The translations under genes were made by a program, and so were the position numbers. A DNA stretch of 64,000 nucleotides from a virus. Below are positions 1 through 64,000 of this stretch, one piece after another; positions within the stretch are counted from its first letter, which is position 1; every line of letters starts with the position of its first letter. The DNA lies in IMG/VR virus record IMGVR_UViG_3300003323_000950, positions 11,659-75,658 of that record; one strand, given 5' to 3'. The notes beneath the pieces were generated by a model. The model did not search any database, was not told the origin of the DNA, and saw only the letters and a program-made list of their open reading frames with translations.

Positions 1-314
1 AACAGCGGCAAATCAAAGCCCATGATATTGTGGCCTGCCAGATCACAGCCACTAATGAAGTTGGCAATTACAGAAGCGACTTCAGAGAACGGCGGATGGA
101 AAGCAAGTAATTCATCGGTAATACCTGTCACTTCTACGGCGCCAGGCGACATGGGCACAGTAGGGTTGACATAGAAACTGATTTTGTCGATAATTTCTTC
201 ATGACTGAGATAGCGCTGAAGATCAACCTTTACCATGGAAATCTCTGCTATCCTGGCGGTGGCTGGATTTGTATCCGTGGCCTCAAGATCGAAGAATACT
301 ACTGGTCTACTCAT
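1..314 (-). CDS. DEDDh 3'-5' exonuclease (DnaQ/Pol III epsilon-like), 3' end runs off the window
   Basis: Not in the ORF track. Manual translation from ATG at 314 gives MSRPVVFFDLEATDTNPATARIAEISMVK...VNPTVPMSPGAVEVTGITDE...LAGHNIMGFDLPLL, with ExoI (DLE) and ExoII (HN..FD) motifs. Confidence 0.9.
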   Translation of the reverse strand, partial: MSRPVVFFDLEATDTNPATARIAEISMVKVDLQRYLSHEEIIDKISFYVNPTVPMSPGAVEVTGITDELLAFHPPFSEVASVIANFISGCDLAGHNIMGFDLPL

Positions 315-323
315 TGGTTTATT

Positions 324-1967
324 TTAGTTTGATTGTGTCTCTGCAGATGTCTTCTTCGCGCGCATGTCCGCTCGGGCCTTGGCTGAGGCAGCTTTCATAA
401 CTGCCTTGTCGTCGATAGAAGTCTGGCCGATCAATAACGCCTTTGATTTATCCTGTCCGTTGCCCATGGAAGCGAGGAATACAATATCAAGAAGTAAAAA
501 TTCAATTCGCTTCTTATCCTTGGCGGGGCTCGTCGATGTGTTATTGTTAAGGTTGTCTACGATTTCGTCAAAGTCCAATGTGAAGAATACATCTTCTGAT
601 ATCTCGACACCTGGTTTGATATCCATCGGCGTCCAGTGTTCACCATCAAGCAGCGCCTGAACATTCAAAGTGAGGTCGTACTTTTTACATAGATCATATA
701 CAACTTTGTTCTCAAGCTGGATCTCTGACCAAATCTTGGCGATGGCGATGATCTGCGCCATGTTATGCAGGCCGGTATCGCGCCGGCATTCATTATCGCG
801 AAAAGCTTCCCAAAGGAGGTTATCGTAATTAGCCTCGGCTGCTGCTTTGAGATCCATCTGTTCTGCCTGCTCCCGGCTCACTTCTGGCTGAGGCGTTGAA
901 TCTATAGGCTCAGGTTTTTTCTCTTCAGTCTTAGATGAATTAATAATCCGTATGTATCCGGATTCGATTGCTTTTTCGTGGCTTTTGGATGGACCGACGA
1001 AAACGGCATATACCAGATCCTTTAAGCTTTTTTCCTTCTTGGCATCTACTGGCTGATAATTGTCAATACTTATGATGTCGCCGAGATCTTTGTAGTGTTT
1101 TTCAGCACCAGGATATCGGGCTGCATAAACCACGGTTCGCATTTTTTCGCTGTACTGGCGATGAAGGTCTTGATAATGCGCAATGTGTTTATCTCGATAA
1201 CAGGAAAGGTCGAGGCATTTATCTGAATCTGTCATATCCTTGAACAGTCCCGGCATCGTTCGCTTCATGCATGACATGCAAGAACCGCATGCAGCTAATT
1301 TTTCAGACGACACATCGAAATCAGCCCAGGCCAAAGGCATAAGGACATTGTGATCGAAGAAAGCTTTCAAATCCTTCAGTCCCGAAAACATGGGCTGTTC
1401 TACGCCGTTTACGATCACATTGACGATTGTCATATTCAGCGCTTCCTTCTGCAATTTCTGCTCTAGCTGCGAAATCTTTATGGCTGCTGTTACTGGTAGA
1501 ATATCCTTCTCTAAATACTGCTTAGCCTCGGGAATGAGATTAACGAGCCGGATGCGGCTATATACGTACTCCTCTGTCTTGCCAAATTTATTGGCTATAT
1601 CGATAAGCTGCACGCCTCGGCGCTTCTTCAGTATGCTGTCGTATGCCTCTCCTTCATCCAGAGGTGTAAGATCCTCACGGTTCAGGTTTTCAGCCACTTG
1701 CATGTCGAATACCTGATCATCGTTAAGCTCCAATATTTTACATGAAATATTGGTCCATCCAAGCGCGGTAGCAGCCCTGAATCGACGTTCTCCAAATACA
1801 ATTTCATAGACCCCTGTAGGCAACAGCCGAACACCAAGCGGCTCCAGAAGACCATGCTGGTTCATACTGGTCGCAAGCTCTTGAATATTTGATTCTGAGA
1901 AGTGTTTACGTGGGTTGGTAGGGCTCGTGCGGATCAGAGCCAAATGTAGTGATGTGTATTTTTCCAT
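324..1967 (-). CDS. ParB/Spo0J-family protein with long C-terminal extension
   Basis: NPRKHF, GLLEPLGVR, YEIVFGERRFRA (Arg patch), ENLNREDL, HTH region; Cys cluster CGSCMSC...C...C. Confidence 0.9.
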   Translation of the reverse strand: MEKYTSLHLALIRTSPTNPRKHFSESNIQELATSMNQHGLLEPLGVRLLPTGVYEIVFGERRFRAATALGWTNISCKILELNDDQVFDMQVAENLNREDLTPLDEGEAYDSILKKRRGVQLIDIANKFGKTEEYVYSRIRLVNLIPEAKQYLEKDILPVTAAIKISQLEQKLQKEALNMTIVNVIVNGVEQPMFSGLKDLKAFFDHNVLMPLAWADFDVSSEKLAACGSCMSCMKRTMPGLFKDMTDSDKCLDLSCYRDKHIAHYQDLHRQYSEKMRTVVYAARYPGAEKHYKDLGDIISIDNYQPVDAKKEKSLKDLVYAVFVGPSKSHEKAIESGYIRIINSSKTEEKKPEPIDSTPQPEVSREQAEQMDLKAAAEANYDNLLWEAFRDNECRRDTGLHNMAQIIAIAKIWSEIQLENKVVYDLCKKYDLTLNVQALLDGEHWTPMDIKPGVEISEDVFFTLDFDEIVDNLNNNTSTSPAKDKKRIEFLLLDIVFLASMGNGQDKSKALLIGQTSIDDKAVMKAASAKARADMRAKKTSAETQSN

Positions 1968-2009
1968 ATAAAAAAAGGGACGTTTCTTTTGTAAGGGGAC
2001 GGCATTTGG

Positions 2010-2477
2010 CTACTTCAAGTCATCAGAGACTTTATAACCGAGCTCGCAGAGCAGGAAAATGATAGTGCCGATGTTGTCGGGAAAGTCCAACATCTCGCCA
2101 TCATTCTTCATGCGGTAAATACTCCAGTTTTTGGTAATGAATACGACAGAGCCATCGTATCCAAGCATAATCTGCTTTTCGCTTGGAATGACGTTTAGCG
2201 GTTCGCCAAGGCCTTTACCGCCAAATCTCAGATGCGCGATGATGTCGGCCAGATGCTGCTCGGTCAGGGAAGAAAAAGACCTCAGCGCAGGCGTAACCAT
2301 ATCACCATCCACCCACTGCGAGCGCTCGCCAGACTTGATCTGGACGCCGCTGTCCTCCATATCCACGTTTTCAATCTGCCCAGTCTGGTTGTGCTCCTCG
2401 CCAAGGACCATAGCGAAAGCACCGATATAATGCTTTAAAAAGGTCCACCGGCTTAATTTTTCCATTTGAATGGTCAT
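2010..2477 (-). CDS. Hypothetical protein; distant paralogue of 62924..63601 possible
   Basis: Start moved to MTIQMEK (ATG 2477), downstream of the promoter/operator. PALRSFSSLT resembles LILRPLSSMT. Confidence 0.6.
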   Translation of the reverse strand: MTIQMEKLSRWTFLKHYIGAFAMVLGEEHNQTGQIENVDMEDSGVQIKSGERSQWVDGDMVTPALRSFSSLTEQHLADIIAHLRFGGKGLGEPLNVIPSEKQIMLGYDGSVVFITKNWSIYRMKNDGEMLDFPDNIGTIIFLLCELGYKVSDDLK

Positions 2478-2498
2478 AAAAATTGGGGTTTTAGTAAA

Positions 2499-2517
2499 AT
2501 GTAACTTCGCATTACAA
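2499..2517 (-). promoter_or_regulatory. Palindromic operator copy with near-consensus -7 element
   Basis: ATGTAAC-TTCGC-ATTACAA; minus strand reads TACATTTT (consensus TAnnTTTG). Confidence 0.6.
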
Positions 2518-2593
2518 ATAAATGCTATTTGCATGCGAAGTCAAAATATTTTATCTAAAATTTGGAAAAATGACCTGCCAGGAGTATTGCGCC

Positions 2594-2887
2594 CTATTTC
2601 TGATAGGCGAGGCTGAAATCTTGGGCTTTCTCGTTCCAGATAATGTAACGGAAACGCCCCATAACGGTATAATCAAGCTTGCCGTTTACAAGATTGTAAT
2701 CTAACGCCTGATTGCTGGTGTAGGTTATGCCGCGGGCAGCTTTGAACTCCTCGAGGCTCAGTAGCTTATATTCAACTCCATCGATGATGATGTTTGGCCG
2801 CGGATATTCCATTAACGCCTTATGATAATTATTATCACCAAAAATAGGATGATCGCGATCAGAATCCAAAATAACGACGTTTTCCAA
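2594..2887 (-). CDS. Hypothetical protein
   Basis: 97-aa ORF; its start overlaps the upstream gene by 76 nt, so the true start may be internal. Confidence 0.5.
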   Translation of the reverse strand: MENVVILDSDRDHPIFGDNNYHKALMEYPRPNIIIDGVEYKLLSLEEFKAARGITYTSNQALDYNLVNGKLDYTVMGRFRYIIWNEKAQDFSLAYQK

Positions 2888-3450
2888 AATTGTTGCCGGC
2901 TGCCGTCGAGAGTTACATGCTGCGTTTGAACATCCTTTTTTACCGTTTGCTCCTTGATCTTGTAAAAAACTGAAGCAAGCTGCCCGCCCTTGATCGTGGT
3001 TTCAATGTTTATTCGATCGTCGTTGAAAACATAGACGCTGTCGATGGCATACCCGCGCATGAACTTGTCCCGTGCCAGCTTGATCTGCTGATTGACTTTA
3101 TAGGATTCAGCGAGCGCCCGCTCCCTGGCTGATGCCAGAAGGTTACCAGACGCTATTGCGCGGCGTAGAGAATCGTTTCTCAGCACGAGGCTGTCATAGT
3201 CACCTGCATCCTTATTGAATGCGGCAGAATCGATTTGTGGGGTTATCAGGACCTCCCGAGTTTCGCCTGGAACGATTATCTCCACGGTGAGCATCTTGTT
3301 TACCGAGTCTGCCACGCTGGGATCTAAGCGAATGCCTTTTTGGATTTTGTCAAAGCCTCGGCGTACTAGGGAACGCGCGCGCTGCTTGGTGGATATGCAG
3401 CTGCTGGCGAGTAGCGCAATTAAGAGTACAGAAAGGGTTATTTTTTTCAT
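2812..3450 (-). CDS. Lipoprotein with C-terminal TM helix; unimolecular-spanin-like
   Basis: Lipobox LLASSC; C-terminal FWILIAIILFLVIIIIIRR; lies downstream of the endolysin. Confidence 0.6.
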   Translation of the reverse strand: MKKITLSVLLIALLASSCISTKQRARSLVRRGFDKIQKGIRLDPSVADSVNKMLTVEIIVPGETREVLITPQIDSAAFNKDAGDYDSLVLRNDSLRRAIASGNLLASARERALAESYKVNQQIKLARDKFMRGYAIDSVYVFNDDRINIETTIKGGQLASVFYKIKEQTVKKDVQTQHVTLDGSRQQFWKTSLFWILIAIILFLVIIIIIRR

Positions 3451-3905
3451 GTTTGTCGCTCGGTGTAGTCTTTGACAGCCTTACGAACTGAATCGTCGAA
3501 TATCTTGTATAAGCTTCCCACCATTGTCAATTCTTGATTCCGCGCTTGGGTTAGGGCCTGAATAATGGATTCTAAATCCCATCCGTACGCCATCGATTTC
3601 TTTTTCAATTCGATCAAACAGTTGTCGATCACCATGAAAAGTATTTGTATCAGTCCACGCGTGCTGCAGACAATCGGCAAAGGTCCAACGTGGTTGATTC
3701 GGTGGATTAAGTCGTTCGACTCGTCTATGTGCTGTTTCTTTATTGCCTCCAATTCCTCCAGGTGCTTCTGCTGCATTAAATGCAATTGCATTTGATGTTT
3801 GAGTAGAAGCTTTTTTACGGCGCGGGCGAGGAATAGCAGATGTAGCGGCAAAGAAGCAAGCAAGCCAAGCAAGAACATCCCGAATAGCATCAGGTAAAAG
3901 TTCAC
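3447..3905 (-). CDS. Membrane-anchored hypothetical protein
   Basis: N-terminal hydrophobic helix then coiled coil; 4-nt overlaps with both neighbours. Confidence 0.65.
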   Translation of the reverse strand: MNFYLMLFGMFLLGLLASLPLHLLFLARAVKKLLLKHQMQLHLMQQKHLEELEAIKKQHIDESNDLIHRINHVGPLPIVCSTRGLIQILFMVIDNCLIELKKKSMAYGWDLESIIQALTQARNQELTMVGSLYKIFDDSVRKAVKDYTERQT

Positions 3906-4438
3906 GGATTAAAAATGTTTCGGATTTCATTACATAATTTTAAAAATGGTTTCGCGGCTATTAATACGAAGTAGGCAACCAATTTAATGGTGTTGATGTC
4001 GAAGCCGCCCGGCAGGACATCGTCATTATAGCGCAAAACGAAATCAAAAAGTGTTGCCACCTCCAAAACGATAAAGCAGATCACATTCGTCCTGTTTTTG
4101 GGCATGAAAATGCATACCAAAAAAAGAATTGTGGCCTGGTAGATAATTCTGGATACATGTTCGGATGACAAGTAAACGACCCACTCGGCTGGTATTTGCT
4201 TGTCTGAAAGAGGAAACTTGTACAGTTTTTCTGCCGGCACAACGTTATGAATAACCATAACGCCGACGCCGGCATACATCATAATCTGTAGCACCTGTTC
4301 CTTATTGCGAACCAGCATTCCCCATACATACGCCGGCCTGCTCTTCAGCCATCGCATAAAATTATGGTATACCGCAAAAAATAGCTGTATGACAGCTGCG
4401 GTATTATGCTTTACGATATGTACGAGTGTGGTTATCAA
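3902..4438 (-). CDS. Multi-pass membrane protein (start may be ATG 4357)
   Basis: About four hydrophobic segments; polar motif EH in SSEHVSR. Confidence 0.65.
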   Translation of the reverse strand: MITTLVHIVKHNTAAVIQLFFAVYHNFMRWLKSRPAYVWGMLVRNKEQVLQIMMYAGVGVMVIHNVVPAEKLYKFPLSDKQIPAEWVVYLSSEHVSRIIYQATILFLVCIFMPKNRTNVICFIVLEVATLFDFVLRYNDDVLPGGFDINTIKLVAYFVLIAAKPFLKLCNEIRNIFNP

Positions 4439-4464
4439 AGGGGAATAAAGAAGGGTCTAAAACT

Positions 4465-4632
4465 TTAATTGCTGCCAGGTGGTTTGGTCGGCGGCGGTGT
4501 GATGGGCTTGCCGTTGTCGTCGTCGACACCGTTTGTTTCCGGCAGCTCGGGCTCAGGCACCGGCGTAGGCGCAGGTACGCAATCTTGAGTCTGTTCGTTT
4601 TCCGGTGAGGTCTCTTTAGGATCTGGTTCCAT
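4465..4632 (-). CDS. 55-aa acidic, Pro-rich peptide
   Basis: Manual translation: MEPDPKETSPENEQTQDCVPAPTPVPEPELPETNGVDDDNGKPITPPPTKPPGSN; A-rich leader; fills the gap between two genes. Confidence 0.7.
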   Translation of the reverse strand: MEPDPKETSPENEQTQDCVPAPTPVPEPELPETNGVDDDNGKPITPPPTKPPGSN

Positions 4633-4642
4633 AAATTTTTAA

Positions 4643-5089
4643 TTATTGTTTTGTTCTTGCGACTAGCAAGGTAGCAGATAAAACTGAAAGAAACCCAACA
4701 CTTCCTTTTAGTAGATTTATGTTATTGATATCGTGCTTTAAAATATTAAGGCGTTGTTGGTATTTGGTAGACGACTTCTGATAATACTTCAGACTTTTAT
4801 TCAGCGTTACGATATCTTCCTGGAGATCGCGTTCGGATGCTTCATGAACGCGTACTTGATTTGTAAGATATACTATCTGTGATTGTTCCTGAGTACACAA
4901 TGAAGTTCTCAAGCGCTTATTTTCGGCATTGAGAACGCCGATACTGTCGAATAGATGGACTGATGTTTTTCGCGCGGCGTCGCGTTCTCGGACAAGGCGA
5001 TTATAATCAGACTCGCTGATGATCCTATCTTGGCACCACGCGCTGAAGGCTCCGAATATAATTACGCAAAGAATCAACCCTTTTTTCAC
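4643..5089 (-). CDS. Secreted coiled-coil protein with C-terminal hydrophobic helix (spanin candidate)
   Basis: Signal peptide ending SAWC, coiled coil, C-terminal GSVGFLSVLSATLLVA; in lysis cassette. Confidence 0.5.
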   Translation of the reverse strand: MKKGLILCVIIFGAFSAWCQDRIISESDYNRLVRERDAARKTSVHLFDSIGVLNAENKRLRTSLCTQEQSQIVYLTNQVRVHEASERDLQEDIVTLNKSLKYYQKSSTKYQQRLNILKHDINNINLLKGSVGFLSVLSATLLVARTKQ

Positions 5090-5420
5090 AATCTGTCCTG
5101 GTTTTTTCGATGATCTTCTTCTGCTTATTGATGGTGAATGACTTGTCTTTTGTGTCCCCCTCGTATATCGTAATCATGATGCTGTCTTCCTTGACACGGA
5201 ATAAAAGTTCTTTTGTTAGCCGGCTGTATACATAAATGATGCTGTCCTTTTTCTGCATGACGCTATCCTGAATCTGCAGCGTGCTGTCCGTTTGGATAAG
5301 GATTTGATGTGTTTTCAGAGTCGACCGCTTCGCTTCATACGTCACAATCATGATCAAAATCAATATACCAACGGCAGCTATGACAAATTTATATTCCTTT
5401 AAAACATCACTTACTTTCAT
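5025..5420 (-). CDS. Inner-membrane-anchored protein (Rz/i-spanin candidate)
   Basis: Single N-terminal TM then coiled coil; in lysis cassette. Confidence 0.5.
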   Translation of the reverse strand: MKVSDVLKEYKFVIAAVGILILIMIVTYEAKRSTLKTHQILIQTDSTLQIQDSVMQKKDSIIYVYSRLTKELLFRVKEDSIMITIYEGDTKDKSFTINKQKKIIEKTRTDCEKRVDSLRNYIRSLQRVVPR

Positions 5421-5700
5421 ACTTATCGATTTTTTTACTCAATTCTTCTATTCTTTGATCTCTCATCTCGTTGGCTTCTTTGATTTTCTCCTTCATCTCG
5501 TTGTCAAACTGTGCACGCTGCCTTCTTCCATCCAAATATTGCCACACGTTTAAAGCGACAAGAACAGAGCATATCCACTTCATTAGGTCGAAGAGGGCGT
5601 TTTGCTTAGCAAGTTCCTCCATGGCTCCGCCATTCATCGAAGGAATGACGGAACCATCAATTTGAAGAAGGATTGTGTATATGTATAATATAACTATCAC
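5407..5700 (-). CDS. Holin candidate
   Basis: Small, hydrophobic segments, highly charged C-terminus, overlaps the endolysin stop. Confidence 0.5.
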   Translation of the reverse strand: MIVILYIYTILLQIDGSVIPSMNGGAMEELAKQNALFDLMKWICSVLVALNVWQYLDGRRQRAQFDNEMKEKIKEANEMRDQRIEELSKKIDKYESK

Positions 5701-6191
5701 ACTACTTTAATGAAGCCCATTACATCAAGGCCGCTTTTATCTCCGCTGAGTGTGCGTGTGTGCTCAAATACCCGGTCACCGTTCCGTGATCCGCTCGCGC
5801 CAGTATTTCCTTCAATCGACATGAATGTTGTGTCGTTGATAGCCATGGATACTATACCAGCGTGCCCGTTGTAAGTAAGTTTTCCATCTTTGTACAAACC
5901 CCATATAACAAGCGATCCGAGAATAGGTTTATCGAATATGGTATATCCGGCGGCTTTGAAGTTCTCAAGCGTCTTTCGAGTAGAAGGATCAAATAACTTC
6001 TTAAATGCTTCCGATTTCTCGGGGAAAGCCTTTCTGAAAACCATCTGCGCAAAGCAGGCGCACCACGCATAGCCTGGCTGCCACTCTCCAAGGGCCTTCA
6101 TCTCCTTTTCGAATTCAGGATCTTTGAATCCGGCATTGCCGGGTACCTCCAATTTGCCCAGGTAGGTTCGGGCTATTTCAATTTGCTTCAT
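5697..6191 (-). CDS. Endolysin, CHAP-domain amidase/peptidase
   Basis: AWCACF (catalytic Cys), GHAGIV (His), SIEGNT. Confidence 0.9.
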   Translation of the reverse strand: MKQIEIARTYLGKLEVPGNAGFKDPEFEKEMKALGEWQPGYAWCACFAQMVFRKAFPEKSEAFKKLFDPSTRKTLENFKAAGYTIFDKPILGSLVIWGLYKDGKLTYNGHAGIVSMAINDTTFMSIEGNTGASGSRNGDRVFEHTRTLSGDKSGLDVMGFIKVV

Positions 6192-6196
6192 ATTTT

Positions 6197-6463
6197 TTAA
6201 TTAACGGCTTGATCCCCGTTATGGCAAAGATAAACATCTCCGCCGGTAACAGATACAATCCTGCTTACCAGGATCGGATGATATCCTTTCGATAGCGCCA
6301 CACCTGTCTGCGTCGCGCTGCCACCGGAATCCTTCAGAGTTACAGTAGAATCAGCTGTCAGGTAGAATGTCACATTGTTTAACACTTTACCATTGAAGGT
6401 GATGTCGGCATCAACTGGAGTGTACTTTGTGAAGTATCGGCATTGAAAAATAGGTCCTCCCAT
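6197..6463 (-). CDS. Small beta-rich protein, possibly virion-associated
   Basis: 88-aa ORF directly after the Ig-repeat gene. Confidence 0.6.
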   Translation of the reverse strand: MGGPIFQCRYFTKYTPVDADITFNGKVLNNVTFYLTADSTVTLKDSGGSATQTGVALSKGYHPILVSRIVSVTGGDVYLCHNGDQAVN

Positions 6464-6475
6464 AAAATTTATTTT

Positions 6476-9043
6476 TTAAGTCATTTTTTCATAAGCAGAG
6501 TAAGCGCCTGAAACATCCATCGGCCATTTAACACCTTCATAATCGTATTGCGCCATGTGGTGTATTCTGGTGAACGACTGCCGCGCCCGGAATGCTGGCG
6601 ATGAAGTGCTGGTCAGGTGAAAATCATTATTCGCCTGATCTACAAATCCAGGTGTCGCAATGTTCGTAGTGATGTAGTTGTTTACTATCCAGTTCGCCTG
6701 TGAGCTCACGTTTCCGTTTACGCCATATTGCGTTGTGTTGGCCGCAACAATCAAATTGTCCGCAGATATATACGGATTAACTTTTGTTGATCCCATGCCG
6801 GAATTGTAGAACATGTAAAAAGGCGGGTTCGTAGCTGAAGCTGGTATAATAAGCGTATTGTTGAAGAACTTAATAATTATGTCATTGAATCCTTCAACGT
6901 TGTTCGACGCCTGGCTAAATATGTTCGATGCAGGATTTGATATTCGATTCACGAAAATATTGGAGAACACTTCTACGTTTCTACCCTTCGTTCCGGTTTG
7001 AGTCTGCATGAGCTCGGGAGCGGTAAGAATGAGATTTTGGTAGAATGCCACATCTCTGCACCCAGGGTTTATAACTATGCCGTCGCGCTGGCCGCTGTTG
7101 TTACGTAAGCCTGAATTCAAGAAGACGTTATTGTGGGCCTCTACGTTATTGCAATTTCCGAACTGTATAGAATCGTTTCCGGAGTTCTCACAAATCACAT
7201 TGTAAAGGCGGACGTTTGAAAGCGTTCCATAGTTGTCCGTGTCGCCAGTTCGCCCCAGATATAAGGATTCGTCGAGCATATCGTGGATGTACATCCGAAG
7301 CATCCATATCTTATTGAACTGGTAATTCGAATAGTTGATATCTGAATCGGCGAAGTTTTGTGCCTGTGCCGTGCATGAAGATCCTATTCGAGCATTTGAA
7401 GCGCCGCCCCGGCCGTCTACCTCGAATCCGGCCAGCGTAATACCTTTTCCGGCGTTGGCCAGCGTAGTCGATCCGTCGTCTTCTATGCCGCGTAGGTATA
7501 TGGATTGGCCAGCGGTCGATATGCCTGGCCCGAAGGTAAATTTGACAGCGTACTGCAGCGCGTCATCCGCGCAACCGTCGAAAAGAATATTCTGGCACTC
7601 GGTTACATTGAATGGATACGGGTAGCCATTGGTCTCTATGATCATCTGTTTACCAGGAGTCTTTGATTTAAATATTACGTGAATAGGCAGGTTTTCATTC
7701 GTGCTTTTCGCCTTAATGGTGGTTATGGCGTTGGCGAAGTCTATCGTGTTCGCGCCGTTCTTACCGGACCTTGTTCCATTACCGGTAGCCCATATTTTAT
7801 ATCCTTGCCGATCAACATTACCCAAGTCTGCAAAACCGCTAAATCCACCCGAGTCCATATCCCATGTTACGTTTGCCTGCGCCTGGGTGAATATTGCGGG
7901 GAATACCGTTACCGCCCGCTTGAAATACCGCTCAAATGACAGCGTTCCTTTCGTAACGACTACACGAAGATCATAAGCCTTCATAGCAGTTGTAAATGTA
8001 TAAAGAACAGATACGCCAACGCTGCTGGTTTCTTCTGCAAGTGTCTCAGAGTCTATGAGGGACCAAGTGCAATTATATCCGGTAGGAATATTCAGTGAAC
8101 ATCCGTTTGAAACTCCCACGCGCCATACATCTTTCAAACCAGTTGTCGTTATTTTCTCTCCTAACAAATTCGGTGTTGAGTCTCCAATGCCGATACCAGA
8201 AGATATTGCTGTTGTAGAGCCTCCAGTATTTGTTGCGGTTACTGCGCAAGTAATCGTGGTGCCATCGTCTGCCCCAACGAGAAGGTATGTAGAAGATGTA
8301 GCGCCAGAAATATTCGTTCCATTACGGCGCCATTGATACGTATATGAAAGTGTCGCTTGAGATGTCCATGTGCCGTTTGATGTGGAAAGCGTCTGGCCTA
8401 CAGCGGGCGTTCCAGTGATTGCTGGCGGCACGGTGTTAACCGGGTTCGCTGGCAATACTGATGCAGTAGACGCTGATGTTGCCGGCGTCGATCCGCCAGT
8501 GTTGGATGCCGTCACGACAACGGTTATGGCTGTATTGTAGTCGGTGGTTATAAGCGTGTAGTTCGAGGCTGTCGCGCCAGATATATCACTTCCGTTACGC
8601 TTCCATTGGTATGTGTATGAAATTGTTCCCTGGCCAGTAAACGTTCCATTGTTCGTTGATAGCGTGTTTCCAACTTTAGCGGTACCGCTGATTACTGGCA
8701 GCACTGTATTCAACGGATTTGCTGGCAGCGTAGTCAAAGAATTAGAATCTGCCGAAGCTGATCCGGATCCATTGGTAGCCGTTACTGTACAGCTTAAAGC
8801 AGTATTATAATCAGCAGTAACAGGAGTATAATTTTGACTTGTCGCGCCGGAAATATTTACTCCATCTCTTTTCCATTGATATGTAAACGTTGGGGAGTTA
8901 GTCCAGGAGCCGACGCTTACTGACAAAGATGTTCCAACTTTTGGTGTTGCTGAAAGGCTGGGGGCAGCCTGATTAACCGGCGGTCCAATTCCGTTATTAC
9001 CCGTTATTGAACCTGCTATGAATATTGAATTAGAGATCAGCAT
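6476..9043 (-). CDS. Three Ig-like repeats plus right-handed beta-helix (pectate-lyase-like) domain; depolymerase/adhesin
   Basis: Start reassigned to ATG 9043 (MLISNSIF), after a terminator and a TATTTTTG promoter at 9065-9072. Three N.V.P.ISGT..VG.TLS...GTW...TYQW.R.G..ISGAT repeats; Asn-rich beta-helix rungs with IHD and NDSIQFG. Confidence 0.8.
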   Translation of the reverse strand: MLISNSIFIAGSITGNNGIGPPVNQAAPSLSATPKVGTSLSVSVGSWTNSPTFTYQWKRDGVNISGATSQNYTPVTADYNTALSCTVTATNGSGSASADSNSLTTLPANPLNTVLPVISGTAKVGNTLSTNNGTFTGQGTISYTYQWKRNGSDISGATASNYTLITTDYNTAITVVVTASNTGGSTPATSASTASVLPANPVNTVPPAITGTPAVGQTLSTSNGTWTSQATLSYTYQWRRNGTNISGATSSTYLLVGADDGTTITCAVTATNTGGSTTAISSGIGIGDSTPNLLGEKITTTGLKDVWRVGVSNGCSLNIPTGYNCTWSLIDSETLAEETSSVGVSVLYTFTTAMKAYDLRVVVTKGTLSFERYFKRAVTVFPAIFTQAQANVTWDMDSGGFSGFADLGNVDRQGYKIWATGNGTRSGKNGANTIDFANAITTIKAKSTNENLPIHVIFKSKTPGKQMIIETNGYPYPFNVTECQNILFDGCADDALQYAVKFTFGPGISTAGQSIYLRGIEDDGSTTLANAGKGITLAGFEVDGRGGASNARIGSSCTAQAQNFADSDINYSNYQFNKIWMLRMYIHDMLDESLYLGRTGDTDNYGTLSNVRLYNVICENSGNDSIQFGNCNNVEAHNNVFLNSGLRNNSGQRDGIVINPGCRDVAFYQNLILTAPELMQTQTGTKGRNVEVFSNIFVNRISNPASNIFSQASNNVEGFNDIIIKFFNNTLIIPASATNPPFYMFYNSGMGSTKVNPYISADNLIVAANTTQYGVNGNVSSQANWIVNNYITTNIATPGFVDQANNDFHLTSTSSPAFRARQSFTRIHHMAQYDYEGVKWPMDVSGAYSAYEKMT

Positions 9044-9090
9044 TGTAACAAGTTGTTTACTGATCAAAAATAGCCCAAAAGAATCGACAC

Positions 9091-9121
9091 AAAAAAACCC
9101 AGGAATTTCTTCCCGGGTTTT
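9091..9121 (-). terminator. Rho-independent terminator
   Basis: AAAACCCGGGAA-GAAA-TTCCTGGGTTTTTTT on the minus strand. Confidence 0.8.
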
Positions 9122-9154
9122 AACCCTACTACTAAATGATGATAATTTATATAA

Positions 9155-9164
9155 CAAATGTAAC
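9155..9164 (-). promoter_or_regulatory. Bacteroidota -7 promoter element with operator half-site
   Basis: Minus strand GTTACATTTG, only about 35 nt upstream of a terminator. Confidence 0.6.
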
Positions 9165-9177
9165 TTCAAATATTGTA

Positions 9178-9462
9178 TCAACCAAATGCCCCGCCGACAA
9201 AAAGCAGAAAAATACCAACAGATTGAAACACTAAAGTTATTATCAGCATTCTGTAGCTGTCTTTAAATTGGTATTTAGCCTGGGTCAGGTTGTGGACAAG
9301 CCTCGGGTTATTATTTGGATTATTCATTTGTTGAATCGTCTTATGCAAAAGACGGCGGTGAAATTCGAAGTGCCATATGCTGGCAAGCACCGGTAACGCC
9401 TGAATTATCAGGAACATGATCAAGTACACGTTCATTGTATTACTTCTGTGGTTTTGATCCAA
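9178..9462 (-). CDS. Small two-TM membrane protein
   Basis: Two hydrophobic helices. Confidence 0.55.
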   Translation of the reverse strand: MDQNHRSNTMNVYLIMFLIIQALPVLASIWHFEFHRRLLHKTIQQMNNPNNNPRLVHNLTQAKYQFKDSYRMLIITLVFQSVGIFLLFVGGAFG

Positions 9463-9656
9463 TCGTGCTGGTTTTTGATCTTGTTGGAAACATACGATCC
9501 AGCCGAATCAGAGGCTATTAACTCCTCCCATTTGTCAATGGTGACGCGGAGATAGTTATACAACTTACCTCCTTTGTATTGAACTTGAAGAGTGGACGTT
9601 TTTTCATCGTATGCCACCCTTTCTACATTCGATGAATTTTCGATTTTCTTGTACAT
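9432..9656 (-). CDS. KTSC-domain protein
   Basis: SSNVERVAYD...TLQVQYKGGKLYNY..V....WEELIASDSAGSYV...IK. Confidence 0.9.
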   Translation of the reverse strand: MYKKIENSSNVERVAYDEKTSTLQVQYKGGKLYNYLRVTIDKWEELIASDSAGSYVSNKIKNQHDWIKTTEVIQ

Positions 9657-9661
9657 GGTTT

Positions 9662-10150
9662 TTAGTACTTAAGTCCGAAAACAAGCTTGGCGGCGTCACG
9701 GTTGTGTTCGTTTGAAGAGCCCTGCCAGCCGGTGAATTTTTTCATCTCCTCGGCATCCCACTTCCTGGTCTTGGGCTGCACCTGGCGGAAACGTATTCTC
9801 CTTTTATTCATGTATTCCATGAACAGAAATGCGTTCTCCTTATTGCGGCCGACATCCTGGGCGATCTTCCGCATCATGCGCTCTGTAGTTCCTGGCCTTA
9901 CGAATGCGGGCTCGTTAAGTTGCGGATCTTCGATGACGATCTCTAAATCGGTTTCGAAATCCAGTTCGCCTGGAAGAACGGTTTCTTTGGCGAGCTCTTC
10001 CTTGATTACCTTTTCGAATGTATCAAGCAGCTTGATAGTGCCCCAGAAGTCCAGTAGCATCAGCTTAACAAGGCGCTTCTTGCTGACCTGGTATATGGCA
10101 ATCCCGGTGTTGCGGCCGGGATCTATACCTAAAAAAAATTTCTCTTTCAT
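9662..10150 (-). CDS. RuvC-like Holliday junction resolvase
   Basis: LGIDPGRNTGIA, IVIED, V.P...W, EHNRDAA. Confidence 0.8.
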   Translation of the reverse strand: MKEKFFLGIDPGRNTGIAIYQVSKKRLVKLMLLDFWGTIKLLDTFEKVIKEELAKETVLPGELDFETDLEIVIEDPQLNEPAFVRPGTTERMMRKIAQDVGRNKENAFLFMEYMNKRRIRFRQVQPKTRKWDAEEMKKFTGWQGSSNEHNRDAAKLVFGLKY

Positions 10151-10980
10151 CGTCTGCTCTTTGCGTCTTTACTGAATCGAATGACGTTGTATGACTCGCG
10201 CAGGCGGTCCCGGAAACGGGTACCATAACGCTCTTCCAGTTCATCGGGACCAAGATTAGTAACGATGTGCGTGGCGTTTTGCGGTAGCTTGTTGTCATAC
10301 CGATTCATGATAATCTCAGCCATCACATTCTTCTGGGTACCAAAAGAGTTTTGCCGCTCTTCTGTGCCAAGGTCATCGAAACATAGTCCTATCGAGGTCT
10401 GGCGCCATGGATTCGCGTTGGTTGGAACATCGATCATTCGACTGTACCGGTTGATAACTGTCTCACTTTCTTCAACCATATCCTTAATCTTTCCCTCCAT
10501 TAACCATTCGTTGCACACGTCGCGGCATTGCGCCATCCGATACGACAAATTCTGGTTGTGAAAGAAGAACGACATAATGTGCGACTTGCCGCAGCCGGAT
10601 GGACCCATGAGAAGTATTCCCTTTTTGAGGTCGTATTTTTCGGTGTTAAACGCCGGATCCTTCGCGAAATAAAGGCAAAGCCTGTGCACGAGCTCGTTGT
10701 TGTCATCATCGACCTTGTATGGCTTTCCAGTTCTGGATCGAGTCAAAAGAAGCTGCTGGTACATGTGACTGGCGGTGACGTATCCGATAGGCTGTTGCTT
10801 GATTTTCTCAAACCATTCTTTCTTGTTCTGCTCTACCCACTTTTCCTCGCGGGCAAGGCGCAGGGCCTCCGCAGTCTCCTCGGGCGTCAGGACTATATCG
10901 CTATATTGGTTTTTCGTAGTCAATTGACCCGGGTCTGATAACGGCGCTAATTGCTCCATTCGTGCTTTTAGTGGATGCAT
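10147..10980 (-). CDS. DnaC/IstB-like AAA+ helicase loader
   Basis: Walker A GPSGCGKS, Walker B LCFDDLGTE, IVTNL, RYGTRFRDRL. Confidence 0.88.
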   Translation of the reverse strand: MHPLKARMEQLAPLSDPGQLTTKNQYSDIVLTPEETAEALRLAREEKWVEQNKKEWFEKIKQQPIGYVTASHMYQQLLLTRSRTGKPYKVDDDNNELVHRLCLYFAKDPAFNTEKYDLKKGILLMGPSGCGKSHIMSFFFHNQNLSYRMAQCRDVCNEWLMEGKIKDMVEESETVINRYSRMIDVPTNANPWRQTSIGLCFDDLGTEERQNSFGTQKNVMAEIIMNRYDNKLPQNATHIVTNLGPDELEERYGTRFRDRLRESYNVIRFSKDAKSRR

Positions 10981-11704
10981 AATTGTTTTTGTTTTCTTCG
11001 TAGATACCTGTATAACCGTTTCCAGCGCTGTGGATAAGTGCGGCGATCGCGCGAGCTTCGCCCAGATCGCTGCATTTTTTTAACTGAAGGCGGCGGGCCG
11101 TTGGGGTTCGTTTTGTTTTTAGTTTCTCACCAATATGCTTCTCCCAAATAGCCCATGCCTCTTTAAATTCCAAACTTTTAAAAGGCAAATCCGGTTCCGC
11201 AGGACTATTATCACTGATAGTATGATTGATAGTATTATCTATGATACTATAATTGTCCGAATTTTCATCCGTAGGTCCATCGGCGTTTGATCCGGTGGTT
11301 GGCCGATTTTCGTCCATAGGTTCTGATTTCAAGGCCCGATGGGTCGGTTTTCCATCCGTAGGTTTTGCGGTTGAAAAAGCCAGCAGATGAAACTTCCGCC
11401 CGAATGTGTAGAATGGTTTATTGAGTTCCTTATTTGAAGGATGAGCTTCGAGTAATTCCTGTTCACACATTGACTTTATGCGGCGATAAACACCATCTTT
11501 ACTTTTTATGCCAAGCATCGGCATCTCCTCGATTATTTTTTTGTAATCAAACCAGTAATAGCTTTTGTTATTGTGATACAGGGTAGCCATTTTACCGGTA
11601 TGTACAAAAGACTCGAAGAAATCCAATATGGCGGCATCGATAAGATCCAAGTCAAAGCCATTGTTAATGATGGCATACTGATTAATACGAATGTTGTATT
11701 TCAT
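10901..11704 (-). CDS. Replication initiator (lambda O-like architecture)
   Basis: Start at ATG 11704 (MKYNIRINQ); winged-helix-like N-terminus, repeat-containing linker, C-terminal FKEAW..W...NGYTGI domain; directly upstream of the loader. Confidence 0.8.
   Translation of the reverse strand: MKYNIRINQYAIINNGFDLDLIDAAILDFFESFVHTGKMATLYHNNKSYYWFDYKKIIEEMPMLGIKSKDGVYRRIKSMCEQELLEAHPSNKELNKPFYTFGRKFHLLAFSTAKPTDGKPTHRALKSEPMDENRPTTGSNADGPTDENSDNYSIIDNTINHTISDNSPAEPDLPFKSLEFKEAWAIWEKHIGEKLKTKRTPTARRLQLKKCSDLGEARAIAALIHSAGNGYTGIYEENKNNYASTKSTNGAISAVIRPGSIDYEKPI
11208..11363. repeat. Putative replication origin: three iterons plus AT-rich tract inside the initiator gene
   Basis: TTTTCATCCGTAGGT (11262-76), TTTTCGTCCATAGGT (11307-21), TTTCCATCCGTAGGT (11349-63); AT-rich 11208-11255. 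Confidence 0.7.
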
Positions 11705-11722
11705 GGTTAAGTAGGGTTTAAA

Positions 11723-11741
11723 ATGTAACTGCAAGTTATGC
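11723..11741 (-). promoter_or_regulatory. Operator copy upstream of the initiator gene
   Basis: ATGTAAC-TGCAA-GTTATGC. Confidence 0.55.
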
Positions 11742-11767
11742 GCGAGAATGCGCATAGTAATCCACAA

Positions 11768-12481
11768 TCAATCCACAAAGAATCCACAATCCTCTGCCGG
11801 CTTGTCTTTCCGCAGGATATAATCCATCACGCCATTAAACTCGCAGAAGGTAATCAGCCCGCGCAAGTTGGAATTAAGCTCGTGATGCATTTCTCTGTTC
11901 GGGAAGAAACTAAAGTCCGACGGGGTGATCTCTCGGTAATCCCGCGACTCAGTTGGCTCCTTGTATGAAAAAACGTGGTAGGTAATGCGCTGCGCTTCGC
12001 TGCCAATAAGGTAGCACCGCCACTGCATGGATGATTCGAAGAAACCGTAATTCATCGGCCTGGAGGATGTCTTATGCTCATGTAGGCAGTCGCCCTCTAT
12101 TCCATCAAATCGCATACGGAATTCAATCTCATACCGATCATCAAGAACATATAGGAACGTGTGCCAAGTCTCCCAGGTCATATTCGGATGCGCATGGTGA
12201 TAGGCATCCGCATACTTCGCTTCCTGCTCTTTCAGGACGACTATATCGGGCATGTCATCAGCCTTTACGAGGTATAGGCCGGTCTTTGGATCGAAGAATC
12301 GTTTCTTTCCATACTGCATAACAGCATGGAAGGCCGTCCCAAATTCGGCCTTAGCAGAATACTTCGATTCGCCGGTGATTGTTTCTATGACATTCTCCCG
12401 GGTGATAGTACCGTTATACTCCTCTTCGTTGTATAAGCGGTACTTCTCTACCTTACTGGGGGAAAGCTTCAGCTTTATCAC
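11768..12481 (-). CDS. PD-(D/E)XK exonuclease (Cas4/RecB-like recombination nuclease)
   Basis: LSPS, FGTAFH, E...RFDG....LHEHKT, MQWRCY. Confidence 0.8.
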   Translation of the reverse strand: MIKLKLSPSKVEKYRLYNEEEYNGTITRENVIETITGESKYSAKAEFGTAFHAVMQYGKKRFFDPKTGLYLVKADDMPDIVVLKEQEAKYADAYHHAHPNMTWETWHTFLYVLDDRYEIEFRMRFDGIEGDCLHEHKTSSRPMNYGFFESSMQWRCYLIGSEAQRITYHVFSYKEPTESRDYREITPSDFSFFPNREMHHELNSNLRGLITFCEFNGVMDYILRKDKPAEDCGFFVD

Positions 12482-13929
12482 TGGGCTGCAGATGATCCAA
12501 CCGTATTGGGCTCGGGTTGGTTATCAAATTCTTGCTGTATTGACTGTTCCGTAGGCGCCTTGAATGGCATGTCGCTAAAGACATAATTCCGCATGTTCTG
12601 GTTGACGTTGAACAGGTGCGTGGCGTGGTCGGCATCCGTGATGGTCATCGGACCATTGAACTTTTCAGAATTTGCCATTACTGTCTTACCAACCCGGTTT
12701 AAAAACCACTCTTCGTGTTTCAGAAGGTCGCCATCAATTTCAACTGATGTGGTGGGCTTGGCTGGTGGTGCTTCAACTTTAGCCGGCTCAGGATCTGGTT
12801 TTGCCGGTATTTCTGCGGGCGCCTCCTGCTTCGGAATAGCGGGCGTTTTTTTGCCCTTGGCTGCATTATCTGCCTTAAGCGCATACTTCTTTGTAGCTCC
12901 ATCGAATCGTACGCCTACAGCCTCCATAAGCGCCTTAAATGCATCGCGCAATTCCGACTGCACATGCTTCGGTAGAGCCGTAATGCGATCACCAAGACGG
13001 TCGAAATCTTCTGGCGTCTTCATATGCTCGGAATCCATGTTCTCAGCAGCCCACAGCTCGGCATACTTCTTACCCCAGAACTGCAGCACTTGAGCTTTGT
13101 AGATCGGCGATAGCTTCTGAATGTCATTATCCATGACCTTTAATTCTTCAACGTTCTGAATACCGATAATCAGGTCCTTGTATTCTTCGACCTTCTTCAT
13201 GGCTTCAACCTGCTTGTCGCCTTGCCGGCGCATGTGCGCTTTCGTCTCACTGATTATCTTACCGAGGAAATTAGGCCATTCGGGTGCGGTAAAGTGCGGA
13301 AGATTAAACTTTGCAAAGCCTGCACAGTTTTTACCGGTGTGAACGCTGGTAGGGTTGAAATCCAACGTTGCCTTTTCTCCAACCATCGACACGTACCCTA
13401 CCAGATCAGCTTTTGATAGCAGGATATCGAATGAACCACCGGTCATCTGCGGGAAGAATTTAGAGGTATCCCCATCGTTTTCCTTTTTGGAATGGCAGAC
13501 AAAAACGATATCTATTTTCAGTTCCCTTAGTTTGTTGAAAAACTTTAAGCAGATATCTTTCATTACTCCAAAACCTTTCAATCCAAGTGCTCCGGTCTCT
13601 GTTGCGATGCCCTTACCGCCGATTTTCAGAATGTGGGCTGCTATGTAATCGTCAAGCATTGTGCCTGCGGTATCGGCAATAATGGTCTTGATACCCTCCT
13701 CCTGAATGGTCTTGCTCTCAATGAGGTCCAGCGCATCAGGCCAGTTGTCGAACTTTACCGAAAGCTTCCGGCCGACAGCCCGCTGCAGACCTTTGTCAAA
13801 GTCCAAGCATATTGGATCATCGGCCGTGAAAGCTAGGGAAGATTTACCCGTACCCGGGTCTCCGAAGATTATCACTACAATGCTTCCTACATCGAGCGCT
13901 TCATCCTCATAAATTAGTTTGTAAGCCAT
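12478..13929 (-). CDS. AAA-family ATPase, Sak4-like annealase, with C-terminal extension
   Basis: GDPGTGKS, LDFDKG, IIADT, FVCH, ADLVGY; paired with an exonuclease. Confidence 0.8.
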   Translation of the reverse strand: MAYKLIYEDEALDVGSIVVIIFGDPGTGKSSLAFTADDPICLDFDKGLQRAVGRKLSVKFDNWPDALDLIESKTIQEEGIKTIIADTAGTMLDDYIAAHILKIGGKGIATETGALGLKGFGVMKDICLKFFNKLRELKIDIVFVCHSKKENDGDTSKFFPQMTGGSFDILLSKADLVGYVSMVGEKATLDFNPTSVHTGKNCAGFAKFNLPHFTAPEWPNFLGKIISETKAHMRRQGDKQVEAMKKVEEYKDLIIGIQNVEELKVMDNDIQKLSPIYKAQVLQFWGKKYAELWAAENMDSEHMKTPEDFDRLGDRITALPKHVQSELRDAFKALMEAVGVRFDGATKKYALKADNAAKGKKTPAIPKQEAPAEIPAKPDPEPAKVEAPPAKPTTSVEIDGDLLKHEEWFLNRVGKTVMANSEKFNGPMTITDADHATHLFNVNQNMRNYVFSDMPFKAPTEQSIQQEFDNQPEPNTVGSSAAQ

Positions 13930-13953
13930 AATAAAAAGTTTGGTTTTGTGTTT

Positions 13954-14289
13954 TTAGTCCTGGCCGTCGCTCAGGAGTTTTTCTTCGTACTTCCGTAGAT
14001 CTTCGATGGCGATCTCTGCCTTCGCACGCAGTTTCACCCATTTATCGTTCTTGCTGAACTCCTTCTGCTTGTCGGCGGGCGTGTAAATAGCGCCGTTGCG
14101 ATACTTGATTCCGTCCTCTACAAGCTCGGGAAGTATATCCTTCATGGCCTTTTTCTGGCCCCGGCCTACCAAGCCAAGCCGATCGTTTTCTGCATTCATG
14201 AGGCGTTCAGCCGCCTGGTACACCCCTTTTGGAAAATCCAATTGCCGCTTAATTGTCGCGCCGTCCCGGTCAATAGTGTCTTGTTTCAT
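13954..14289 (-). CDS. Putative ribbon-helix-helix transcription regulator
   Basis: Start ATG 14289; KRQLDFP strand, then helix GVYQAAERLM and helix MKDILPELVEDGI; operator in its own promoter. Confidence 0.55.
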   Translation of the reverse strand: MKQDTIDRDGATIKRQLDFPKGVYQAAERLMNAENDRLGLVGRGQKKAMKDILPELVEDGIKYRNGAIYTPADKQKEFSKNDKWVKLRAKAEIAIEDLRKYEEKLLSDGQD

Positions 14290-14310
14290 AATTAATCGTA
14301 AAATATTATA

Positions 14311-14332
14311 CAAATATAACACGACGTTACAC
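14311..14332 (-). promoter_or_regulatory. Promoter TATATTTG overlapped by operator
   Basis: CAAATATAAC-ACGAC-GTTACAC. Confidence 0.7.
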
Positions 14333-14333
14333 C

Positions 14334-14771
14334 CTAACCAAAACAGATTTTTTCTTCGGTTTCACGTGGAACATTTAATAGGCCGAGATTCCCCTTTACC
14401 GGAAAGGATACTACCGGCCGGATGTTGTCCAGGCAAATGGACTTAAGACCGGGCTGCCACCTTACAAAGGCTTCCTTCTGATCTTCGACTTTATTCATGT
14501 CCCGATAATCGTAAGCGTTAACGACAGCAATAGCGATCCCGCAGGCACCGTAGATATCAAAATGCAACTTTTTACGTATGGCGTTGAAATCGTTCCATTG
14601 CTCCTGCGTCATTATCGCCCGCACTTCGTCCGGCGTTTTCGGCTTCTTAGAAGAAGCTATCAGAATGTCGCCGCGGTATGCCATATTCCTGTTCCACATC
14701 CTTGTCTCAATTGTCTTCACCTTCATCGCTATCAGGCTGGCGAAAGGCTGCTGCACCATTAAAAGCTTCAT
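14334..14771 (-). CDS. ASCH-domain protein
   Basis: VQQPFASLIAMKVKTIETR.W...YRGDILIAS, PVKGNLGL. Confidence 0.9.
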   Translation of the reverse strand: MKLLMVQQPFASLIAMKVKTIETRMWNRNMAYRGDILIASSKKPKTPDEVRAIMTQEQWNDFNAIRKKLHFDIYGACGIAIAVVNAYDYRDMNKVEDQKEAFVRWQPGLKSICLDNIRPVVSFPVKGNLGLLNVPRETEEKICFG

Positions 14772-14773
14772 CC

Positions 14774-15343
14774 TTACGCCATGTATTGTTCAAATACGGA
14801 AATGAATTGCTCTTTGGCTTCCATAGGGTCCATGCCCCAGGGCGCTTTTTTGAGCGGGTGGCTGGCGGGAAGCGTTTTCCGGCCATCTCCGGTAACAAAT
14901 GAACGCTCCAGCTTGTAAACATCCTTGTCCGCTTCTTTGATATGATCGTGAAGTGCGGTTAACTGGCTAAATCGCAAGCCAAAAGCTTGCATAATAGCCC
15001 AATCCGCCTTATCACATATACCGGAATAAACAGTGTTGACCTTGTTTTCCTGGCCGCTGTTGAACATCAGGAACCGTTTTAATGGTGAAGTGAGGTCCTG
15101 GTAATAGGCTTCGTGGGCATCATGTAGCAGGAAATACGCCGCATACATCTTGCTTGGGGACAGCATGGACACGTAGATGCTGTGCTCTGCAACTGAGTAG
15201 AACTTATTGACGTGGCCGGCGTATCGGCACTGGTGCGCCAGCGAATGCGCGATGTCTTCAATGTTTATTTTTTCAACCGGCGGACCTTCCTGCAGGTTGA
15301 TCATATGACCTGTGTAGGTCCTGATCAAGAAATCTGAATCCAT
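14774..15343 (-). CDS. HD-domain phosphohydrolase (YfdR/YfbR-like deoxynucleotidase)
   Basis: IEDIAHSLA.QCRYAGH...FYSVAEHS, LLHDAHEAY..D..SPLK, IKEAD. Confidence 0.9.
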   Translation of the reverse strand: MDSDFLIRTYTGHMINLQEGPPVEKINIEDIAHSLAHQCRYAGHVNKFYSVAEHSIYVSMLSPSKMYAAYFLLHDAHEAYYQDLTSPLKRFLMFNSGQENKVNTVYSGICDKADWAIMQAFGLRFSQLTALHDHIKEADKDVYKLERSFVTGDGRKTLPASHPLKKAPWGMDPMEAKEQFISVFEQYMA

Positions 15344-15375
15344 AAAAGTTGTGATTTAAGTCTGATTTGTGATAA

Positions 15376-15397
15376 CAAATGTAACTTGAAATTACAT
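15376..15397 (-). promoter_or_regulatory. Promoter TACATTTG overlapped by operator
   Basis: CAAATGTAAC-TTGAA-ATTACAT; -33 TTTG upstream on the minus strand. Confidence 0.75.
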
Positions 15398-15435
15398 AAA
15401 CACAAATATTTTTCGTAGAATTGCTAACACAAAAC

Positions 15436-15464
15436 AAAAAGGGCCAGCGTTAGCCGACCCTTTT
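15436..15464 (-). terminator. Rho-independent terminator
   Basis: AAAAGGGTCGGC-TAAC-GCTGGCCCTTTTT on the minus strand. Confidence 0.8.
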
Positions 15465-15535
15465 ACCCCAAACTTCTTAGTAATACTTAGATGTGCGAAG
15501 AAAAGTCTTACCGGTACAAATATAACATTACAACT

Positions 15536-15976
15536 ATGAAAACATCAATCATCCTCACTCTTCTCATTATCACTCTCGGCAGCTGTATGTATTCTGGTAT
15601 GGATGATGATTATACCAGTATAGATCCAAAACTGCGGCCATATTTGAAACTATTTATTAAAGAAGCTTCAAGTCGAGGAATCTATGTTGATACCGTCAAT
15701 TTGAAATTGGTTTTTGGGAAAAGTGGAAAAGAGGGAGTGACATACTACGATACCAAAACAATAATTATTGATAGCACATCTTATTCATGGAAACATCTTC
15801 CGGAATGCCTACTCATGCATGAGTTCGGACACCTTTTTTTATATAGAAAACATGATGACCGACTATTGCAAAATGGCCTACCGAAATCGTTAATGACATC
15901 GAAGGCTATTCCGATTTTATATATTGAAAATAATATGGGTTATTATTTTGATGAATTATTTACACTTCATAAGTAA
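15536..15976 (+). CDS. Lipoprotein zinc metalloprotease (HExxH), moron-like
   Basis: MKTSII...LGSC lipobox; LLMHEFGHLFLYRKH...SLM metzincin-like motif; AT-rich, opposite strand. Confidence 0.75.
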   Translation: MKTSIILTLLIITLGSCMYSGMDDDYTSIDPKLRPYLKLFIKEASSRGIYVDTVNLKLVFGKSGKEGVTYYDTKTIIIDSTSYSWKHLPECLLMHEFGHLFLYRKHDDRLLQNGLPKSLMTSKAIPILYIENNMGYYFDELFTLHK

Positions 15977-17105
15977 TGTACACGGTTCCTCTATCTATAG
16001 AAGTCGAACTAAATATTGATGCATCGAATTGATTGCCGCCATGTATAATTTTTAAACCGATGGTGCTGGGTGTTAATTCATATAGTCCCGCAGTTGTAGC
16101 GCTGGAATTTTCCCTGCCTCCAATCAAACTATATCTTCTATCCTGAGCATCGTTAAATACCATTACATCTACAGCGATAACCTTGTTCCAGGAAGCACCA
16201 AGTCCATGAGTTATAACTTTGTCGGCACCTTGCATATTCCAAACGCCGATCGGAATTTTCTTAACTACTTTCCTAACGTTGTCATCAGATGATGTAGATA
16301 CAATAACGTTAAGACTTGGCAATTTGAGTAAATCTGCGGCAGCAACTGTAGACGATATAAGCTTACCAGTACCATTTGATATAACAGCCCTATCAGGAAT
16401 CAAATTACTTGTTAAAACAGTTGTTATTGCTCCTGTTATAATATCCTGTTTGGTGCCTAAAGCAGTATTTAAACTATTTATTTGTCCCTGAACATTACCG
16501 GTAAGCCCTGAAAGGTTTGATGTCAGCGATGGAGATGTTGTTAGATTTCCGTCAGTATCCGTTACAGCAATTTCATTTGCTGCAAAATTTATCAGCCCAA
16601 ATTCCTTTCTGCCAGCCCTTGTATATGTAACTCCGGTGTCATCCAGCGCTGTCGCAGCAGCTGGCATATAGAGGTACCCCAGTATAATTTGTTTGTTTGG
16701 ATCGGTGAGCGCCGGAGCTACCGGGCTCGCGGCTGGTGTACCTTGGATGATCGAGTACAGCGCCTGCTGACCGCCGACAACAAGGACGTATTGATGTTCA
16801 GCAATGACTATATCAATGCGCGGATTGATTCCGTTACCTGGTGCTATGGAACCTATCGTCAGGGAGTCATCCTGCTTTATTACGATCCCCTGTTTTGTTA
16901 TAAAGCATCCCATCTTCGCAGATGCTTCACCATCCTTATCAACATCGGTAAACCCTGTTGTTTGGTGGTTTAATTGAAGGTTCAGGTCAGAAGCCGGAAC
17001 AAAATCAAATCCGTGATAAAGCCCCCATGGTATTATTCCAGTAAAGCAGCGATTGAAAAGTGCAGTTGCATCATCGTCTTTGTAGTTCCATCTTCTGTCT
17101 TGCAT
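15960..17105 (-). CDS. Tail fibre / baseplate-attached fibre protein
   Basis: NPRIDIV...GTPAASPVAPAL...LGYLYM fibre anchor motif; at the end of the tail operon. Confidence 0.75.
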   Translation of the reverse strand: MQDRRWNYKDDDATALFNRCFTGIIPWGLYHGFDFVPASDLNLQLNHQTTGFTDVDKDGEASAKMGCFITKQGIVIKQDDSLTIGSIAPGNGINPRIDIVIAEHQYVLVVGGQQALYSIIQGTPAASPVAPALTDPNKQIILGYLYMPAAATALDDTGVTYTRAGRKEFGLINFAANEIAVTDTDGNLTTSPSLTSNLSGLTGNVQGQINSLNTALGTKQDIITGAITTVLTSNLIPDRAVISNGTGKLISSTVAAADLLKLPSLNVIVSTSSDDNVRKVVKKIPIGVWNMQGADKVITHGLGASWNKVIAVDVMVFNDAQDRRYSLIGGRENSSATTAGLYELTPSTIGLKIIHGGNQFDASIFSSTSIDRGTVYITYEV

Positions 17106-17148
17106 GACTTTTTATTTATAATGTAAAAATAAATGTTGCCGAGTTTAA

Positions 17149-20100
17149 TTAATGTCCGCCTTTATAAATTCTGCCTATTTCCTTGATAAGGTCACCTGTT
17201 GCAGTGCCCTGGCCTGTAACTTTCAGTATCTGAGAACTTGCCGTTGATATACTGCTTGTATTATAGCTTATTGTTGAAACAAGAACGGAAGAAGAAGTCT
17301 GCAAAACCACGATACATTTTTGGGAGTTAGTGCCAAGGCAGCAAATAAGAACGCTTAATCTCCAGGTGTTTATTGTATTTATGGATAGGGCCCCTGAATC
17401 GAATATGGTAGTGCCTCCCCATTTTACTCGCAATGTTTTGGCGTTAACGGTAGCTGCGAAAGTTCCCGCTGATATAAGCTCCAACGAATCTGCCAATATT
17501 CCTATCGTTCCAGATCCTATCGTATACGAATATAAATCTGTTTCAGTTGATCCGGAGTTGTTAACCGTACTCAGATCTGTATTAAGATGGGTATATGAAT
17601 TTGTTATACCAAAACCTTCCATCGTGGTTGGCTTGTTCAACAATGTCTGATATGCCAAAGAACCTGTTATTACGACAGTTGTGGTAGATGTATACCTAAC
17701 AACCACTGTTTCGCCAGGCTGTATTGATGTTAAACCAGTTATTGATGCTCCGTTGTTAGCAAACGTCCATGATGCAGCACCAATATTTACTACAGTTATA
17801 TAACTATCAATTACCAACGTAGGTATCTGAAGAACTGGAGACCCTGACGGTGCATTCAAATACAATACGCACTCACTGTCATTTTGAATTAGCGTATCCC
17901 CTGTAGTAACTGTTCGGTTAGCTCTCAATTTTAACCTTAGCACGTCTGGCCTTATTGCCAGGGCGGCCGATGAACTACCCGTCTGGGTACCAGCCAGTGC
18001 TTCTGTCGATGTCGCTATTTCCACCATACCTTTATCAGCCTGCGAAGCGGATACAGCGACAGCGGCCAGTCCGTTAAATACCGCCTGGGATGTCGGATAT
18101 GTGGTATTGTTAGGTGAAGTGAAATCTGTTACCCTGTTCGATATCGACTCGTAATTGTTTGATCCGCCAACCTGTATAATTGCAATCGATGATGTCTTGA
18201 AATATATCAGCGCTGTACTCGGTCCTGCTATAAGGCTTGTTGATCCAACAATTGTTACACCGCTGCCGGTAAAGTTTATGCCTCCAGTACCCAAATTCAA
18301 AATTGAAACAAAACCATTCGCAGGAATTGTGTTTACTGTACAAGCAACCGTCGATGCCGAATCTACAACAATCGTATACTGATCATCGGCGCTGGTTATG
18401 CTAAACGATGTTGCTGATACATCCCTGCGTACGGCAACCTTCGTTTTTAACTTCAGCGGCGTTATTATTCTTAAATCATCAGTACCTGCATTCGCCTCTG
18501 CTTGCGTCGCGAGCTCGGCAATACCTGCAACCGTTTCAGTAGCCTGGGAAGAACTGGAACCGGTAACATTTCCGCCGATTATGACTACTATGGTCGACGT
18601 TTTGAAATACAACAGCGCCGATCCGACACCGCCCGCCAAACTGGTAACGCCTTGTATGGTAACACCCGATCCCGTGAAGTTGATACCTCCGGCGCCTACA
18701 TTGACAATTGTTACGAACCCGTTCGCGGGGATTGTATTCACTGTACAGGTTACTGTGGACGCTGACTCGACGATAACGTTCACCTGATCATCAGCGCTGG
18801 TTACTGAGAAATTGGCCGTGACATCCCTTCTGGCGGATATCTTCGACTTAACCTTCAAAGGTGTAACAATCCTTAAATCGTCGGTACCGGTATTGGTTTC
18901 TGCCTGGGTAGCCAGTTCGGCGCCGCCTACAGCCGTTTCAGTTGCCTGCGGGATATTTGCCGGCAGAAGCTTCGAAGAAGAATCAAGCGCCGGGTATCCG
19001 CTTGCCTGCCCCTTGTTAGCCGCGTTCTCTGGAACAAATCCGATGTTGTTCTGAATTATCGACCAGTTTGCCTGAGTATTGCCAGGTGTATCAATAAGCG
19101 CGCGGACTATGTCGCCCACTTCAACCACTTGCCCGGTGGGTAAGGTGCCAGCAACGGAAATAGTCCAGATGTCACCTTTTAAAATGGCACCAGCTGTTCC
19201 GGATCCGCCAGTGCTGGGGTAAGCTCCACCCGCAGCGCTGAAATTCCCGCGATCATCCCATATGCCCACCACAAGCGCATCAGCATACGTTTTTACCGCC
19301 TGCACGGTCGGGTAAAGCGTATCATTTACCGTCGAGAAGTTTGTTGCCTTATTGGCGATAAGCTCACGGGCAGACAGCGCCGAGTTAAGATCCGTTTGGG
19401 AAGCAAGTGTTCCCGTGATACTTCCCCATGTGGCGGATCCTGGCGCGCTGGTTCCGCTGGCCTGAATGACGCATATAGCCCCTGTTTTGAAGTACAAGAA
19501 TGCTGATCCAATGCCGCCGTTCATAGACGATACACCCTGAAGGGTCATTCCAGATCCAGCTACAAAAGAAATTCCACCCGCGCCGAGGTTTATAATAGAT
19601 GTAAATCCGTTGGCTGGAATTGTATTTACCGTACAGGTGACGCCCGTGGCAGATTCTAAAACAATGGTCACCTGATCATCCGCGGATGTAACCGAGAAAT
19701 TTGCTGTCACATCCCTGCGCTTGGCAATCTTGGTTTTAAGCTTTAGCGGCGTTACCACAGTGAGGTCGTCGGTGCCGGCATCCGTTTCTGCCTGCGTGGC
19801 GAGCTCAACCTTGCCTTTTACAGTCTCGGATGCATCAGGCGTCGTAGATCCAGAAGACGCCGCATTGATGGCCCAGTTGCCCGCCGTCTGCCCGGGCGTA
19901 TCAGCAAGCGCCCGCACGGTGTCGCCGGGAGATACCGCCGTACCGCCTAAAGTTCCGGCTACCGTTATTGTCCAGATGTCACCCTTCAAGACTGCGCCAG
20001 CGGATCCCGAGCCACCCGTAGCCGGGAACAAGTTTGTCGATGCGTTGTAGTTACCGCGATCATCGTAAAGACCGGTTACGGCGTTTTGTATGGCCGTATT

Positions 20101-20784
20101 CCGATTCGTTACCTCGGTGGCTATGGCATTATTTATAGCGGTACTTTGCGCCGTCGATACCGGTTTATTGGCATCCGATGTATTGTCAACATTTCCGAGA
20201 CCAACATCAGATTTTGTAAGCGCCAGGTCTGTTTTTACCTGGGCAGGCGTGCGATTGGACCATGCGCCGGATTTACGCTGCATGAAGTCATCATTAGCTG
20301 GAGTGAGCGCAGAAATAGCTGTAAGATCAGTATCCAATGGCTGTTTGCCATTCAAAGCCGAGGATAAGTCTGTTTGGTCTGTAATTGTTCCGCCAATCGA
20401 TCCCCAGCTTGCGCTTCCGCCAGTTGCCCCGGCTACCCATCCATCCTGCGCATCCCAGATATATTGTTGAGCATCGGAAGAACCGCCTGCATCAACTATT
20501 GCATAATCCCCTATGCTACCTGTTGGAACACCAGCCTGTAAATTCGCAAGACTTGTAAAGTATCCTCTAAAATGTGTAGGCGCCAGATACGACGGATCGA
20601 TTTGCCCTGACGAATTCAATGGCGCGACACCGTTAACAGCACCTTTCTGATTATTATTAATCTTGCTGTCGATCAAGTTTTCGAGCATCGTACCGACGCG
20701 CGTCGCGGTGTTTGCTTCCGGTAGCGTTTCGGTCTTTATTATTTCCTTTTCTGAACTTAATTGCGCATCTGATCTCTGTGCCAT
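17149..20784 (-). CDS. Long tail fibre with internal repeats
   Basis: Start ATG 20784 (MAQRSDAQ); LTKSDVGLGNVDNTSDANKPVSTAQ fibre motif; 4 copies of G..ELATQAE..GTDD...TPLK; 2 copies of DDRGN...GGSG.AGA.LKGDIWTI. Confidence 0.85.
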   Translation of the reverse strand: MAQRSDAQLSSEKEIIKTETLPEANTATRVGTMLENLIDSKINNNQKGAVNGVAPLNSSGQIDPSYLAPTHFRGYFTSLANLQAGVPTGSIGDYAIVDAGGSSDAQQYIWDAQDGWVAGATGGSASWGSIGGTITDQTDLSSALNGKQPLDTDLTAISALTPANDDFMQRKSGAWSNRTPAQVKTDLALTKSDVGLGNVDNTSDANKPVSTAQSTAINNAIATEVTNRNTAIQNAVTGLYDDRGNYNASTNLFPATGGSGSAGAVLKGDIWTITVAGTLGGTAVSPGDTVRALADTPGQTAGNWAINAASSGSTTPDASETVKGKVELATQAETDAGTDDLTVVTPLKLKTKIAKRRDVTANFSVTSADDQVTIVLESATGVTCTVNTIPANGFTSIINLGAGGISFVAGSGMTLQGVSSMNGGIGSAFLYFKTGAICVIQASGTSAPGSATWGSITGTLASQTDLNSALSARELIANKATNFSTVNDTLYPTVQAVKTYADALVVGIWDDRGNFSAAGGAYPSTGGSGTAGAILKGDIWTISVAGTLPTGQVVEVGDIVRALIDTPGNTQANWSIIQNNIGFVPENAANKGQASGYPALDSSSKLLPANIPQATETAVGGAELATQAETNTGTDDLRIVTPLKVKSKISARRDVTANFSVTSADDQVNVIVESASTVTCTVNTIPANGFVTIVNVGAGGINFTGSGVTIQGVTSLAGGVGSALLYFKTSTIVVIIGGNVTGSSSSQATETVAGIAELATQAEANAGTDDLRIITPLKLKTKVAVRRDVSATSFSITSADDQYTIVVDSASTVACTVNTIPANGFVSILNLGTGGINFTGSGVTIVGSTSLIAGPSTALIYFKTSSIAIIQVGGSNNYESISNRVTDFTSPNNTTYPTSQAVFNGLAAVAVSASQADKGMVEIATSTEALAGTQTGSSSAALAIRPDVLRLKLRANRTVTTGDTLIQNDSECVLYLNAPSGSPVLQIPTLVIDSYITVVNIGAASWTFANNGASITGLTSIQPGETVVVRYTSTTTVVITGSLAYQTLLNKPTTMEGFGITNSYTHLNTDLSTVNNSGSTETDLYSYTIGSGTIGILADSLELISAGTFAATVNAKTLRVKWGGTTIFDSGALSINTINTWRLSVLICCLGTNSQKCIVVLQTSSSVLVSTISYNTSSISTASSQILKVTGQGTATGDLIKEIGRIYKGGH

Positions 20785-20785
20785 G

Positions 20786-21427
20786 TTAATTGAATGTTGT
20801 GTCGAATGTTGAATCGAATATTCCTTCAGGGCTGCCAGGTGTAAGTGGATTACCATTATAGGTGATCTGCACTACCTCAGCATTAATTGGATTGTTAAAA
20901 TCTACAATTTTATATATAGCTGATATAACGTCATCGTTTATCGAAATCGAACCGGAAAGAACAAGATTGTATTTTATGCATCCACATCCATTGTTACTGT
21001 CCAGCGTTCTGTTTGGATCATCCAGCGGACCTGAATCAAGCGTTCCAGTACCCGAAAGCAAGTCGATGATAACTGAGGTGATCCCTATCATGTTGAACAA
21101 TACAATGTAGCCTCTCAGTGTTCCTTTAATATCGTAAAGGCGCTGGGCAAACCTGAGTATCTTCCTTCTGAGGTTGTCATTATTCAGCGGGACCACTATT
21201 CCACCGAGATTGTATTCAGCCAGCGGAATAATATTCGATTTCATGGTTGCCGGAACAATTATATTATTCAGCAGATTATCAATCAAGTCGCTCACATCGT
21301 CGTCGTATTCCCATCCCAAAGATTCCTGATAGCGCTCCTTTACGCCTTTACCATTGACATCCTTGTAGGTGTCTTGGCGTTTGGCGTATACGCCGAAGAA
21401 CTTGAATATTCTATAACGCAGCTGCAT
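20786..21427 (-). CDS. Baseplate wedge protein (P2 gpI-like)
   Basis: RRKILRFAQRLYDIKGT..G; follows baseplate J. Confidence 0.8.
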   Translation of the reverse strand: MQLRYRIFKFFGVYAKRQDTYKDVNGKGVKERYQESLGWEYDDDVSDLIDNLLNNIIVPATMKSNIIPLAEYNLGGIVVPLNNDNLRRKILRFAQRLYDIKGTLRGYIVLFNMIGITSVIIDLLSGTGTLDSGPLDDPNRTLDSNNGCGCIKYNLVLSGSISINDDVISAIYKIVDFNNPINAEVVQITYNGNPLTPGSPEGIFDSTFDTTFN

Positions 21428-23091
21428 TACACACCCCCTGTTACGTTTACAGTTATATCGGAAATATTTATTGATGGTATCGACTGCTCCACCAACTGCA
21501 GCACGTTTTTGTTGTATGGATACGTGTAAAACTCGTAGTTGTCACCTGATACGTGGTTGCCGTTGATCTGAAACTCGATCTCAGGATAGCTGTGTAATGT
21601 GTTAACCGTAAACTGCCCGAGGAATACACCGCTTTTATACAACTCATAGTTCGAAACCGTCAAAAATCGGATCAGCCATTTGATTGTAAATGCGCTTCCT
21701 GGTAACTGCGTTCTTGTCCAGTTTAGGACATTCGTCGGTGTCACGAGGTTCTTGGCGTACGGACGTATCGAAATTATTGTAATGTCCGAATAACTCACGC
21801 CCGATACGGCTTCGATAACCTCGTACAGATTACCAACGACTATTATTCCACCTATAGCCTGATTCTCCGGCTCAAATAAATCAACCAGTGCATCTTTTAC
21901 ATCCGATGCGACCACCGAGTTTGAAAAACCTGGATAGGCGACAACATTTATGGTTAAAATGATGTCTATAACGCCTGCGCGCTCAGCTTTCACCTTCAGT
22001 GAAAGAATCTTGCGTTCATCTATGAATACCTGGACTGCGGAAATAAGTGTAGGTGTGGCGACACCGCCTCCTTCCGGTACAATATACACGTGTACTATAT
22101 CGTCAGTATCGCAGTTGAAGGATACGCCCGCGCGCTCCACACCGGCGACAAGCTCTGCCAGATCAATGAAATCAGGCTTTGTCACGCCTCTGTACTTTGT
22201 TCTTATGGACAGCGGAATACGCTTTTGAAGCTTAGTGAGATCCTCGAAGGAGGCCGCACCGTTGGCGGAAGCGTCGTTGGTAACAGACAAAACCTCTGCC
22301 CCAGGTACAACAATCGTCGAGTTTATGGTGTTTATAAGGCCTGCACCGACCTGGCCATCTACGCCCAGCGTTACTTTATAATCAACGGTAATAGCCTGTC
22401 CGCTGGGAGGAATCTTTCCATTTACGTTATCGCTAAAGTAAATGTACATTTTGGTATCCTCGTCTATGGCCTGCACAAAGTGCTCGCTGGCAGGAAGGCT
22501 GAACACAAATGTATCCTGCGCCTGCCACGCTATGGCGTTCACATATGCGATAACACTCATGTCGGCTACGTTCTCTTCCAAAGCGAAGACTTGATTTGGA
22601 TTACCGTTGCTGGTGCCGAGTAGTACCCCGGTAACTTGATCCCATTGTTTTGACTCCACTTGTACTGACGTGGCTCCGGTTAATATTGTTCCCGAAGTAG
22701 TGGTCATATAGACGATGCCATCGTTTGTCTGCACGCGGGTACCGATCGGTATTACAATGTTTCCAGTGGCGGGTATACTTGATGTAAACCGAAGTGTCGC
22801 GGTAGCAGGCGTTGCTCCTTTTACCCGGTAGTCATAAGACTTTGCTATTTTAACCGCAGAGGCAAATTCCTGAGCGGTCGATAAGAATCTTTCCCTGGCT
22901 GTGGCATCGATGTAATACCCGAGCATCTCAATCAGCGCTGCCCATATCGATATGCCTTTTACCCATGGGTTGGTTTCGGTATGATCCGTTATCTCTGGAA
23001 CCAAGCTCTGGAACTTGGTCAAAACGTTCGCTTTTATCTGCTCGTAGGATCTGTCAAAATATCCTACCCATCCGGGATTCCTTAGTACCAT
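21427..23091 (-). CDS. Baseplate J-like wedge protein
   Basis: DRSYEQI...PEITDH.E.NP, YYIDA.A.E.FL.TA, RGVT..DF..LA..V.GV. Confidence 0.9.
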   Translation of the reverse strand: MVLRNPGWVGYFDRSYEQIKANVLTKFQSLVPEITDHTETNPWVKGISIWAALIEMLGYYIDATARERFLSTAQEFASAVKIAKSYDYRVKGATPATATLRFTSSIPATGNIVIPIGTRVQTNDGIVYMTTTSGTILTGATSVQVESKQWDQVTGVLLGTSNGNPNQVFALEENVADMSVIAYVNAIAWQAQDTFVFSLPASEHFVQAIDEDTKMYIYFSDNVNGKIPPSGQAITVDYKVTLGVDGQVGAGLINTINSTIVVPGAEVLSVTNDASANGAASFEDLTKLQKRIPLSIRTKYRGVTKPDFIDLAELVAGVERAGVSFNCDTDDIVHVYIVPEGGGVATPTLISAVQVFIDERKILSLKVKAERAGVIDIILTINVVAYPGFSNSVVASDVKDALVDLFEPENQAIGGIIVVGNLYEVIEAVSGVSYSDITIISIRPYAKNLVTPTNVLNWTRTQLPGSAFTIKWLIRFLTVSNYELYKSGVFLGQFTVNTLHSYPEIEFQINGNHVSGDNYEFYTYPYNKNVLQLVEQSIPSINISDITVNVTGGV

Positions 23092-23092
23092 T

Positions 23093-23488
23093 TCAGTCTT
23101 TTAATTGTCTATAATACGGGAATATAAAACTGTCGATTTCACTGGATTGTTTAATCCTATAGATTACCGTGCAATTGATGACTGACGGAGTATTGCCGAA
23201 ATTATATTTTATATCAACGATCGCAATTCTTCTCTCCCACTTCTCGATGGCGTCTACAATGTAATAATCCAACATGCTGATAAGCACCAAGGTGTTGGGC
23301 TCGAATAATGCTTCCCGCAGGCGGCTCCCGTAATGCTCGCGCATCAATTCTGAGCCAATCGGTTCATTGAAAAGGATTTCGAGAGATTGTTTTATCAGCG
23401 CTGAGTCATCAATCAGCGCAGGGCGGCCAAGGTTTGTAATTTGCGGCGGGAAGGCCTCTCCAACGCCTAAATATGGTCTATTAGCCAT
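23093..23488 (-). CDS. Baseplate gp25/gpW-like sheath initiator
   Basis: IKQSLEILF...GSE.MR..YGSRL...LFEP, IEKWERRI. Confidence 0.9.
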   Translation of the reverse strand: MANRPYLGVGEAFPPQITNLGRPALIDDSALIKQSLEILFNEPIGSELMREHYGSRLREALFEPNTLVLISMLDYYIVDAIEKWERRIAIVDIKYNFGNTPSVINCTVIYRIKQSSEIDSFIFPYYRQLKD

Positions 23489-23507
23489 AGACCCAAATAT
23501 ACTGTAA

Positions 23508-23759
23508 TTAACTGATGCTTCCGTTCAAGAGTATAGGACTGGGATTTGATTGCGTGGTGGATGATCCGGTTACTACAATTGCAGCTGATGGAATCGTTAT
23601 GGTTATCGTTTTGATGTATACATCCACAGCGTTCGCTATAGCCAGGCAATATTGATCGCGAATTTGGTTACTGTCGGCTTCTGGATTTTTTGCGGCGTCA
23701 TAAGCCGAATCTAAAGCCTGCCGTATTGAATTGAAGAGGGTAGTTTTATCTGCTGGCAT
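23508..23759 (-). CDS. Small baseplate/spike-associated protein
   Basis: Located between spike and gp25; LAIANAVDVYIK. Confidence 0.6.
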   Translation of the reverse strand: MPADKTTLFNSIRQALDSAYDAAKNPEADSNQIRDQYCLAIANAVDVYIKTITITIPSAAIVVTGSSTTQSNPSPILLNGSIS

Positions 23760-23761
23760 AT

Positions 23762-24382
23762 TTAACTCGTCTTTAAGAAATCAGTTATCGTATCGCGCAT
23801 GGCGTTGTAGTCAGCTAAATTATTGAACGGTGCCGGGCCGCCAGTGGTGGGAACAGTGGTTGCCGCAAAAAGAGCGAAAAGATCATCGAGGAATTTACCA
23901 AGGTTAGCGCCGCTCTTCCCAAGGAATATTCCGTCCTGCGAGATTTTCATTTCAAAACCTCCTGCATGTTTTATGTTGATGAAGTTTTCAGAATCAGCGT
24001 CATTGAGCTCAATACGATGACCGGCTTTAGTCTGCAAAATCCTGGTAGAAGGATTGGCGCCAAGCGGCGCGCTGCCCCTGGTCCACCAGCCATACCCCCA
24101 ATACGGGAATCTCGGGTCGCCGCCCTGGCAAGTAACGTAAATGGGGTCGCCTATCTCAGGAATCCAGAATATACCGTGCCCGGCGCCGGCCACAGAAGAA
24201 GACGGGAACGCCCAATAATCCGGCAAGTCTTCACCATAAAGCGGCACGCACTTTATCTTAAGCCTGCCCATAGTCTCCGGATCCTGGTTATCAACAACCT
24301 CGCCCGGATAGAAGCTATAGAATCTCTTGAATCCCTCTATGCCTTCATCGCGCATCGTGGTTTTAAACTGCCCGTAATCCAT
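23762..24382 (-). CDS. Baseplate spike (gpV/gp5 OB-fold)
   Basis: YPGEVVDNQDPE.MGRLK, WA.P, G.FWIPEIGD.IYV...GDPRFP, GHRIELND. Confidence 0.9.
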   Translation of the reverse strand: MDYGQFKTTMRDEGIEGFKRFYSFYPGEVVDNQDPETMGRLKIKCVPLYGEDLPDYWAFPSSSVAGAGHGIFWIPEIGDPIYVTCQGGDPRFPYWGYGWWTRGSAPLGANPSTRILQTKAGHRIELNDADSENFINIKHAGGFEMKISQDGIFLGKSGANLGKFLDDLFALFAATTVPTTGGPAPFNNLADYNAMRDTITDFLKTS

Positions 24383-25695
24383 TATCGTTTGTTCGTTATG
24401 AGGTCCCTGCTGAAATCTGATGTATATACCCGCTTCCCGTTCTCGTCGAAATAGATAGGTGACAATGATGTTTTAACCGGAGTATTGTCTTTTTGATTCG
24501 GTGCGGTAGTGTTGTTAACGTTGGTTTGTTTTTTGCTTCCCTTCTCGATCTGTTTTTTACCAGCGTTTTTCTGCAGCGACAGATGTACCATATACCCGCC
24601 ACCATAGTCGACAACGTGTTTTGCTCGGACAACGTACCAGTTACCAGAATCTTTCTTCGACACATTAGCCATAGATATGATCGTATCGGATTCATAATCT
24701 GGATCACCCTCGACAACCAATGTTGCCCGGTAATCCTTCATTGATTTTTTCTTCTTATTGAAGTTACCAAAATTCACCGCCTCACCTTGATCTTGATTAG
24801 GCATGTATGTGTGCTTACCGGCAGACTCCGGCTGTTGCTTGGCAGCCTGTATATCGCTAGGCCTGGCGTTAGTTATCAGATTATAACTTCTCTGCTGGTT
24901 TTGCTCAGATGATACTTGCTCTGCATTTTGGTTGAAGTGGTATGCATATTCCCCGAGCTTTACATCATCCTTCGCGCTGGCATCATTGATAACCGTTTGA
25001 ACAGGCTTATTTGTGAACGGGTCTACAGTGGTTATAACTGTGTTTCGAGCCTCGGCCTTCTTGAGAACTTCCTGGCTGAATGGATTGAAAGAAATCACGA
25101 CGCCATCGCCATCGTTATAAGTAATCGTTTTCTTGCTCTTGCTGTCGAGCGCGATGCGATTAAATACGAGTTTCTCCTGCTGAATAAAAAATCTCCAACT
25201 GCCGTTTTTTTCTATCGCTGATAGATGCTTCAAAAATTCATAGTCATTCTTTCCGCCTTGCGGCATGAAATCATATACTTTTTCAGTGCGGTCAACCTTT
25301 GGCGTTAATCCGTTGGCATTTGCAATGGCTACTGCGATATCACTGGCTCGAACGTTCTTCCATACCTTTTGCGACTCCTTTTTCTTCAGTACGATACCCA
25401 TGTCGGTAGCATTGATGGTTAAATCAATTGTATCGCCATACCTCAGTATGATGTCCGATATGCGAAGCGATATTGTTTTGCTTTGCTTTCCCCCGATATA
25501 TCCGAATTGTACAGTAATGATATTGCCTTCCTTCAAATCAGCGCTATCGATCAATTCTGTTGTGATCGTCTTCATATTTATAACAAGAAGTGAATCCTGG
25601 TCTGTGGCGTCTTCGAAAGATATCTTGCTGACTTGGTCAGATATATCTCTACCACTTTTCTGGAGCACTATTTTATAGAAAGGCGATCTAGCCAT
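24382..25695 (-). CDS. Baseplate hub (P2 gpD-like)
   Basis: VQFGY, SDIA..IA..NGL, Q...NDYEFL..L, V.GDP, SGNWYV...KH. Confidence 0.88.
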   Translation of the reverse strand: MARSPFYKIVLQKSGRDISDQVSKISFEDATDQDSLLVINMKTITTELIDSADLKEGNIITVQFGYIGGKQSKTISLRISDIILRYGDTIDLTINATDMGIVLKKKESQKVWKNVRASDIAVAIANANGLTPKVDRTEKVYDFMPQGGKNDYEFLKHLSAIEKNGSWRFFIQQEKLVFNRIALDSKSKKTITYNDGDGVVISFNPFSQEVLKKAEARNTVITTVDPFTNKPVQTVINDASAKDDVKLGEYAYHFNQNAEQVSSEQNQQRSYNLITNARPSDIQAAKQQPESAGKHTYMPNQDQGEAVNFGNFNKKKKSMKDYRATLVVEGDPDYESDTIISMANVSKKDSGNWYVVRAKHVVDYGGGYMVHLSLQKNAGKKQIEKGSKKQTNVNNTTAPNQKDNTPVKTSLSPIYFDENGKRVYTSDFSRDLITNKR

Positions 25696-25699
25696 AAAA

Positions 25700-26041
25700 T
25701 CAAAGAGCTATTTTAAACTTCATCACGTCCGGTATCAGGATGTCTTTCCCAATGAGATAATCTATATCAAGTGGATTTTTAATATTGTTCGCTACCGCAA
25801 TAAGCCACCAGTACCGCGACGGAAGATCAACTTTGTCTTTGTATTCGTTATATGCAATCAACGTTATGCTTTCTCCGATCTTAACGGTGTGATACCAGTC
25901 ACCCTCTTGCGCGGTATAGCTCGTGAACGTACGGATAAGTTTTCCTGTACCGTCGGCGAACACGATCATAGATCCGCTGGCATACATGTTGTTTATCGAC
26001 AGCTCGATAGGGTCAACGGTTTGTATATTATCTATAGCCAT
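25700..26041 (-). CDS. LysM/gpX-like baseplate protein
   Basis: HTVKIGESITLIAY..Y...YWWLIA.AN.I.NP...G..ILIP. Confidence 0.85.
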   Translation of the reverse strand: MAIDNIQTVDPIELSINNMYASGSMIVFADGTGKLIRTFTSYTAQEGDWYHTVKIGESITLIAYNEYKDKVDLPSRYWWLIAVANNIKNPLDIDYLIGKDILIPDVMKFKIAL

Positions 26042-26042
26042 G

Positions 26043-26585
26043 TTACGCGATGTTACCAGGTGTCACAAAATCGTTGATGTTTCTAACCGGCGTGCTGTAG
26101 TTCTCTATTCTGACTTCCATCAGCCTCGGGTTTTCAACCGGGTCAAGCTCGAGCTCGACGTTTACCGTGGTGTTCATCGGGTTCATTTGGAAATTGGATG
26201 AAAAGTCTGTCATTATCCCCGTGACGTTTTTCACAATCCATATTTTATGCCGGAATAGCGGCGTAGTGCCCCACACAATTTTCACATTCCTAACCGGTCC
26301 TACATACCCGTCGGTCATAATCAAGCTCAACAACCAAGAAAGCTTTTGCTGACAATGCTCTTTGTTGTCTTCAAATAAGCCTGAGAAATTTAATTGGAAG
26401 CTCAGTTTATCCTCTCCACCGGTAAGATGATGGCGGCTGTTGTTTCTTCCTACAATAGGCACATTTACCCAGTTCCCTGTACGGCTCCAGTTCAGTTCCG
26501 GCGGCACAAACTGAAAGTCCATCCTGTCGTAAGGAGGGGACAATTCGTGCATAAATATCTGTCCGCTAGTTGTGGATATTCCCAT
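26043..26585 (-). CDS. Tail tube initiator (contractile-system tube 2/gpU-like)
   Basis: FQFVP.EL...R...W..V.I.GR...H.TGG...LSF.L.F. Confidence 0.8.
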   Translation of the reverse strand: MGISTTSGQIFMHELSPPYDRMDFQFVPPELNWSRTGNWVNVPIVGRNNSRHHLTGGEDKLSFQLNFSGLFEDNKEHCQQKLSWLLSLIMTDGYVGPVRNVKIVWGTTPLFRHKIWIVKNVTGIMTDFSSNFQMNPMNTTVNVELELDPVENPRLMEVRIENYSTPVRNINDFVTPGNIA

Positions 26586-26985
26586 ATACCAAAATTTGAA
26601 GCGTAAGGAACATAATAAACAAAATTACTTTAAGCGATAGCCTCAGGTATCGCATTTTATACCCGGCCAGTATACTATCAAAGAATCCGCCTTCCCGAGT
26701 GTACCACCAATCCCTGTTTGTAAATCGGTTATGGAATGGATCAAACAATAACCAGTATTCAAATCCAAGCGTAAGAAAAGACAAAACACACAAAACTGAT
26801 ACTCCGATAAAGTCGTTTACACTGTGGTATTGAATTATCGAAACAACAGCCCAGGCAATGCCCCTCACGATGGCCGATTGTTCATGATTAATTTTCTCTC
26901 CTTTCTTCTGTTTGCGAGCATCAAAGTATGCCTCTACCAATGATGCGATCGCGTTCAAAACGATGATTATAATTATGTACCCCAT
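26566..26985 (-). CDS. Multi-pass membrane protein within the tail operon
   Basis: About four TM helices; YWLLFDPFHN motif. Confidence 0.7.
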   Translation of the reverse strand: MGYIIIIIVLNAIASLVEAYFDARKQKKGEKINHEQSAIVRGIAWAVVSIIQYHSVNDFIGVSVLCVLSFLTLGFEYWLLFDPFHNRFTNRDWWYTREGGFFDSILAGYKMRYLRLSLKVILFIMFLTLQILVYGNIHN

Positions 26986-26986
26986 A

Positions 26987-29257
26987 CTATTGTCTGGCGT
27001 CGGCCATTTGTTGTCTTTTAACTACCTGTGAATGTAATAAATCACCATCGAGAAGAACGTTCAGATATATCGGACGATCATCGGTAGTAGTCTTTTGTTG
27101 CTCTTGTCCGGCACCCCAATATTCGCCTCGCATTCCCATCAGCAAAGCCGTCTCGCTACGGTTCTCGTCCATAGCCTTGCCGAATGTATTTGCTACTGAG
27201 AACGGAGTAGCGTTCCTAAACATTTCGCCAGTACGCTGATAGGTATTTTTTATGTTTGCACCTGGAACATAACTCCAGTCTCCGGTTCCAGCAGCTACTG
27301 ACAAACCAGCTGCCCAGGCATTTAAATCTACCATCCTTGTCACTTCTTTAAAGTTTGTGATGATGAATGACATCGTATCAGCGATAGTCGACAATAAAAA
27401 AGCAAGTACACGAAAAGGTGTTGTAAGAACATATATAGCGCCAGCTGCTGTTGTTGCGAGTCCCCTGACAGTACCGAGATTACCAATCGTATCCGAAAAA
27501 GGAATATTTAAGTCAGATAGAACCTGCGCCAAATTATCGAATGATTCACCTACAACCGAGAACATTTCGCGTGCCACGGTATAGATTGAATATAGTCCAT
27601 GAACAAACTCCACGATGAATTCTTTAAACCTGACTATCCATGTGGATAACTTCATCACGAAGTCTAAAATTCCGATACGCTGCAGCGCCGTATACATGTT
27701 TTGAGACAACGTAAACGTTTCGCCATTCCATGATGTGAATATTTCGAATGCAGCCATGGCAACGCCACCAATCTTCTGCATAAGACCTATGAATCCTGTT
27801 AACGGACTTGTTTTACCGCTGAGAACGTCATTGAATTCGTCAATCGATTCTTTGATAAATATTATTGATCCAGCCACAGCAGCAACCGCTGCGATAACCG
27901 GTAGCAATTCTATTGCTAATGCAGCGCCAGCAGTAACCATCGCCCACATTTGAGGAATTAAGATAGATGTTACGAATCCAAGAACTACAAGGCTGGACGC
28001 CACAAGCGCCACACCTGCTGATATACCTACCAACCATTGGCCGAACTTCGTGGAGACAATACTCTGAATACCTTGAACCATATCTCTGAAGGTCTGTGCC
28101 ACTCCGCGGAGCGGACCTTCCTGTATGTCGCCAACCTTAATAAGCAACGTTTGCCAAGCGGAAGACAGGAGTTTTAGATCCATTTTCAGGTTATCCATGA
28201 TACCGGCCGATACCGCCGCCGAAACGCCTTTTGCTTCATTGTTCTTTTTGGTAAAATAATCGAGTGCATCGGCGCCTTTATAAACGACCTTGGTTCCATT
28301 CTCCATTGTTTCGAACTCCAGGTTCATCAACTGTGTCATCTCCTGGATGGCCTCGTTTCCAAATATGGTTGATATGGCCATATCCCGCTGCTGCGGCGTA
28401 AGTCCGGTTATTGATCGTTGGAATCTTCTAACCATCTCAGAAAGACCTACAAACTTGCCCTGTGCATCATAGGAGCTGAAATTCAACTGTGACATCAGAT
28501 CTGCAGCTTGCTTGGTAGGGTGTGACAGGTTGACCAGCGACGTGCCGAATGCCCTGGTACCGACAGAACCTCTCATACCGGAGTTCGCCATCATTTCGAT
28601 GTAGCCAGCCGCCTCTTCAAGACTTATGTTAAATGCCTTCGCCGTAGGACCTAGGTACTTCATGGCGTTCCCGAAGTTCTCGACGGACATATTCGACATG
28701 TTTGCGGCATTCACGATTACGTCGCCTATGCGCTCCATGTCGGATACCTTCAGTCCGAATTGGAACATGGTATCAGACGCTATGCCCGCTGCGTAATCCA
28801 AGCTTACTACGCCGGCTGTAGCCAGGTTTGTAAGGGCGGGTAACATTTCCAATTGCTGGTTGACGGCAAATCCAGCCTGCGCAAGCGTAACTTCCGCCTG
28901 CGCGATTTCCGTGGCATTGTAGATCGTGGTGTTCCCAAGATCGAACGCTGCCTCCTTCAGCTTTACTATTTCCTCTGCGGTAGCCTGGCCTATAGCTCCA
29001 GCTCGAGCTATCTGGAAATTGAATTCGGTTGATGCGCCCAAAGCAGCGATAAATGGCCCAAGCAACGCCGTTACCGTTGCCAGCGTTGCTATAAATCCAG
29101 ATTGTATCTTCTGGGCTGCACCCTGTATGTTGGTCGCTGCTCTGTCTACAGCACCGGAAAGACCATTTATTGAATCTTGAGCCTGCCTTGCTGGAGCGGA
29201 AGCGCCATCCTGAAATACGAAGGAGATACCCATCCCTAGTGATCCTGATCCAAACAT
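26987..29257 (-). CDS. Tape measure protein (TP901-like core)
   Basis: Start probably ATG 29257; LGNTTIYNATEIAQA...LAQAGF, MKYLGP.A, G.RGS..GT, FGNEA; hydrophobic middle. Confidence 0.92.
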   Translation of the reverse strand: MFGSGSLGMGISFVFQDGASAPARQAQDSINGLSGAVDRAATNIQGAAQKIQSGFIATLATVTALLGPFIAALGASTEFNFQIARAGAIGQATAEEIVKLKEAAFDLGNTTIYNATEIAQAEVTLAQAGFAVNQQLEMLPALTNLATAGVVSLDYAAGIASDTMFQFGLKVSDMERIGDVIVNAANMSNMSVENFGNAMKYLGPTAKAFNISLEEAAGYIEMMANSGMRGSVGTRAFGTSLVNLSHPTKQAADLMSQLNFSSYDAQGKFVGLSEMVRRFQRSITGLTPQQRDMAISTIFGNEAIQEMTQLMNLEFETMENGTKVVYKGADALDYFTKKNNEAKGVSAAVSAGIMDNLKMDLKLLSSAWQTLLIKVGDIQEGPLRGVAQTFRDMVQGIQSIVSTKFGQWLVGISAGVALVASSLVVLGFVTSILIPQMWAMVTAGAALAIELLPVIAAVAAVAGSIIFIKESIDEFNDVLSGKTSPLTGFIGLMQKIGGVAMAAFEIFTSWNGETFTLSQNMYTALQRIGILDFVMKLSTWIVRFKEFIVEFVHGLYSIYTVAREMFSVVGESFDNLAQVLSDLNIPFSDTIGNLGTVRGLATTAAGAIYVLTTPFRVLAFLLSTIADTMSFIITNFKEVTRMVDLNAWAAGLSVAAGTGDWSYVPGANIKNTYQRTGEMFRNATPFSVANTFGKAMDENRSETALLMGMRGEYWGAGQEQQKTTTDDRPIYLNVLLDGDLLHSQVVKRQQMADARQ

Positions 29258-29273
29258 AGTATCAAAAATATAC

Positions 29274-29304
29274 AAAAAAAGGGTGCCCTATTTATGAGGC
29301 ACCC
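29274..29304 (-). terminator. Terminator, followed by promoter TATTTTTG (29263-29270) for the tape measure gene
   Basis: GGGTGCCTCATAAATAGGGCACCC plus T7 on the minus strand. Confidence 0.75.
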
Positions 29305-29492
29305 GACCTGGTAGTTTTAGCGTTTTCAATCGCATCACGCTCCTTCTTTTTAGCATTAAGAAGCATTTCCATTAACCGATCTATCTCTTCGAAATACATG
29401 TCCTCCAAATCTTGAATTCTCAGCCCTGATAAGCCGCCATAGTTAAGGTTAAAGAATACATCTATTAGCGACCCAGGGAAGGGAAGAAAAAA
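29292..29492 (-). CDS. -1 frameshift extension of tail assembly chaperone (gpGT-like)
   Basis: Slippery T-TTT-TTC at 29492-29486; the -1 frame is open to TAA at 29294-29292. Confidence 0.8.
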   Translation of the reverse strand, partial: FFLPFPGSLIDVFFNLNYGGLSGLRIQDLEDMYFEEIDRLMEMLLNAKKKERDAIENAKTTRSGAS

Positions 29493-30307
29493 GCTGGCAC
29501 AGTAAGCAGATCAACATTTGCTACATCGCGGCTGTTTAGCTTCTTGATGGAAAGCATGGTGTCGATATTGCCTTCTACATTCTGGAATTCAACACGCAGG
29601 TGCTCTACATCGAGCATGTCAGTCTCTTCTGGATCAATAGCGCGCCATACTTCCTTACCGTCCTGGGATACGCCGAAAAGATACATCGCCCGGTGTATCG
29701 GGAACTGATCATTGATGTTGATTTTGGCTTCCGACTTCGACTTCTCAAGTTCCCGAGCGCCGGTAATCAGTTCCCATTTATACTGGCAGTCAGCTTCAGG
29801 CAGCGTGCCTCTGCGCTCCTTATTGGCCGCAAGCATCTCTTCATAAGAGTCGTATAAAATCGGGAACGGTTTATTATGTCCATCAGGATTATAATCGATG
29901 CCATCTTCCTTTTGCTTGCTCAAGTATTCGCGCATCCATATCGGTGGTGTTACCGGGAAATTCTCCGATGTAAAAGAGATATTATGACTGTCTGTTTGCT
30001 TGGTCTGATCGCCAGGAGAAACGGGCCAGGTATAGGTAAACTCGAAGCTTTCCTTGTACTTCAGAGTATGCTGGCGCCCCACGACGAGCATAAATTTTCT
30101 GTCTACGCTCGTGAGAGTATTGAAGTAATCAGCCGTTAGCTTTTGATTGCTGCCTATCCTGCGGATGGAAGACAAAAGCAACTCATTCAATTTCGCATTG
30201 GAATTTTCCGGCGTCAATTCAGAAATCAGGCGCTGCTGTTTACCTGTATAATTCACCACGGTGAATGCTACACCGGAGGGCGTAACGTAGTCTCTTATCC
30301 TTTCCAT
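29465..30307 (-). CDS. Tail assembly chaperone
   Basis: Between tube and tape measure; ends AFFFP over a slippery site. Confidence 0.8.
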   Translation of the reverse strand: MERIRDYVTPSGVAFTVVNYTGKQQRLISELTPENSNAKLNELLLSSIRRIGSNQKLTADYFNTLTSVDRKFMLVVGRQHTLKYKESFEFTYTWPVSPGDQTKQTDSHNISFTSENFPVTPPIWMREYLSKQKEDGIDYNPDGHNKPFPILYDSYEEMLAANKERRGTLPEADCQYKWELITGARELEKSKSEAKININDQFPIHRAMYLFGVSQDGKEVWRAIDPEETDMLDVEHLRVEFQNVEGNIDTMLSIKKLNSRDVANVDLLTVPAFFFPSLGR

Positions 30308-30348
30308 AAAAAGTTTGATTGTATTTAAAATGTAACACGAAAGTATAT

Positions 30349-30416
30349 AAAAAAACCCCGAGCTAAAAGCCCGGGGCCATCAATCAAACTTTCATGCTGA
30401 CAACGTTGGATTGGCC
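30349..30416 (-). terminator. Terminator after the tube gene, preceded by a hairpin carrying an anti-leader sequence
   Basis: CCCCGGGCT-TTT-AGCTCGGGG plus T7; upstream ATGAAAGTTTGATTGAT. Confidence 0.75.
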
Positions 30417-30430
30417 GCGGTCAGGTCGGT

Positions 30431-30961
30431 TTATCCCAACGATGCGCCGGCTAGGAAAGCGACGCCACCAGCGCGAGCAGCTGAGCCTGCAAACAAAGCC
30501 TGCAAGCCTGGAGAATCCTTCGGGTAATAGAATTGGGTGGCGAAAGTAACGGTTTCAATGAAATTTTCGCCGTCACCGTTTGAATTTAAGTTACTCGGGG
30601 AAATCTTCATCGGCCATATGTCGCCCAGGAAGAAAGTTTGAATGGTAGTAACACCATCGTTGGCCAGGTGCTTCAAGAAGCCTGTTTTAATGAAGTCTTT
30701 ACGGATGCCGGCCACGCCTTCAGCGAACCAGTCCCATGCCCACGTATCAGCCTGGGTTGCCGGGCATAGTTTCTTCACAACCAAATCACCAACCTTCATT
30801 CTACCAGGTGTTTTGGCATTGGGGATATTCGCGGGCGCGCCGTGTTCGATCTTTGCATATTCTACATCCGGTGCCTGCACTTCCTGAATGAGGAACATGT
30901 TAATACCATCGATTTCAAGTATGTAGCGGAAGTTTTTCCGCGGGTTTGCTAATCCTGACAT
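30431..30961 (-). CDS. Tail tube protein (T4 gp19-like)
   Basis: NPRKNFRYILEIDG, KTPGRMKVGDLVVKK, WAWDW, WPMKI. Confidence 0.92.
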   Translation of the reverse strand: MSGLANPRKNFRYILEIDGINMFLIQEVQAPDVEYAKIEHGAPANIPNAKTPGRMKVGDLVVKKLCPATQADTWAWDWFAEGVAGIRKDFIKTGFLKHLANDGVTTIQTFFLGDIWPMKISPSNLNSNGDGENFIETVTFATQFYYPKDSPGLQALFAGSAARAGGVAFLAGASLG

Positions 30962-30972
30962 GGTTTTATTGT

Positions 30973-32547
30973 TTAAACTTCGCTTACTACAAATTTAACT
31001 GAATTAGAATCCGTGGGCGTCACATCGATCGCTATAGCTTCAGTAGCTACAATCGGAACGAATACAAAGCGGGCGCGGTACTTGCCGGCGTCGAGGTCCT
31101 GCTGAGTATTCAGCTTGGCATCTTCGCGACGATCAGCGTTTTGATCACCTTGCCAGAACCAGTTCGTGTCTTCGCCTGGTACAATTGCTTGGTTTTCCTC
31201 GAGCGATGTAATAAACGGTAGCACTCTGCGGTACATCGCTTTCCACATGATCGGGTTGTTCGGGTCAAACTGCCCAGGACGAATGAGCGGGCGCAGGCTT
31301 CTCATGATGAATACGCAAAGATCCCCGACGTTAGAGAACTTCAAAAGACTGGATGTATTCTTCCACAGAGACCTGTTGCCGTAGAACATGGTTCCAAAAG
31401 AGTCGTCCTGTACTACCGGGTTGATACCTTTCGGGTAAATACGATCGAAGTCGGCCGCATTTGCCTGTGATATTAAATTGAACGGGACGCCGTTGTTAGG
31501 GCTGATTACCACACCTCGCTCCGAGCCAGCGTCAGACCACCACGCGCCATATTTGGCGTCCACGCGCAGACGGTTAGCGAATACGTCTACTACGCCAGGA
31601 ATGTCAAAAGTCTTGTCTCTGTTTACGCTGTCGGTGATGTTCACATCACAAGCCACCAGGCGGCCGACCCATTCATTATGGGCAGTATGCACATAAGGGC
31701 TCAAGCCATCGCGGTAGTTCTCAAGACCGGTAGCATTTATGCCGAGAGGTGTTCCGATGTGGTAGGTAGCATCGCCGCGCGCCACTACATAGGCACGAAG
31801 ACCCTCGTCTACGTCATCATCACCAACCGCGCCGATGTTCGCGAAGCGGTATGAATCCGTAATCTTGTCAGCTACAAACCATCCATTTTGGCCCGCTGCA
31901 GTTCCTGTCCAGTCAGCCGCTACGATGTCGGTGATTACCTGGGCACCGGTAGCGAGCGTTCCAGTTCCGTTTTCGATTTGCGTCGCAATGCTCACGAGCT
32001 CAACACCAGCGCCTTTGCCCTTAAGAAGGTTGTTGAAATCTGCAATAGCCGCAGTATTCATAGTGCGGGGTATATCGTATACCGTTACAGATATATCAGA
32101 ATCGGTCAGCTGGATAGTGATGTCTTTGGCGTTGGCAAGTCCGGAAGCAGCGTTTACGATTGTGATCGTGGTGCCGTTATAACCGTCTCCAACTTCTTCC
32201 GCGCGCCAAACAGAGTTATTGGTAGTTACCGTTATGGTCGCTGTGGCCTTTGTTCCTGCAAGCGTGGATTTGTCTGTTACCGTAGCGTAATGGCCTGCGC
32301 GGATGACATAGAATTTAGCGCCGGCCCTGATCATTCGCAAGGCGTATGTTACGCCTTTATCATCGGTCCTCTCTCCTCCGAGCTTACGAACAAAACTCTG
32401 CGGGTCACCGACAAAAATAGGTGTGCCGATTTTGCCTCGCTTCGTTATCAGCTGAATGACACCGATACCTCCTATCGGCGTGTCTTTAAGGATTGACCTG
32501 TCTACAACGCCGATAATTACTTTCGGCGCACCAGTTAATTCTGCCAT
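30973..32547 (-). CDS. Tail sheath protein
   Basis: GAWWSDAG..RG, GINPVV, YGNRSL, FDPNNP.MW; directly upstream of the tube. Confidence 0.92.
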   Translation of the reverse strand: MAELTGAPKVIIGVVDRSILKDTPIGGIGVIQLITKRGKIGTPIFVGDPQSFVRKLGGERTDDKGVTYALRMIRAGAKFYVIRAGHYATVTDKSTLAGTKATATITVTTNNSVWRAEEVGDGYNGTTITIVNAASGLANAKDITIQLTDSDISVTVYDIPRTMNTAAIADFNNLLKGKGAGVELVSIATQIENGTGTLATGAQVITDIVAADWTGTAAGQNGWFVADKITDSYRFANIGAVGDDDVDEGLRAYVVARGDATYHIGTPLGINATGLENYRDGLSPYVHTAHNEWVGRLVACDVNITDSVNRDKTFDIPGVVDVFANRLRVDAKYGAWWSDAGSERGVVISPNNGVPFNLISQANAADFDRIYPKGINPVVQDDSFGTMFYGNRSLWKNTSSLLKFSNVGDLCVFIMRSLRPLIRPGQFDPNNPIMWKAMYRRVLPFITSLEENQAIVPGEDTNWFWQGDQNADRREDAKLNTQQDLDAGKYRARFVFVPIVATEAIAIDVTPTDSNSVKFVVSEV

Positions 32548-32572
32548 TGTGATGAATTGGGTTTTGGTTATT

Positions 32573-32580
32573 CAAATGTA
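32573..32580 (-). promoter_or_regulatory. -7 promoter element for the sheath-tube operon
   Basis: TACATTTG on the minus strand, without the second operator half. Confidence 0.6.
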
Positions 32581-32595
32581 GTAATTTTTATATCC

Positions 32596-33975
32596 CTAAG
32601 ATATAACACCGATTTTGCGCATGTACTTGGTTATCTCTCTGTTAAACTCCTTGATTTCAATGCCCTTCAGGCCGGCGCCACATGCTGAAAAGAGGATGCT
32701 TCCAGAGGTGCTATCGCCGATTGCCGTACCGTTTTCATCTCCGATATTCAGTTCATATATGTTGCCGTTCGGTATTAACGTCGGCTCTTCCTGCAAGAAT
32801 CCTATAACGTCATCTCCTTCATATAGCTCCATCACAAATCTATCCCTACGGTTAAGTGTATACAAAGTGTTAGGCTTGATTTCGCGCGCAACGGATAAAT
32901 CGTCTGTAGAATTACCTTGCGCAATAATGTTAGTGAGATCACGCTGTAATAAAAAAGACGTATATCCTTGGGAAGAGTCTTGAATTCCAAACAGATCTAA
33001 TATCTGACCTGCCGGCGCTTCACCGACCCATATCATGTACGAATAGCTTGTTAGATTAAATTGGCTGGCTGCATTACGGCGCGTGTTCAAATACTGGCCG
33101 ATGGCCGACTTACGATACCCACGAAACGGAAAAAACGTGAGCCCTAAATTGACAGCCACAGAATTGGGATTCAGGATATCGACCAGCGCTTCTGCCTCGG
33201 TGTTCCTGGTGTAAAGGCGCGCCGAGAACATTTTATTCCACGCTGCGAGATCGTGCACCAAGCCGTGAAAGTAATCAAACGGTCTCTGCGAAACAGATAA
33301 CACATCATTGCCGGCATCTGGATACTGAACATCATATCCGCGCGGGCCGATGTTTTCCACCAATCCGATTTCTTTCGCCGCTGGAATATTCTCTTCCGCG
33401 GTGCCGAGTCCTTCATCCAGGATTACATCCGAAACGGTGAACATGAAAACTCGCTCGATGTAGTCTCCATCAGATAAATCTGCCGGTTCACCCGTGCTGA
33501 ATAACCAGAAGCTTTCCGACAAGTTCGTGAGATTATCATCATCGGTAATGCCAAATATGGATACTCGATCCATTTGGACAAGCATATTTATAATTCGATC
33601 CAACTTCACATTGTCGCATACGAATCGAATCTCATAGTCTATGTTTTTTGATGCCTCTGGCGTAACGAGTTTATCGTAGGTCAGATCGCTATTCAATTGG
33701 AATTCGAACGGATGCGCATATCCAACACTACCACCATACACCGCTGTCCGGCTGATGATTATGTTGTTCTTCTTTAGTTCGCTACGGTCCTTAAAATTGC
33801 CTACGCTAAACACATCAATTCTGTCGTCTTCGGGAATCGCTGCGAGGGCAGCATCAAAACCAACCTGGTCGTTTGCTGCAATAAAGGCTCTCTCGTTTGG
33901 CCAACGTCCAGTTTTAATAACCTTGTCTTTGAGATACCAAAATATGGCCCGATCTATGTTTTCAAGCGTAAGCAT
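32596..33975 (-). CDS. Tail terminator/neck protein with C-terminal ConA/LamG-like domain
   Basis: Position before the sheath; N-half IDYEIRFV...YIERVFMFTV; beta-rich C-half resembles the C-terminus of 47113..48969. Confidence 0.6.
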   Translation of the reverse strand: MLTLENIDRAIFWYLKDKVIKTGRWPNERAFIAANDQVGFDAALAAIPEDDRIDVFSVGNFKDRSELKKNNIIISRTAVYGGSVGYAHPFEFQLNSDLTYDKLVTPEASKNIDYEIRFVCDNVKLDRIINMLVQMDRVSIFGITDDDNLTNLSESFWLFSTGEPADLSDGDYIERVFMFTVSDVILDEGLGTAEENIPAAKEIGLVENIGPRGYDVQYPDAGNDVLSVSQRPFDYFHGLVHDLAAWNKMFSARLYTRNTEAEALVDILNPNSVAVNLGLTFFPFRGYRKSAIGQYLNTRRNAASQFNLTSYSYMIWVGEAPAGQILDLFGIQDSSQGYTSFLLQRDLTNIIAQGNSTDDLSVAREIKPNTLYTLNRRDRFVMELYEGDDVIGFLQEEPTLIPNGNIYELNIGDENGTAIGDSTSGSILFSACGAGLKGIEIKEFNREITKYMRKIGVIS

Positions 33976-33978
33976 AAT

Positions 33979-34566
33979 TTATCCTTTGCCTCCTGTTCTT
34001 CTCTTAAACTGGTCCAATACCTCGCGGCTGAAAAGTTCTGTCTTTATCAGCCATTCTCTCACTTCTTTGTAAACCGGCCTCCATAGCGGTCTGGCTGGGA
34101 TACCCTTCTTTACTGAACCATACTCCATAGTTTTAGCTATATCTGAAATGGCTAATTTTTTGGATGATGATTCTGAAGGTCTATTCCTTTTCGGATTCTT
34201 GCGCCGGCCGTTCTTAGACTTTGGCGTCTTCATCACACCTGAGTTTTTATAGAAAGACTTTCTAAATACCCCAGCGTAAGATTTTTTACCACCTGTATCA
34301 ATATCACTTGTTATAGCTTGCATCATTTGTGAAGATGATATAAGCGTTTTTTCGCTCAATCCGGAGGCTATTTTTGATTTTAAATATTCTTCGCTCAGTG
34401 GTTTCCATCCAAGATCCTGATCGCGTAAATGCCGGACAGCCCTGGCTTCAGCCTCTGCTGCCGTTTTAATAAGAGCCCGCCGAGCGCCAACTGAAATATC
34501 TTCCGGGAAACTGTTCACCAGTCTATGAACAATATTCCAGTCGCCAGTTTTCTTAAGATCAATCAT
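33979..34566 (-). CDS. Neck/tail completion protein
   Basis: WKPLS..Y...K...LI....M..AI, EYGS...IPARPLWRP. Confidence 0.8.
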   Translation of the reverse strand: MIDLKKTGDWNIVHRLVNSFPEDISVGARRALIKTAAEAEARAVRHLRDQDLGWKPLSEEYLKSKIASGLSEKTLISSSQMMQAITSDIDTGGKKSYAGVFRKSFYKNSGVMKTPKSKNGRRKNPKRNRPSESSSKKLAISDIAKTMEYGSVKKGIPARPLWRPVYKEVREWLIKTELFSREVLDQFKRRTGGKG

Positions 34567-35030
34567 TTCAAGTCCTTTTTGTACCTCACCTTTATAAGCT
34601 GATAATTAGCTACGGATGGACCAGACGTAGGGCCAACGAGATTTACTCCCATGATGGTTACCTCTTCGCCAGAATCCAACTTGAACGAGTCTTTATTGGC
34701 AACGAATACAGGCTCACCGCCAACTATTAGCGGCGGATTGTGCATAAGTAAATCATCGTAATAAAAGTATAGCACACCCATTGAATTATCCACGGCTCCG
34801 CTCTTGCTTATCGTTATCTCCGAGTCCGTGTCGTCTTTATTTTCAGGCACTTGAAGCGCCGATAGCGGATACTCAACAGCTTCCAGATCCTCGGACCTGT
34901 CTTCATGAAATTTAGATAGCGTGCGCGTGCGGCGCTGTATATAGATTATCGGGAACTTAAAAAACGTATCTCGTAAATCTTTAATGGCCGACCTGAAAGA
35001 GTTCCAATCATTTGCTGATAGTAAATCCAT
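34563..35030 (-). CDS. Head closure protein (by synteny)
   Basis: Position and size between adaptor and neck genes. Confidence 0.55.
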   Translation of the reverse strand: MDLLSANDWNSFRSAIKDLRDTFFKFPIIYIQRRTRTLSKFHEDRSEDLEAVEYPLSALQVPENKDDTDSEITISKSGAVDNSMGVLYFYYDDLLMHNPPLIVGGEPVFVANKDSFKLDSGEEVTIMGVNLVGPTSGPSVANYQLIKVRYKKDLK

Positions 35031-35031
35031 T

Positions 35032-35565
35032 TTATGACGGGTTGTGGTGCCACAAGTTCAAATCACAAGCAGGGAAATCACTCCCTTTCACGAATGCTGG
35101 TATAACAGGGTCATCGCATACGCACCATGGTATAGAATACGATAGCTTTCTGGCCATTCCACATATCTCCAGCAGCAGATCCGCCATAAACGCATCTGAA
35201 GCCATCAGGAACGAGCTCCCATCACTTGCCTTTATGATCTGGAATTCGGCTTCAACAACGTCGGCTTTGGCTCTCTTGAGTACCTTGGAACCGCCACCTG
35301 AAGATCCGCTTGTTCCGTCGCCAGCCATGTTGAGAACGATTTTGTTCTTGAGCAACTGGTAGCAGACCATCGCGGCAATGAGCATGTTTTGATACGCCGT
35401 GTAGTTCGACTCTGTCTCTACATCAGCAGCATCGCTCTTTCCGGTTTCGCTCTGTATCAAATAGCAGATCATTACCCGTTGCCGCTCAATTATGGGATCG
35501 TTCGAAGGATCGCTCAAATACGGCAATCGGTCCTTAACCATTACAACTACGCTCGAAATAGCCAT
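35032..35565 (-). CDS. Head-tail adaptor (by synteny)
   Basis: Helical N-terminus, KRAKADVVEAEF hairpin; follows the capsid genes. Confidence 0.6.
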   Translation of the reverse strand: MAISSVVVMVKDRLPYLSDPSNDPIIERQRVMICYLIQSETGKSDAADVETESNYTAYQNMLIAAMVCYQLLKNKIVLNMAGDGTSGSSGGGSKVLKRAKADVVEAEFQIIKASDGSSFLMASDAFMADLLLEICGMARKLSYSIPWCVCDDPVIPAFVKGSDFPACDLNLWHHNPS

Positions 35566-35597
35566 ATATCCATAATTTTTTGATTGCGTAAGGTACC

Positions 35598-35625
35598 AAA
35601 AGAAAATGCCCTTGCGGGCATTTTT
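35598..35625 (-). terminator. Terminator of the capsid operon
   Basis: AAAATGCCC-GCAA-GGGCATTTTCTTTT. Confidence 0.75.
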
Positions 35626-35892
35626 CTACTTCTTCAGTTTTGCTTCCTTGGGCGGATCGATAAAGGCTGTGCCGCTGAGGTTCATGCCATCGTCTTCTGT
35701 GTTATCCTCCGATTCCTTCAGAAGATTAGGCGGTAGGTCATAGGCTGGCACTTTTTCAATCAAGTTGATGGAAATGGCGTCTTTCAGCCTCTGCGTTTCT
35801 TCGACGTGAAAAATTTCGTGACCCGTCAAAACCACGCCATCATTCTTGAACTTGTTCCGCGGATCTTTCATCCGGACATATACCTTCCCCAT
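35626..35892 (-). CDS. Hypothetical head-module protein
   Basis: 88 aa; N-terminus loosely resembles 35900..36355 (VEETQRL / LAETERV). Confidence 0.65.
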   Translation of the reverse strand: MGKVYVRMKDPRNKFKNDGVVLTGHEIFHVEETQRLKDAISINLIEKVPAYDLPPNLLKESEDNTEDDGMNLSGTAFIDPPKEAKLKK

Positions 35893-35899
35893 AACCTAC

Positions 35900-36355
35900 C
35901 TATTTTTTAGGAGCTGATGCGTTGGCGGCTGCAGCCTCGAGCTCGTTGATACGGGCGCGTAGCTTATCGTTCTCGGACTTGGTAGCTTCGGCATCGGCTT
36001 GTGCCTTTTTAGCTTCTTCAAGCTTTATTTCAGCCTCCTTCAATGCTACCCGGTTTTCTTCTTCTTTGACGGCTGCAGCCTCCAAAGTTTTGTTTGCTGC
36101 GCTGATTTCTTTTGCAGCCTTAGCGTCAGCCTCAAAGCGATTTTTGTCATAGCGCTCAGCCTTTTCTTTCGCTTCGGATTCACTTAAAGAAATCAGACCT
36201 CCGGCACGGCGGGCGTGCATAACCCTTTCGGTTTCTGCTAACTGCTTTACCTGACCACGGTAAAGCGTTTGCTGATCCTCGCGTGGCTGGGTGGGGTCCC
36301 AGAATATCGACGCCGATCCACCGAGCTCATAGTATTTTTCGTTTTCGTTTTCCAT
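35900..36355 (-). CDS. Hypothetical head-module protein with coiled-coil tail
   Basis: Directly after the major capsid gene. Confidence 0.7.
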   Translation of the reverse strand: MENENEKYYELGGSASIFWDPTQPREDQQTLYRGQVKQLAETERVMHARRAGGLISLSESEAKEKAERYDKNRFEADAKAAKEISAANKTLEAAAVKEEENRVALKEAEIKLEEAKKAQADAEATKSENDKLRARINELEAAAANASAPKK

Positions 36356-36407
36356 AATTGGTTTTTAGTGACTAAAAATAAATTATAATACCCTGGTCTA
36401 TCAGGTC

Positions 36408-37706
36408 TTACAGTTGAGAGAATGCCTGATTGATACGAGCATCGATATCCATGTATGCCGGGAACGGAGTAGAGGCGTAGGTTACGGCCTTGCTCTGTAT
36501 AACACGGGCGCTACGGTTGATGATGCCGAAATTGATCCAGTCGCTCATGAACATTTCCTCAGTCTGGTTCTGCGGATTGCGGCGGCGCTCAGTCATGAAA
36601 CCGCGGTAAGTCAGCTTCATCATCGCACGTTGAGGGTTCAGATACAACATCTGGTTAGCAGGCGTGATGTACGCATCAATATCGAAAGCATCAGGAACAC
36701 CAACGATCGAGCGAATGGTTGCCAGTCTGGTATCGCCATTGAAGCCTTCGAAGCGGTCAATGCCGGTGATATTGATAGCGTCGTCTTCAGAAGTGATCAG
36801 GCGGGTAGCAGGTGTACCCAGGCGGCGCATGCGGGTAAATACACGTTTGATATCGGCGTATGTGAATCCATTCGCAGTCACGTTTACACCAACAACAGGA
36901 GCCGATTCAGAGAGGTCAGCTTGCTCACCGTTCACCAGGACACTGAATGCCAAAGCATCTGCGCCGATCGCCATGTCGTTACCAACTTCCTGGAGGAAGG
37001 TGTAGATCATGTCGATAGAAGATGCCATCACCATCTCGTCCGTGATCGCGAAACCGGTACCGATCTTGAAGATGTTCAGGTCCTTTTTACCGAATTTAAC
37101 CGATCCGAAAGGAATGTTTGCACCTTCATTCACGCGCGACGGCATGCCATCGCCGCGTAAAATCATCGGCATGGTCACCTTCTGCTGGGCCATGTTCTGA
37201 GTCGTGGCAATCCAGTTCTGATGCAGCGACGCGTGCTGATAACCAGTGCGCACAGCGCTCATGAAGATCTCAGGAATGATGAACCGGAAAGAGGAATCAA
37301 CGCTTTGAGTGTTCACCGGCGCTGAATCGGCATATCTCATTTTCGAGTGATCGATCAGGAATTCTTCCACAGTGGACTTGTCCAGGCGGTGCATGCCGAG
37401 AGCAGCTGATACGTCGGAGAGGGAATCTTCACCGGGTGACAGGTCAAAGCAACGCAGGAACTGGCGTGTGTCTTTGAAACCGTAGACTTTGTTTAAGGCG
37501 TCGTCAAACGATACGTCTTTAGCCCGCAGCTTATTGCCTTTTTTGTCTACGGCAAGCCCGAGACGTGTTTCTGTGATCTGCTTACAGAATTCACCGAGTG
37601 TTTCTTCGACCGTGTGCCGTACTCTGGTGTCATCTTCCTTTCCAATGCCACCTTTCGCGAGTTCCATATTGTGCGCCTTTACGGCGCCCAGTTCTAATTT
37701 TTCCAT
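36408..37706 (-). CDS. Major capsid protein (HK97 fold)
   Basis: RFIIPE, VNEGANIP, KIGTGFAITDE, VLVNG; synteny and strong codon bias. Confidence 0.9.
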   Translation of the reverse strand: MEKLELGAVKAHNMELAKGGIGKEDDTRVRHTVEETLGEFCKQITETRLGLAVDKKGNKLRAKDVSFDDALNKVYGFKDTRQFLRCFDLSPGEDSLSDVSAALGMHRLDKSTVEEFLIDHSKMRYADSAPVNTQSVDSSFRFIIPEIFMSAVRTGYQHASLHQNWIATTQNMAQQKVTMPMILRGDGMPSRVNEGANIPFGSVKFGKKDLNIFKIGTGFAITDEMVMASSIDMIYTFLQEVGNDMAIGADALAFSVLVNGEQADLSESAPVVGVNVTANGFTYADIKRVFTRMRRLGTPATRLITSEDDAINITGIDRFEGFNGDTRLATIRSIVGVPDAFDIDAYITPANQMLYLNPQRAMMKLTYRGFMTERRRNPQNQTEEMFMSDWINFGIINRSARVIQSKAVTYASTPFPAYMDIDARINQAFSQL

Positions 37707-37752
37707 GTGATGAAATTTAAAAAATTGGGTTTTGGTTTATTCCGGTTAGGTC

Positions 37753-38205
37753 TTAGTTCAGCTGGTACGGTGTTCTGAGTATTCCGATCTCGATTACAGT
37801 GTCCACTGCGCCGCCACTGATTACAACGCCGCTTACGTAATCACCGGCAGCCGTTGCTGTGTACTCGGGAAGACCCTCAGCAACAATGGCGGTGTTCCAG
37901 TTGCCGTTTGGTTTAACAGTAGCGCCGGCAGCAATTGTACCGCCCTTGGCGATTCCTTTTACGGTGCGCTGGAAAGCTGTGAACACTGAAACTCTTTCTC
38001 CAGTGCCTTTGCCTACTGTCACTACGCCAATCGGGAGTTGTGTTCCAGTGGTACGTTTTGTAACGGACAAGTTTGCGCTCATGATAACCTCCTGACCCTG
38101 GAAAAGGGTGCCAGCGAACGCATTAGTAAGCGTCAAAATTACGCCGGTAGGTTCAGCATGCTTGGAGATGGTGACGGATGCCGGCATTATTGATTCGGTA
38201 GCCAT
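37753..38205 (-). CDS. Capsid decoration/cement protein
   Basis: Gly/Ala/Val-rich 150 aa between protease and MCP; PIGVV, IAAGATV. Confidence 0.75.
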   Translation of the reverse strand: MATESIMPASVTISKHAEPTGVILTLTNAFAGTLFQGQEVIMSANLSVTKRTTGTQLPIGVVTVGKGTGERVSVFTAFQRTVKGIAKGGTIAAGATVKPNGNWNTAIVAEGLPEYTATAAGDYVSGVVISGGAVDTVIEIGILRTPYQLN

Positions 38206-38257
38206 AAAAATATTGGGTTTTGGTAAAAATGATGACTAAAAAGTATATGATACCGGT

Positions 38258-39712
38258 TTACCGGAGTGATTCTGCAAGGTGCTTGTTACCCAGCACGGTC
38301 TTTGACTTCGGTGGTGTATTCGGATCGTCAGTCTGCTTGCTGCTGCGGAAGCTGATGTCTGTTGATCCGCATTTTGCGCAGTGGCCACCGAACTCAGTAA
38401 CCGCCTTTCCGCCGAACAATTTAAGTTTCGCGTTGACTGCCTCAAGGCTTGTCGCTGCATCGATCTCAGCTTCGATCGTAGGATCAACTTTATCGCCTGC
38501 AAACACGCCGTACAAACGCTTCGCTTCTTTCTTCGAAGCTTCCAGTACTTCAGTGCCTACTTTGGCCAGCGCTGCAGAAGCTGTCTTCTCGGCTTCCAAC
38601 GTTGTCTTAGCTGCCTTAATGGTTGCTATCTCAGCTTCAAGGCTCACCACCTTAGCATCCGCTGCTTCCTTCTCGGCGGTAACCTTCTGGAAGTTTTCTG
38701 CATTCGTTTTCATTTGGGTGAAGGCTTCTTTTGAAGCGATCACTTTTTCGGCGTCTGCTTTCGAAAACTTACCGGTGCCGATGTCCGCAGCCGTTGTACC
38801 GAAAATGCTCGCCAAGAGTTCTAACAGATCCTTGTTCATTTTTAAATTGTCGTTTTGTTCTTTATCAAAATGTAATGCGGAGTTTTGTAAATGTAATAGC
38901 TTTTGATCGTCGAAGCAATCGCACACAAAGTACTTGCGGTTAGGTTCATATATACGATTCTCTGGATCATCGGAGAACTTGTTCTTCGCGTACATGCTGG
39001 CATGATCTATATTAATCAACTCACCGTTTGGCGAAAGCATCTTCGCATAAGGATCAGCGCCTGCCCAAACCAAAGAGCTTTCTTCGTAACCGATGATCTT
39101 TGTGGCTATACGGCGAACCATCTCGTCGTCGATAATTTCACCAAGGTGCCAGTAAAAGTCTCCGTTAAATTCGAACTCGTGTGATGCTTCCCAGTCGAAC
39201 AATACGGTAACCGATGCAGATGTTATAGGCGATACAGGTGAAGACATCCGGCGCACCAATTCGGGGTTTAAGATACCATCTATAACGAATGGAGCCTCAA
39301 TGCCGCCAGGTACTTCGTCACCATTTGAGTTTTTATATCCAGGAACCCATTCGGTTTCCCCCACATTGCCTATTTCTTTGCCTACCATTTGAATGTGATT
39401 CAAGTAAGCAGGTTTATCTCTCAGCAAAGAGGTAGATTTCTTCAGCACCGTACCTTCAGAGAAATCTGTTGCTTTCCAGGAACCGCCGCCTACTATTGTC
39501 GCAGATATGTGCCGGAAAGGAAACATATAGAAGTCTTCCTTCTTTGGTATAAGCGGTATATCAAAGCTCTGCGCCGATGTCTTTCGATCCTTCGGCAACT
39601 CAAGCCCCATGCTTTCGAATATTCTCTTCGCTGCCTGTTCCTGAAGCAGCTTATCTGTATCGGATTGGACGCGGAATAACGTCAATGAACCCTTACCTCC
39701 GAACTTTGCCAT
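38258..39712 (-). CDS. Prohead protease/scaffold fusion
   Basis: Start probably ATG 39712; YLNH, SASV, EESSLVWAGADP protease motifs; Ala/Glu/Lys coiled coil; CAKCGS. Confidence 0.8.
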   Translation of the reverse strand: MAKFGGKGSLTLFRVQSDTDKLLQEQAAKRIFESMGLELPKDRKTSAQSFDIPLIPKKEDFYMFPFRHISATIVGGGSWKATDFSEGTVLKKSTSLLRDKPAYLNHIQMVGKEIGNVGETEWVPGYKNSNGDEVPGGIEAPFVIDGILNPELVRRMSSPVSPITSASVTVLFDWEASHEFEFNGDFYWHLGEIIDDEMVRRIATKIIGYEESSLVWAGADPYAKMLSPNGELINIDHASMYAKNKFSDDPENRIYEPNRKYFVCDCFDDQKLLHLQNSALHFDKEQNDNLKMNKDLLELLASIFGTTAADIGTGKFSKADAEKVIASKEAFTQMKTNAENFQKVTAEKEAADAKVVSLEAEIATIKAAKTTLEAEKTASAALAKVGTEVLEASKKEAKRLYGVFAGDKVDPTIEAEIDAATSLEAVNAKLKLFGGKAVTEFGGHCAKCGSTDISFRSSKQTDDPNTPPKSKTVLGNKHLAESLR

Positions 39713-39809
39713 GATGATTATATTGGTTTGATATTGCGAAACTACCAAAAAAATATATAATCGTTAAATCAATGCTTTTCATAACATCATCATTGACGTA
39801 TATTTAAGT

Positions 39810-40304
39810 ATGAAAACAGCTATCGATATTACTGGTCAAAAGTTTGGAAGGCTTACCGTTTTGAAAAGAAACGGTGAAAGCAAGAACGGCATGTCTTTAT
39901 GGTTATGCGTTTGCGAATGTGGTAGGAAAATAACTACTCGATCGAATGGATTGAGAAGCGGAAGGGCGAAAAGTTGTGGCTGTCATAGGAAAGATCGAAT
40001 GAAGACATTAAATCTTGATCATGGTTTAAGAAACCATTATATCTATAACATTTGGAGAGGCATTAAAAAGCGTTGCTATAATAAGAAACATAAAAGCTAT
40101 AATGATTATGGAGGTCGTGGAATCACGATGGCTCCTGAATGGCTAGATGACATAGTGGCTTTTTATAATCATGTTGGTGAAAGGCCATCGTCAACTCATC
40201 AAATTGATAGGGAAAATAATAATGGAAATTATGTTCCAGGAAACGTTCGATGGGTAACACCTAAAGTCAATTCAAATAATAGAAGGAAATCTAAACGGCC
40301 TTGA
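39810..40304 (+). CDS. HNH homing endonuclease-like protein
   Basis: DITGQKFGRLTV, WLCVCECG, SCGC, YGGRGI, IDRENNNGNY.PGNVRWVT...N..NRR. Confidence 0.9.
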   Translation: MKTAIDITGQKFGRLTVLKRNGESKNGMSLWLCVCECGRKITTRSNGLRSGRAKSCGCHRKDRMKTLNLDHGLRNHYIYNIWRGIKKRCYNKKHKSYNDYGGRGITMAPEWLDDIVAFYNHVGERPSSTHQIDRENNNGNYVPGNVRWVTPKVNSNNRRKSKRP

Positions 40305-42849
40305 AGTAGGCAATACATCTTCCTCTGCAATGCGGGTGATACGACGGCAGTGCAATACCTTTCGCCTGCAGTGATTTCGGATCCATGGTCACAAACTGAT
40401 CAAGCTTAATCGTGGTGGCGAATGGCGTATATTCCGGTGTTTTCGCTATGCCTTCCCGAAACAATGTCTCGTATTGCTGCACACTGTTTTTAACGCTGAA
40501 TATTTTGCCATTCATATGCTTGCAGTATCCGCACGTGAGTCTATCCATCACCTCAACAACCTGGTACTCGGCAATATCTGCCTGATTCAGGTATAGAAGG
40601 TTTCCGATGTTTCGCGCTTTGTTGGATGTAGTCTCTATGATTCGGCGGATCTTCCACGCTTCAAGTAGTACCTCCCTGGCAAATTCGAGTATAAATTCCT
40701 GTATCAAGCTACTGCCCTTGCCAATCGGAACATCGCCCTGTTCAAATTTCTGCTTCACCCAGTTTACAATTCGCTCTTGGGTATCCGGATCAGTTATAAA
40801 TTTGCCCAAATAGGTATGGTCTACTTCTTCCAGGAAGGCAATCGCGCGGGCATCCAACAGATTGAATGCAGCATCCGGGACGGTTACGAACGATACAGGT
40901 GATCGGGAGTATTCACTCGATTCAGAAAATATCGATTTGTCCTGGCGGTAAAAGCTGTAGATATCTTCTATGTTATTTGTGACAATGTCATGAACCGGCG
41001 TCACGAAATTGTTTTCCCAGCCCTCCAGAAGGCCGTAATACATAGCTGCTTGAACTTCACCAACTAATGCGGTTTCGCCTAAAGCTTTGAATTCTCTGGT
41101 TATTGACTTCTTTGACTTGTTAACGAAGGTTTCGAACTGGGTATTAACAGCGCCCAGATATGCCTTCAGAAAATCCACCAGATGGGCATCGTGATAATTG
41201 CCTATTTCGTCGAAAGAAGCGGCCCCGGAGCAATCTTCCGGGACCGCATAATCAAAAGGGGGCGCTTCGATGTTAAGCTTTTTACGGATACGGTCCAGCT
41301 TTTTTTCAGCGGTGGTCTGCGCTTTATTATCTTCCGATCCTCCTACTGCCTTCGACGGTAATATATTGGTTATTGGTGCATCAAGCTCAGGATCGTCGAC
41401 TCCTGCGTAATTGGCTGCTGCTTTCTGGCTCATAAAGCCTGAGAAATAATACCTGGCGGCATTTTCAATGCGCTCTTTCTTGGCCTGTTCGTCTTTGAGT
41501 TCATCGGTTATCGATGCCCGCTTGTATCGGATATTGCATACCGCCGGTCTAAATCCAGCCAGGCGGAGCTCGAGCATAAACACCCGTGATTTGAATTCAG
41601 CGAGTGTGCGCTGGAAATTGGCAACCTGCTGCGTCATCTTGGTAAGCACTACGCGGCCGAACGTCTCCGTAGTCGCGTAGTTCTCGCCGTGCATATTCGG
41701 GTCCTGCTTGAGACCTGAATAGATCAGGGATTTGACCATCTTCATTAATTGCTCACCGGACGCGCCGTTCAGTTCAGATCCCTGTAGGGTGAACTCGTGA
41801 TTATCTTTGTAACCCACCGTGAACCCACGAGAAAAACCATTTTCAACATCCTGTCTTACGCTGTTCAGATAGTTCCTGAGATAATTTTCATACTCTTCAG
41901 GTGATTTTTGTTGCTGTGGAGGTGCTTTCAACAATACCGACAGAAAGCCCATCATCCCGAGCCGGCGCATCATGTTCTTGAAGTTACCGATCATATCCTT
42001 TTCCGTCAGCAGGTCTTCAAGCGCTGAAGCGAAAGGTGGAACGGCAACCGGCGATATGCCCAGCCGGCGTATACCAAGGTAGGTGTACGTCGCCGGATTG
42101 AGCTGTATATAGCCAGGATATAGCCCGGTTCCGTTATTTGAGTTTACGCCTACTATTTGCTGCAGGGGAACGTGAACAGACTTAACCTTGTCGTAGCCAA
42201 ACCGGATGTAATATGGATCAACTCGAACAATGCTCTGGATGCCTTTAAGATTCGGCATGATCACAGCCTCTGCGCTTAGTGCGCCGGAGTACGCCATTTG
42301 GGTAAGAAGATCATTGTCGAGGGAGTCTTCGCCAGAGGCAAATTCGTACCAGCTCTTTACTCGAGTCTGGAGATACTTGCGCATCTCAACGCTTTGTTTC
42401 TCGCCGGTCTCGCCGAAGTCTATGTCATAATCTGTATTGCCGAGGGCAACGATATTTTCAACGGCCATAGATACGTGGCGATCCTGGAAAGCGTACTTCT
42501 GTAGGGTTTTGAGTATGGTGTAGTCGAACTCGTTATCCACCGGGGCGTTCATGTTGCCGAAGCCATAGTTCCCTTCGTACAGAGAGACCCGTCCGCTGGC
42601 GATTGGAGCCATGACGTTATTCGTCGTGTCATCCACCTTGTTCGACATCGCTGCGTACTTCTGTTCCTCTTCCTGGAAAACCTTGCGGATTATGTCACCA
42701 TATACCCTTTCGAATTCCGCTTCATTGATCTGCTGCGGGCTTGGTTCAGAAACAACTGCGGCTGATACGGCCGCTGGCTGGGATTCTTTTTCCGGCGCAG
42801 CCTTCACAGACTTACCCCAGCCGAAAGAAAAATTGACATTGAAACCCAT
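40291..42849 (-). CDS. Portal protein fused to a Mu gpF/SPP1 gp7-like minor head domain
   Basis: Portal-like region (VPPFASAL..L, RRLGMMG); C-terminal RRIIET, DRLTCGYCKHMNGKIF, LPSYHPHCRG. Confidence 0.85.
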   Translation of the reverse strand: MGFNVNFSFGWGKSVKAAPEKESQPAAVSAAVVSEPSPQQINEAEFERVYGDIIRKVFQEEEQKYAAMSNKVDDTTNNVMAPIASGRVSLYEGNYGFGNMNAPVDNEFDYTILKTLQKYAFQDRHVSMAVENIVALGNTDYDIDFGETGEKQSVEMRKYLQTRVKSWYEFASGEDSLDNDLLTQMAYSGALSAEAVIMPNLKGIQSIVRVDPYYIRFGYDKVKSVHVPLQQIVGVNSNNGTGLYPGYIQLNPATYTYLGIRRLGISPVAVPPFASALEDLLTEKDMIGNFKNMMRRLGMMGFLSVLLKAPPQQQKSPEEYENYLRNYLNSVRQDVENGFSRGFTVGYKDNHEFTLQGSELNGASGEQLMKMVKSLIYSGLKQDPNMHGENYATTETFGRVVLTKMTQQVANFQRTLAEFKSRVFMLELRLAGFRPAVCNIRYKRASITDELKDEQAKKERIENAARYYFSGFMSQKAAANYAGVDDPELDAPITNILPSKAVGGSEDNKAQTTAEKKLDRIRKKLNIEAPPFDYAVPEDCSGAASFDEIGNYHDAHLVDFLKAYLGAVNTQFETFVNKSKKSITREFKALGETALVGEVQAAMYYGLLEGWENNFVTPVHDIVTNNIEDIYSFYRQDKSIFSESSEYSRSPVSFVTVPDAAFNLLDARAIAFLEEVDHTYLGKFITDPDTQERIVNWVKQKFEQGDVPIGKGSSLIQEFILEFAREVLLEAWKIRRIIETTSNKARNIGNLLYLNQADIAEYQVVEVMDRLTCGYCKHMNGKIFSVKNSVQQYETLFREGIAKTPEYTPFATTIKLDQFVTMDPKSLQAKGIALPSYHPHCRGRCIAYFKAV

Positions 42850-42886
42850 TTCGAATACTTTTTAGGGAGTAAATGTAACCAAAAAC

Positions 42887-43159
42887 TTAGTGGCTTGCTG
42901 ACCACTGGAACCCCAGGTAGATCGCGAGTAATATGAATGAAATTGATAGCGCCCAGAATAAAGGCACGTGTTTATCTGTAAAGGTGATCTTTTTTACAAC
43001 GGTGGCGATTACCAAAGCGAGGAAGAGAGCGCCGGCGATCGGCCACGCGGCGCTATCTGATACGTCGTTTATGTACGGGCTGGCGATGGTGCCTGAAACG
43101 ATTATGCCGGCCACAATCCGGAATATAAAGTTGTTCAATGCTGCTATTAAAGTGCTCAT
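42887..43159 (-). CDS. Small three-TM membrane protein
   Basis: Three hydrophobic helices. Confidence 0.65.
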   Translation of the reverse strand: MSTLIAALNNFIFRIVAGIIVSGTIASPYINDVSDSAAWPIAGALFLALVIATVVKKITFTDKHVPLFWALSISFILLAIYLGFQWSASH

Positions 43160-43174
43160 GGTTTTTTGAGCAAG

Positions 43175-44467
43175 TTACGGAAACATGGACAACTGCATGT
43201 CTCTGTTGCGGATAGCAAATTCAATCCGGGCGCGGGATATATTGATGTTGTGTTCGTCGAGCTCTATCCCGGTATATAGCATTTTCTCGAACATGCATGC
43301 TTTGCCGGTTGAGCCGCTGCCTGAGAATGGGTCTATGACGTGGCCTCCTTTCGGCGTAACCAGATTGATCAGGTACCGCATTAGCGCGGTTGGCTTAACG
43401 GTCGGGTGATTGTTTGGGCTTGATTTGTCAGTACCTTCAGACTGAAAGGAACCCGGGTTTTTGGTGCCGCTGCTCCAGAGCAGTGGCATAGATGCTAAAG
43501 CCTCACATCCTTCGTTTCTATCGAGGCGTGATGTCTTTGCGCAGTAAAAGAAGCGGGCTGCAGAACCTTCGTCGCCATAGCTTACATTTTCAGAACCGAA
43601 AGCTCTCACATGCTTGCCGTAGGTATTATTACCAGAATATCCGGTGGCTGTTTCGTTGGTAAAATTGGAATCGCCTGACTTAGTATATGGGAACATCTCC
43701 ATTATGCATTCTGAACCGTCGTGAATGAGGTTTGCCGGCCAGCGGCCATTCTCACCACCAGATACAGCTTCAGCGTGCTTCTCACCGTTGTTGTTGCCTG
43801 GTGTATACGATGCGTTGTTAAGTTTTGGCTGGCTGCTTACAGTCCACGGTCCTAAGCCTTTTATGGATGACTCAGCGATGTTCAGCGCTCCCACACCGAA
43901 ATGATCCATATTACTCTTAACGGTCCCATTCAAAGGCTTTCGGGCGACAAGGATAGGTTCATGAGCAGGCTTAAGCGCAGTGCCATAACCCTCGTGTTTA
44001 CCTTCCAGATTGTGAGACTTGGGGAAGCCAGAACCGAATACCCAAAATATTTGATCGCGTACTTCGAAACCTGCTTCCTCGACGCCGCATACCATCCGGT
44101 GATATGTGCGCGGGCTCGCGAATACGATCATGTGCGCACCGGGTTTCAATATGCGGTACATCTCCGAAGCCCATGTAAATGTGAAGTCCTGGAACTGGCG
44201 CATCGCTACTATATCGTTTTTGTAGGTGCCGGCTGAAAGAGACTTTCCAAAACCATTACTAACTCTGCCTTCGCGGACGGCTTCACTTTTGGCTTTATTG
44301 TCTCGAATAGCATGTTGCTTTTCGATATCGAACTTATCCCAGGCCTTGCCCATGAAGCGGATCCCGTACGGCGGATCAGTAACGCAAGAATCAAAATGAT
44401 CTGCGGGCAGCTGCTTCATTACCTCCTCGCAGTATCCGGTGTAAAGTGTGTAGGGTTTAGCGGTCAT
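43175..44467 (-). CDS. DNA N6-adenine/N4-cytosine methyltransferase (beta class), orphan
   Basis: VTDPPY before HPTVKP and IDPFSGSGSTG. Confidence 0.93.
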   Translation of the reverse strand: MTAKPYTLYTGYCEEVMKQLPADHFDSCVTDPPYGIRFMGKAWDKFDIEKQHAIRDNKAKSEAVREGRVSNGFGKSLSAGTYKNDIVAMRQFQDFTFTWASEMYRILKPGAHMIVFASPRTYHRMVCGVEEAGFEVRDQIFWVFGSGFPKSHNLEGKHEGYGTALKPAHEPILVARKPLNGTVKSNMDHFGVGALNIAESSIKGLGPWTVSSQPKLNNASYTPGNNNGEKHAEAVSGGENGRWPANLIHDGSECIMEMFPYTKSGDSNFTNETATGYSGNNTYGKHVRAFGSENVSYGDEGSAARFFYCAKTSRLDRNEGCEALASMPLLWSSGTKNPGSFQSEGTDKSSPNNHPTVKPTALMRYLINLVTPKGGHVIDPFSGSGSTGKACMFEKMLYTGIELDEHNINISRARIEFAIRNRDMQLSMFP

Positions 44468-44507
44468 TTTATTTTACTCTGGCTCCTGGATCTATTGAAG
44501 TGTCATA

Positions 44508-44792
44508 TCAATATGCCCCATGATCAAGCATATCACTTGACTTTACAGATTTTTCAAACTCGTACTCTTTTAGAATTTTAACCAGATAGATCTTTCCGGT
44601 GGTCTCTTTGTGGTACTTATTCAAAAGGTCATCATACTCTGCCGGCAAAGCCGATCGAACTTTATCTGGCTGCGTGAGCAGCGCATACGCGACTAAAGTA
44701 TCGCTTTCGCTTAGTTCCTGGTGCACTGGGCCTCTGTCGTCGAAGATCGCCATAACGCGCTCCGGAATGTTAATAACGGGAAGTTTATTCAT
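44508..44792 (-). CDS. Hypothetical protein
   Basis: 94-aa ORF in operon orientation. Confidence 0.6.
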   Translation of the reverse strand: MNKLPVINIPERVMAIFDDRGPVHQELSESDTLVAYALLTQPDKVRSALPAEYDDLLNKYHKETTGKIYLVKILKEYEFEKSVKSSDMLDHGAY

Positions 44793-44806
44793 CGTCGTAA
44801 GGGGTT

Positions 44807-44857
44807 AAAAGAAACCGGCCACCATCTGAACCTAAGTTTCTTCCTATGGCAGCCGGA
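44807..44857 (-). ncRNA. Terminator-like hairpin with a 20-nt loop
   Basis: CCGGCUGCCAU-loop-AUGGUGGCCGG-UUUCUUUU; G-U pairs support the minus strand. Confidence 0.55.
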
Positions 44858-44912
44858 AATTCATAAAAGTGTAAGTGGTCGTCATGGGGCCATTGCTTGT
44901 TAAGAACGTCGG

Positions 44913-45006
44913 TGCGAATCATGACCTTCGCATTGTGCCCAGGTGTTGGCTTTCGCTGAACCCGGGCGGATGTAGTTTAAAGTTATCAATCAATCAAACA
45001 GCATCC
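44913..45006 (-). ncRNA. Multi-hairpin small RNA B with anti-leader loop
   Basis: GGAUG..GUUUGA-UUGAUUGAUAACU-UUAAAC..CAUCC, then GCCCGGGU...ACCUGGGC and UGCGAA...UUCGCA hairpins. Confidence 0.65.
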
Positions 45007-45016
45007 ATATCTTAAA

Positions 45017-45115
45017 GGCGCACGGCAGGATTGTCTGTTTTTACTGGACTTATACAATTTGCCAGTGCCTTACCTGCAAATGTGTCCGGCGCATTTGATC
45101 GCCGCCACGTGCGCC
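45017..45115 (-). ncRNA. Degenerate tRNA-like element
   Basis: Acceptor-like GGCGCACG/CGUGCGCC, UGGCGG after the stem, T-stem GCAGG/CCUGC with a hairpin inserted in the T-loop; no canonical anticodon arm. Confidence 0.55.
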
Positions 45116-45123
45116 ATTAATTT

Positions 45124-45423
45124 TTATTCAGAAACCAGCATTTCAGCCGGGTAATAAGTCAATTCGAAAATATCAGGTTTGCATGGGTAGAACTCACCTT
45201 TAACGCCTTTGATAATATAGTCTCCTGGTAGCGCTTTGTGGTCGCCTTCAAGTGTTGGGATCGTCACGCTGAAGATAGGAGCGCCTTTACCGGCTTCGTA
45301 AGCTGTATCAGACTCCAATTCAGTTTTCAGTTCTGTGCCGACAAATCCATTTATCTCGTCGAGATTGTGACCATTGTATTGCACTGCCTCAATGGTGATA
45401 GGTTTTTTAGTATATTTTTTCAT
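45124..45423 (-). CDS. Conserved phage protein (PGDYG-like family)
   Basis: KKPITIEAVQY, IPTLEG.H.A.PGDYIIKGVKGEFYPCKPDIFELTY. Confidence 0.8.
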   Translation of the reverse strand: MKKYTKKPITIEAVQYNGHNLDEINGFVGTELKTELESDTAYEAGKGAPIFSVTIPTLEGDHKALPGDYIIKGVKGEFYPCKPDIFELTYYPAEMLVSE

Positions 45424-45437
45424 AAAGTTGATTTTCA

Positions 45438-45924
45438 AAGTAAGCCGCCAGTGTTACCCGGCGGCTTTGACGGTTTTTATGGATCTTACCGACAAACCGA
45501 TTTGTTTCAAAGAAACGACCTGCGTACACTCTCACTTTCAATTTCACCCTCTTTCTATCGAAAGGCTAATTTCCTGGGCAATACTACTACAGATCGTCTT
45601 GTCCGTTTCACAGACTTTGTCCGCATGCGCTTTGGACCAGCGTTGCATGTTTACATGCTCGTCCCGGTTAGCCGGGCGACTCCCAATTTAAAGATTAGGC
45701 TCTCTTGTCTTCGGCCAGCGGAGGGCTTCAACCTCCTGTCAACATTACACGTCTGTTTATCGACCGCCGTTTATTACAGACCTTTAACACGGCCGAATGC
45801 AAACGCCAGCATGTAACCGATGACAAACTTTCAACACGTTGCCGGCCTAGTGCCTGCGGGGCTGGGTTCATCACGCCCAGGCCCCTATGTGCCTTTTCAT
45901 TTTACCAAAACCCAAAGGACACAT
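45438..45924 (-). ncRNA. Large structured ncRNA of about 480 nt with 5' anti-leader hairpins and an embedded tRNA-like domain
   Basis: No minus-strand ORF in the track; own promoter; nested long-range helices with G-U pairs on the minus strand; terminal GC hairpin 45442-45467. Confidence 0.75.
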
Positions 45925-45925
45925 T

Positions 45926-45955
45926 CAAATTTATAGCCTTCTGCTAGTTATCAAA
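45926..45955 (-). promoter_or_regulatory. Bacteroidota sigma-A promoter for the ncRNA
   Basis: TTTG (45955-52), 18-nt spacer, TAAATTTG (45933-26). Confidence 0.75.
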
Positions 45956-46011
45956 AGAAGCCGATGGCATTAATTTTTATACTATATCAACTGTAAGGGT
46001 TACAAAGGGAC

Positions 46012-46044
46012 AAAGCTCGGCGGGCATATACGTCGGGCTTTTTT
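46012..46044 (+). terminator. Plus-strand terminator with no obvious upstream gene
   Basis: GCTCGGCG/CGTCGGGC stem with two G-U pairs on the plus strand, then T6. Confidence 0.65.
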
Positions 46045-46051
46045 ATTGCCC

Positions 46052-46294
46052 CTACAGTATTTGTATGCGTGACGGCTCTATGCGCCTGTGTTCATAGGCA
46101 CCGCTTTCGTTCTTTTCGAACGGCTCGATGATGGCATAGGTCCTGGAGAAAATCAACCCTACAGGCTGATCTGGCGGCTCAAGATCGCTCACGTATCCGA
46201 TCAGATAGGCTTTTTTAAGCTTGCCATCCTTTATATCCAGGAACAACACGCGCACGTGGGTAATTCTGCGGAGGAATCGAAACAGTCTATTCAT
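46052..46294 (-). CDS. Hypothetical protein
   Basis: Likely start MNRLFRFL, overlapping the upstream stop. Confidence 0.55.
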   Translation of the reverse strand: MNRLFRFLRRITHVRVLFLDIKDGKLKKAYLIGYVSDLEPPDQPVGLIFSRTYAIIEPFEKNESGAYEHRRIEPSRIQIL

Positions 46295-46751
46295 GTTCAA
46301 TAAATGAAGTTCTCTTGTTGTTGACCAATTCCATATTGAGATCCGCGAACGCTTCGAGCTCGTTCTCACCCACGCCGAACGTACCAATGTGCGGACTGTC
46401 AGGCATCCACTCGCCAGCCATGCATGCGACAAAGTCACCTTTGTAAGCGTACACCATGACACCGCGCTTAATGCAATACTCCTGTATTATTTTACCGAAA
46501 TGCTTATCCATTTCCTCAAACAGGGTATTTAATTTCTCCCACTCTGGCGTGCCCCATACATCTCTGTAGAAGCCAGGTATCGCCATCACATAAAGGAGAA
46601 AATCCATCAACGAAAGGTGATTTGTGATGTGGAACAGAGTCTCAACTCCCTTCCACGTTTTGTACTGGTTTACGCCGATAGCCTGCACTAAATTTTCAGG
46701 CACGCACACCGGGGCATTGTCCTTGCCCAGGAAAATATAAAATGGTTTCAT
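46287..46751 (-). CDS. Hypothetical protein
   Basis: 154-aa ORF; C-terminal FGVGENELEAFADL is HicB-N-like at best. Confidence 0.65.
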   Translation of the reverse strand: MKPFYIFLGKDNAPVCVPENLVQAIGVNQYKTWKGVETLFHITNHLSLMDFLLYVMAIPGFYRDVWGTPEWEKLNTLFEEMDKHFGKIIQEYCIKRGVMVYAYKGDFVACMAGEWMPDSPHIGTFGVGENELEAFADLNMELVNNKRTSFIEHE

Positions 46752-46759
46752 AGTTCGGG

Positions 46760-47026
46760 TTACTTTATGGTGATGTCTTCGTATTTGAAAGATACCTTGG
46801 GTGAGTTCGTGCCCTGGTTAAAACCTATCTCGCGGATTACGGCATCACGCACGGATTCTTTCACAGAATCGGCTGACATCTCGTAGGTAGACCAGGCCAG
46901 CGCCTCGCAGTTATCAACAATCGTTTCACGATCACCATTCCTGGTATCATAGGATATTACCATGGTGAATCCGTTTCCTTTTTCGTCGTCGAAATTTTCG
47001 ATTATCTGCTTTCTTAAGGTTGCCAT
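46760..47026 (-). CDS. Hypothetical protein, first gene after an operator-promoter
   Basis: 88-aa ORF with the conserved ATCAATCA leader. Confidence 0.7.
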   Translation of the reverse strand: MATLRKQIIENFDDEKGNGFTMVISYDTRNGDRETIVDNCEALAWSTYEMSADSVKESVRDAVIREIGFNQGTNSPKVSFKYEDITIK

Positions 47027-47054
47027 TTGCTTTTTGTTTGACTGATTGATAGAT

Positions 47055-47086
47055 CAAATGTAACACGAAGTTACATGCAAAGCAAA
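47055..47086 (-). promoter_or_regulatory. Promoter TACATTTG overlapped by a perfect operator palindrome
   Basis: ATGTAAC-ACGAA-GTTACAT (47058-76); TTTG upstream. Confidence 0.85.
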
Positions 47087-47112
47087 TGTTTTATCTTTTT
47101 TATATGAAAATT

Positions 47113-48969
47113 CTACCAGTTGGCCAGTAACCAGTTCAGTCCACCCACGCCGGAAACGCCGTTCAGCATGCCGTCTACATCGAAATCAGAATAGCGCGAA
47201 ATCCATGCAGATTCAAAATCTGCCGCCATACGGGTAGCCATGCTACCGTTATTATTAAGGGCTCCTATGGAGATGAATTGACTCGGGAGGCCGGTAGATG
47301 CTACATTTGCACTGTGTAACACAGAGTTGTTTTTCAATAATGCCTTTGTGCCGACGTTTCTCGCTATGCCATACCAATTGCCAGATACAAAGGCAGCCTC
47401 TCCATTATAAACGGTAGCCGTATTGTCATTAACACGATATAACAACCCTGTCGTGCCTGAACTCTGCGCCAGGAAGAAAGCGTTCACGGTATCCGTACAA
47501 CCGAACATATACGCCGCAGTTCCTGAGGCAGTGGTACGAGTCTTCAGTTTTACCATCATCATCACATTATCTTGTGTGACCCTGGAAGTATTTATGTTGC
47601 CTCTGAAATTAAGCGCGTAGCTGGAAGTGCTGCCGTTTGTTGATATATGGCTGTTGGCGGTGAATGTTCCTGAGCTGCTGCTCAAATATGTCAGCATGGA
47701 CCAATCCAAGAAAACGTTGTTACCATTGCTTGTTTTAAATACACCCAGATATTCAAGCTTAAACCAGTTCCCGAGTGAAATCTGTGTTGACACAAAAGTT
47801 TCGATCAGGTTTTTGCGGGCAGTGGTGATATCATCGAAGTGGTTAGCGATGATCATACGGGCCCATTTACTGTAGCTCGCATTCGCCATCCATCGGGCGC
47901 GCATGTTCCCAATATCGTTGTTACCTGTCTGATTTCTGTGCAGACCGTCAGCACCGTATCCGCCAGATCCGATCAGTGCCGCATTTAAACCAACGATGTG
48001 CAGATAATCTCTGGCTACCGTTTCATCTATCAGAGCCTTCCTAAACGCGTAAATTCTGTCATTAAGAACGCTTGTTTCATATCTGCCCTCTTGTGACCAC
48101 AGCACTGGAGTGTTCGGGTAGTCCGTGTGCAATCGGTTCATGTATTCCTGAGTCTTGGCTACAATAGTAGGCATATCTAAAACCGGCGAGACCGTAGTTC
48201 CATCTCTTCTGATGTCGTTTATGCCTAAACTTTCATGGATAGCTATCGGTTCATCTACCGAAGCTGCAGCCAACGCCGCTGTCGTTCTCGTTTTGGCGTC
48301 ACTGTACAGATTACCACCGCTAATATCCCATGTATTCGTCGTGGGCACAGACTCAGCCCTGAATACAATCGTTGATCCTGCTGATGCGGCAGGCACAATA
48401 ATCGCCTTAAGTGTTGTGAGCTCGTTGAATTTAATACCAAACTGCGGATGTGGCGTGCCCTGACTGGCCGGGCAATTCCAGGTATCAGCGTTTGTTATCT
48501 GAACAATCGCCGAGTCGTTCCATTGGTATACTGTTCCCGCTGTCGGAGTAGGGCCAGGGCCTGTGGAGTTGTTGGAGCCTCTTTCCCGACTATCACCGTG
48601 GATAACCACCACAGCTTGGCCAGTAGCGGATATTTGCGAAGAATACACCGGGCCCACCCCGGCCGAGGTAGCGTTCGCGCTCCCTCCTGAATTGGTGGCT
48701 GTGACATAAAATGTCAGCGTTTTTAACACATCAGCGTCCTGCGGGGTGTAGGTGATAGATGTTGCCCCTGATATTGGTGATCCGTCGCGCATCCATTGAT
48801 AGGTCAGGAGCGGTCCATTTGTCCACGTGCCGCCGTTCCCGGTTAAAACCTGCCCCTTTTTTGGAGTGCCTGAAATACTGGGCGCTACTGTATTTGCGGG
48901 CGGTTGAACTGATGGGCCAGTCTGTGAACCCGTACCGCTGATAACAGAGCTGATTATGTTTAACATCAT
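47113..48969 (-). CDS. Ig-like repeat + SGNH (carbohydrate acetylesterase-like) + ConA/LamG-like protein
   Basis: ANTVAPSISGTP..GQVL...TYQW.RDG..ISGAT; HGDS, LGIND, DGLH. Confidence 0.8.
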   Translation of the reverse strand: MMLNIISSVISGTGSQTGPSVQPPANTVAPSISGTPKKGQVLTGNGGTWTNGPLLTYQWMRDGSPISGATSITYTPQDADVLKTLTFYVTATNSGGSANATSAGVGPVYSSQISATGQAVVVIHGDSRERGSNNSTGPGPTPTAGTVYQWNDSAIVQITNADTWNCPASQGTPHPQFGIKFNELTTLKAIIVPAASAGSTIVFRAESVPTTNTWDISGGNLYSDAKTRTTAALAAASVDEPIAIHESLGINDIRRDGTTVSPVLDMPTIVAKTQEYMNRLHTDYPNTPVLWSQEGRYETSVLNDRIYAFRKALIDETVARDYLHIVGLNAALIGSGGYGADGLHRNQTGNNDIGNMRARWMANASYSKWARMIIANHFDDITTARKNLIETFVSTQISLGNWFKLEYLGVFKTSNGNNVFLDWSMLTYLSSSSGTFTANSHISTNGSTSSYALNFRGNINTSRVTQDNVMMMVKLKTRTTASGTAAYMFGCTDTVNAFFLAQSSGTTGLLYRVNDNTATVYNGEAAFVSGNWYGIARNVGTKALLKNNSVLHSANVASTGLPSQFISIGALNNNGSMATRMAADFESAWISRYSDFDVDGMLNGVSGVGGLNWLLANW

Positions 48970-48981
48970 AAATTTTAATTA

Positions 48982-50400
48982 TTAAAACGAAGATTGAAGC
49001 AATGTTTTACATGCGGCGTGGCCGGATGCATTGAGGTGTATTCCGTCACCGATGTTGTAAGTAGAATTCAACGTGAAGTTTCCAGCATCTTTTGTGAGTG
49101 TGTAGAAGTCGATATCACCGGTTATTCCGGACACGTCTACATTGGAGGCTACGGGGCGGCCGGTTACGACGGTTATGTCGGCAGCCTGCAGTGTTGATTT
49201 TATGGCGGCTATATTTGAATTAACCGTCGCCGCAGATGCGCCAGCGTCGATATCATTGCGGCCGATATTCATGTAAACCCGGCGTGGCTTCAAATACAGA
49301 ATTTCATTAATGTTGGCTGTCACCTCATCGGTTCGGTCGGAGATGCCCGCAGATATCTCATAAGTGTATGAATCTGCAACGAATGCCGCCTCTGTGTAAC
49401 GATTGGCAGATACACCTGGATATATACCGTACATATTTGAATCTCCTTTCCCTAAAGCCTCAGCAAAGCGCTGAACGGTACTCGACACTTCCCAGCTGTC
49501 AATGACAGTAGTTCCACCAAAATTGTAAATCGCAAAGTTTCCGGTGTTATGCGCCTGGGCAACGTTCGCAGTAGTGATGTTTATAGAGAATGTCGTTGTG
49601 TAAAGCTGAGTGTTTGACGTGTTCAGTATCCTGAAAGTAAACTGGTGCACGTTCCTGGTAATCTCTAAAATATAGGTTGTGCTGGCGACTGGCGTGAAGG
49701 AAGTGCCCGCTACCATCTGGCCGGTTATCGTGTCTTTGGTGTAGAGATATACAGCCCCGGAGGCGTTGTCCCATGCCCATCGCACAATGCTGCTGAACGG
49801 ATCGAAAGAATTGATACTTCTGATTCCGATACCAATACCGTATACCGTGCTGCCCAGTGTAGCAGGCGTCGTGCATTGAACGCGCTGAGTCCATTTCTCC
49901 AGGCAGGTTACTTTATGCGGGCTCGTTGACTTGGTATAGGTCAGCGCGCTTGAAAATAGTGTCGGGTTGCCCGTCATGGTAACTGATCCGGAGCCGATGG
50001 TAATGCCAGTGCCTACTACGGTGTAATCAGCCAAAGTGCCGTTAAAGTCTTCGCTGAATATGGTACCGAGTTGAACAGGTACTGGCCACTGCACGGCTGC
50101 GGTGGCGGTAGAATACGCCGTAGTCGATCCAAAGGCATTTGTTGCGGTTACGCCTACGCGTATTACGCTTCCATAGTCAGAAAACAGTATTAGGTAGGTA
50201 GAAGCCGTAGCCCCGGAGATATTAACGCCGTTTTTCTGCCACTGGTATGTGTATGATGTAGGGGAATTTGCCCAGGTGCCATTCGATGCGGAAAGCGTCT
50301 GATCGGCGCGCGCGGTTCCTGAAATAGCAGGTAGAACAGTATTTGCCGGTGCGATTCCTGTAGAATTGTTTACTATGGAGGCGACGGCATTTATAATCAT
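48982..50400 (-). CDS. Ig-like repeat + beta-sandwich + SGNH/GDSL esterase protein
   Basis: Start ATG 50400 (MIINAVAS); GDS, GRND, DGIHLN..GH. Confidence 0.8.
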   Translation of the reverse strand: MIINAVASIVNNSTGIAPANTVLPAISGTARADQTLSASNGTWANSPTSYTYQWQKNGVNISGATASTYLILFSDYGSVIRVGVTATNAFGSTTAYSTATAAVQWPVPVQLGTIFSEDFNGTLADYTVVGTGITIGSGSVTMTGNPTLFSSALTYTKSTSPHKVTCLEKWTQRVQCTTPATLGSTVYGIGIGIRSINSFDPFSSIVRWAWDNASGAVYLYTKDTITGQMVAGTSFTPVASTTYILEITRNVHQFTFRILNTSNTQLYTTTFSINITTANVAQAHNTGNFAIYNFGGTTVIDSWEVSSTVQRFAEALGKGDSNMYGIYPGVSANRYTEAAFVADSYTYEISAGISDRTDEVTANINEILYLKPRRVYMNIGRNDIDAGASAATVNSNIAAIKSTLQAADITVVTGRPVASNVDVSGITGDIDFYTLTKDAGNFTLNSTYNIGDGIHLNASGHAACKTLLQSSF

Positions 50401-50431
50401 GGCATTACTGTTTGTGCCATAAAAATACGAA

Positions 50432-50463
50432 GGGCTATGCATTTCCGCTTTAATGCATAGCCC
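50432..50463. other. Strong intergenic hairpin (terminator or leader structure)
   Basis: GGGCTATGCATT...AATGCATAGCCC, 12-bp perfect stem. Confidence 0.6.
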
Positions 50464-50516
50464 GTTTAAACGTGACGTCATTTTTAATACCGTCACTTCT
50501 CTATATGTGCTTTGTG

Positions 50517-50753
50517 CTAATCGAACGATATTTTGGAGGTACCGGAAATGGCACTGACCTTTTTCAGATGCTCTTCGGACTCGGCTTCCAACTTGGCATT
50601 TGCCTCGTCAGTTTCCTGCTTCAGCTTTTTCATAGCCTTTTCCTGCGCTTGCCTGGCTTCCTCGGCGGCTATGTCGGCCTTTTCCTTTAGATCCTGAAGC
50701 TGCTTCTTTTTCTCTTCGGATAGCTCTTCAAGTGGTTTTTCCTCGTTTTCCAT
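50517..50753 (-). CDS. Small coiled-coil protein
   Basis: E/K-rich 78 aa. Confidence 0.65.
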   Translation of the reverse strand: MENEEKPLEELSEEKKKQLQDLKEKADIAAEEARQAQEKAMKKLKQETDEANAKLEAESEEHLKKVSAISGTSKISFD

Positions 50754-50769
50754 AGGTCAAAAATAGCTT

Positions 50770-51048
50770 TTATTGATAGCATTGCAAAGAGTCGCGGGTG
50801 AGGTTGGCGACTTGTATCGAGCTGTGTGAACCTCTCACGTATATCCACACTCCGAATTTCATGCCATCGTGAAATTCTTCTATGTAATGGATTTCACCGT
50901 CGGCGATTGGAGCGACGTATCCCGATAGTTTCGATTCGATTATGTTTTGTTTCATATCGGATCGTGAATGCGTCAAAAGAACCACGCCATAAGATGTGAG
51001 GCCAATTGCTAATGTAATTATCAATACGAGCCAAAAATCAAATTTCAT
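50770..51048 (-). CDS. Membrane-anchored hypothetical protein
   Basis: Likely start MKFDFWLVL; N-terminal TM. Confidence 0.6.
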   Translation of the reverse strand: MKFDFWLVLIITLAIGLTSYGVVLLTHSRSDMKQNIIESKLSGYVAPIADGEIHYIEEFHDGMKFGVWIYVRGSHSSIQVANLTRDSLQCYQ

Positions 51049-51061
51049 AAATGTATATTTT

Positions 51062-51400
51062 TTAGTTGATGTTCGGGATATCGGCAGGCTTGCCGGAATG
51101 GAGTCCTCTGTTTCTCGCAGTCTCATACTCCATGAAGTTGTCGTAAACCGTAACGGTGTCGATTCTTACAGCTATCTCCACTTTAGTTTTAAGCCACGCC
51201 GATGTCTGATAGGATATGTAAAGGTTATTGCCCATGAACACGAAATACTCAGATCGAACGCATAGGTCTTTAACATTTCGCTTCTTACGAAGCGTTTTTT
51301 TGTCGTGATCAGCTACCTTATGATTAGCGCGGATGATGGACCACAGTTTGCCCATCACTTCATCTTTTGCCCAGTCTTCCTTTTTGAATGTTGCTGCCAT
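51062..51400 (-). CDS. Hypothetical protein
   Basis: 112-aa ORF in operon. Confidence 0.6.
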   Translation of the reverse strand: MAATFKKEDWAKDEVMGKLWSIIRANHKVADHDKKTLRKKRNVKDLCVRSEYFVFMGNNLYISYQTSAWLKTKVEIAVRIDTVTVYDNFMEYETARNRGLHSGKPADIPNIN

Positions 51401-51573
51401 TATATTTTCCTTAAAAGCCTTGTAATAACTACTACCTTTTTTCCGTCGAAATCGACCAGCATGCTACCGTTGCGGCCGCGTATGCATTTGCCGTCAGGTC
51501 TTAGCACGGCACTGCATATCGCATTTTTATAGTGTGACGCTGTAAATCGATCACCAATATATCGATACATCAT
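51400..51573 (-). CDS. Small hypothetical protein (57 aa)
   Basis: Manual translation: MMYRYIGDRFTASHYKNAICSAVLRPDGKCIRGRNGSMLVDFDGKKVVVITRLLRKI; coupled start/stop overlaps. Confidence 0.65.
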   Translation of the reverse strand: MMYRYIGDRFTASHYKNAICSAVLRPDGKCIRGRNGSMLVDFDGKKVVVITRLLRKI

Positions 51574-51719
51574 GCTTTATCTGATTTTCTGTATTTCAAA
51601 GACGGTCCACGCTGCCATGCGACAATATCACTACTGAAGAAGAAATCGTCGTACGTTTTCAGCGGCCGCTTCGGCTTAGGCTGGTGAATGAAGGTGCGCT
51701 TCTGCTGCTGTGAGGTCAT
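51570..51719 (-). CDS. Small hypothetical protein (49 aa)
   Basis: Manual translation: MTSQQQKRTF...; ATGA overlaps at both ends. Confidence 0.5.
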   Translation of the reverse strand: MTSQQQKRTFIHQPKPKRPLKTYDDFFFSSDIVAWQRGPSLKYRKSDKA

Positions 51720-51952
51720 TCTGCCGAAGTTTGAATGTCTCTCTTACCTTCGACCGGCACGTATCCAGATCCACCGCAATTGGGGCAGTGTTCTTCGTTG
51801 CCATGAATGTCGAATATTGATCCAAACCCGTCGCAATCAGGGCATTCTTTGGATAAAGCGGGCACGGCTCTTTTGCCGTGCGCCGCCTTTGGATAGGCTC
51901 CTGCGAAAAATGCTTTTTTATTGATCATCAGCTTGCTGAGTTTAAAAACCAT
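51716..51952 (-). CDS. DnaJ-type zinc-finger protein
   Basis: CPDCDGFG and CPNCGGSG. Confidence 0.7.
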   Translation of the reverse strand: MVFKLSKLMINKKAFFAGAYPKAAHGKRAVPALSKECPDCDGFGSIFDIHGNEEHCPNCGGSGYVPVEGKRDIQTSAE

Positions 51953-52128
51953 TGCTTGCCGAGTTTGAATATGAGACTCCCTTTCTTGTTGCCGTGGTCG
52001 GCAATCAGAATACCAAGGGTTGAACGCTCGATCTTCTTTTCAGATTTCTTGCGCGGCCGCTCCGGGTTTTGCTCGTTGATCGCAGCTACGCGGGCTTCCT
52101 GGTATAGCTGGTGATAGGTCTTTTCCAT
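51928..52128 (-). CDS. Hypothetical protein
   Basis: 66-aa ORF with A/C-rich leader. Confidence 0.55.
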   Translation of the reverse strand: MEKTYHQLYQEARVAAINEQNPERPRKKSEKKIERSTLGILIADHGNKKGSLIFKLGKQWFLNSAS

Positions 52129-52151
52129 TACGAAAGAAGGGTTGGTTTTTT

Positions 52152-52178
52152 AAAACCCAGCCCTACACGAGGGCCGGG
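52152..52178 (-). terminator. Terminator
   Basis: CCCGGCCCT-CGTGT-AGGGCTGGG-TTTT. Confidence 0.65.
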
Positions 52179-52222
52179 AGTTTGTTCAAAATAAATTACT
52201 ACTACAATTGCGCGGCATAGGG

Positions 52223-52582
52223 TCACGCTTCCGTCCCATACCCGGCTTTGTTTAGAGCTTTGATGGCTTGCCCTTCGGCGAAGTCGCAACCGCCGAAATT
52301 TATGTCCACATTTAATTCCAATAGCATTACATCGGCCGGTATCTGCCGTATCAGGTCGCGCATAGCGTTGAGCGTCGAGGCTAACGCTTCTGCCAATTCA
52401 GGCGCGGCAGCGATAAGCGCGGCGTTGGCCTTAGTTTCATTCCGATTGCGCGGGTCTTTACCTCCCATTGAATTCTTGATGAGGGAACTACCGCATTCAG
52501 CCAATATCATTCCGCTAGAATCAGCTACATTAACTTCCGACCCTGAAACGTGCCACGGGCCAGGTGTGTGTTTTGTATCCAT
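52223..52582 (-). CDS. Conserved phage early protein (HTPGPW...ANA.LIAAAPEL family)
   Basis: MDTKHTPGPW and ANAALIAAAPELAEAL motifs. Confidence 0.8.
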   Translation of the reverse strand: MDTKHTPGPWHVSGSEVNVADSSGMILAECGSSLIKNSMGGKDPRNRNETKANAALIAAAPELAEALASTLNAMRDLIRQIPADVMLLELNVDINFGGCDFAEGQAIKALNKAGYGTEA

Positions 52583-52608
52583 ATGTTTTTGATTGATTGA
52601 TGATGAAT

Positions 52609-52630
52609 CAAATGTAACACGAGATTACAT
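52609..52630 (-). promoter_or_regulatory. Promoter TACATTTG overlapped by operator
   Basis: CAAATGTAAC-ACGAG-ATTACAT. Confidence 0.8.
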
Positions 52631-52647
52631 TAAAAGCAAGTGGTTAC

Positions 52648-53412
52648 TCAAAAAAGTGATCCCTGGGTCGGTTTATTTTTGTCAGACTTACGCGGCGGAT
52701 GCCAGCCAGCGGCAATCTTCTTTTCGAGTTCCTTTTTCCAGCCTTTGGGCGGCGGCCATGGAATGCCCCATTGAGCCAATGATTCGGCTGTCCATCCGCC
52801 GAGGTCTGTTCGCTCGGTTTCAATAGCGTCTTCTTCTATTACTGAATTTATGCACTCCTGCCGGCAGGCTGGGCAGCATGAGCATGTCTGACAGCCATTG
52901 TAATTCAATCCATCTTCAAACGTAGCCTGGCGCGCGCAGACGCGGCCAACGTCATCCGGAAGAACATCCCCGCTACAGTAAATGTTTTCGCATTTGATAA
53001 CCTCGGGCAAAGTCTTCTCTAAAGCCAAATCCACAGACTCCTGCGCTTTGAATGGATTATACACCATTTTAAGCCCGTTAAAGCGATCGTACACGTAGCC
53101 GGCCTGTTCTATCTCAGCCGGCGTAAAGCGAGCGTATCCGTCGCTCCTGACGCCTTTACCGGCCAACTTCGGGAAGAGCTCGTCTATGAGTTCGTAAGCT
53201 TGTTTATGGTATTTGGTGCCATCTCTATCGGACGGGTGCGCGAGGTCTCCGATAAGATCATTCTTGTACATGAGCCGGCCCAGGAAGTCGCCAATCTCAT
53301 TCATACGCGTGTACGCGCGCGCGGTGTAGAACACAGGCGGGCCGTAGTTCATCTGTAGCACCACGACATAGTCGCCTTTCTCGCGGCAGAATTGGTTGGG
53401 TAGGTTATTCAT
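52648..53412 (-). CDS. Hypothetical protein with Cys cluster and GGWT...WGIPWPPPKGW domain
   Basis: Likely start MNNLPNQ; CQTCSCCPAC...C. Confidence 0.65.
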   Translation of the reverse strand: MNNLPNQFCREKGDYVVVLQMNYGPPVFYTARAYTRMNEIGDFLGRLMYKNDLIGDLAHPSDRDGTKYHKQAYELIDELFPKLAGKGVRSDGYARFTPAEIEQAGYVYDRFNGLKMVYNPFKAQESVDLALEKTLPEVIKCENIYCSGDVLPDDVGRVCARQATFEDGLNYNGCQTCSCCPACRQECINSVIEEDAIETERTDLGGWTAESLAQWGIPWPPPKGWKKELEKKIAAGWHPPRKSDKNKPTQGSLF

Positions 53413-53780
53413 AAGTATGGCTTCAGATCTGTCAATCCGTTTCGGTATTCTTCGTTCAGCTTGTCCACATCGTCGGTCTTTATCTGGAATAGCTGTCCGG
53501 TCTTTGTATTGATAACCCACATCATTGCTGAGAAAATGGGTTCAGGCGCTACGATTGTTTGAGGCTGTTTCGAACGGCGGATAACCCGCAGTGGTGGAGC
53601 AGTTTGCGCTGGCTTCGGCTCCTGTCGTGCGCTGGTGCATTGCTCTTTGTGAACCTGAATCCACTTTTCAATTCTTGGGTCTCCACCGCCCACGAAATCC
53701 TCGCGACGTTCCCATCCAACGCTGCACTCATAGTTTATGATCCGCTCACCGCAGGCAGAACAGTGAAGATTGGCATACAC
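53409..53780 (-). CDS. Hypothetical protein, possible zinc finger
   Basis: CSAC...H...C. Confidence 0.6.
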   Translation of the reverse strand: MYANLHCSACGERIINYECSVGWERREDFVGGGDPRIEKWIQVHKEQCTSARQEPKPAQTAPPLRVIRRSKQPQTIVAPEPIFSAMMWVINTKTGQLFQIKTDDVDKLNEEYRNGLTDLKPYL

Positions 53781-53849
53781 CCTGCGTTCATCCCAGATAT
53801 CTGGAACGTACTGCGGTGTATGCCTTTACTTTCGGTTCTTGCGGGCCGA

Positions 53850-54323
53850 TCATTTTTTCAGATCAGAGGACCCCGTTGTATAACTCAGCATGTCTTCTTC
53901 GTTGGCGAACTCGTATACATTGAGTATGCAAACATTTTCAACGAATAGCTGATAGTCATCAGGATATGACTGACTATCCCTATATCCTTTTACGACGGAT
54001 TCTATTATAGTCCTATGAGATGGAAATTTGTCAGACTTGAGACCGACAGACATAGTCAGATTCTTTGACTTGAATTTCGGGTTGTTATCACCATCAAGCC
54101 TGTCGGTCTCATACTGAACCTCGGCAGAAACGGTTATAAGGAAATACCGGGCAAAATCCGATGCAGTTGATTCGTCAGTCAGTTTTTTAAGTGCCTCATG
54201 TGCAACTAATTGAACTTCTCTATATACATCATCATAATAACCCTGTGCTTTTGTAATTCTAACAAGAGCGTCACGGCATACGTCTAATGCCTCTTTTACT
54301 TGTTTGATTGTGTATTTAGTCAT
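53850..54323 (-). CDS. Hypothetical protein
   Basis: Likely start MTKYTIKQ. Confidence 0.6.
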   Translation of the reverse strand: MTKYTIKQVKEALDVCRDALVRITKAQGYYDDVYREVQLVAHEALKKLTDESTASDFARYFLITVSAEVQYETDRLDGDNNPKFKSKNLTMSVGLKSDKFPSHRTIIESVVKGYRDSQSYPDDYQLFVENVCILNVYEFANEEDMLSYTTGSSDLKK

Positions 54324-54345
54324 AATTACCAATTTACCTTTTTGC

Positions 54346-54531
54346 CTAATATCCGCTGAATATATAAATGATGGTCTGTTTACAGTTTTCACTGCAAACA
54401 AGGTACTTATATGGCTTTACATAGTATGGCCCTTTGCGCATAGATCCACGGCCATTTGTAAACGTCATCTCTACTATAACCAACATAGGAAATAAGCAGA
54501 ACTCACCACATTGATCGCAGATCATTACCAA
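54346..54531 (-). CDS. Small zinc-ribbon-like protein
   Basis: CDQC...CSENC. Confidence 0.5.
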   Translation of the reverse strand: MVMICDQCGEFCLFPMLVIVEMTFTNGRGSMRKGPYYVKPYKYLVCSENCKQTIIYIFSGY

Positions 54532-56129
54532 TTACGTTTTGTCTTGATCCACTGAATCAGCGCTTCGTACTTGCTTGCCCCGATGCCGATAGTACCCGCG
54601 CCGCGCTTGTTGTTGTCAGATATGAGGTCCTTACCTTCGCCGGATATCTCGTGCTTCAGGCCGGTGTCTGCTATGATCTTATTGGCCATGTGCTCTTCGT
54701 TCGGCAGGAAAATACTTTTACCGTTTTCATCTACCGTTATTGTACCAACTGATATCGGCGTCAGGTCAGGATGCGATATCTTCGTTTCTCTACCGATATC
54801 AACGATCTTACTTATAACCGGATTATTTCCCGCTACAGGTGTGCCGGCGGGCGGCTCGCAATTAGGCGGCGTAACAGGAACGTAGGTTCCGTCGAGAGGT
54901 ATAGTATCATATTTGATCTTAGCTGGGTCTACCTCTTTAACGGTAGAAGTACCGTTTTCGCGAGTCAGATGGTACTGTAACTTGGTCTGTGTGTCTGTAT
55001 ACACATCCAAATATTTTTTACCATCGAATGACATGCTTTCCTGATGCATCGCTGTTATTCTTGATCCGTTCGCCTTATAAACAATCAAGCCGTCGCCGTC
55101 TTCGTCCATAGTAAACCTTACTATTTCGTTTCCATCAGCAGCACCACCGGCCCATTCAGCGCCACCGTCGGCCATAACTACAGCATGCTCGTTTGCCGGG
55201 CGTTCTACAACTGATACTTCTTTGAGGTCAAAAGATCCGTCTGGATTTTGAAAGCCACCTATTGCCGCTCCTAATGGAGCGTCTTCATCTTTTGCATCGA
55301 CGATTGAAGAAATGTGCTTGAACTTGTACTCACCGCTCTCCATCAGCTTGTAATCTTCTTTTGTCTTCTCCAGTTCTTCCTTCATTGCCTGGGCAGTTAC
55401 AGCAGCTTCTTCGGCTGCCAGCTTCGCGCGCTCAGCTTCATCCTTGGCGAGCTCGGCTTCCTTGCGCAAGCGCTCGTTCTCTGCCTGGATATCCGCCTGG
55501 CGCTTCTTCTCTGCGGCTTCCTCCTGTTCTTTGCGCTCCTTTTGCTGGTTATGGTGAATCTGAACCTGCTCCAAGAACTCGTAGAATTCAGCGTCCTCTA
55601 TGGCTGTAAGGCTTTCGAAAGTGATGGCAATCTCGTTCGGCTCGTCTGGCAGGATGGTGTCAATACCCATGTAATAGCGCAGGCCGTCGAACTTCATCCC
55701 GAGATCTACCAAGTGTTTTCCGCGCGCCTGTATGCGGGCGCGCTGCTGCTCTGCCTTTTTGTTCTTCTCGGCATCCACCAGCAGTTTGTAAGCATCCTCC
55801 TCTTTTTCGAGATACTCTTCGATCGGGTCCATCTGGCCGATCAGGGCTTTAGCTTCGTCGGCTATCTGCTTTACCTTCTCTTTGAGCGGCTGCTGCAGTT
55901 CCTTCGCTTTCTTCTCGATGCTAATGCGGGTGTTCTTGATCAGGAGGCGTTTCTCGCGCACGATGGCTGCGGTGTCCTTGTCGTCGATGTCCTTGATCTT
56001 GAGGATCAGAAAATCCTTTTTCCATTCTTCGATCGTCGCGGTCTTGATATCGAAGAGAGCCGGCTTTGTGTCCGCGGCTGCCTGTGCCGGTTGTGATTGT
56101 TGTTCTTCGGTGGTGCTTGGGGTTTCCAT
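54525..56129 (-). CDS. Long coiled-coil protein
   Basis: N-terminal R..IK..R..IEK..KEL..P......I...AK......PIE..L motif common in phage recombination-associated coiled coils; acidic C-half. Confidence 0.75.
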   Translation of the reverse strand: METPSTTEEQQSQPAQAAADTKPALFDIKTATIEEWKKDFLILKIKDIDDKDTAAIVREKRLLIKNTRISIEKKAKELQQPLKEKVKQIADEAKALIGQMDPIEEYLEKEEDAYKLLVDAEKNKKAEQQRARIQARGKHLVDLGMKFDGLRYYMGIDTILPDEPNEIAITFESLTAIEDAEFYEFLEQVQIHHNQQKERKEQEEAAEKKRQADIQAENERLRKEAELAKDEAERAKLAAEEAAVTAQAMKEELEKTKEDYKLMESGEYKFKHISSIVDAKDEDAPLGAAIGGFQNPDGSFDLKEVSVVERPANEHAVVMADGGAEWAGGAADGNEIVRFTMDEDGDGLIVYKANGSRITAMHQESMSFDGKKYLDVYTDTQTKLQYHLTRENGTSTVKEVDPAKIKYDTIPLDGTYVPVTPPNCEPPAGTPVAGNNPVISKIVDIGRETKISHPDLTPISVGTITVDENGKSIFLPNEEHMANKIIADTGLKHEISGEGKDLISDNNKRGAGTIGIGASKYEALIQWIKTKRNW

Positions 56130-56166
56130 TGTGGATATGTGGATAGAATTGTGGATAGATTTTATA

Positions 56167-56230
56167 AATGGGCGTTGAGTGGGCGTAGGAAGAAACTAAT
56201 TTTTAAAGCCTACGCCCTATCATGCCCATT
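56167..56230. other. Long intergenic hairpin upstream of the coiled-coil gene
   Basis: AATGGGC...GGGCGTAGG-19 nt-CCTACGCCC...GCCCATT. Confidence 0.65.
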
Positions 56231-56294
56231 GCGTTTGTGATTGTGTAGGTATTCCGCTTGTCTGGGTGGCGAGCCCCGCCGCGTCTCGGAGCGG

Positions 56295-56555
56295 TTACCG
56301 GCCGACTACCTCCTTCCTAAATTGTTGGTATGCTACGTACAGCATCATCCCGGCCGCGCATACCAATAGTATGCACAACAGGCAGGCGCTGATATAGGGT
56401 ATGGTAAGAATTATTCTGGCTACTGCACTGGTGCCTAATGTATGTAGGCACTGGTAAATAGCCCAACAATTGAATGCGATGACCCCGCTCATCAAGGCCA
56501 TCACAAACAGCAGGAAGAAGAACCGCCGGGGACAGCGGATTTTGAAATATCTCAT
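56295..56555 (-). CDS. Two-TM membrane protein
   Basis: Likely start MRYFKIRC; two hydrophobic helices. Confidence 0.6.
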   Translation of the reverse strand: MRYFKIRCPRRFFFLLFVMALMSGVIAFNCWAIYQCLHTLGTSAVARIILTIPYISACLLCILLVCAAGMMLYVAYQQFRKEVVGR

Positions 56556-56779
56556 GAAACCTTGTTTTTGATTTCCTGCTGAGCCCACAGATCGCTATGG
56601 ATAAATGTGTCGTATTCTTCCGACGTCAGGCGCTCTTCAAGAATAGTAAGAGCGGCAACAAAAGCCATCGTTGCACCTTCTTCTTTAGACGATACCAATG
56701 CGACAGCGTGTTTTTTTAGTTCTTCTGTTGTCTTAGTGTCTAAGGCTGCGAAGATTGGTGCTGTAGTCTCGTTTCTCAT
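56552..56779 (-). CDS. Hypothetical protein, first gene after an operator-promoter
   Basis: 75-aa ORF with the conserved leader. Confidence 0.7.
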   Translation of the reverse strand: MRNETTAPIFAALDTKTTEELKKHAVALVSSKEEGATMAFVAALTILEERLTSEEYDTFIHSDLWAQQEIKNKVS

Positions 56780-56801
56780 TTTGTTTGATTTGATTGATAT
56801 T

Positions 56802-56823
56802 CAAATGTAACACGAAGTTACAA
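56802..56823 (-). promoter_or_regulatory. Promoter TACATTTG overlapped by operator
   Basis: CAAATGTAAC-ACGAA-GTTACAA. Confidence 0.85.
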
Positions 56824-56833
56824 TATAACAAAC

Positions 56834-56867
56834 AAAAAAAGCCGATTCTTTTTATAGAACCGGCTTT
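56834..56867 (-). terminator. Terminator
   Basis: AAAGCCGGTTCT...AGAATCGGC plus T7. Confidence 0.8.
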
Positions 56868-57043
56868 ACCAACAGAAAAGTAGCCTTGTAGATCTTAAAC
56901 CGATGCTAATATATGAATATTTTCACCAGGATATAAAGCGTTGCGATTGCGGTGCCGTAGAAAATGAAAAATCCGAGTATTTTGATCCGGCGGCGAGTAC
57001 TCGTGTTCTCCAGGGAACGCCGCCGGTATACGACACGCATCTA

Positions 57044-57652
57044 TTATTCCTCGTTAGGATCGAATACGGCTTCCATCTCAGGTTCTCCGTCTTTTTGTAC
57101 GGACATGGTTACGTTCTCGCCGTCTTCGTATGGGATCGTCAACTGCGCCTTCTCTTCGCGCTTGCCGCCTTCGTATAGCTCAGCCTCGGTAATGATTGCC
57201 TTGCAAAGCTTATCGAGTTGCTCGCAGTCGGCGTATTTGTCCGGATCGGATAAAGAAAGCTTACGCGTTACCAGGGTGCCGCGCTCGCCGTTGTCGCTTT
57301 CCTTCTGCGCGCTGATCTTAACCTTCGAAGTTTCGTCTTTGTCCATACCGGACAAACTGATACCGAGTACATGGTATTTGTCGAAGTTGGAGAACTCGCC
57401 TTTGAAGCCGAAAGCATCGATAACGATTTTGCGGAGCATCTTCATAGCGTTTATGAAGTCAGCGTGCGGAGGGAAGTTCCACTTTACGCCGGCTTCGGTC
57501 TTGATGAACTTCTCTTCGCTCACCAGGTCTCCGCTGGGCGTTCGCTCTGTGTAGATATAGGTCGTCTGCGACGAAATAACTACCTCCTTTTTGAGGACTT
57601 TAACCCCGGTTATCTGCCGGAATTTGTTTGCTGTGATCTCGTTTTTACTCAT
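57044..57652 (-). CDS. Hypothetical protein
   Basis: 202 aa; PHADF, LYEGGK; acidic tail. Confidence 0.75.
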   Translation of the reverse strand: MSKNEITANKFRQITGVKVLKKEVVISSQTTYIYTERTPSGDLVSEEKFIKTEAGVKWNFPPHADFINAMKMLRKIVIDAFGFKGEFSNFDKYHVLGISLSGMDKDETSKVKISAQKESDNGERGTLVTRKLSLSDPDKYADCEQLDKLCKAIITEAELYEGGKREEKAQLTIPYEDGENVTMSVQKDGEPEMEAVFDPNEE

Positions 57653-57670
57653 AGAAAATGAAAGTTTGAT

Positions 57671-58102
57671 TTAAAATAATGAAGTCTGATTTGGGTCTGT
57701 TGCTGGCTTCAAGTTAAGATAAAATTTCAGGGGATCGTAATTCGAAGTGAACTCGAGCTCGTCAATCAATTCGTACTTACTCAGGAAGCGGGCGAGGAGG
57801 TTGTTTTTACCATCGCGCCAGTAGAAGCGGCGCAGGCCGCAGCGGCTATTGTGGCAGCGGTATATGCGCGGGGTAATAATCGGCAGGTAGTCGCACCAGG
57901 CGCGCTGCGATGGCGCGTAAAGATAGCCGCGGGCAAATGAATCCAGCCCGCAGGCTGGGCACGTCCAGCGCAGCGGCTCCGGGTCGCGCTTCATTTGCCG
58001 GTCCGTGCGATCGGTTACCGTCTCAGTTTCACGTGAAACAGTAAGAAATTCGATTTGGTTGTTGTCCCCGAAATTGAGGCGTTTTCCTTCGATCTGATTC
58101 AT
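57671..58102 (-). CDS. Zinc-ribbon hypothetical protein
   Basis: CPACG...CHNSRCG; coupled to the terminase stop. Confidence 0.65.
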   Translation of the reverse strand: MNQIEGKRLNFGDNNQIEFLTVSRETETVTDRTDRQMKRDPEPLRWTCPACGLDSFARGYLYAPSQRAWCDYLPIITPRIYRCHNSRCGLRRFYWRDGKNNLLARFLSKYELIDELEFTSNYDPLKFYLNLKPATDPNQTSLF

Positions 58103-59799
58103 TATATGAAAGGCATAGTGATTGAACTGTAGTATCTCGAGCGGTTCTTACGGCGCCAATTCCAGTATACCACTACGTCCGCTAAGTTTGGAGACTCGCC
58201 GCCCATGCGCTTTTTGATGTCTTCCTTCTTTTCAAGCACGATTTGCGTGTTGCTTACGACGTACCGGGGCATAGTCAACTGCTTAGCGAGCTTTCGGAAT
58301 AGCTGTGAGTCGGTGATAGAAAAGAATATCTCCCTGTTTATCAGGTCAAGGCGCATCTGCCAATACATCTGCGCGCGTAGGCTGGCGAAGCTGTAAAGCA
58401 ATTTGCCCTCTTCGTCCAGCGGTATGCAATTTTCATCTTGGAAGCCTGCCAGGGCGGCAACCTTAAATTCAAGCTCCTCGAAGCGCTGCACGGTGGCCGT
58501 GCCAATGCCGACGGCATCGACCCCTACAGAGTCACCATTCAGCACGCCGAGCTCCTGCATAGTGGGTATGTTATAGACCGGGCGCTTCTCTTTCTCAAGC
58601 GTGAATACGTCTTTGGTCAGGTTGTCGGCTATCGCTGACGCGTTGGGGCATTGGAACTCCTTCAGGTAGGTCATCTCGTTCTTTACGCCGGCGGCTATCG
58701 CTGCAGCATCGCCGACGATTGAGTTCGCCACGTCCACACCAAGCGCGTTGCGGCTGATGTTGTCGTGAAGTATGCGGCCTTTCTTCAGGTAGCTTTCGTC
58801 CATAATCCAGCAGCCCATAATCCATTCCATCTTGATCAGGGAGTCTGAAGATTCCATCGGCGCGATACCGCGCACGCGGGATCGGAAGAAGTTTGATTCG
58901 TCGCCGTACTCGTCCCGGCGGATGTTTATAGACTTCTGAGACACTGCGCCATGGATAAGCGTGCGGCCGCAAACAATGTTTGGGTGATCGTACCCGCTTA
59001 TCCGGATGTGCTCAACGTGCTTTTGCTCGCAGAATTGGTGCAGGGCATCGGTTACGGAGTCGGGGTTACCGATCGCGATCACCGGGTTATAGTCGCCTGT
59101 CACGGTGTTCTTGATCGCGTTCATGACGGCGTGCGGTACGCCGGCGGCTTCCTCCACTACGAAAAGCATGTACTTGCGGTGGAAGCCCTGCATTTTTGTG
59201 GCTGATTCCTCGCCCGCCTTCACGCCCGCCACGACGCCTATCGCCTGGTGTAGGTTGGAATACTCGTCATCGTCCTCGAATGATGGATTGTTCATGTGCG
59301 TGCCGAAGCTCACCTTGCTGCCGTCGGGCACTATGCGCAGGTTGAACATCTCCGCGGCCGGGCGGATCTTCCGGAAGCGGCCGAAGCAGGATGATATTTC
59401 GCCCCACAGCAGCGTCTTCAGCTGCTGCTCTTTGGGTGCTGTGGTTACCACCAGGGAGTCAGGGAAGACATCCAGGAACCAATACACGATGCGGGCAACG
59501 ATGAAGGTTTTGCCTGTACCAGTGGCCGACTCGATACCGACTGATCTAAACTCTGAAAGCGCCTGCATGGCGCGAAGGAATGGATCGGGCGTGGCGTCCC
59601 ATATATGGTTCGCATATTCGGGCCACTGGCTCCAGCGTATGTCCGACACGCGACCGCCGAAGCGCTCTACATACCAGCGTTCGGGGTCGCCCTGGTATAT
59701 TACATTAAGTCTTTCGAATTCCTGCTGAGCGCGCCGGGCGGCTGCGCGCTCGTTGAGTTTTTTAAGTGCCGCACGGGATTTTAACCTGGCTTCGCTCAT
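58102..59799 (-). CDS. terL: Terminase large subunit
   Basis: Walker A SATGTGKT, TAP...Q....LW.EI, Walker B VVEEA, IGNP, nuclease LGVDVA, VDAVGIG, SPNLAD. Confidence 0.93.
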   Translation of the reverse strand: MSEARLKSRAALKKLNERAAARRAQQEFERLNVIYQGDPERWYVERFGGRVSDIRWSQWPEYANHIWDATPDPFLRAMQALSEFRSVGIESATGTGKTFIVARIVYWFLDVFPDSLVVTTAPKEQQLKTLLWGEISSCFGRFRKIRPAAEMFNLRIVPDGSKVSFGTHMNNPSFEDDDEYSNLHQAIGVVAGVKAGEESATKMQGFHRKYMLFVVEEAAGVPHAVMNAIKNTVTGDYNPVIAIGNPDSVTDALHQFCEQKHVEHIRISGYDHPNIVCGRTLIHGAVSQKSINIRRDEYGDESNFFRSRVRGIAPMESSDSLIKMEWIMGCWIMDESYLKKGRILHDNISRNALGVDVANSIVGDAAAIAAGVKNEMTYLKEFQCPNASAIADNLTKDVFTLEKEKRPVYNIPTMQELGVLNGDSVGVDAVGIGTATVQRFEELEFKVAALAGFQDENCIPLDEEGKLLYSFASLRAQMYWQMRLDLINREIFFSITDSQLFRKLAKQLTMPRYVVSNTQIVLEKKEDIKKRMGGESPNLADVVVYWNWRRKNRSRYYSSITMPFI

Positions 59800-60413
59800 C
59801 CCACTCGCTCAAATTTTATCGAAGTAGGTTGTGACAAAGACCCATCTCCAGTTCTTTTTAGCATGTAAAGTGGCCTGTAGGCGCCTTCTGAAACTTGCTC
59901 AATGAATCGCGTACGGAATGTTTTTATATGAACCTCCACATGAGGTGATCCGTTAAATTTCAATTCTTCACTGACAATCTTATATTTCAAAGAAGTCAAA
60001 ATATTTCTGTCAAGCTTCCAAAACATGTCAGAATGATAGTATTCAACGGTCATTTGAATCCTGATGATATCGTTCAAATACGATGTATCGGGGATTTGCG
60101 CTAATGGGTCAGCTGATATTACATCCATGGAATTTTCTTCTGTATGATCTTTCTGGTATGCTCCAGGTCCATGTATATTGTTGTAAGTATCAATATATTT
60201 CTCCGGCGTGCTCTTGCTGTCTTGGTCAAATTTATCACGCCTTTCTTTCTTCGCTATCTGATGTACCGGCGGCGGGTTTCGGTTTTTAGGTATACAATCA
60301 GCCAGTTTCTTTTTAGGTTTTACTTGGACCGAAGCGGCGTATCCAAACAAAAAACCAACTCCGAATGCAAACATACATCCGATTAAATACAACAATTCGT
60401 TAGATACAGTCAT
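59796..60413 (-). CDS. Membrane-anchored hypothetical protein
   Basis: N-terminal TM; overlaps the terL start. Confidence 0.65.
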   Translation of the reverse strand: MTVSNELLYLIGCMFAFGVGFLFGYAASVQVKPKKKLADCIPKNRNPPPVHQIAKKERRDKFDQDSKSTPEKYIDTYNNIHGPGAYQKDHTEENSMDVISADPLAQIPDTSYLNDIIRIQMTVEYYHSDMFWKLDRNILTSLKYKIVSEELKFNGSPHVEVHIKTFRTRFIEQVSEGAYRPLYMLKRTGDGSLSQPTSIKFERVG

Positions 60414-60422
60414 GATTACCTT

Positions 60423-60773
60423 TTAAAAGGTCGGGTTAAAGAAATCCATTTCCTGTTCTACCTCCTCGTCCGTCATATTGGATATGCGGTCGAGTTCGGC
60501 GGCCAGCATGGCGCCTGCAATCTTGATGCGCTCGCGGTAAGGCTTGGCAAGTACCTTGTTTATGAATTCGTCGCTTTGATCTCCTGGAAACGACTGCGGC
60601 TCCGATCCGATTATGGCATAAGCGCAGCCTGCGAGCTGGCGTAAGCTGTTAACTTGTCGGTCATATTCAACCGATTTCCCGTGTTTATATAATTGCTCAT
60701 TCCGTTCATTAGCAATAAGTACTATGCCACTGTGAGCAGGCACCTCAATTATTACTGTATTTTCCTTTTCCAT
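60423..60773 (-). CDS. Conserved phage helical protein (IA.ER..Q...D...LA...IAGA.LAAE.DR family)
   Basis: LIANERNEQ..KHG...EYD and RIKIAGAMLAAELDRI. Confidence 0.7.
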   Translation of the reverse strand: MEKENTVIIEVPAHSGIVLIANERNEQLYKHGKSVEYDRQVNSLRQLAGCAYAIIGSEPQSFPGDQSDEFINKVLAKPYRERIKIAGAMLAAELDRISNMTDEEVEQEMDFFNPTF

Positions 60774-60953
60774 GACTTTGAAAGTTTTGATTGACGAATA
60801 GGTCTGAACTGCCCCCGGCAGAACTTAACTGCGCAGAGGAACATGAATAGCCAGAGTAGGATTAGTAGCAGGGTAGACATATGAATTTTAATTCGAATAC
60901 TTTTCGATAAAATCGAGTAGTCCTAATTTCTTGAACGTATTATTTAGTAGTCT

Positions 60954-61283
60954 TTAGCTCCTTTTTCTCTCGTGCCATGTCTCGAACCACTGAAGTCCTG
61001 GTGTGTGGTGAATGGGCTTTAATAATCTCTTTTCTTTAAGAGAAGACATTACTTCAGTATGGCGAGGCCGATTGAAAAAGTATATGTATATATAGTAACT
61101 GTAGAATAATACAATTACAGGCACTGTCACCACTATAAGATACCCTATTTCGTATCCGACAATGACGGCAGGTATTCGCCACAAAAGACCGAGTAACGTG
61201 AAATTGCTGACGCCGTATATGTTCGCGGCTATCATGACAACCGCGATACATATTTCGATGGTAACTCCGAATTTTTGCTTCAT
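60954..61283 (-). CDS. Membrane protein
   Basis: Hydrophobic N-terminal two thirds. Confidence 0.6.
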   Translation of the reverse strand: MKQKFGVTIEICIAVVMIAANIYGVSNFTLLGLLWRIPAVIVGYEIGYLIVVTVPVIVLFYSYYIYIYFFNRPRHTEVMSSLKEKRLLKPIHHTPGLQWFETWHERKRS

Positions 61284-61286
61284 GGC

Positions 61287-61814
61287 TTATTTCTGAAAGG
61301 CTTTAACGGTCATCTCGATACCCTGGCGCAGGCCGTCCATAAACAACTCCTGAGAAACGTTCTTAGCAGCTACAAGGCGCTCGCCGAGCACTACATTTTC
61401 CTGTTGCAGAGTATGTATTTGCATGTCTTTGGCTGCAACTGATCCTTTGAGGCCGGCGTTACTCATCTCGCTGTTTTCCAAAGCACGCTTAAAGTCAATT
61501 TCATTTACAGAGTTTTTATTGATTTCTTGGCTAAGCTGCTCGATTGTGTTGTCCTTTTCTAGGCAAGCGTTGCTGAGGTCTACAATCTTTTGTTCAGCAA
61601 TGGTACGCTCTGAAATTACAGAATTATACTGCGGAAGTAGTTCTTCATACAGAACCTTAAATGTTCTCTGTTCTTTTTCAATCGTCTTTAATTGCTCCTT
61701 TAGCCTGCTGATCTCGCAGTGCATTTGATACGGTGTTTTGTCAGTCGTGAAGTTTGTAGCCTCTGAAGTAAGGTCTGTTTGTGCTTCGGCTGATTGGGGA
61801 ATGTTGTTTGACAT
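61287..61814 (-). CDS. Coiled-coil protein
   Basis: Heptad pattern through most of its length. Confidence 0.7.
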   Translation of the reverse strand: MSNNIPQSAEAQTDLTSEATNFTTDKTPYQMHCEISRLKEQLKTIEKEQRTFKVLYEELLPQYNSVISERTIAEQKIVDLSNACLEKDNTIEQLSQEINKNSVNEIDFKRALENSEMSNAGLKGSVAAKDMQIHTLQQENVVLGERLVAAKNVSQELFMDGLRQGIEMTVKAFQK

Positions 61815-61835
61815 AAAGGTTAAAAGTTTGATTGA

Positions 61836-62066
61836 TTATTTGTTTTTGTTTCGCGCACGGCGCTGTTTGCGTCGGCGATTTTTAGTGTCTTCATTGTACT
61901 GTATCTGGCCACCTTTAAGCATAATAGATCTCATGGATATTATAACCGGCTCAAGAGGCATAAACCACTCCGGATCGCCAATATCGCGCTTAAAGTTTTG
62001 GATTGACTCAGCACTTTCCCGCATTACGCGGTCAAATTCTTTATTCAGTTCTGCAGTACTGGGCAT
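61836..62066 (-). CDS. Hypothetical protein with basic tail
   Basis: 76-aa ORF in operon. Confidence 0.55.
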   Translation of the reverse strand: MPSTAELNKEFDRVMRESAESIQNFKRDIGDPEWFMPLEPVIISMRSIMLKGGQIQYNEDTKNRRRKQRRARNKNK

Positions 62067-62305
62067 TGCTCTTCGAGTTTTTCAAATTTCATCGGGATGT
62101 CTACGAGAGGGCGGAATAGCCGCGGTGTTAGCCAATCATGGCTTTTAAAATCACCTCTCTCTACGCCTATGTACCAGAACGGCCCGAGGCCATTGGCTGG
62201 ATTGATTCGTTCCTCGTAACTATAAACGCGATAGATCAAGCCGTTTTTGATACACGATTTCGGGTGCGCGTCAACCGCTATACATAATCCGCCGACCTTG
62301 AACAT
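62045..62305 (-). CDS. Hypothetical protein
   Basis: MFKVG..C...FRPL small beta-barrel pattern. Confidence 0.6.
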   Translation of the reverse strand: MFKVGGLCIAVDAHPKSCIKNGLIYRVYSYEERINPANGLGPFWYIGVERGDFKSHDWLTPRLFRPLVDIPMKFEKLEEQCPVLQN

Positions 62306-62307
62306 AG

Positions 62308-62628
62308 CTACTCCTCTTTTTTCTTGTTTCGATCCATAGCCTTCTGGAGCATTTCTCGCGTGACAGGCGTGTAACCGATCTCGAACGGCGGGAAGGTTGT
62401 CGGAAGAACCGGCACCGGCGAGTGCATCATGGTGATGTAGATCGATCGGTCCTTGATGATCTGCTGAATGTCGTTGTCATCGAGCTCCCATTTCGACACG
62501 TATGATACAACACCTGGCAAGTGGTCGGCCAGGCAGAGGCAGGCTGGCATATCCATTGTGTTGGGGTTGCCGTTGGCGGTGAGGTTAAAGTTCTGAGCTT
62601 CTTGCTCGGGAAATTTTACCGGGTTCAT
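62308..62628 (-). CDS. Conserved phage hypothetical protein
   Basis: Start reassigned to MNPVKFPE (ATG 62628); SKWEL...PVLP. Confidence 0.7.
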   Translation of the reverse strand: MNPVKFPEQEAQNFNLTANGNPNTMDMPACLCLADHLPGVVSYVSKWELDDNDIQQIIKDRSIYITMMHSPVPVLPTTFPPFEIGYTPVTREMLQKAMDRNKKKEE

Positions 62629-62918
62629 GGTTGTTGGTTTAATAATTTGATAAACTCTACGACGCGGGTGTGAAGCTCTCGAAGCTCTACGGTTACTGTA
62701 CAACCTGTTATCCAATGAACTTCTACTGGATATTGTGGACGGTAGCTGCCGATCTTCGTAACGACCGGCATCATCCAATCCCAAGAACTGTGATACTTCA
62801 AATCCCACCCGGATCTGTTTTCGCTGGTAGGATCGGGCCAGCGGGTGCCGTATCGGCTGTCCTCGTAGGATTTCAACCCCATGAACTCGGCGATCAATTC
62901 GTTGTCTGTCTTTTGCAT
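62625..62918 (-). CDS. Conserved phage protein (N.LIAEFMG...YH.SWDW.MPVV.KI family)
   Basis: Motif recognisable in the translation. Confidence 0.75.
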   Translation of the reverse strand: MQKTDNELIAEFMGLKSYEDSRYGTRWPDPTSENRSGWDLKYHSSWDWMMPVVTKIGSYRPQYPVEVHWITGCTVTVELRELHTRVVEFIKLLNQQP

Positions 62919-62923
62919 AACAC

Positions 62924-63601
62924 TTAATCTCTGAAACGATCCTCAGCAGACTGCTCATTCAGCGGATCGAGAAGAGGGTTGTCTTCTTCAGCCTCGGCCA
63001 AGTTCGAGGCGATATGTTCTGCTTCGGATTTAACCATGCCGTTCAAGGCTTCACCGGCCATAGTTCCAAGGTCGGACATCATCTCGTCCTGAAACCTTTG
63101 TTCATTCTCCGCGTCAACTTTCAATTGCGGGGGATTGCCGATTTTAAATTCGCTAACCGGTGTCTGGCTGGCAATAATATCTTCCTTCACATGGTCCGGC
63201 ATCTCGGGGTCAATTTCATCTACCGTGGCATCTACCGCCAAATTACGCTTGATCAGCGCGAATACATCGAAGCCCATCTCGAACAGGTAAAGAATGGTGT
63301 CTTCGTTGCCGTATTGAGCGATATATGTATATAGATTCCAATGTGATTGGCTAATTGAATCAATGATTTCTTTACAGAAGTCATCAGTAAAATGTACCTG
63401 GTTGAACGCCTGCCGAAAGTCTCCCGGCGTCATACTGGACAGCGGACGTAATATCAGTTGTGGCTTGTCGTCTTTTTCGTCAGTATAGTCGTGGATCAAA
63501 TGGAGAGTCTTAACGTTGACTTCCGCTTGAGAATTATTTGTAATGAACGGCACTCTGCCGTTTACGTAGCAGTGTACGTAATCAAAAAACGATTTTTTCA
63601 T
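62924..63601 (-). CDS. Hypothetical protein with acidic tail
   Basis: LILRPLSSMT, GFDVFALI...LAVD. Confidence 0.7.
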   Translation of the reverse strand: MKKSFFDYVHCYVNGRVPFITNNSQAEVNVKTLHLIHDYTDEKDDKPQLILRPLSSMTPGDFRQAFNQVHFTDDFCKEIIDSISQSHWNLYTYIAQYGNEDTILYLFEMGFDVFALIKRNLAVDATVDEIDPEMPDHVKEDIIASQTPVSEFKIGNPPQLKVDAENEQRFQDEMMSDLGTMAGEALNGMVKSEAEHIASNLAEAEEDNPLLDPLNEQSAEDRFRD

Positions 63602-64000
63602 AGGTTGTTGATTTTACCTTCCTCTTCAGCACAACGGCGAATGTCAGCCATAGCAACTTCATTCGATTCATAGAATCGCACAGGAGACACGCGGATAGGA
63701 GACGATGCCTTGTAGATCTGCATCGCGGCAAAGCCCGGATTTGTTTTTGCTTCCAGTTTGCGACCAGCCTCTCCAGCAAGATGAACCACCCACCCAGCGC
63801 GGCAATGCGTCGTCTCGCAAGTATGCCAATCCGACATTTCTATTGAATGGCCCGGCGCTTCGATCGCTGCCAGAACCTTGCTATGGATGTTCTCAATAAC
63901 CGGTATTTCAGGAAAGGCAGGCTCACCTTCAGATGACGATTCTATAGGCTTCGCATTACGCAAGCCGGAGCAGTCGGAGCAGTCGGAGCAGCGGGAGCAG
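63598..64000 (-). CDS. Cys-Ser-x repeat protein, 5' end outside the window
   Basis: Frame is open to the window edge: CSRCSDCSDCSGLRNAKP...; C-terminal WHTCETTHCRAGW domain. Confidence 0.75.
   Translation of the reverse strand, partial: CSRCSDCSDCSGLRNAKPIESSSEGEPAFPEIPVIENIHSKVLAAIEAPGHSIEMSDWHTCETTHCRAGWVVHLAGEAGRKLEAKTNPGFAAMQIYKASSPIRVSPVRFYESNEVAMADIRRCAEEEGKINNL
63965..64000. repeat. 9-bp tandem repeat
   Basis: CCGGAGCAG TCGGAGCAG TCGGAGCAG CGGGAGCAG; encodes CSx units. Confidence 0.85.

What the first reader, a model, noticed from the sequence alone, without database searches (positions are those of the whole stretch)
44807..46044. Candidate phage RNA-guided translation-control locus: ncRNA cluster whose hairpin loops are antisense to the phage's own leader classes
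Seen: about 1.2 kb holds only one convincing gene. The rest is a promoter, a large structured RNA, two tRNA-like elements and several hairpins. Separate hairpin loops are exact or near-exact reverse complements of the -1 to -30 regions of two different gene classes: virion genes (capsid, decoration, sheath) and genes behind the shared operator-promoter. Established: Bacteroidota largely initiate translation without Shine-Dalgarno pairing and depend on unstructured A-rich leaders. Inference: the phage uses shared leader motifs as address codes and loop-presented RNA guides to repress, or possibly recruit, whole regulons. I do not know a described system with this layout.
Basis: partly seen in the sequence, partly recalled or inferred. 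Interest (0 to 1): 0.95.

Follow-up and report, generated by a model that had tools for sequence, protein, structure and literature searches.

The report
Phage RNA unit mirroring its gene leaders
A 1.26-kb promoter-to-terminator unit in an uncultured Bacteroidota-type phage holds one small gene and long non-coding RNA stretches with short G/U-rich segments that exactly mirror the C/A-rich tags before the start codons of the capsid, sheath and other phage genes; this probably marks a phage-made antisense RNA that damps translation, but no transcript or close relative was available to prove it.

Summary
The core observation holds. Window 44793-46051 (minus strand) has one coding gene, p99 (45124-45423). 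It lies between a consensus Bacteroidota -33/-7 promoter (45956-45926) and a minus-strand terminator-like hairpin with a U-run (44856-44807).

Three short RNA segments exactly mirror leader tags:
- 45915-45900 mirrors ACCAAAACCCAA. In the 75.6-kb genome this tag occurs only before the sheath, capsid and 150-aa head genes.
- The 9-nt loop at 45875-45867 mirrors UUCAUCAC next to the AUG of capsid and sheath.
- 45000-44984 mirrors the (AUCA)n-AAAC leaders.

Six leaders have an exact antisense match of 12 nt or more, against 0.18 in 2000 shuffles. Genome-wide only one other such site exists (30379-30395).

Not confirmed:
- No tRNA-like element (ARAGORN 0, Rfam 0) and no Rfam family.
- Only the 3' 254 nt of the long gap folds better than shuffles.
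- The first seed is half paired, not in a loop.
- Whole-segment duplex energies are no better than shuffles.
- No close relative and no RNA data could be obtained, so co-variation and transcription remain untested.

Two distant relatives carry their own mirror of their own, different tags. This scan noted similar anti-leader hairpins in other Bacteroidota phages. Best reading (about 0.45): a trans-acting antisense RNA, in the manner of c4 and GcvB.

The parts
46012..46041 (.). Hairpin terminator after gene p80 (46052-46294). It is the upstream border of the unit and is more stable as plus-strand RNA (two G.U pairs, U6 tail on +).
   Evidence: -21.9 vs -14.9 kcal/mol
45926..45956 (-). Bacteroidota-type promoter: TTG at -33, 18-nt spacer, TAAATTTG -7 box. 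Inferred transcription start near 45920.
   Evidence: motif definition from PMC7366714
45900..45915 (-). Seed S1, UUGGGUUUUGGUAAAA, at about +5 of the inferred transcript. Exact complement of the tag before the 150-aa head gene (16/16), capsid (12/12) and sheath (12/12).
   Evidence: unpaired probability 0.3-0.5
45858..45885 (-). Strong G+C-rich hairpin. Its 9-nt loop (45875-45867) shows GUGAUGAA, the complement of UUCAUCAC next to the AUG of capsid and sheath.
   Evidence: (loop 0.95 unpaired)
45824..45834 (-). Weaker third mirror, UUGAAAGUUUG (11 nt), against CAAACUUUCAA-type leaders (genes ending 57652 and 60773).
45436..45689 (-). The only part that folds clearly better than shuffles, and better on the minus strand. 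It is a run of hairpins ending in a terminator/attenuator-like hairpin (45467-45442) 19 nt before the p99 start codon.
45124..45423 (-). p99, a 99-aa conserved phage protein of unknown function (phrog_419) and the only gene of the unit.
44968..45006 (-). Hairpin in the p99 3'UTR carrying seed S2 (45000-44984, UGUUUGAUUGAUUGAUA), with UUGAUUGAUA in a 13-nt loop. It is complementary to at least seven (AUCA)n-AAAC leaders.
44807..44856 (-). Terminator-like hairpin (11-bp stem with two G.U pairs; -21.0 on minus vs -13.1 on plus) followed by UUUCUUUU. It ends 14 nt before the ATG of p94.
38213..38228 (-). Target tag in the leader of the 150-aa head gene (37753-38205).
37707..37736 (-). Capsid (MCP) leader: core tag at 37725-37736 and UUCAUCAC at 37707-37714, directly before the AUG.
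32549..32568 (-). Sheath leader: the core tag and UUCAUCAC lie adjacent, starting 4 nt after a TACATTTG -7 box.
47035..47051 (-). Best S2 target (-21.8 kcal/mol): leader of p88 behind an operator-promoter. Further S2 targets at 52587-52601, 56782-56799 and 61826-61840.

Best explanation
The stretch is one minus-strand transcription unit in a 75.6-kb Bacteroidota-type myophage. Its order is: host-type -33/-7 promoter, about 480 nt of non-coding leader, the small gene p99, about 310 nt of 3'UTR, then a terminator.

The RNA carries short G/U-rich segments. One sits at its extreme 5' end, one in the loop of the next hairpin and one in a 3'UTR hairpin loop. Each is the mirror of a C/A-rich tag that the phage places within 30 nt upstream of start codons.
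- The 5' pair addresses the three most abundant virion proteins: capsid, the 150-aa head protein and the sheath.
- The 3'UTR segment addresses genes with (AUCA)n-AAAC leaders, several of them behind the shared operator-promoter.

Inferred mechanism: the RNA, whole or processed, pairs in trans with these leaders. The host does not use Shine-Dalgarno pairing and needs open leaders, so pairing would block 30S loading. This would set a threshold on translation of whole gene classes.

Shown: the anatomy and the non-random complementarity. Inferred: transcription, pairing in vivo, and the direction of the effect.
For: - The 12-mer tag occurs four times in the genome at up to 1 mismatch: three virion-gene leaders and the single inverted copy here.
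- A second, independent 8-nt match to two of the same leaders (capsid and sheath) sits in a 0.95-unpaired loop 25 nt downstream.
- The two blocks are not in the order a simple inverted copy of the capsid or sheath leader would give.
- Exact-match enrichment has P<0.0005 against 2000 shuffles. Seed energies are -21.8/-18.6/-18.6 for S1, with the next leader at -13.1. For S2 they are -21.8 to -14.9 over 7 leaders. In both cases 0 of 200 shuffled seeds did as well.
- Reverse-only and complement-only controls give no multi-leader intergenic hit.
- Each mirror matches the shared core of its tag family and not gene-specific flanks.
- At the capsid and 150-aa genes the tags lie in intercistronic gaps without a -7 box, which argues for an RNA-level role.
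- The promoter is consensus, and the 3' terminator hairpin is minus-specific through G.U pairs.
- Distant relatives G005 and G004 each have an intergenic 3'UTR/terminator-context mirror of their own, different tag family.
Against: - No RNA data exist for this phage.
- No relative closer than 52% portal identity is known, and none of those could be fetched. The fetched relatives (39% portal identity or less, plus one partial match at 45%) have no homologue of the region. Co-variation of this locus is therefore untested.
- The S1 core is partly sequestered in a weak local stem.
- Whole-segment duplex energies are no better than shuffles, because A-U/G-U duplexes are weak.
- The 5' part carrying the seeds has no unusual fold (z = -0.76).
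- Six of eight distant relatives show nothing clear.
- The hairpin upstream of the promoter is a better terminator on the plus strand, so plus-strand transcription cannot be excluded.
Confidence: 0.45

Rival explanations
1. Moron with long UTRs, where the mirrors are by-products. The unit is simply an independently transcribed accessory gene (p99). Its structured 5'UTR (45689-45436, with a terminator-like hairpin just before the start codon) regulates p99 in cis. The mirrored tags are short inverted-patch duplications of leader DNA with no function of their own.
For: - Promoter-gene-terminator layout.
- p99 is a widely travelling phage gene, with 72-108-nt matches at about 72-85% identity in Bacillus and Streptococcus phages.
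- Significant fold energy lies only next to p99.
- S1 extends to about 19 nt of similarity with one particular leader (150-aa gene) if one indel is allowed, as a copy would.
- (ATCA)n is a slippage-prone repeat.
Against: - Both tag classes have their only inverted copy (class 1), or one of only two (class 2), inside this 1.26 kb.
- A separate 8-nt loop match hits two of the same leaders, capsid and sheath.
- The mirrors match family cores exactly, with an abrupt loss of similarity outside them.
- Analogous mirrors with other sequences occur in G004 and G005.
Confidence: 0.25
2. Plus-strand or DNA-level reading. The plus strand carries the tags in sense orientation (44985-44999, 45867-45874, 45904-45915). 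A plus-strand RNA ending at the 46012-46041 terminator would act as a decoy for a factor that binds the tags. Alternatively, the tags are DNA sites for a regulator and work in either orientation.
For: - The 46012-46041 hairpin is 7 kcal/mol better on the plus strand and has a U6 tail there.
- Hairpin 45015-45071 is also plus-favoured.
- The 5' half of the gap folds slightly better on plus (z = -2.17 vs -0.76).
- Both the sheath and the ncRNA promoter have the motif just downstream of TTTGAAT.
Against: - No TAnnTTTG box on the plus strand in the region.
- No plus-strand ORF with coding potential.
- Most hairpins, and the 3' terminator, are minus-favoured.
- At the capsid and 150-aa genes the tags are not next to any promoter.
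Confidence: 0.1
3. Cis-acting insulator. The mirrors act only within read-through transcripts, pairing with a tag further down the same RNA. Downstream genes are then translated only from their own promoters. This may hold at the third site (30379-30395), where the mirror and the next gene's tag flank a terminator and a promoter.
For: - At 30379-30395 the mirror pairs 12/12 with the leader of the next gene 60 nt downstream, possibly including its AUG.
- The G004 mirror has the same layout.
Against: The genes directly downstream of S1/S1b (p99) and of S2 (p94) lack the tags. The nearest S1 targets are 7-13 kb away, beyond a terminator.
Confidence: 0.08

Closest known systems
c4 antisense RNA of phages P1/P7 (Rfam RF01695; Citron and Schuster 1990, own knowledge; mentioned in PMC11143913)
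   Same: It is a phage-encoded RNA that presents two short segments complementary to two boxes in a leader covering the ribosome-binding region. It represses translation in trans.
   Different: - No match to the C4 model, even at E<=10.
- c4 targets one operon just downstream on its own transcript and is cut out by RNase P. Here several unlinked mRNAs 1-17 kb away are addressed.
- No tRNA-like feature is detected.
- One seed sits at the 5' end rather than in a loop.
GcvB sRNA of enterobacteria (G/U-rich seed R1 silencing C/A-rich, ACA-type translation-enhancing elements; PMC3879156)
   Same: A G/U-rich segment is complementary to C/A-rich elements just upstream of start codons of many mRNAs. 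In both cases the target elements are likely translation enhancers.
   Different: GcvB is host-encoded, Hfq-dependent and part of an SD-using system, with no sequence or Rfam relation. Here the RNA is phage-encoded, the tags are private to the phage, and the host phylum ignores SD (PMC6847099).
3'UTR-derived and intergenic base-pairing sRNAs, including Bacteroides GibS (PMC7366714)
   Same: S2 lies in a hairpin loop in a 3'UTR upstream of an intrinsic terminator. The promoter type is the same as for Bacteroides sRNAs.
   Different: No processing site is known, and there is no homology. The unit also encodes a protein and is far longer than typical sRNAs.
Phage morons (promoter-gene-terminator inserts)
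   Same: The unit has its own promoter and its own terminator and holds a single accessory gene found in unrelated phages.
   Different: Morons are not known for 480-nt structured leaders that carry mirrors of the phage's own leader tags.

Membership tests
C4 antisense RNA (RF01695) | Match to the family covariance model | tested here: not met
   cmscan of 44300-46600 at E<=10 gives only two snoRNA chance hits. Nothing in the whole window at gathering score.
C4 antisense RNA (RF01695) | Two presented segments complementary to two boxes of one leader at the ribosome-binding region | tested here: met
   S1 and the GUGAUGAA loop pair with adjacent or nearby boxes at -30..-1 of the sheath and capsid leaders.
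C4 antisense RNA (RF01695) | Released from a precursor by RNase P through a tRNA-like fold; target on the same transcript | tested here: not met
   ARAGORN finds 0 tRNAs or tmRNAs, and Rfam shows no tRNA or RNase P substrate family. The targets are 1-17 kb away. Actual processing cannot be tested in silico.
GcvB-type multi-target sRNA | Single-stranded G/U-rich seed | tested here: inconclusive
   S1 is G/U-rich but only 0.3-0.5 unpaired in partition-function folds. The S1b and S2 loops are 0.9-0.95 unpaired.
GcvB-type multi-target sRNA | C/A-rich targets at or upstream of the start region in several mRNAs | tested here: met
   Three leaders for S1 and at least seven for S2, all within 35 nt of the AUG.
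GcvB-type multi-target sRNA | Homology to GcvB (Rfam) and Hfq dependence | tested here: not met
   No Rfam hit. Hfq dependence cannot be tested here.
tRNA / tRNA-like element | Cloverleaf recognised by ARAGORN or the Rfam tRNA model | tested here: not met
Large ornate RNAs (ROOL, GOLLD, HEARO, OLE) | Match to the Rfam models | tested here: not met
Independent transcription unit (moron-like) | Own promoter, own terminator, and a gene with a distribution unrelated to its neighbours | tested here: met
   Promoter; minus-specific terminator hairpin with U-run; p99 matches phages of Firmicutes and Proteobacteria, while the neighbours have no hits. Transcription itself was not tested.
Trans-acting antisense regulator (general) | Co-variation of seed and target in relatives | not testable with these tools
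The fetched relatives lack the locus. Only system-level recurrence was seen, in G004 and G005.

The most novel reading that the evidence does not exclude
SD-blind Bacteroidota phages label classes of their genes with private C/A-rich tags next to the start codon and read them with their own G/U-rich RNA segments. In this phage one promoter-to-terminator unit would be a multi-seed hub. It would set thresholds for both the three most abundant virion proteins and the operator-promoter genes. This would be a general phage-encoded RNA layer of translational timing that has not been described in the literature I could search.
Probability: 0.3. Interest if true: 0.85.

Novelty: new variant of a known kind. 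Interest (0 to 1): 0.6.

Why it matters
How phages of Bacteroidota, whose ribosomes ignore Shine-Dalgarno sequences, time and scale the synthesis of their proteins is largely unknown. If these mirrors are active, the phage uses private leader tags plus its own antisense RNA to gate whole gene classes, including capsid and sheath. That would add a post-transcriptional layer to phage developmental control. It would also supply portable tag/anti-tag pairs for engineering translation in Bacteroidota. The claim can be tested directly with RNA-seq and compensatory-mutation reporters.

Tried and rejected
- Known RNA families: none at gathering score in the window, and only two chance snoRNA hits at E<=10 in the region. 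tRNA/tmRNA: none.
- Hidden coding: no small ORF in the gaps has coding potential. The 47-aa ORF starting in the GUGAUGAA loop scores -0.40.
- Origin of replication: no GC-skew extremum here.
- Relatives:
  - Single-protein scans with p154, p94 and portal found none.
  - The portal alignment found 22 viral and 13 metagenome loci. All are at 39% identity or less except one partial match at 45%.
  - No nucleotide or protein homologue of the region occurs in them.
  - The genome-contig scan found none.
  - Leader-pattern scans of viral contigs found none.
- Sequencing runs: none was listed and no RNA holder was listed.
- Whole-segment duplexfold against leaders is not better than shuffles. It is dominated by G+C-rich imperfect duplexes and was replaced by exact-match and seed-level tests.
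- A promoter weight matrix trained on the phage's promoters was swamped by the operator sequence and was not used.
- p99: no Pfam, NCBIfam or PDB relative.

Full report
CONTEXT. The window is bases 11659-75658 of a 75,658-bp IMG/VR virus record classed as having direct terminal repeats. Nearly all genes are on the minus strand. PHROG and Pfam hits identify:
- a contractile-tailed phage with terminase at 58102-59799;
- a portal fused to a head-morphogenesis domain at 40291-42849;
- a protease/scaffold-like gene at 38258-39712;
- a capsid gene at 36408-37706;
- a sheath gene at 30973-32547;
- a gp19-like tube gene at 30431-30961.

A Bacteroidota host is inferred from three things. TAnnTTTG -7 boxes with TTG at -33 precede many genes (motif as in PMC7366714). 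The leaders are G-poor and lack Shine-Dalgarno sequences (PMC6847099). A distant portal homologue comes from a Crocinitomicaceae MAG.

ANATOMY OF 44793-46051 (MINUS STRAND). Gene p80 (46052-46294) ends at a hairpin at 46012-46041. The unit then reads in this order:
- A TTG-N18-TAAATTTG promoter at 45956-45926, one of about a dozen intergenic consensus -7 boxes in the genome.
- A gene-free stretch reaching the ATG of p99 at 45423 (628 nt from the stop codon of p80).
- p99 (45124-45423), a 99-aa protein of PHROG 419 with unknown function. Its 3' part matches Bacillus, Streptococcus and other phage DNA at about 72-85% identity over 72-108 nt.
- 331 nt of 3' sequence.
- An 11-bp hairpin at 44856-44815 followed by UUUCUUUU, ending 14 nt before the ATG of p94.

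This last hairpin contains two G.U pairs and is 8 kcal/mol weaker on the other strand. No other ORF in the gaps has coding potential. The stretch is therefore best described as one promoter-to-terminator unit with one gene and about 800 nt of non-coding RNA.

THE COMPLEMENTARITY IS REAL.
- At up to one mismatch, ACCAAAACCCAA occurs four times in the 75.6-kb genome. Three copies are in the leaders of the sheath, capsid and 150-aa head genes. One is inverted at 45904-45915.
- UUCAUCAC sits directly before the AUG of capsid and sheath. Its complement fills the 9-nt loop of the strong hairpin 45885-45858.
- The (AUCA)n-AAAC leaders have one inverted copy at 44985-44999.
- In an unbiased scan, only three places in the genome have same-strand RNA antisense to a leader over 14 nt or more. 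Each of the three matches at least three leaders. They are 45900-45915, 44985-44999 and 30379-30395.
- Reverse-only and complement-only controls give no multi-leader intergenic hit.
- Against 2000 dinucleotide shuffles of the two gaps, the count of leaders with an exact match of 12 nt or more is 6 versus 0.18 (maximum 4).
- At seed level, S1 gives -21.8, -18.6 and -18.6 kcal/mol for its three targets and -13.1 for the next leader. S2 gives -21.8 to -14.9 for seven leaders. None of 200 shuffled seeds did as well.
- In contrast, duplex energies of whole segments are no better than shuffles.

WHAT DID NOT HOLD.
- ARAGORN finds no tRNA-like gene, and Rfam finds no family.
- The claim of a large structured RNA rests on the 3' 254 nt next to p99 (z = -3.46, 0/200 shuffles, minus strand; plus strand -1.70). 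The 5' 231 nt with the seeds are unremarkable (z = -0.76).
- The S1 core is 0.3-0.5 unpaired, not loop-presented. GUGAUGAA (0.95) and UUGAUUGAUA (about 0.9) are exposed.
- The hairpin upstream of the promoter (46012-46041) is a better terminator on the plus strand, so some plus-strand transcription cannot be ruled out.

RELATIVES.
- The closest portal homologues are only 48-53% identical and come from Logan and JGI assemblies.
- Loci that could be fetched have 39% portal identity or less, apart from one partial match at 45%. They share the head-tail module but nothing from this region, and their leaders carry other motifs.
- No sequencing run was listed. The decisive co-variation and expression tests could therefore not be run.
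- As a substitute I fetched nine relatives' contigs and ran the same same-strand anti-leader scan on eight of them. G001 was scanned only with the other versions; its genes lie on both strands.
- Six of the eight gave nothing above controls. Two have a single intergenic mirror of their own tag family:
  - In G005, GGGGUUUAAGGGU lies right after a stop codon and before a U-run. It mirrors the A(A/C)CCUUAAACCCC tags abutting the AUG of at least six genes.
  - In G004, AUUAUUGUUGCUAA lies in the loop of a terminator hairpin. It mirrors the UUAGCAACAAUAA tags of about five leaders.
- This is recurrence of the principle with different sequences. It is not conservation of this locus.
- Notes of this scan report the same kind of anti-leader hairpin in several crAss-like and Flavobacteria-type phages, some with co-variation. 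I did not check those claims and use them only as leads.

MECHANISM. The favoured reading (about 0.45) is a trans-acting antisense RNA.
- It would be transcribed by host RNA polymerase from a promoter that lacks the phage operator.
- The RNA would present S1 at about +5 and GUGAUGAA in the next loop. Both pair within -30..-1 of the capsid, sheath and head-gene leaders.
- S2 in the 3'UTR would pair with the (AUCA)n-AAAC leaders.
- In the capsid and head genes the tags lie in intercistronic gaps without a promoter, which points to an RNA-level role.
- They mark the three proteins needed in the highest copy number, which suggests they enhance translation. Duplex formation over them should then repress, giving a threshold that abundant late mRNAs eventually titrate.
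- The two S1 blocks are not in the order of a simple inverted copy of the capsid or sheath leader, and the mirrors match family cores rather than one gene's flanks. This argues for selection.

Rivals, with my estimates:
- By-product inverted patches in the UTRs of a moron whose structured leader regulates p99 (0.25).
- A plus-strand or DNA-level reading (0.1).
- A purely cis-acting insulator, which fits site 30379-30395 but not the sites here (0.08).

COMPARISON AND VERDICT.
- In function the closest systems are P1/P7 c4 RNA (two presented segments against two leader boxes) and GcvB (a G/U-rich seed silencing C/A-rich enhancers, PMC3879156). Membership in either family was tested and not met.
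- I found no paper describing such a system in Bacteroidota phages, within the limits of the held library.
- I rate it a new variant of a known kind.

Noticed in passing
window 30379-30395 (-): Third anti-leader element, AUGAAAGUUUGAUUGAU, in the 3'UTR of the tail-tube gene. It lies directly before a strong terminator hairpin. It is complementary to at least four leaders (eight at k=10), including 12/12 with the next gene's leader 60 nt downstream across the terminator and promoter. It may act in cis on read-through RNA.
   Followed up: partly
window 47055-47075, 52609-52629, 56802-56822, 14311-14331, 15376-15396, 30327-30347; genome upstream of window at -6244, -8256, -1640: Shared operator-promoter. 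A TGTAAC-N5-GTTACA-type palindrome overlaps the spacer and the -7 box (TACATTTG) in at least nine promoters. This is presumably a site for a phage repressor or regulator, which was not identified.
   Followed up: partly
window 45154-45261: The 3' part of p99 matches phage genomes of Bacillus, Streptococcus, Enterococcus, Vibrio, Klebsiella and others at about 72-85% nucleotide identity over 72-108 nt. That is unusually high DNA conservation across host phyla for a protein of unknown function (PHROG 419).
   Followed up: no
window 46012-46041: The terminator hairpin after p80 has two G.U pairs and a U6 tail on the plus strand, giving -21.9 vs -14.9 kcal/mol. All neighbouring genes are on the minus strand, so this may be a guard against antisense transcription or the end of an unseen plus-strand RNA.
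   Followed up: partly
window 45115-45127 and 45968-45980: Exact 13-nt direct repeat (minus strand ATAAAAATTAATG). One copy lies 34 nt upstream of the -7 box of the ncRNA promoter. The other lies at the p99 stop codon, 30 nt upstream of a near-consensus CACATTTG. This hints at a second, weaker promoter for the 3'UTR RNA.
   Followed up: no
window 15344-15959 and 39713-40290: Two further long gaps (616 and 578 nt) between minus-strand genes. Both are A+T-rich (G+C 0.34-0.35). Each holds a plus-strand ORF of about 160 aa with poor coding score (0.03 and -0.15).
   Followed up: no
G005:C1:3960-3972 (L045) and G004:C1:1714-1727 (L041): Distant relatives each carry one intergenic mirror of their own leader tag family in a 3'UTR or terminator context. 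The G005 mirror lies about 4.3 kb upstream of its portal gene.
   Followed up: partly
genome ends (G000:C1:1-24 and 75635-75658): The longest identical prefix and suffix of the record is only 24 nt, and it lies in a GAGCAG/CGGAGC-type short tandem repeat. The 'direct terminal repeat' may therefore be an assembly overlap of a circular or permuted genome rather than a true DTR.
   Followed up: no

Follow-up and report, generated by a model that had tools for sequence, protein, structure and literature searches.

Site B is a short element in the genome of an uncultured phage, where it occupies the spacer between a gene for a 99-aa protein (45124-45423, minus strand, stop codon at 45124) and two open reading frames (ORFs) of 45 and 94 aa (44785-44922 and 44508-44792). 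The genome is a 75,658-bp IMG/VR record with direct terminal repeats, and its bases 11659-75658, a stretch of 64,000 nt, form the window analysed here; coordinates are those of the window, negative ones lying outside it. Read on the minus strand, the spacer runs ...AUGGAUGCUGUUUGAUUGAUUGAUAACUUUAAACUACAUCC-GCCCGGGUUCAGCGAAAGCCAACACCUGGGC-ACAAUGCGAAGGUCAUG. It holds two adjacent predicted hairpins, of which the first displays part of a stretch, termed the seed, that is complementary to the leaders of several phage genes (Table 1).

The minus strand carries nearly all genes of the phage, the one clear exception being an HNH endonuclease gene, which is flanked by the portal gene and the next head gene and shares 14 nt with the 3′ end of the former. 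By its gene content the phage appears to be tailed, with a contractile tail; the labels capsid, sheath and tube used below were assigned from position, from a preliminary description of this DNA and from tblastn conservation in relatives. Between terminase and portal lie about 15 kb of accessory genes (42850-58100), comprising Ig-domain fibre-like proteins, small ORFs behind strong promoters, a noncoding cluster and a DNA methyltransferase.

Start codons of the phage are not preceded by a Shine-Dalgarno (SD) sequence, and the leaders are rich in A (38%) and poor in G (15%). About 12 promoters genome-wide have the form TTTG(C)... TGTAAC-N5-GTTACATTTG, in which the final eight bases form a TAnnTTTG -7 box and TTTG stands at about -33. 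A TAnnTTTG -7 box with TTTG at -33 is the consensus of the Bacteroidota sigma factor sigma-ABfr, and Bacteroidota mRNAs are without SD sites and depend on A-rich leaders (PMC7366714). A Crocinitomicaceae contig holds a distant homologue of the portal. Given the sigma-ABfr-type promoters, the SD-less A-rich leaders and this portal homologue, the host is very probably a member of Bacteroidota. What the preliminary description called an operator is the phage's version of the Bacteroidota -33/-7 promoter, which is also found ahead of replication and tail genes: the same type stands before a dNMP phosphatase gene and before the gene 29465-30307 (which directly follows the tube gene and has no family match), and a copy of lower score stands before a replication initiator.

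Table 1 Coordinates of site B, its predicted target leaders, sibling sites and landmark genes in the window
Feature	Position	Strand	Description
Terminase	58102-59799		PHROG match
Portal	40291-42849		PHROG match
HNH endonuclease	39810-40304	+	PHROG 374, E 5e-64; only well-supported plus-strand gene
DNA methyltransferase	43175-44467		PHROG match
Nearest promoter upstream of site B (45933)	45926..45954	-	TTTG-18 nt-TAAATTTG; canonical Bacteroidota type
Upstream multibranch domain (predicted)	45012..45120	-	109 nt; 8-bp closing helix GGCGCACG/CGUGCGCC
Hairpin 1 (predicted)	44968..45006	-	Stems GGAUG/CAUCC and GUUUGA/UUAAAC; 13-nt loop UUGAUUGAUAACU
Anti-leader seed	44984..45000	-	UGUUUGAUUGAUUGAUA; 10 of 17 bases (3′) in the loop, 5′ GUUUGA in the stem
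Hairpin 2 (predicted)	44937..44967	-	GC-rich 8-bp stem with internal loop, directly after hairpin 1
Leader of 88-aa gene 46760-47026	47035..47051	-	Best predicted target; directly behind promoter 47075
Leader of 119-aa gene 52223-52582	52588..52601	-	14/14
Leader of 75-aa gene 56552-56779	56782..56799	-	17 pairs, one bulge, -18.9 kcal/mol
Leader of 175-aa gene 61287-61814	61826..61837	-	12/12
Leaders outside the window matching site B	gene starts at -9213, -8282, -8741		13/13 for -9213
Site 1	45900..45915	-	5′ end of large noncoding RNA; matches leaders 38205 (16/16), 37706 and 32547 (12/12 each)
Site 3	30379..30395	-	Predicted single-stranded; 3′ UTR of gene 30431-30961

Predicted fold and transcription of the spacer

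The preliminary description had placed an antisense sequence at 45000-44984 of the minus strand, presented by a hairpin loop, with a GC-rich hairpin after it. Sequence, coordinates and loop display were all reproduced, and the second hairpin is present at 44937-44967 in the predicted fold. Hairpin 1 has a predicted energy of -10.8 kcal/mol (z -4.2), its plus-strand counterpart being less stable (-7.9 kcal/mol, z -2.8), and the two hairpins combined reach -28 kcal/mol (z -4.0). In the context of the 211-nt spacer, the seed's ten loop bases are predicted to be unpaired with P 0.8-0.99 and the GUUUGA segment to be paired in the stem, with about half of the seed buried there. The core of the seed is a (TGAT)3 tetranucleotide tract. 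Between the stop codon of the 99-aa gene and hairpin 1 a multibranch domain is predicted, which could be a processing or stability element; ARAGORN and Rfam detect nothing tRNA-like in it, and it matches no Rfam family.

No TAnnTTTG/TTTG box occurs on the minus strand between 45123 and 45006. Downstream, hairpin 2 runs into ACAAUGCGAAGG with no U tract, and a scan for rho-independent terminators on the minus strand found none here. With neither a promoter nor a U-tract terminator of its own, site B is therefore an intercistronic segment, and a discrete sRNA is not indicated; the free-standing sRNA gene of the preliminary description is not borne out. The element is best described as a structured intercistronic part of a longer minus-strand transcript that carries the 99-aa gene and probably continues into the 45-aa and 94-aa ORFs and the methyltransferase gene. 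It lies between cistrons, on the coding strand and as a structured module (z -4.0), as do intra-operonic and UTR-derived sRNAs.

The probable source of transcripts entering site B is promoter 45933, by way of a large RNA and the 99-aa gene. This promoter heads an ORF-free structured region of ~480 nt. On the minus strand, 45424-46051 comprises ~620 nt without an ORF, with promoter 45933 and a closing hairpin at ~45440-45465, and is probably a large structured RNA; it has no match in Rfam.

Complementarity of the seed to SD-less leaders

The seed is complementary to at least six leaders, with duplex energies from -24.1 to -16.9 kcal/mol. All four matches listed in the preliminary description were recovered with the pairing given there (16/17 with a G-U pair, 14/14, 17 with a bulge, and 12/12). 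The best of them, with the leader at 47051-47035, has 16 Watson-Crick pairs and one G-U pair and is extended by UGC/GCA across a 4-nt bulge, for a total of -24.1 kcal/mol. That the three best targets stand behind the strongest palindrome-bearing promoters also holds, promoters 47075, 52629 and 56822 being among the top four by position weight matrix (PWM) rank. The target genes, only putatively the early genes of the preliminary description, are first cistrons behind the highest-scoring promoters and encode small proteins without known function.

The seed-complementary stretches begin just downstream of the -7 box TACATTTG (TTTG at -33) and end 5-8 nt before the AUG. Because they follow the -7 boxes so closely, they fall within the first ~20 nt of leaders of 25-30 nt and, judged from sequence, the targets of site B are real transcribed leaders. 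Only one G-U pair is usable for telling symmetry at the RNA level from symmetry at the DNA level, so a comparison of G-U pairs with A-C mismatches has no power here. The leaders complementary to the anti-leader sites are free of start and stop codons.

Several comparisons establish that the pattern of complementarity is non-random. With eight of the 107 leaders, the seed forms a predicted duplex of -15 kcal/mol or lower; shuffled seeds do so with 1.6 leaders on average and with 7 at most, none of 200 reaching eight, and the best leader binding of the reversed seed is -12.8 kcal/mol. After the cost of opening hairpin 1 has been paid, the net energy is still -13.1 to -7.3 kcal/mol for six targets, the median over the 107 genes being -0.8; the largest gain (-13.1) is that of the 47026 leader. 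Pairing that starts at the loop and then opens the stem is thus thermodynamically favourable by computation, and hairpin 2 remains folded in all predicted dimers of the RNA with its targets. A predicted accessible seed complementary beyond chance to translation initiation regions is what would be expected of a trans-acting regulator.

We also counted complementarity genome-wide, taking 12-mers from the -30 to -1 regions of genes and searching for their reverse complements in noncoding DNA of the same strand. This gave 28 position pairs, against 2 for a reversed and 0 for a complemented control, and the matches collapse to three multi-target sites, 45900-45915 (site 1), 44985-44999 (site B) and 30379-30395 (site 3), plus one 14-mer at 15754-15767. 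When the search was confined to noncoding DNA other than leaders, the leaders themselves being left out of the target space, four anti-leader sites of at least 14 nt were found against 0.07 expected, a number that none of 1000 dinucleotide shuffles reached; with stricter gene calls on both strands, the count was three against 0.057 expected. Reverse-complement 12-mers are ~16-fold denser in noncoding than in coding DNA. Applied to four complete genomes of related phages (69-72 kb), the same pipeline returned no site that reached 14 nt, and 12-nt sites were as frequent as expected by chance; the pipeline therefore does not manufacture such sites.

Sites 1, B and 3 all lie in noncoding DNA, on the coding strand and beside a GC-rich hairpin, and are aimed at different classes of leader. 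The leaders matched by site 1 are those of the decoration, capsid and sheath genes, 8-13 kb away from it. Site 3 is followed directly on its 3′ side by a strong terminator hairpin and U7, an arrangement that, as modelled, is the architecture of a 3′-UTR-derived sRNA; it has a 12/12 partner 71 nt downstream. Sites B and 3 have an 11-nt core, GUUUGAUUGAU, in common and may therefore be copies and not independent events. The 14-mer at 15754-15767 (minus strand) is fully complementary to the leader of the gene that starts at 4632; the 14-mer is located within a 560-nt stretch upstream of promoter 15396, where the only ORF, 15491-15976 on the plus strand, is unsupported and has no PHROG match.

A possible leader-masking RNA and its alternatives

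Taken from this one genome, the evidence makes it plausible, if short of an even chance, that site B is a trans-acting RNA that masks the leaders of several phage genes. Transcripts would reach it from promoter 45933 or, by read-through, from promoter 47075, probably. An RNA containing the hairpins, processed or not, would have to accumulate, with hairpin 2 as a stabilising 3′ module, and would pair in vivo with the A/C/U-rich, SD-less leaders of 25-30 nt behind promoters 47075, 52629, 56822 and -8236 and with those of the genes whose starts are at 61814, -9213 and -8741. The interaction would begin at the 10 nt displayed in the loop, proceed to a duplex of 14-20 bp once the weak AU/GU stem opens, and cover most of the leader from the 5′ end of the mRNA to within a few bases of the AUG. 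As the leaders are SD-less and the promoters are of Bacteroidota type, a duplex on a leader of 25-30 nt should block ribosome loading, leaving the 30S subunit without the unpaired stretch on which it has to land in Bacteroidota mRNAs. Repression would then consist in turning down translation of the first cistrons after the downstream region has been transcribed. The simplest logic would be delayed negative feedback on the first cistrons of the promoter family, in trans on all its members or in cis on the same long transcript. The hairpin lies downstream of promoter 47075, whose leader is its best partner.

By extension, sites 1, B and 3 could be three modules, each aimed at one class of leader: virion genes, promoter-proximal small genes and 'AAUCAAACUUU' genes. 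An RNA-based translation programme of this kind, in which the three modules time or balance protein synthesis by masking SD-less leaders in a host phylum where an unpaired leader takes the place of the SD interaction, is a more doubtful proposition than leader masking by site B.

Alternatively, site B could be a functionless inverted copy of a leader, left by inverted duplication, by recombination of a promoter-leader module or by tetranucleotide slippage, and located in a hairpin by chance. We regard this as unlikely, if worth serious attention. Slippage, or the inverted duplication of a short piece of a leader, could have produced the low-complexity (TGAT)3 core. Period-4 tracts are not rare in the genome: 11 have a length of at least 11 nt, and in three of these the unit is TGAT. 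Such an origin is harder to reconcile with three to four sites against ~0.06 expected and none in the four related genomes, or with sites that are without exception noncoding, on the coding strand, beside GC hairpins and directed at different leader classes; nor does it sit well with the enrichment of reverse-complement 12-mers in noncoding DNA. The match to the 47026 leader does extend past the consensus of the leader family, as expected if one leader had been copied. Moreover, at the 8-mer level the strand bias of the repeat motif is only mild (11 on the coding strand, 7 on the other), and this weakness too is in keeping with a copy.

Action in cis is improbable in our assessment. Here site B would pair back to the 5′ leader, 2 kb upstream, of its own transcript initiated at promoter 47075, and would restrict how much of the first cistron is translated or change the stability of the mRNA. 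By far the strongest partner of the seed (-24.1; net -13.1) is indeed the nearest upstream leader on the same strand, but two terminator-like hairpins, at 46012-46041 and ~45440-45465, intervene between 47026 and 45000, and site B also has several good partners that belong to other transcription units. The sibling sites point both ways, since the partner of site 3 is only 71 nt from it and those of site 1 are at a distance of kilobases. That site B is without its own promoter or terminator would suit a cis element.

A role of the DNA itself or of the plus strand, as a site bound by a protein in either orientation or as the start of an antisense transcript that mimics a leader, is less probable still. 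The site resembles a leader when read on the plus strand, that strand also folds (z -2.8), and a weak sigma-70-like match lies at 45031-45058 (+), yet the PWM score there is -2.5 compared with 24-46 for real promoters, and no properly spaced TAnnTTTG box is present. Nor does any plus-strand ORF follow the leader-like motif. With no plus-strand promoter of the phage's class and no ORF, the plus-strand reading is therefore weak, and three leader classes each with an inverted copy would call for three proteins. The score of -2.5 likewise led us to reject an inverted copy of the whole promoter module.

Finally, a three-frame translational stop that halts read-through or frameshifted ribosomes can be set aside as highly improbable: TGA does occur in each frame within 44985-44998 and is followed by TAA, and the (TGAT)n core of site 3 (30379-30395, minus strand) likewise has TGA in all three frames, but this is an automatic property of any (TGAT)n tract, the upstream gene already ends 125 nt earlier, and neither the display in a hairpin nor site 1 is accounted for.

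Known regulatory RNAs and phage relatives

Post-transcriptional control has hardly been mapped in Bacteroidota or their phages, and how translation is regulated on SD-less mRNAs is an open question. If site B masks leaders in trans, a hairpin of 40 nt and leaders of 25 nt would make a compact, testable system for a phage-borne leader-masking RNA, and antisense control, which P1 c4 exerts on a single operon, would extend to whole gene classes and to SD-less systems. If it is a neutral inverted copy, it is a curiosity of one metagenomic genome.

Among known systems, the c4 RNA found in phages P1 and P7 is functionally the closest: it is processed from the transcript of its own operon, and its loops pair with a ribosome-binding region and block translation (PMC5320573). 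In both cases, for site B by prediction, a phage-encoded hairpin loop is set against the ribosome-landing region of a phage mRNA. The c4 RNA, a three-stem fold with a′ and b′ loops, has one target operon and a masked site of SD type, and is released by RNase P at a tRNA-like feature, whereas site B has one loop, matches SD-less leaders of one family that are spread over several operons, and shows no recognisable processing signal. Rfam gave no match at gathering score in the window and no C4 or other match at E values up to 10 in 44700-45300, and ARAGORN found no tRNA. In the Cuckoo/CcsR RNAs of Alphaproteobacteria, adjacent hairpins present a fixed loop motif to the ribosome-binding regions of many mRNAs (PMC4615179). 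These RNAs comprise 2-4 hairpins, each with a CCUCCUCCC anti-SD loop; in site B the motif is found in one hairpin only and is U/G/A-rich, and the targets are SD-less. The site B loops are UUGAUUGAUAACU and that of a GC hairpin with an internal loop, with no C/U-rich anti-SD motif. Site B belongs to neither the c4 nor the Cuckoo family.

Among the sRNAs of Bacteroides, GibS pairs through extended seeds with translation initiation regions, and some sRNAs, such as BTnc069, derive from inside operons (PMC7366714). Sigma-ABfr promoters, SD-less mRNAs and extended single-stranded seeds are features shared with the phage. The Bacteroides sRNAs are chromosomal, experimentally shown and mostly equipped with their own transcription start site and terminator, whereas site B is phage-borne, predicted and without both.

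Megablast and blastn searches of GenBank phages found nothing past the coding part of the 99-aa gene. The 99-aa protein itself belongs to a very large, highly conserved phage family (PHROG 419, function unknown; no Pfam match), with more than 8000 matches at 60-82% identity; the 80 IMG/VR loci that carry its gene share no other gene and no noncoding similarity. With the portal as query, tblastn matches reached no more than 31% identity. Scans of viral and metagenome contigs with the single protein gave no hits, nor did a scan of genome contigs, and alignment-based scans gave 38 loci at 31-39% identity. Across GenBank phages, IMG/VR, JGI metagenome contigs and GTDB genomes, the only relatives are those with 31-39% identical portals; homologues of 45-52% identity exist as protein records.

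In the relatives with 31-39% identical portals, the terminase gene is often 2-9 kb upstream of the portal gene, and adjacent to it in several, and the 15-kb accessory region is absent. Searches with nhmmer found no homologue of the spacer or of the large RNA in the relatives and no paralogue in the phage's own genome. A promoter-pattern scan of viral contigs returned single chance matches only, and the 22-kb relative loci contain only AT-rich near-palindromes between one leader and another. As anti-leader sites were not found in the four complete related genomes, they are therefore not a family-wide strategy as far as seen.

Two sets of repeats were observed elsewhere in the window. Three copies of TATCCACA (56130-56160) stand immediately ahead of a 534-aa gene (54525-56129), and three copies of TGTGGATT (11756-11800) stand immediately ahead of a replication-initiator-like gene (10901-11755). 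The TGTGGATT repeats are the TATCCACA core in inverted orientation, and both sets are candidate iterons or origin sites.

Follow-up and report, generated by a model that had tools for sequence, protein, structure and literature searches.

The top of a hairpin in a non-coding tract of an uncultured phage is the exact complement of an A/C-rich box that lies shortly before several of the phage's start codons, and this complementarity goes beyond chance. Judging from the sequence, this hairpin and a second one in tandem with it may constitute a 5′ module whose antisense "anti-leader" seed represses translation, mostly of virion genes, a reading that we prefer and to which we give a little less than an even chance of being correct.

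The genome is that of a myovirus-type IMG/VR phage of 75,658 bp with direct terminal repeats; its bases 11659-75658 form a window of 64,000 nucleotides whose numbering is used throughout. Nearly all genes are on the minus strand, and no tRNA or tmRNA genes were found. In Bacteroidota, promoters have the consensus TTTG/TAnnTTTG, Shine-Dalgarno pairing is unused, and leader structure tunes initiation (PMC6847099). Three features of the phage point to a host of this type: i) its gene starts lack Shine-Dalgarno sequences, the leaders being A/C- or A/U-rich instead; ii) TAnnTTTG is enriched in minus-strand spacers, 13 of the 30 minus-strand sites falling within the non-coding 10% of the genome as against 1 of 18 on the plus strand; and iii) a Crocinitomicaceae MAG contains a relative of the portal.

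The leader tag ACCAAAACCCAA is present in exactly four copies in the 75.7-kb genome: three in the sense orientation, ending 7, 18, and 9 nt upstream of the ATGs of a 150-aa gene (38205), the capsid gene (37706), and the sheath gene (32547), and one in antisense (45915-45904), within the apical part of hairpin 1. The minus-strand seed UUGGGUUUUGGUAAAA, of which GGGUUUUGG is part, extends this match to 16/16 in the leader of the 150-aa gene, where its complement TTTTACCAAAACCCAA lies at 38228-38213; the core ACCAAAACCCAA recurs in the capsid and sheath leaders (Table 1). The loop of hairpin 2 holds GUGAUGAA (45874-45867), whose partner TTCATCAC is found at 37714-37707 and 32556-32549, and the complement of this loop, UUCAUCAC, adjoins the capsid and sheath start codons; the matches of the two hairpins together cover 20 contiguous nt of the sheath leader. 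These coordinates and matches had been proposed in an earlier sequence-only reading, and every one of them was recovered when re-derived from the sequence, as was the claim that the leaders of capsid (phrog_3922) and sheath (phrog_23) are addressed by complementarity. That reading also called the 150-aa gene, located between protease and capsid, a decoration gene, a label that is not established, there being no match for it in Pfam or PHROGs. Counted genome-wide, the hairpin-1 motif has its four copies of the 12-mer in three leaders and one antisense site; the second motif adjoins both start codons but is weak by itself, TTCATCAC occurring six times in the window against 2.6 expected.

Match length alone proves nothing in this genome, because exact inverted matches of 12 nt or more number 220 (against about 170 expected) and include three 16-mers; a lone inverted match of 12/12 or 16/16 is not significant here. 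What is significant is antisense complementarity to a repeated leader tag. All 93 minus-strand leaders (-35 to -1) were compared with 5.8 kb of non-coding, non-leader DNA, with 2000 dinucleotide shuffles as the reference. Twelve-mers antisense to a leader numbered 17 in the non-coding, non-leader DNA versus a mean of 1.5 in the shuffles (maximum 11), and sites antisense to at least three leaders numbered 2 versus 0.0015. Composition-matched controls yielded 2 twelve-mers for leaders complemented but not reversed and 5 for leaders reversed but not complemented, versus 25. When the 67-nt RNA itself was shuffled, a match of at least 12 nt appeared in 1.1% of 1500 trials and one of 16 nt never; the proportion of random 9-nt loops that matched a tagged leader over 8 nt or more was 0.26% (p≈0.003). 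By these shuffles and controls, the complementarity is real and non-random, as had been claimed: the hairpin-1 match is solidly beyond chance, and the loop-2 match suggestively so.

An unbiased list of non-coding sites antisense to several leaders contains 45900-45915, which is the hairpin-1 seed, together with 44985-44999 and 30379-30395. The latter two are antisense to a second leader class, AATCAATCAAAC, which follows operator-type promoters of the form TAAC(T/G)TCGTGT-TA(C/T)ATTTG. Wherever a leader tag recurs outside a leader, the copy is antisense on the transcribed strand and its context is RNA-like, which favors an RNA-level reading over a DNA site. It is conceivable, if on balance doubtful, that they belong to an RNA-based translation program, fitted to a host that lacks Shine-Dalgarno pairing, with at least two leader-tag classes, ACCAAAACCCAA for virion genes and AATCAATCAAAC for genes behind operator-type promoters; the antisense of each tag would be displayed by the two hairpin tops and by a 3′-UTR seed at 30379-30395, and RNA-RNA pairing, not proteins, would switch whole gene classes.

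The sequence-only reading had placed the hairpins at the 5′ end of an RNA, and in silico evidence agrees: a predicted promoter of the form TTTG-18 nt-TAAATTTG lies directly before them. Taking the G at -5 and the spacing rule of PMC6847099, we predict +1 at about 45921, with a G at 45922 or 45920 as alternatives; the seed would then occupy +7 to +22 of the RNA, and with +1 at 45921 the outer 3 bp of hairpin 1 would fall outside it. Upstream of the promoter, the hairpin at 46012..46041 shows a T-run on the plus strand and, on the minus strand, an A-run together with a short U-rich tail, and it probably ends the upstream unit, possibly in both directions, thereby isolating the promoter of the RNA.

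Both hairpins are predicted in isolation as well as within the fold of the entire 552-nt tract, and the two-hairpin fold is modestly better than its shuffles (z = -1.6); the plus strand of the same region folds about as well as the minus (-26 kcal/mol, z = -2.2). Thus the tandem hairpins of the earlier reading are borne out as a fold, but its placement of the seed mostly in an open loop is not: the CCUUU/AAAGG stem takes up two U of the 12-mer, and the weak GUUUU/AAAAU inner helix part of the remainder. Nor is the 67-nt region supported as a free-standing sRNA. Sequence inspection and terminator scans found no intrinsic terminator after hairpin 2, which is followed by GCAGGCACUAGG in place of a U-tract, and no canonical minus-strand terminator was found between 46000 and approximately 35600; the next minus-strand hairpin, at 45476-45444, lacks a U-run. 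Because no terminator follows hairpin 2, the hairpins would head a longer RNA, either a structured tract of about 480 nt or the long 5′ UTR of a MazG-like gene (probable ATG 45423), the tract extending to the 45476-45444 hairpin just before that gene. A search of the window against Rfam returned no family at gathering score, and relaxing the threshold to E up to 10 within 45300-46200 gave four chance-level matches only. None of the small ORFs of the tract, one of which starts from GUG/AUG in loop 2, has a homologue in the relative loci compared, and Pfam and PHROG annotation of the genes neighboring the hairpins added little.

Table 1. Positions of the hairpin locus, its candidate targets, related antisense sites, and landmark genes in the 64,000-nt window.
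Feature	Position	Strand	Description
Terminator-like hairpin	46012..46041	.	11-bp stem; immediately follows the upstream gene's stop (46052)
Bacteroidota-type promoter (predicted)	45926..45955	-	-33 TTTG (45955-45952), 18-nt spacer, -7 TAAATTTG (45933-45926)
Hairpin 1	45887..45924	-	stems AUGUG/CACAU and CCUUU/AAAGG; weak apical GUUUU/AAAAU; seed UUGGGUUUUGGUAAAA (45915-45900)
Hairpin 2	45858..45885	-	G+C-rich 9-bp stem with one bulge; 9-nt open loop CGUGAUGAA (45875-45867)
Rest of non-coding tract	45441..45857	-	highly structured putative RNA body or long 5′ UTR; z = -3.1
Antisense site, second leader class	44985-44999		top of another hairpin; antisense to AATCAATCAAAC
Antisense site, second leader class	30379-30395		single-stranded, immediately 5′ of the strong terminator that follows the tube gene; antisense to AATCAATCAAAC
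Candidate target 1, 150-aa head-module leader (ATG 38205)	38213..38232	-	16/16 pairs; spans -27 to -8
Candidate target 2, major capsid leader (ATG 37706)	37707..37736	-	tag 37736-37725, 10-nt spacer, UUCAUCAC 37714-37707
Candidate target 3, sheath promoter and leader (ATG 32547)	32549..32580	-	tag 32568-32557, UUCAUCAC 32556-32549
Candidate target 4, leader of 155-aa gene	2486..2501	-	CAUUUUACUAAAACCC, 16 contiguous pairs with 45913-45898
Portal fused to SPP1-gp7-like domain	40291-42849		head gene
Prohead protease	38258-39748		head gene
Major capsid protein	36408-37706		phrog_3922
Sheath	30973-32547		phrog_23
gp19-like tube	30431-30961		tail gene

When the transcribed strand of the whole genome was scanned for duplexes with the hairpin-1 seed, the best sites were, in order, the leader of the 150-aa gene, 2501-2486, one coding-region site, the sheath leader, and the capsid leader, so that translation-start regions account for 4 of the 5 best; the loop-2 TTCATCAC duplex did not rank high in the genome-wide scan. 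In the 150-aa leader the pairing reaches 19 bp with one bulge when UCA is counted, and no other site in the genome scores better (-23.9 kcal/mol). The site at 2501-2486 is new to this analysis: it ends 8 nt upstream of an in-frame ATG (2477) of a 155-aa gene (ORF listed as 2010-2534, with the listed ATG 2534 lying within a hairpin stem), it includes one G·U pair, formed where a U takes the place of C in the tag, a position that would be a mismatch at the DNA level, and the leader as a whole is similar to the one before the 150-aa gene; for the 155-aa product, Pfam and PHROGs gave no family. For the sheath gene, a -7 element TACATTTG at 32580-32573 predicts that transcription starts (+1) at 32568, where the tag begins, and of the resulting predicted 21-nt leader ACCAAAACCCAAUUCAUCACA the complementary blocks cover 20 nt. 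The four candidate targets are situated 7.7, 8.2, 13.3, and 43 kb downstream of the hairpins on the same strand; the tag is absent from the tube gene, whose product is equally high-copy.

Calculated duplex energies are -17.1 kcal/mol for the 12-bp core, -21.2 for the 16-bp duplex, and -8.7 for the 8-bp loop-2 duplex, and the calculated costs of opening are +4.6 to +5.5 kcal/mol for the hairpin-1 seed, +0.13 for loop 2, and +0.2 to +2.9 for the target sites. The net energies for hairpin 1 only (duplex plus both openings) come to about -16 kcal/mol for the 150-aa leader, -11 for the sheath, and -10 for the capsid, values that fall within the usual range of working sRNA-mRNA pairs. Speaking against a repressor, the seed of hairpin 1 is partly sequestered and needs approximately 5 kcal/mol to open. 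The downstream RNA offers no comparable competing partner for either loop, the best having -11.5 and -9 kcal/mol. Folding the whole 67-nt RNA against the leaders with duplexfold was discarded, since it produced unrealistically long interior loops.

The geometry bears on the proposal that the late mRNAs are recognized in a bipartite manner by both loops. Both blocks are indeed complementary, but loop 2 contributes only an A/U-rich 8-mer, in a crossed order and within a strained loop. Loop 1 lies 5′ of loop 2 in the RNA, and the block matching loop 1 likewise lies 5′ in the capsid and sheath leaders; with this order, a single continuous antiparallel duplex that includes both contacts is impossible. 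Eight pairs do not fit into a 9-nt loop that remains closed, and an 8-bp helix there is strained. No linker separates the two blocks in the sheath leader, where both loops could hardly be fully paired at once, as against a 10-nt linker in the capsid leader; both loops could plausibly pair in full at the same time only on the capsid leader, or once the inner stem of hairpin 2 melts. Loop 2 would be an auxiliary contact at most.

The sequences themselves, their departure from randomness, a promoter-like context, and favorable energies lead us to infer an RNA that is made, pairs, and represses, along the following lines: i) a host-type (Bacteroidota sigma-A) promoter would drive a minus-strand phage transcript headed by the two hairpins; ii) the G/U-rich top of hairpin 1 would act as an antisense seed for the phage-private A/C-rich tag (UUUU)ACCAAAACCCAA, which would occupy the ribosome-landing region 7-30 nt before the starts of the capsid, 150-aa, sheath, and 155-aa genes; iii) the resulting leader duplex of 12-19 bp would block 30S loading, because without a Shine-Dalgarno sequence initiation depends on an unstructured leader, and the duplex may also be marked for cleavage; iv) on the sheath mRNA, where the tag is the predicted extreme 5′ end, the entire 21-nt leader would be covered; and v) a short additional contact beside the capsid and sheath start codons may come from the open loop of hairpin 2. 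The likely role of such an RNA would be to hold back the synthesis of virion proteins, or to set a threshold for it, until late mRNAs outnumber the RNA.

The complementarity could be read in other ways. The locus might be a functionless relic, an inverted duplication in the spacer of a leader of about 22 nt of the 150-/155-aa type (CAUUUU(U)AC.AAAACCC), the hairpin context being incidental; the complement of 45894-45918 does resemble the 150-aa and 155-aa leaders beyond the 12-mer, and the system is absent from distant relatives. A relic would decay, however, yet the match is intact over 16/16 and sits exactly at the top of a hairpin with a 10-bp stem, 6 nt past the predicted transcription start; moreover, two of the tagged leaders contain a second block, to which the neighboring loop is an independent match (p about 0.003) in an order that a single duplication would not produce, and there are two more antisense copies of another leader tag, also in RNA-type contexts. 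We consider a relic unlikely, though deserving of some weight. It is also unlikely, in our view, that the pairing is positive, the RNA either protecting the 5′ ends of late mRNAs from 5′-end-dependent decay or delivering them to a factor bound to the structured body, so that virion output is raised. Such a role would suit the predicted location of the tag at the extreme 5′ end of the sheath mRNA, a capsid hairpin-1 site that ends 19 nt before the AUG (the edge of the ribosome footprint), and the fusion of the hairpins to about 420 nt of structured RNA, but the leaders are already unstructured (opening costs 0.2-2.9 kcal/mol) and so leave nothing to unmask, the duplex ends 8-10 nt from the AUG on the 150-aa, 155-aa, and sheath mRNAs, and loop 2 would cover positions -1 to -9.

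Were the 12-mer instead a double-stranded DNA site, an operator or late-promoter element that a phage protein reads in either orientation, one could understand why it occurs just downstream of promoters (+1 to +12 for the sheath, +7 to +18 for the RNA promoter), why the 155-aa leader is preceded by a TACATTTT element, and why the plus strand folds as well as the minus. We nonetheless think this quite unlikely, given that the capsid and 150-aa copies have no promoter-like element upstream, that the four sense copies keep their distance to start codons (7-18 nt) and not to promoters, that the 155-aa variant retains 16 RNA pairs despite two differences at the DNA level, and that the second block differs in order and spacing at the hairpin locus, which leaves no composite DNA site. 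It seems very improbable that the plus strand is transcribed, with a sense tag in the hairpin loop acting as decoy for a leader-binding factor: the plus strand does have a strong terminator-like hairpin with a T-run at 46012-46050 and the favorable fold noted above, but it has no TAnnTTTG in or near the tract (its sole non-coding match is elsewhere), nearly all genes are on the other strand, and the 46012-46041 hairpin also ends a minus-strand gene upstream. Sheer coincidence, selected by a reader in search of complementarity, would fit the abundance of long inverted matches in the genome and the six copies of the 8-mer in the window, and is equally hard to credit when tests over all leaders and all non-coding DNA give p < 0.001. 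The 16-bp inverted repeats, separated by 7.7 kb, could be read as an inversion site; we rejected this, since no recombinase is encoded nearby and the three direct copies would invite deletions.

Our searches recovered no close relative of the phage in which to follow the anti-leader element, still read here as the putative seed of a repressor. Scanning IMG/VR with a single protein, the portal, revealed none, nor did a search of GTDB genomes; profile scans of IMG/VR and JGI contigs recovered relatives at 31-45% portal identity only, and INPHARED and PLSDB at most about 31%; a protein search placed portal homologues with 44-53% identity (P0002-P0018) on long contigs of Logan and JGI, several of which are 36-78 kb. 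The exact 16-mer has 64 matches in IMG/VR, all of them without flanking similarity or related proteins, and a search with the 19-nt operator-promoter word of the phage gave 0 matches. No sequencing run, RNA or DNA, was listed in a run search, and the spacer DNA has no homologue among five distant relatives. In four complete distant relatives (G002-G005, about 31-35% portal identity), the leaders of the 150-aa homologue, capsid, and sheath genes differ, the tag is absent, and no element antisense to virion leaders was found beyond low-complexity controls. One of them, G003, has its own hairpin with a 10-bp stem followed by a U-rich tail, and this hairpin encloses AUUAUUGUUGCUAA, which is antisense to AGCAACAAUAA in at least five gene leaders. 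The lack of the virion element in all four and the hairpin of G003 suggest a virion-gene system that is lineage-specific and a general design that recurs.

The hairpins invite comparison with several known RNAs. Citron and Schuster are said to have described, in 1990, the c4 antisense RNA of phages P1 and P7. Mature c4 is a processed RNA, in contrast to the seed described here, which lies at a predicted primary 5′ end. In P1/P7, c4 is a phage RNA whose complementary loop segments pair around the ribosome-binding region and block translation (PMC12197685). Like c4, the RNA proposed here would be phage-encoded and would display two loop segments for two target blocks, in this instance the capsid and sheath leaders as matched in silico. 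Unlike c4, it addresses four unlinked genes, 7 to 43 kb away and mostly virion genes, rather than the one immunity operon (icd/ant) that encodes the regulator; its host does without Shine-Dalgarno sequences; and it matches c4 neither in sequence nor in structure, the Rfam C4 family giving no match here even at E up to 10.

A precedent within the host phylum is GibS of Bacteroides, a trans-acting sRNA showing that a 5′ seed directed at start regions is functional in Bacteroidota, for which no Hfq is known (PMC7366714). As with GibS, the phage locus has its own TAnnTTTG-type promoter, although here it is a consensus match only. GibS is about 145 nt long, with a largely unstructured 5′ end and a terminator at its end, whereas the phage seed sits in a hairpin top without a terminator, the hairpins continue into either about 420 nt of structured RNA or a 5′ UTR, and the targets are genes of the phage itself. 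GcvB silences many mRNAs through a G/U-rich seed that pairs with C/A-rich leader elements. The likeness to GcvB lies in a G/U-rich seed facing an A/C-rich single-stranded element upstream of starts, with one RNA for several targets; the two differ in that Rfam gives no homology, that the tag here is phage-private and 12 nt long, and that Bacteroidota have no known Hfq. On our preferred reading, the hairpins would work like P1/P7 c4 and GibS, but they belong to neither family.

To our knowledge, almost nothing is known about how Bacteroidota phages time and dose their proteins, and since their hosts ignore the Shine-Dalgarno sequence, the usual control at ribosome-binding sites does not apply. 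Even if the locus were only a relic, the phage would still document a striking private leader tag and a predicted exact 5′ end of the sheath mRNA. If our preferred reading of a repressing anti-leader RNA is true, a leader tag and an RNA that mirrors it would make up a compact control circuit, open to testing, for the virion proteins of highest abundance; the idea embodied in P1 c4 would be extended from an immunity switch to the control of structural genes; and the pair would provide a handle with which to tune or silence phage genes in Bacteroidota, where antisense tools are otherwise lacking.

The top of a second hairpin (table below) reads UUGAUUGAUUGAUAA and is antisense to the AATCAATCAAAC class of leaders, with matches of 14/14 at 52588-52601, 12/12 at 61826-37, and 13/13 at a gene beyond the window. 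Leaders of this type are carried by genes downstream of a family of near-identical promoters (window positions 56809, 52616, 47062, 14318, 15383, and 9162, and genome base 5421), which share a conserved block immediately 5′ of the -7 element, TAAC(T/G)TCGTGT-TA(C/T)ATTTG; this block looks like an operator. Another anti-leader stretch, GAAAGUUUGAUUGAU, has antisense matches of 12-14 nt in the leaders of four genes: 57044-57652, 61287-61814, 29465-30307, and one beyond the window; its arrangement with the neighboring terminator is the one classically seen in 3′-UTR sRNAs.

Location and structure of the additional anti-leader elements in the window and in the distant relative G003
Element	Location	Strand	Structure and setting
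Second hairpin	window 44967-45005	minus	GGAUG/CAUCC stem, weak inner helix
GAAAGUUUGAUUGAU	window 30354-30395	minus	single-stranded; immediately 5′ of the strong terminator that follows the tube gene
G003 hairpin	L055, about 1650-1730	minus	stem CUAUCCUCCC/GGGAGGAUAG, U-rich tail, encloses AUUAUUGUUGCUAA

Transcript and gene starts were also considered. For the sheath promoter, TACATTTG (window 32568-32580), the +1 predicted by the G(-5) spacing rule (PMC6847099) coincides exactly with base 1 of the A/C-rich leader tag ACCAAAACCCAA, and the sheath mRNA would therefore begin with the tag at its very 5′ end; a -33 TTTG is absent from this promoter, which may depend on an activator. The true start of the tag-bearing 155-aa gene, listed as ORF 2010-2534 (start region, window 2475-2541), is probably the in-frame ATG at 2477, upstream of which come TACATTTT and a leader resembling that of the 150-aa head-module gene; the listed ATG at 2534 is part of an 8-bp hairpin stem (CTTCGCAT...ATGCGAAG). 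The neighbor of the 155-aa gene encodes a protein of 547 aa that has a ParB-like domain at its N terminus (window 324-1967; phrog_3264/4715). One distant relative, G005, is a provirus by IMG/VR classification; the phage itself may be lytic or plasmid-like.

For the MazG-like gene (phrog_419/1810; start region, window 45409-45438), ATG 45423, preceded by a AAAAUCAACUUU leader, is a likelier start than TTG 45438, the listed one. Dense structure is predicted over about 420 nt at window 45441-45857 (z = -3.1 for the 552-nt tract), where neither an Rfam match nor a conserved ORF was found; this stretch could serve the MazG-like gene as a long 5′ UTR or be a large non-coding RNA in its own right.

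In G003, the capsid leader and the leader of the 150-aa gene homologue hold mutually reverse-complementary 10-mers (ATCGAATTAA and TTAATTCGAT; L056, about 29101-30303). Elsewhere in the same genome, the AUUAUUGUUGCUAA enclosed by the G003 hairpin is antisense to a motif, AGCAACAAUAA, that at least five G003 genes carry in their leaders; this pair is an independent case of an anti-leader, built on a different motif.
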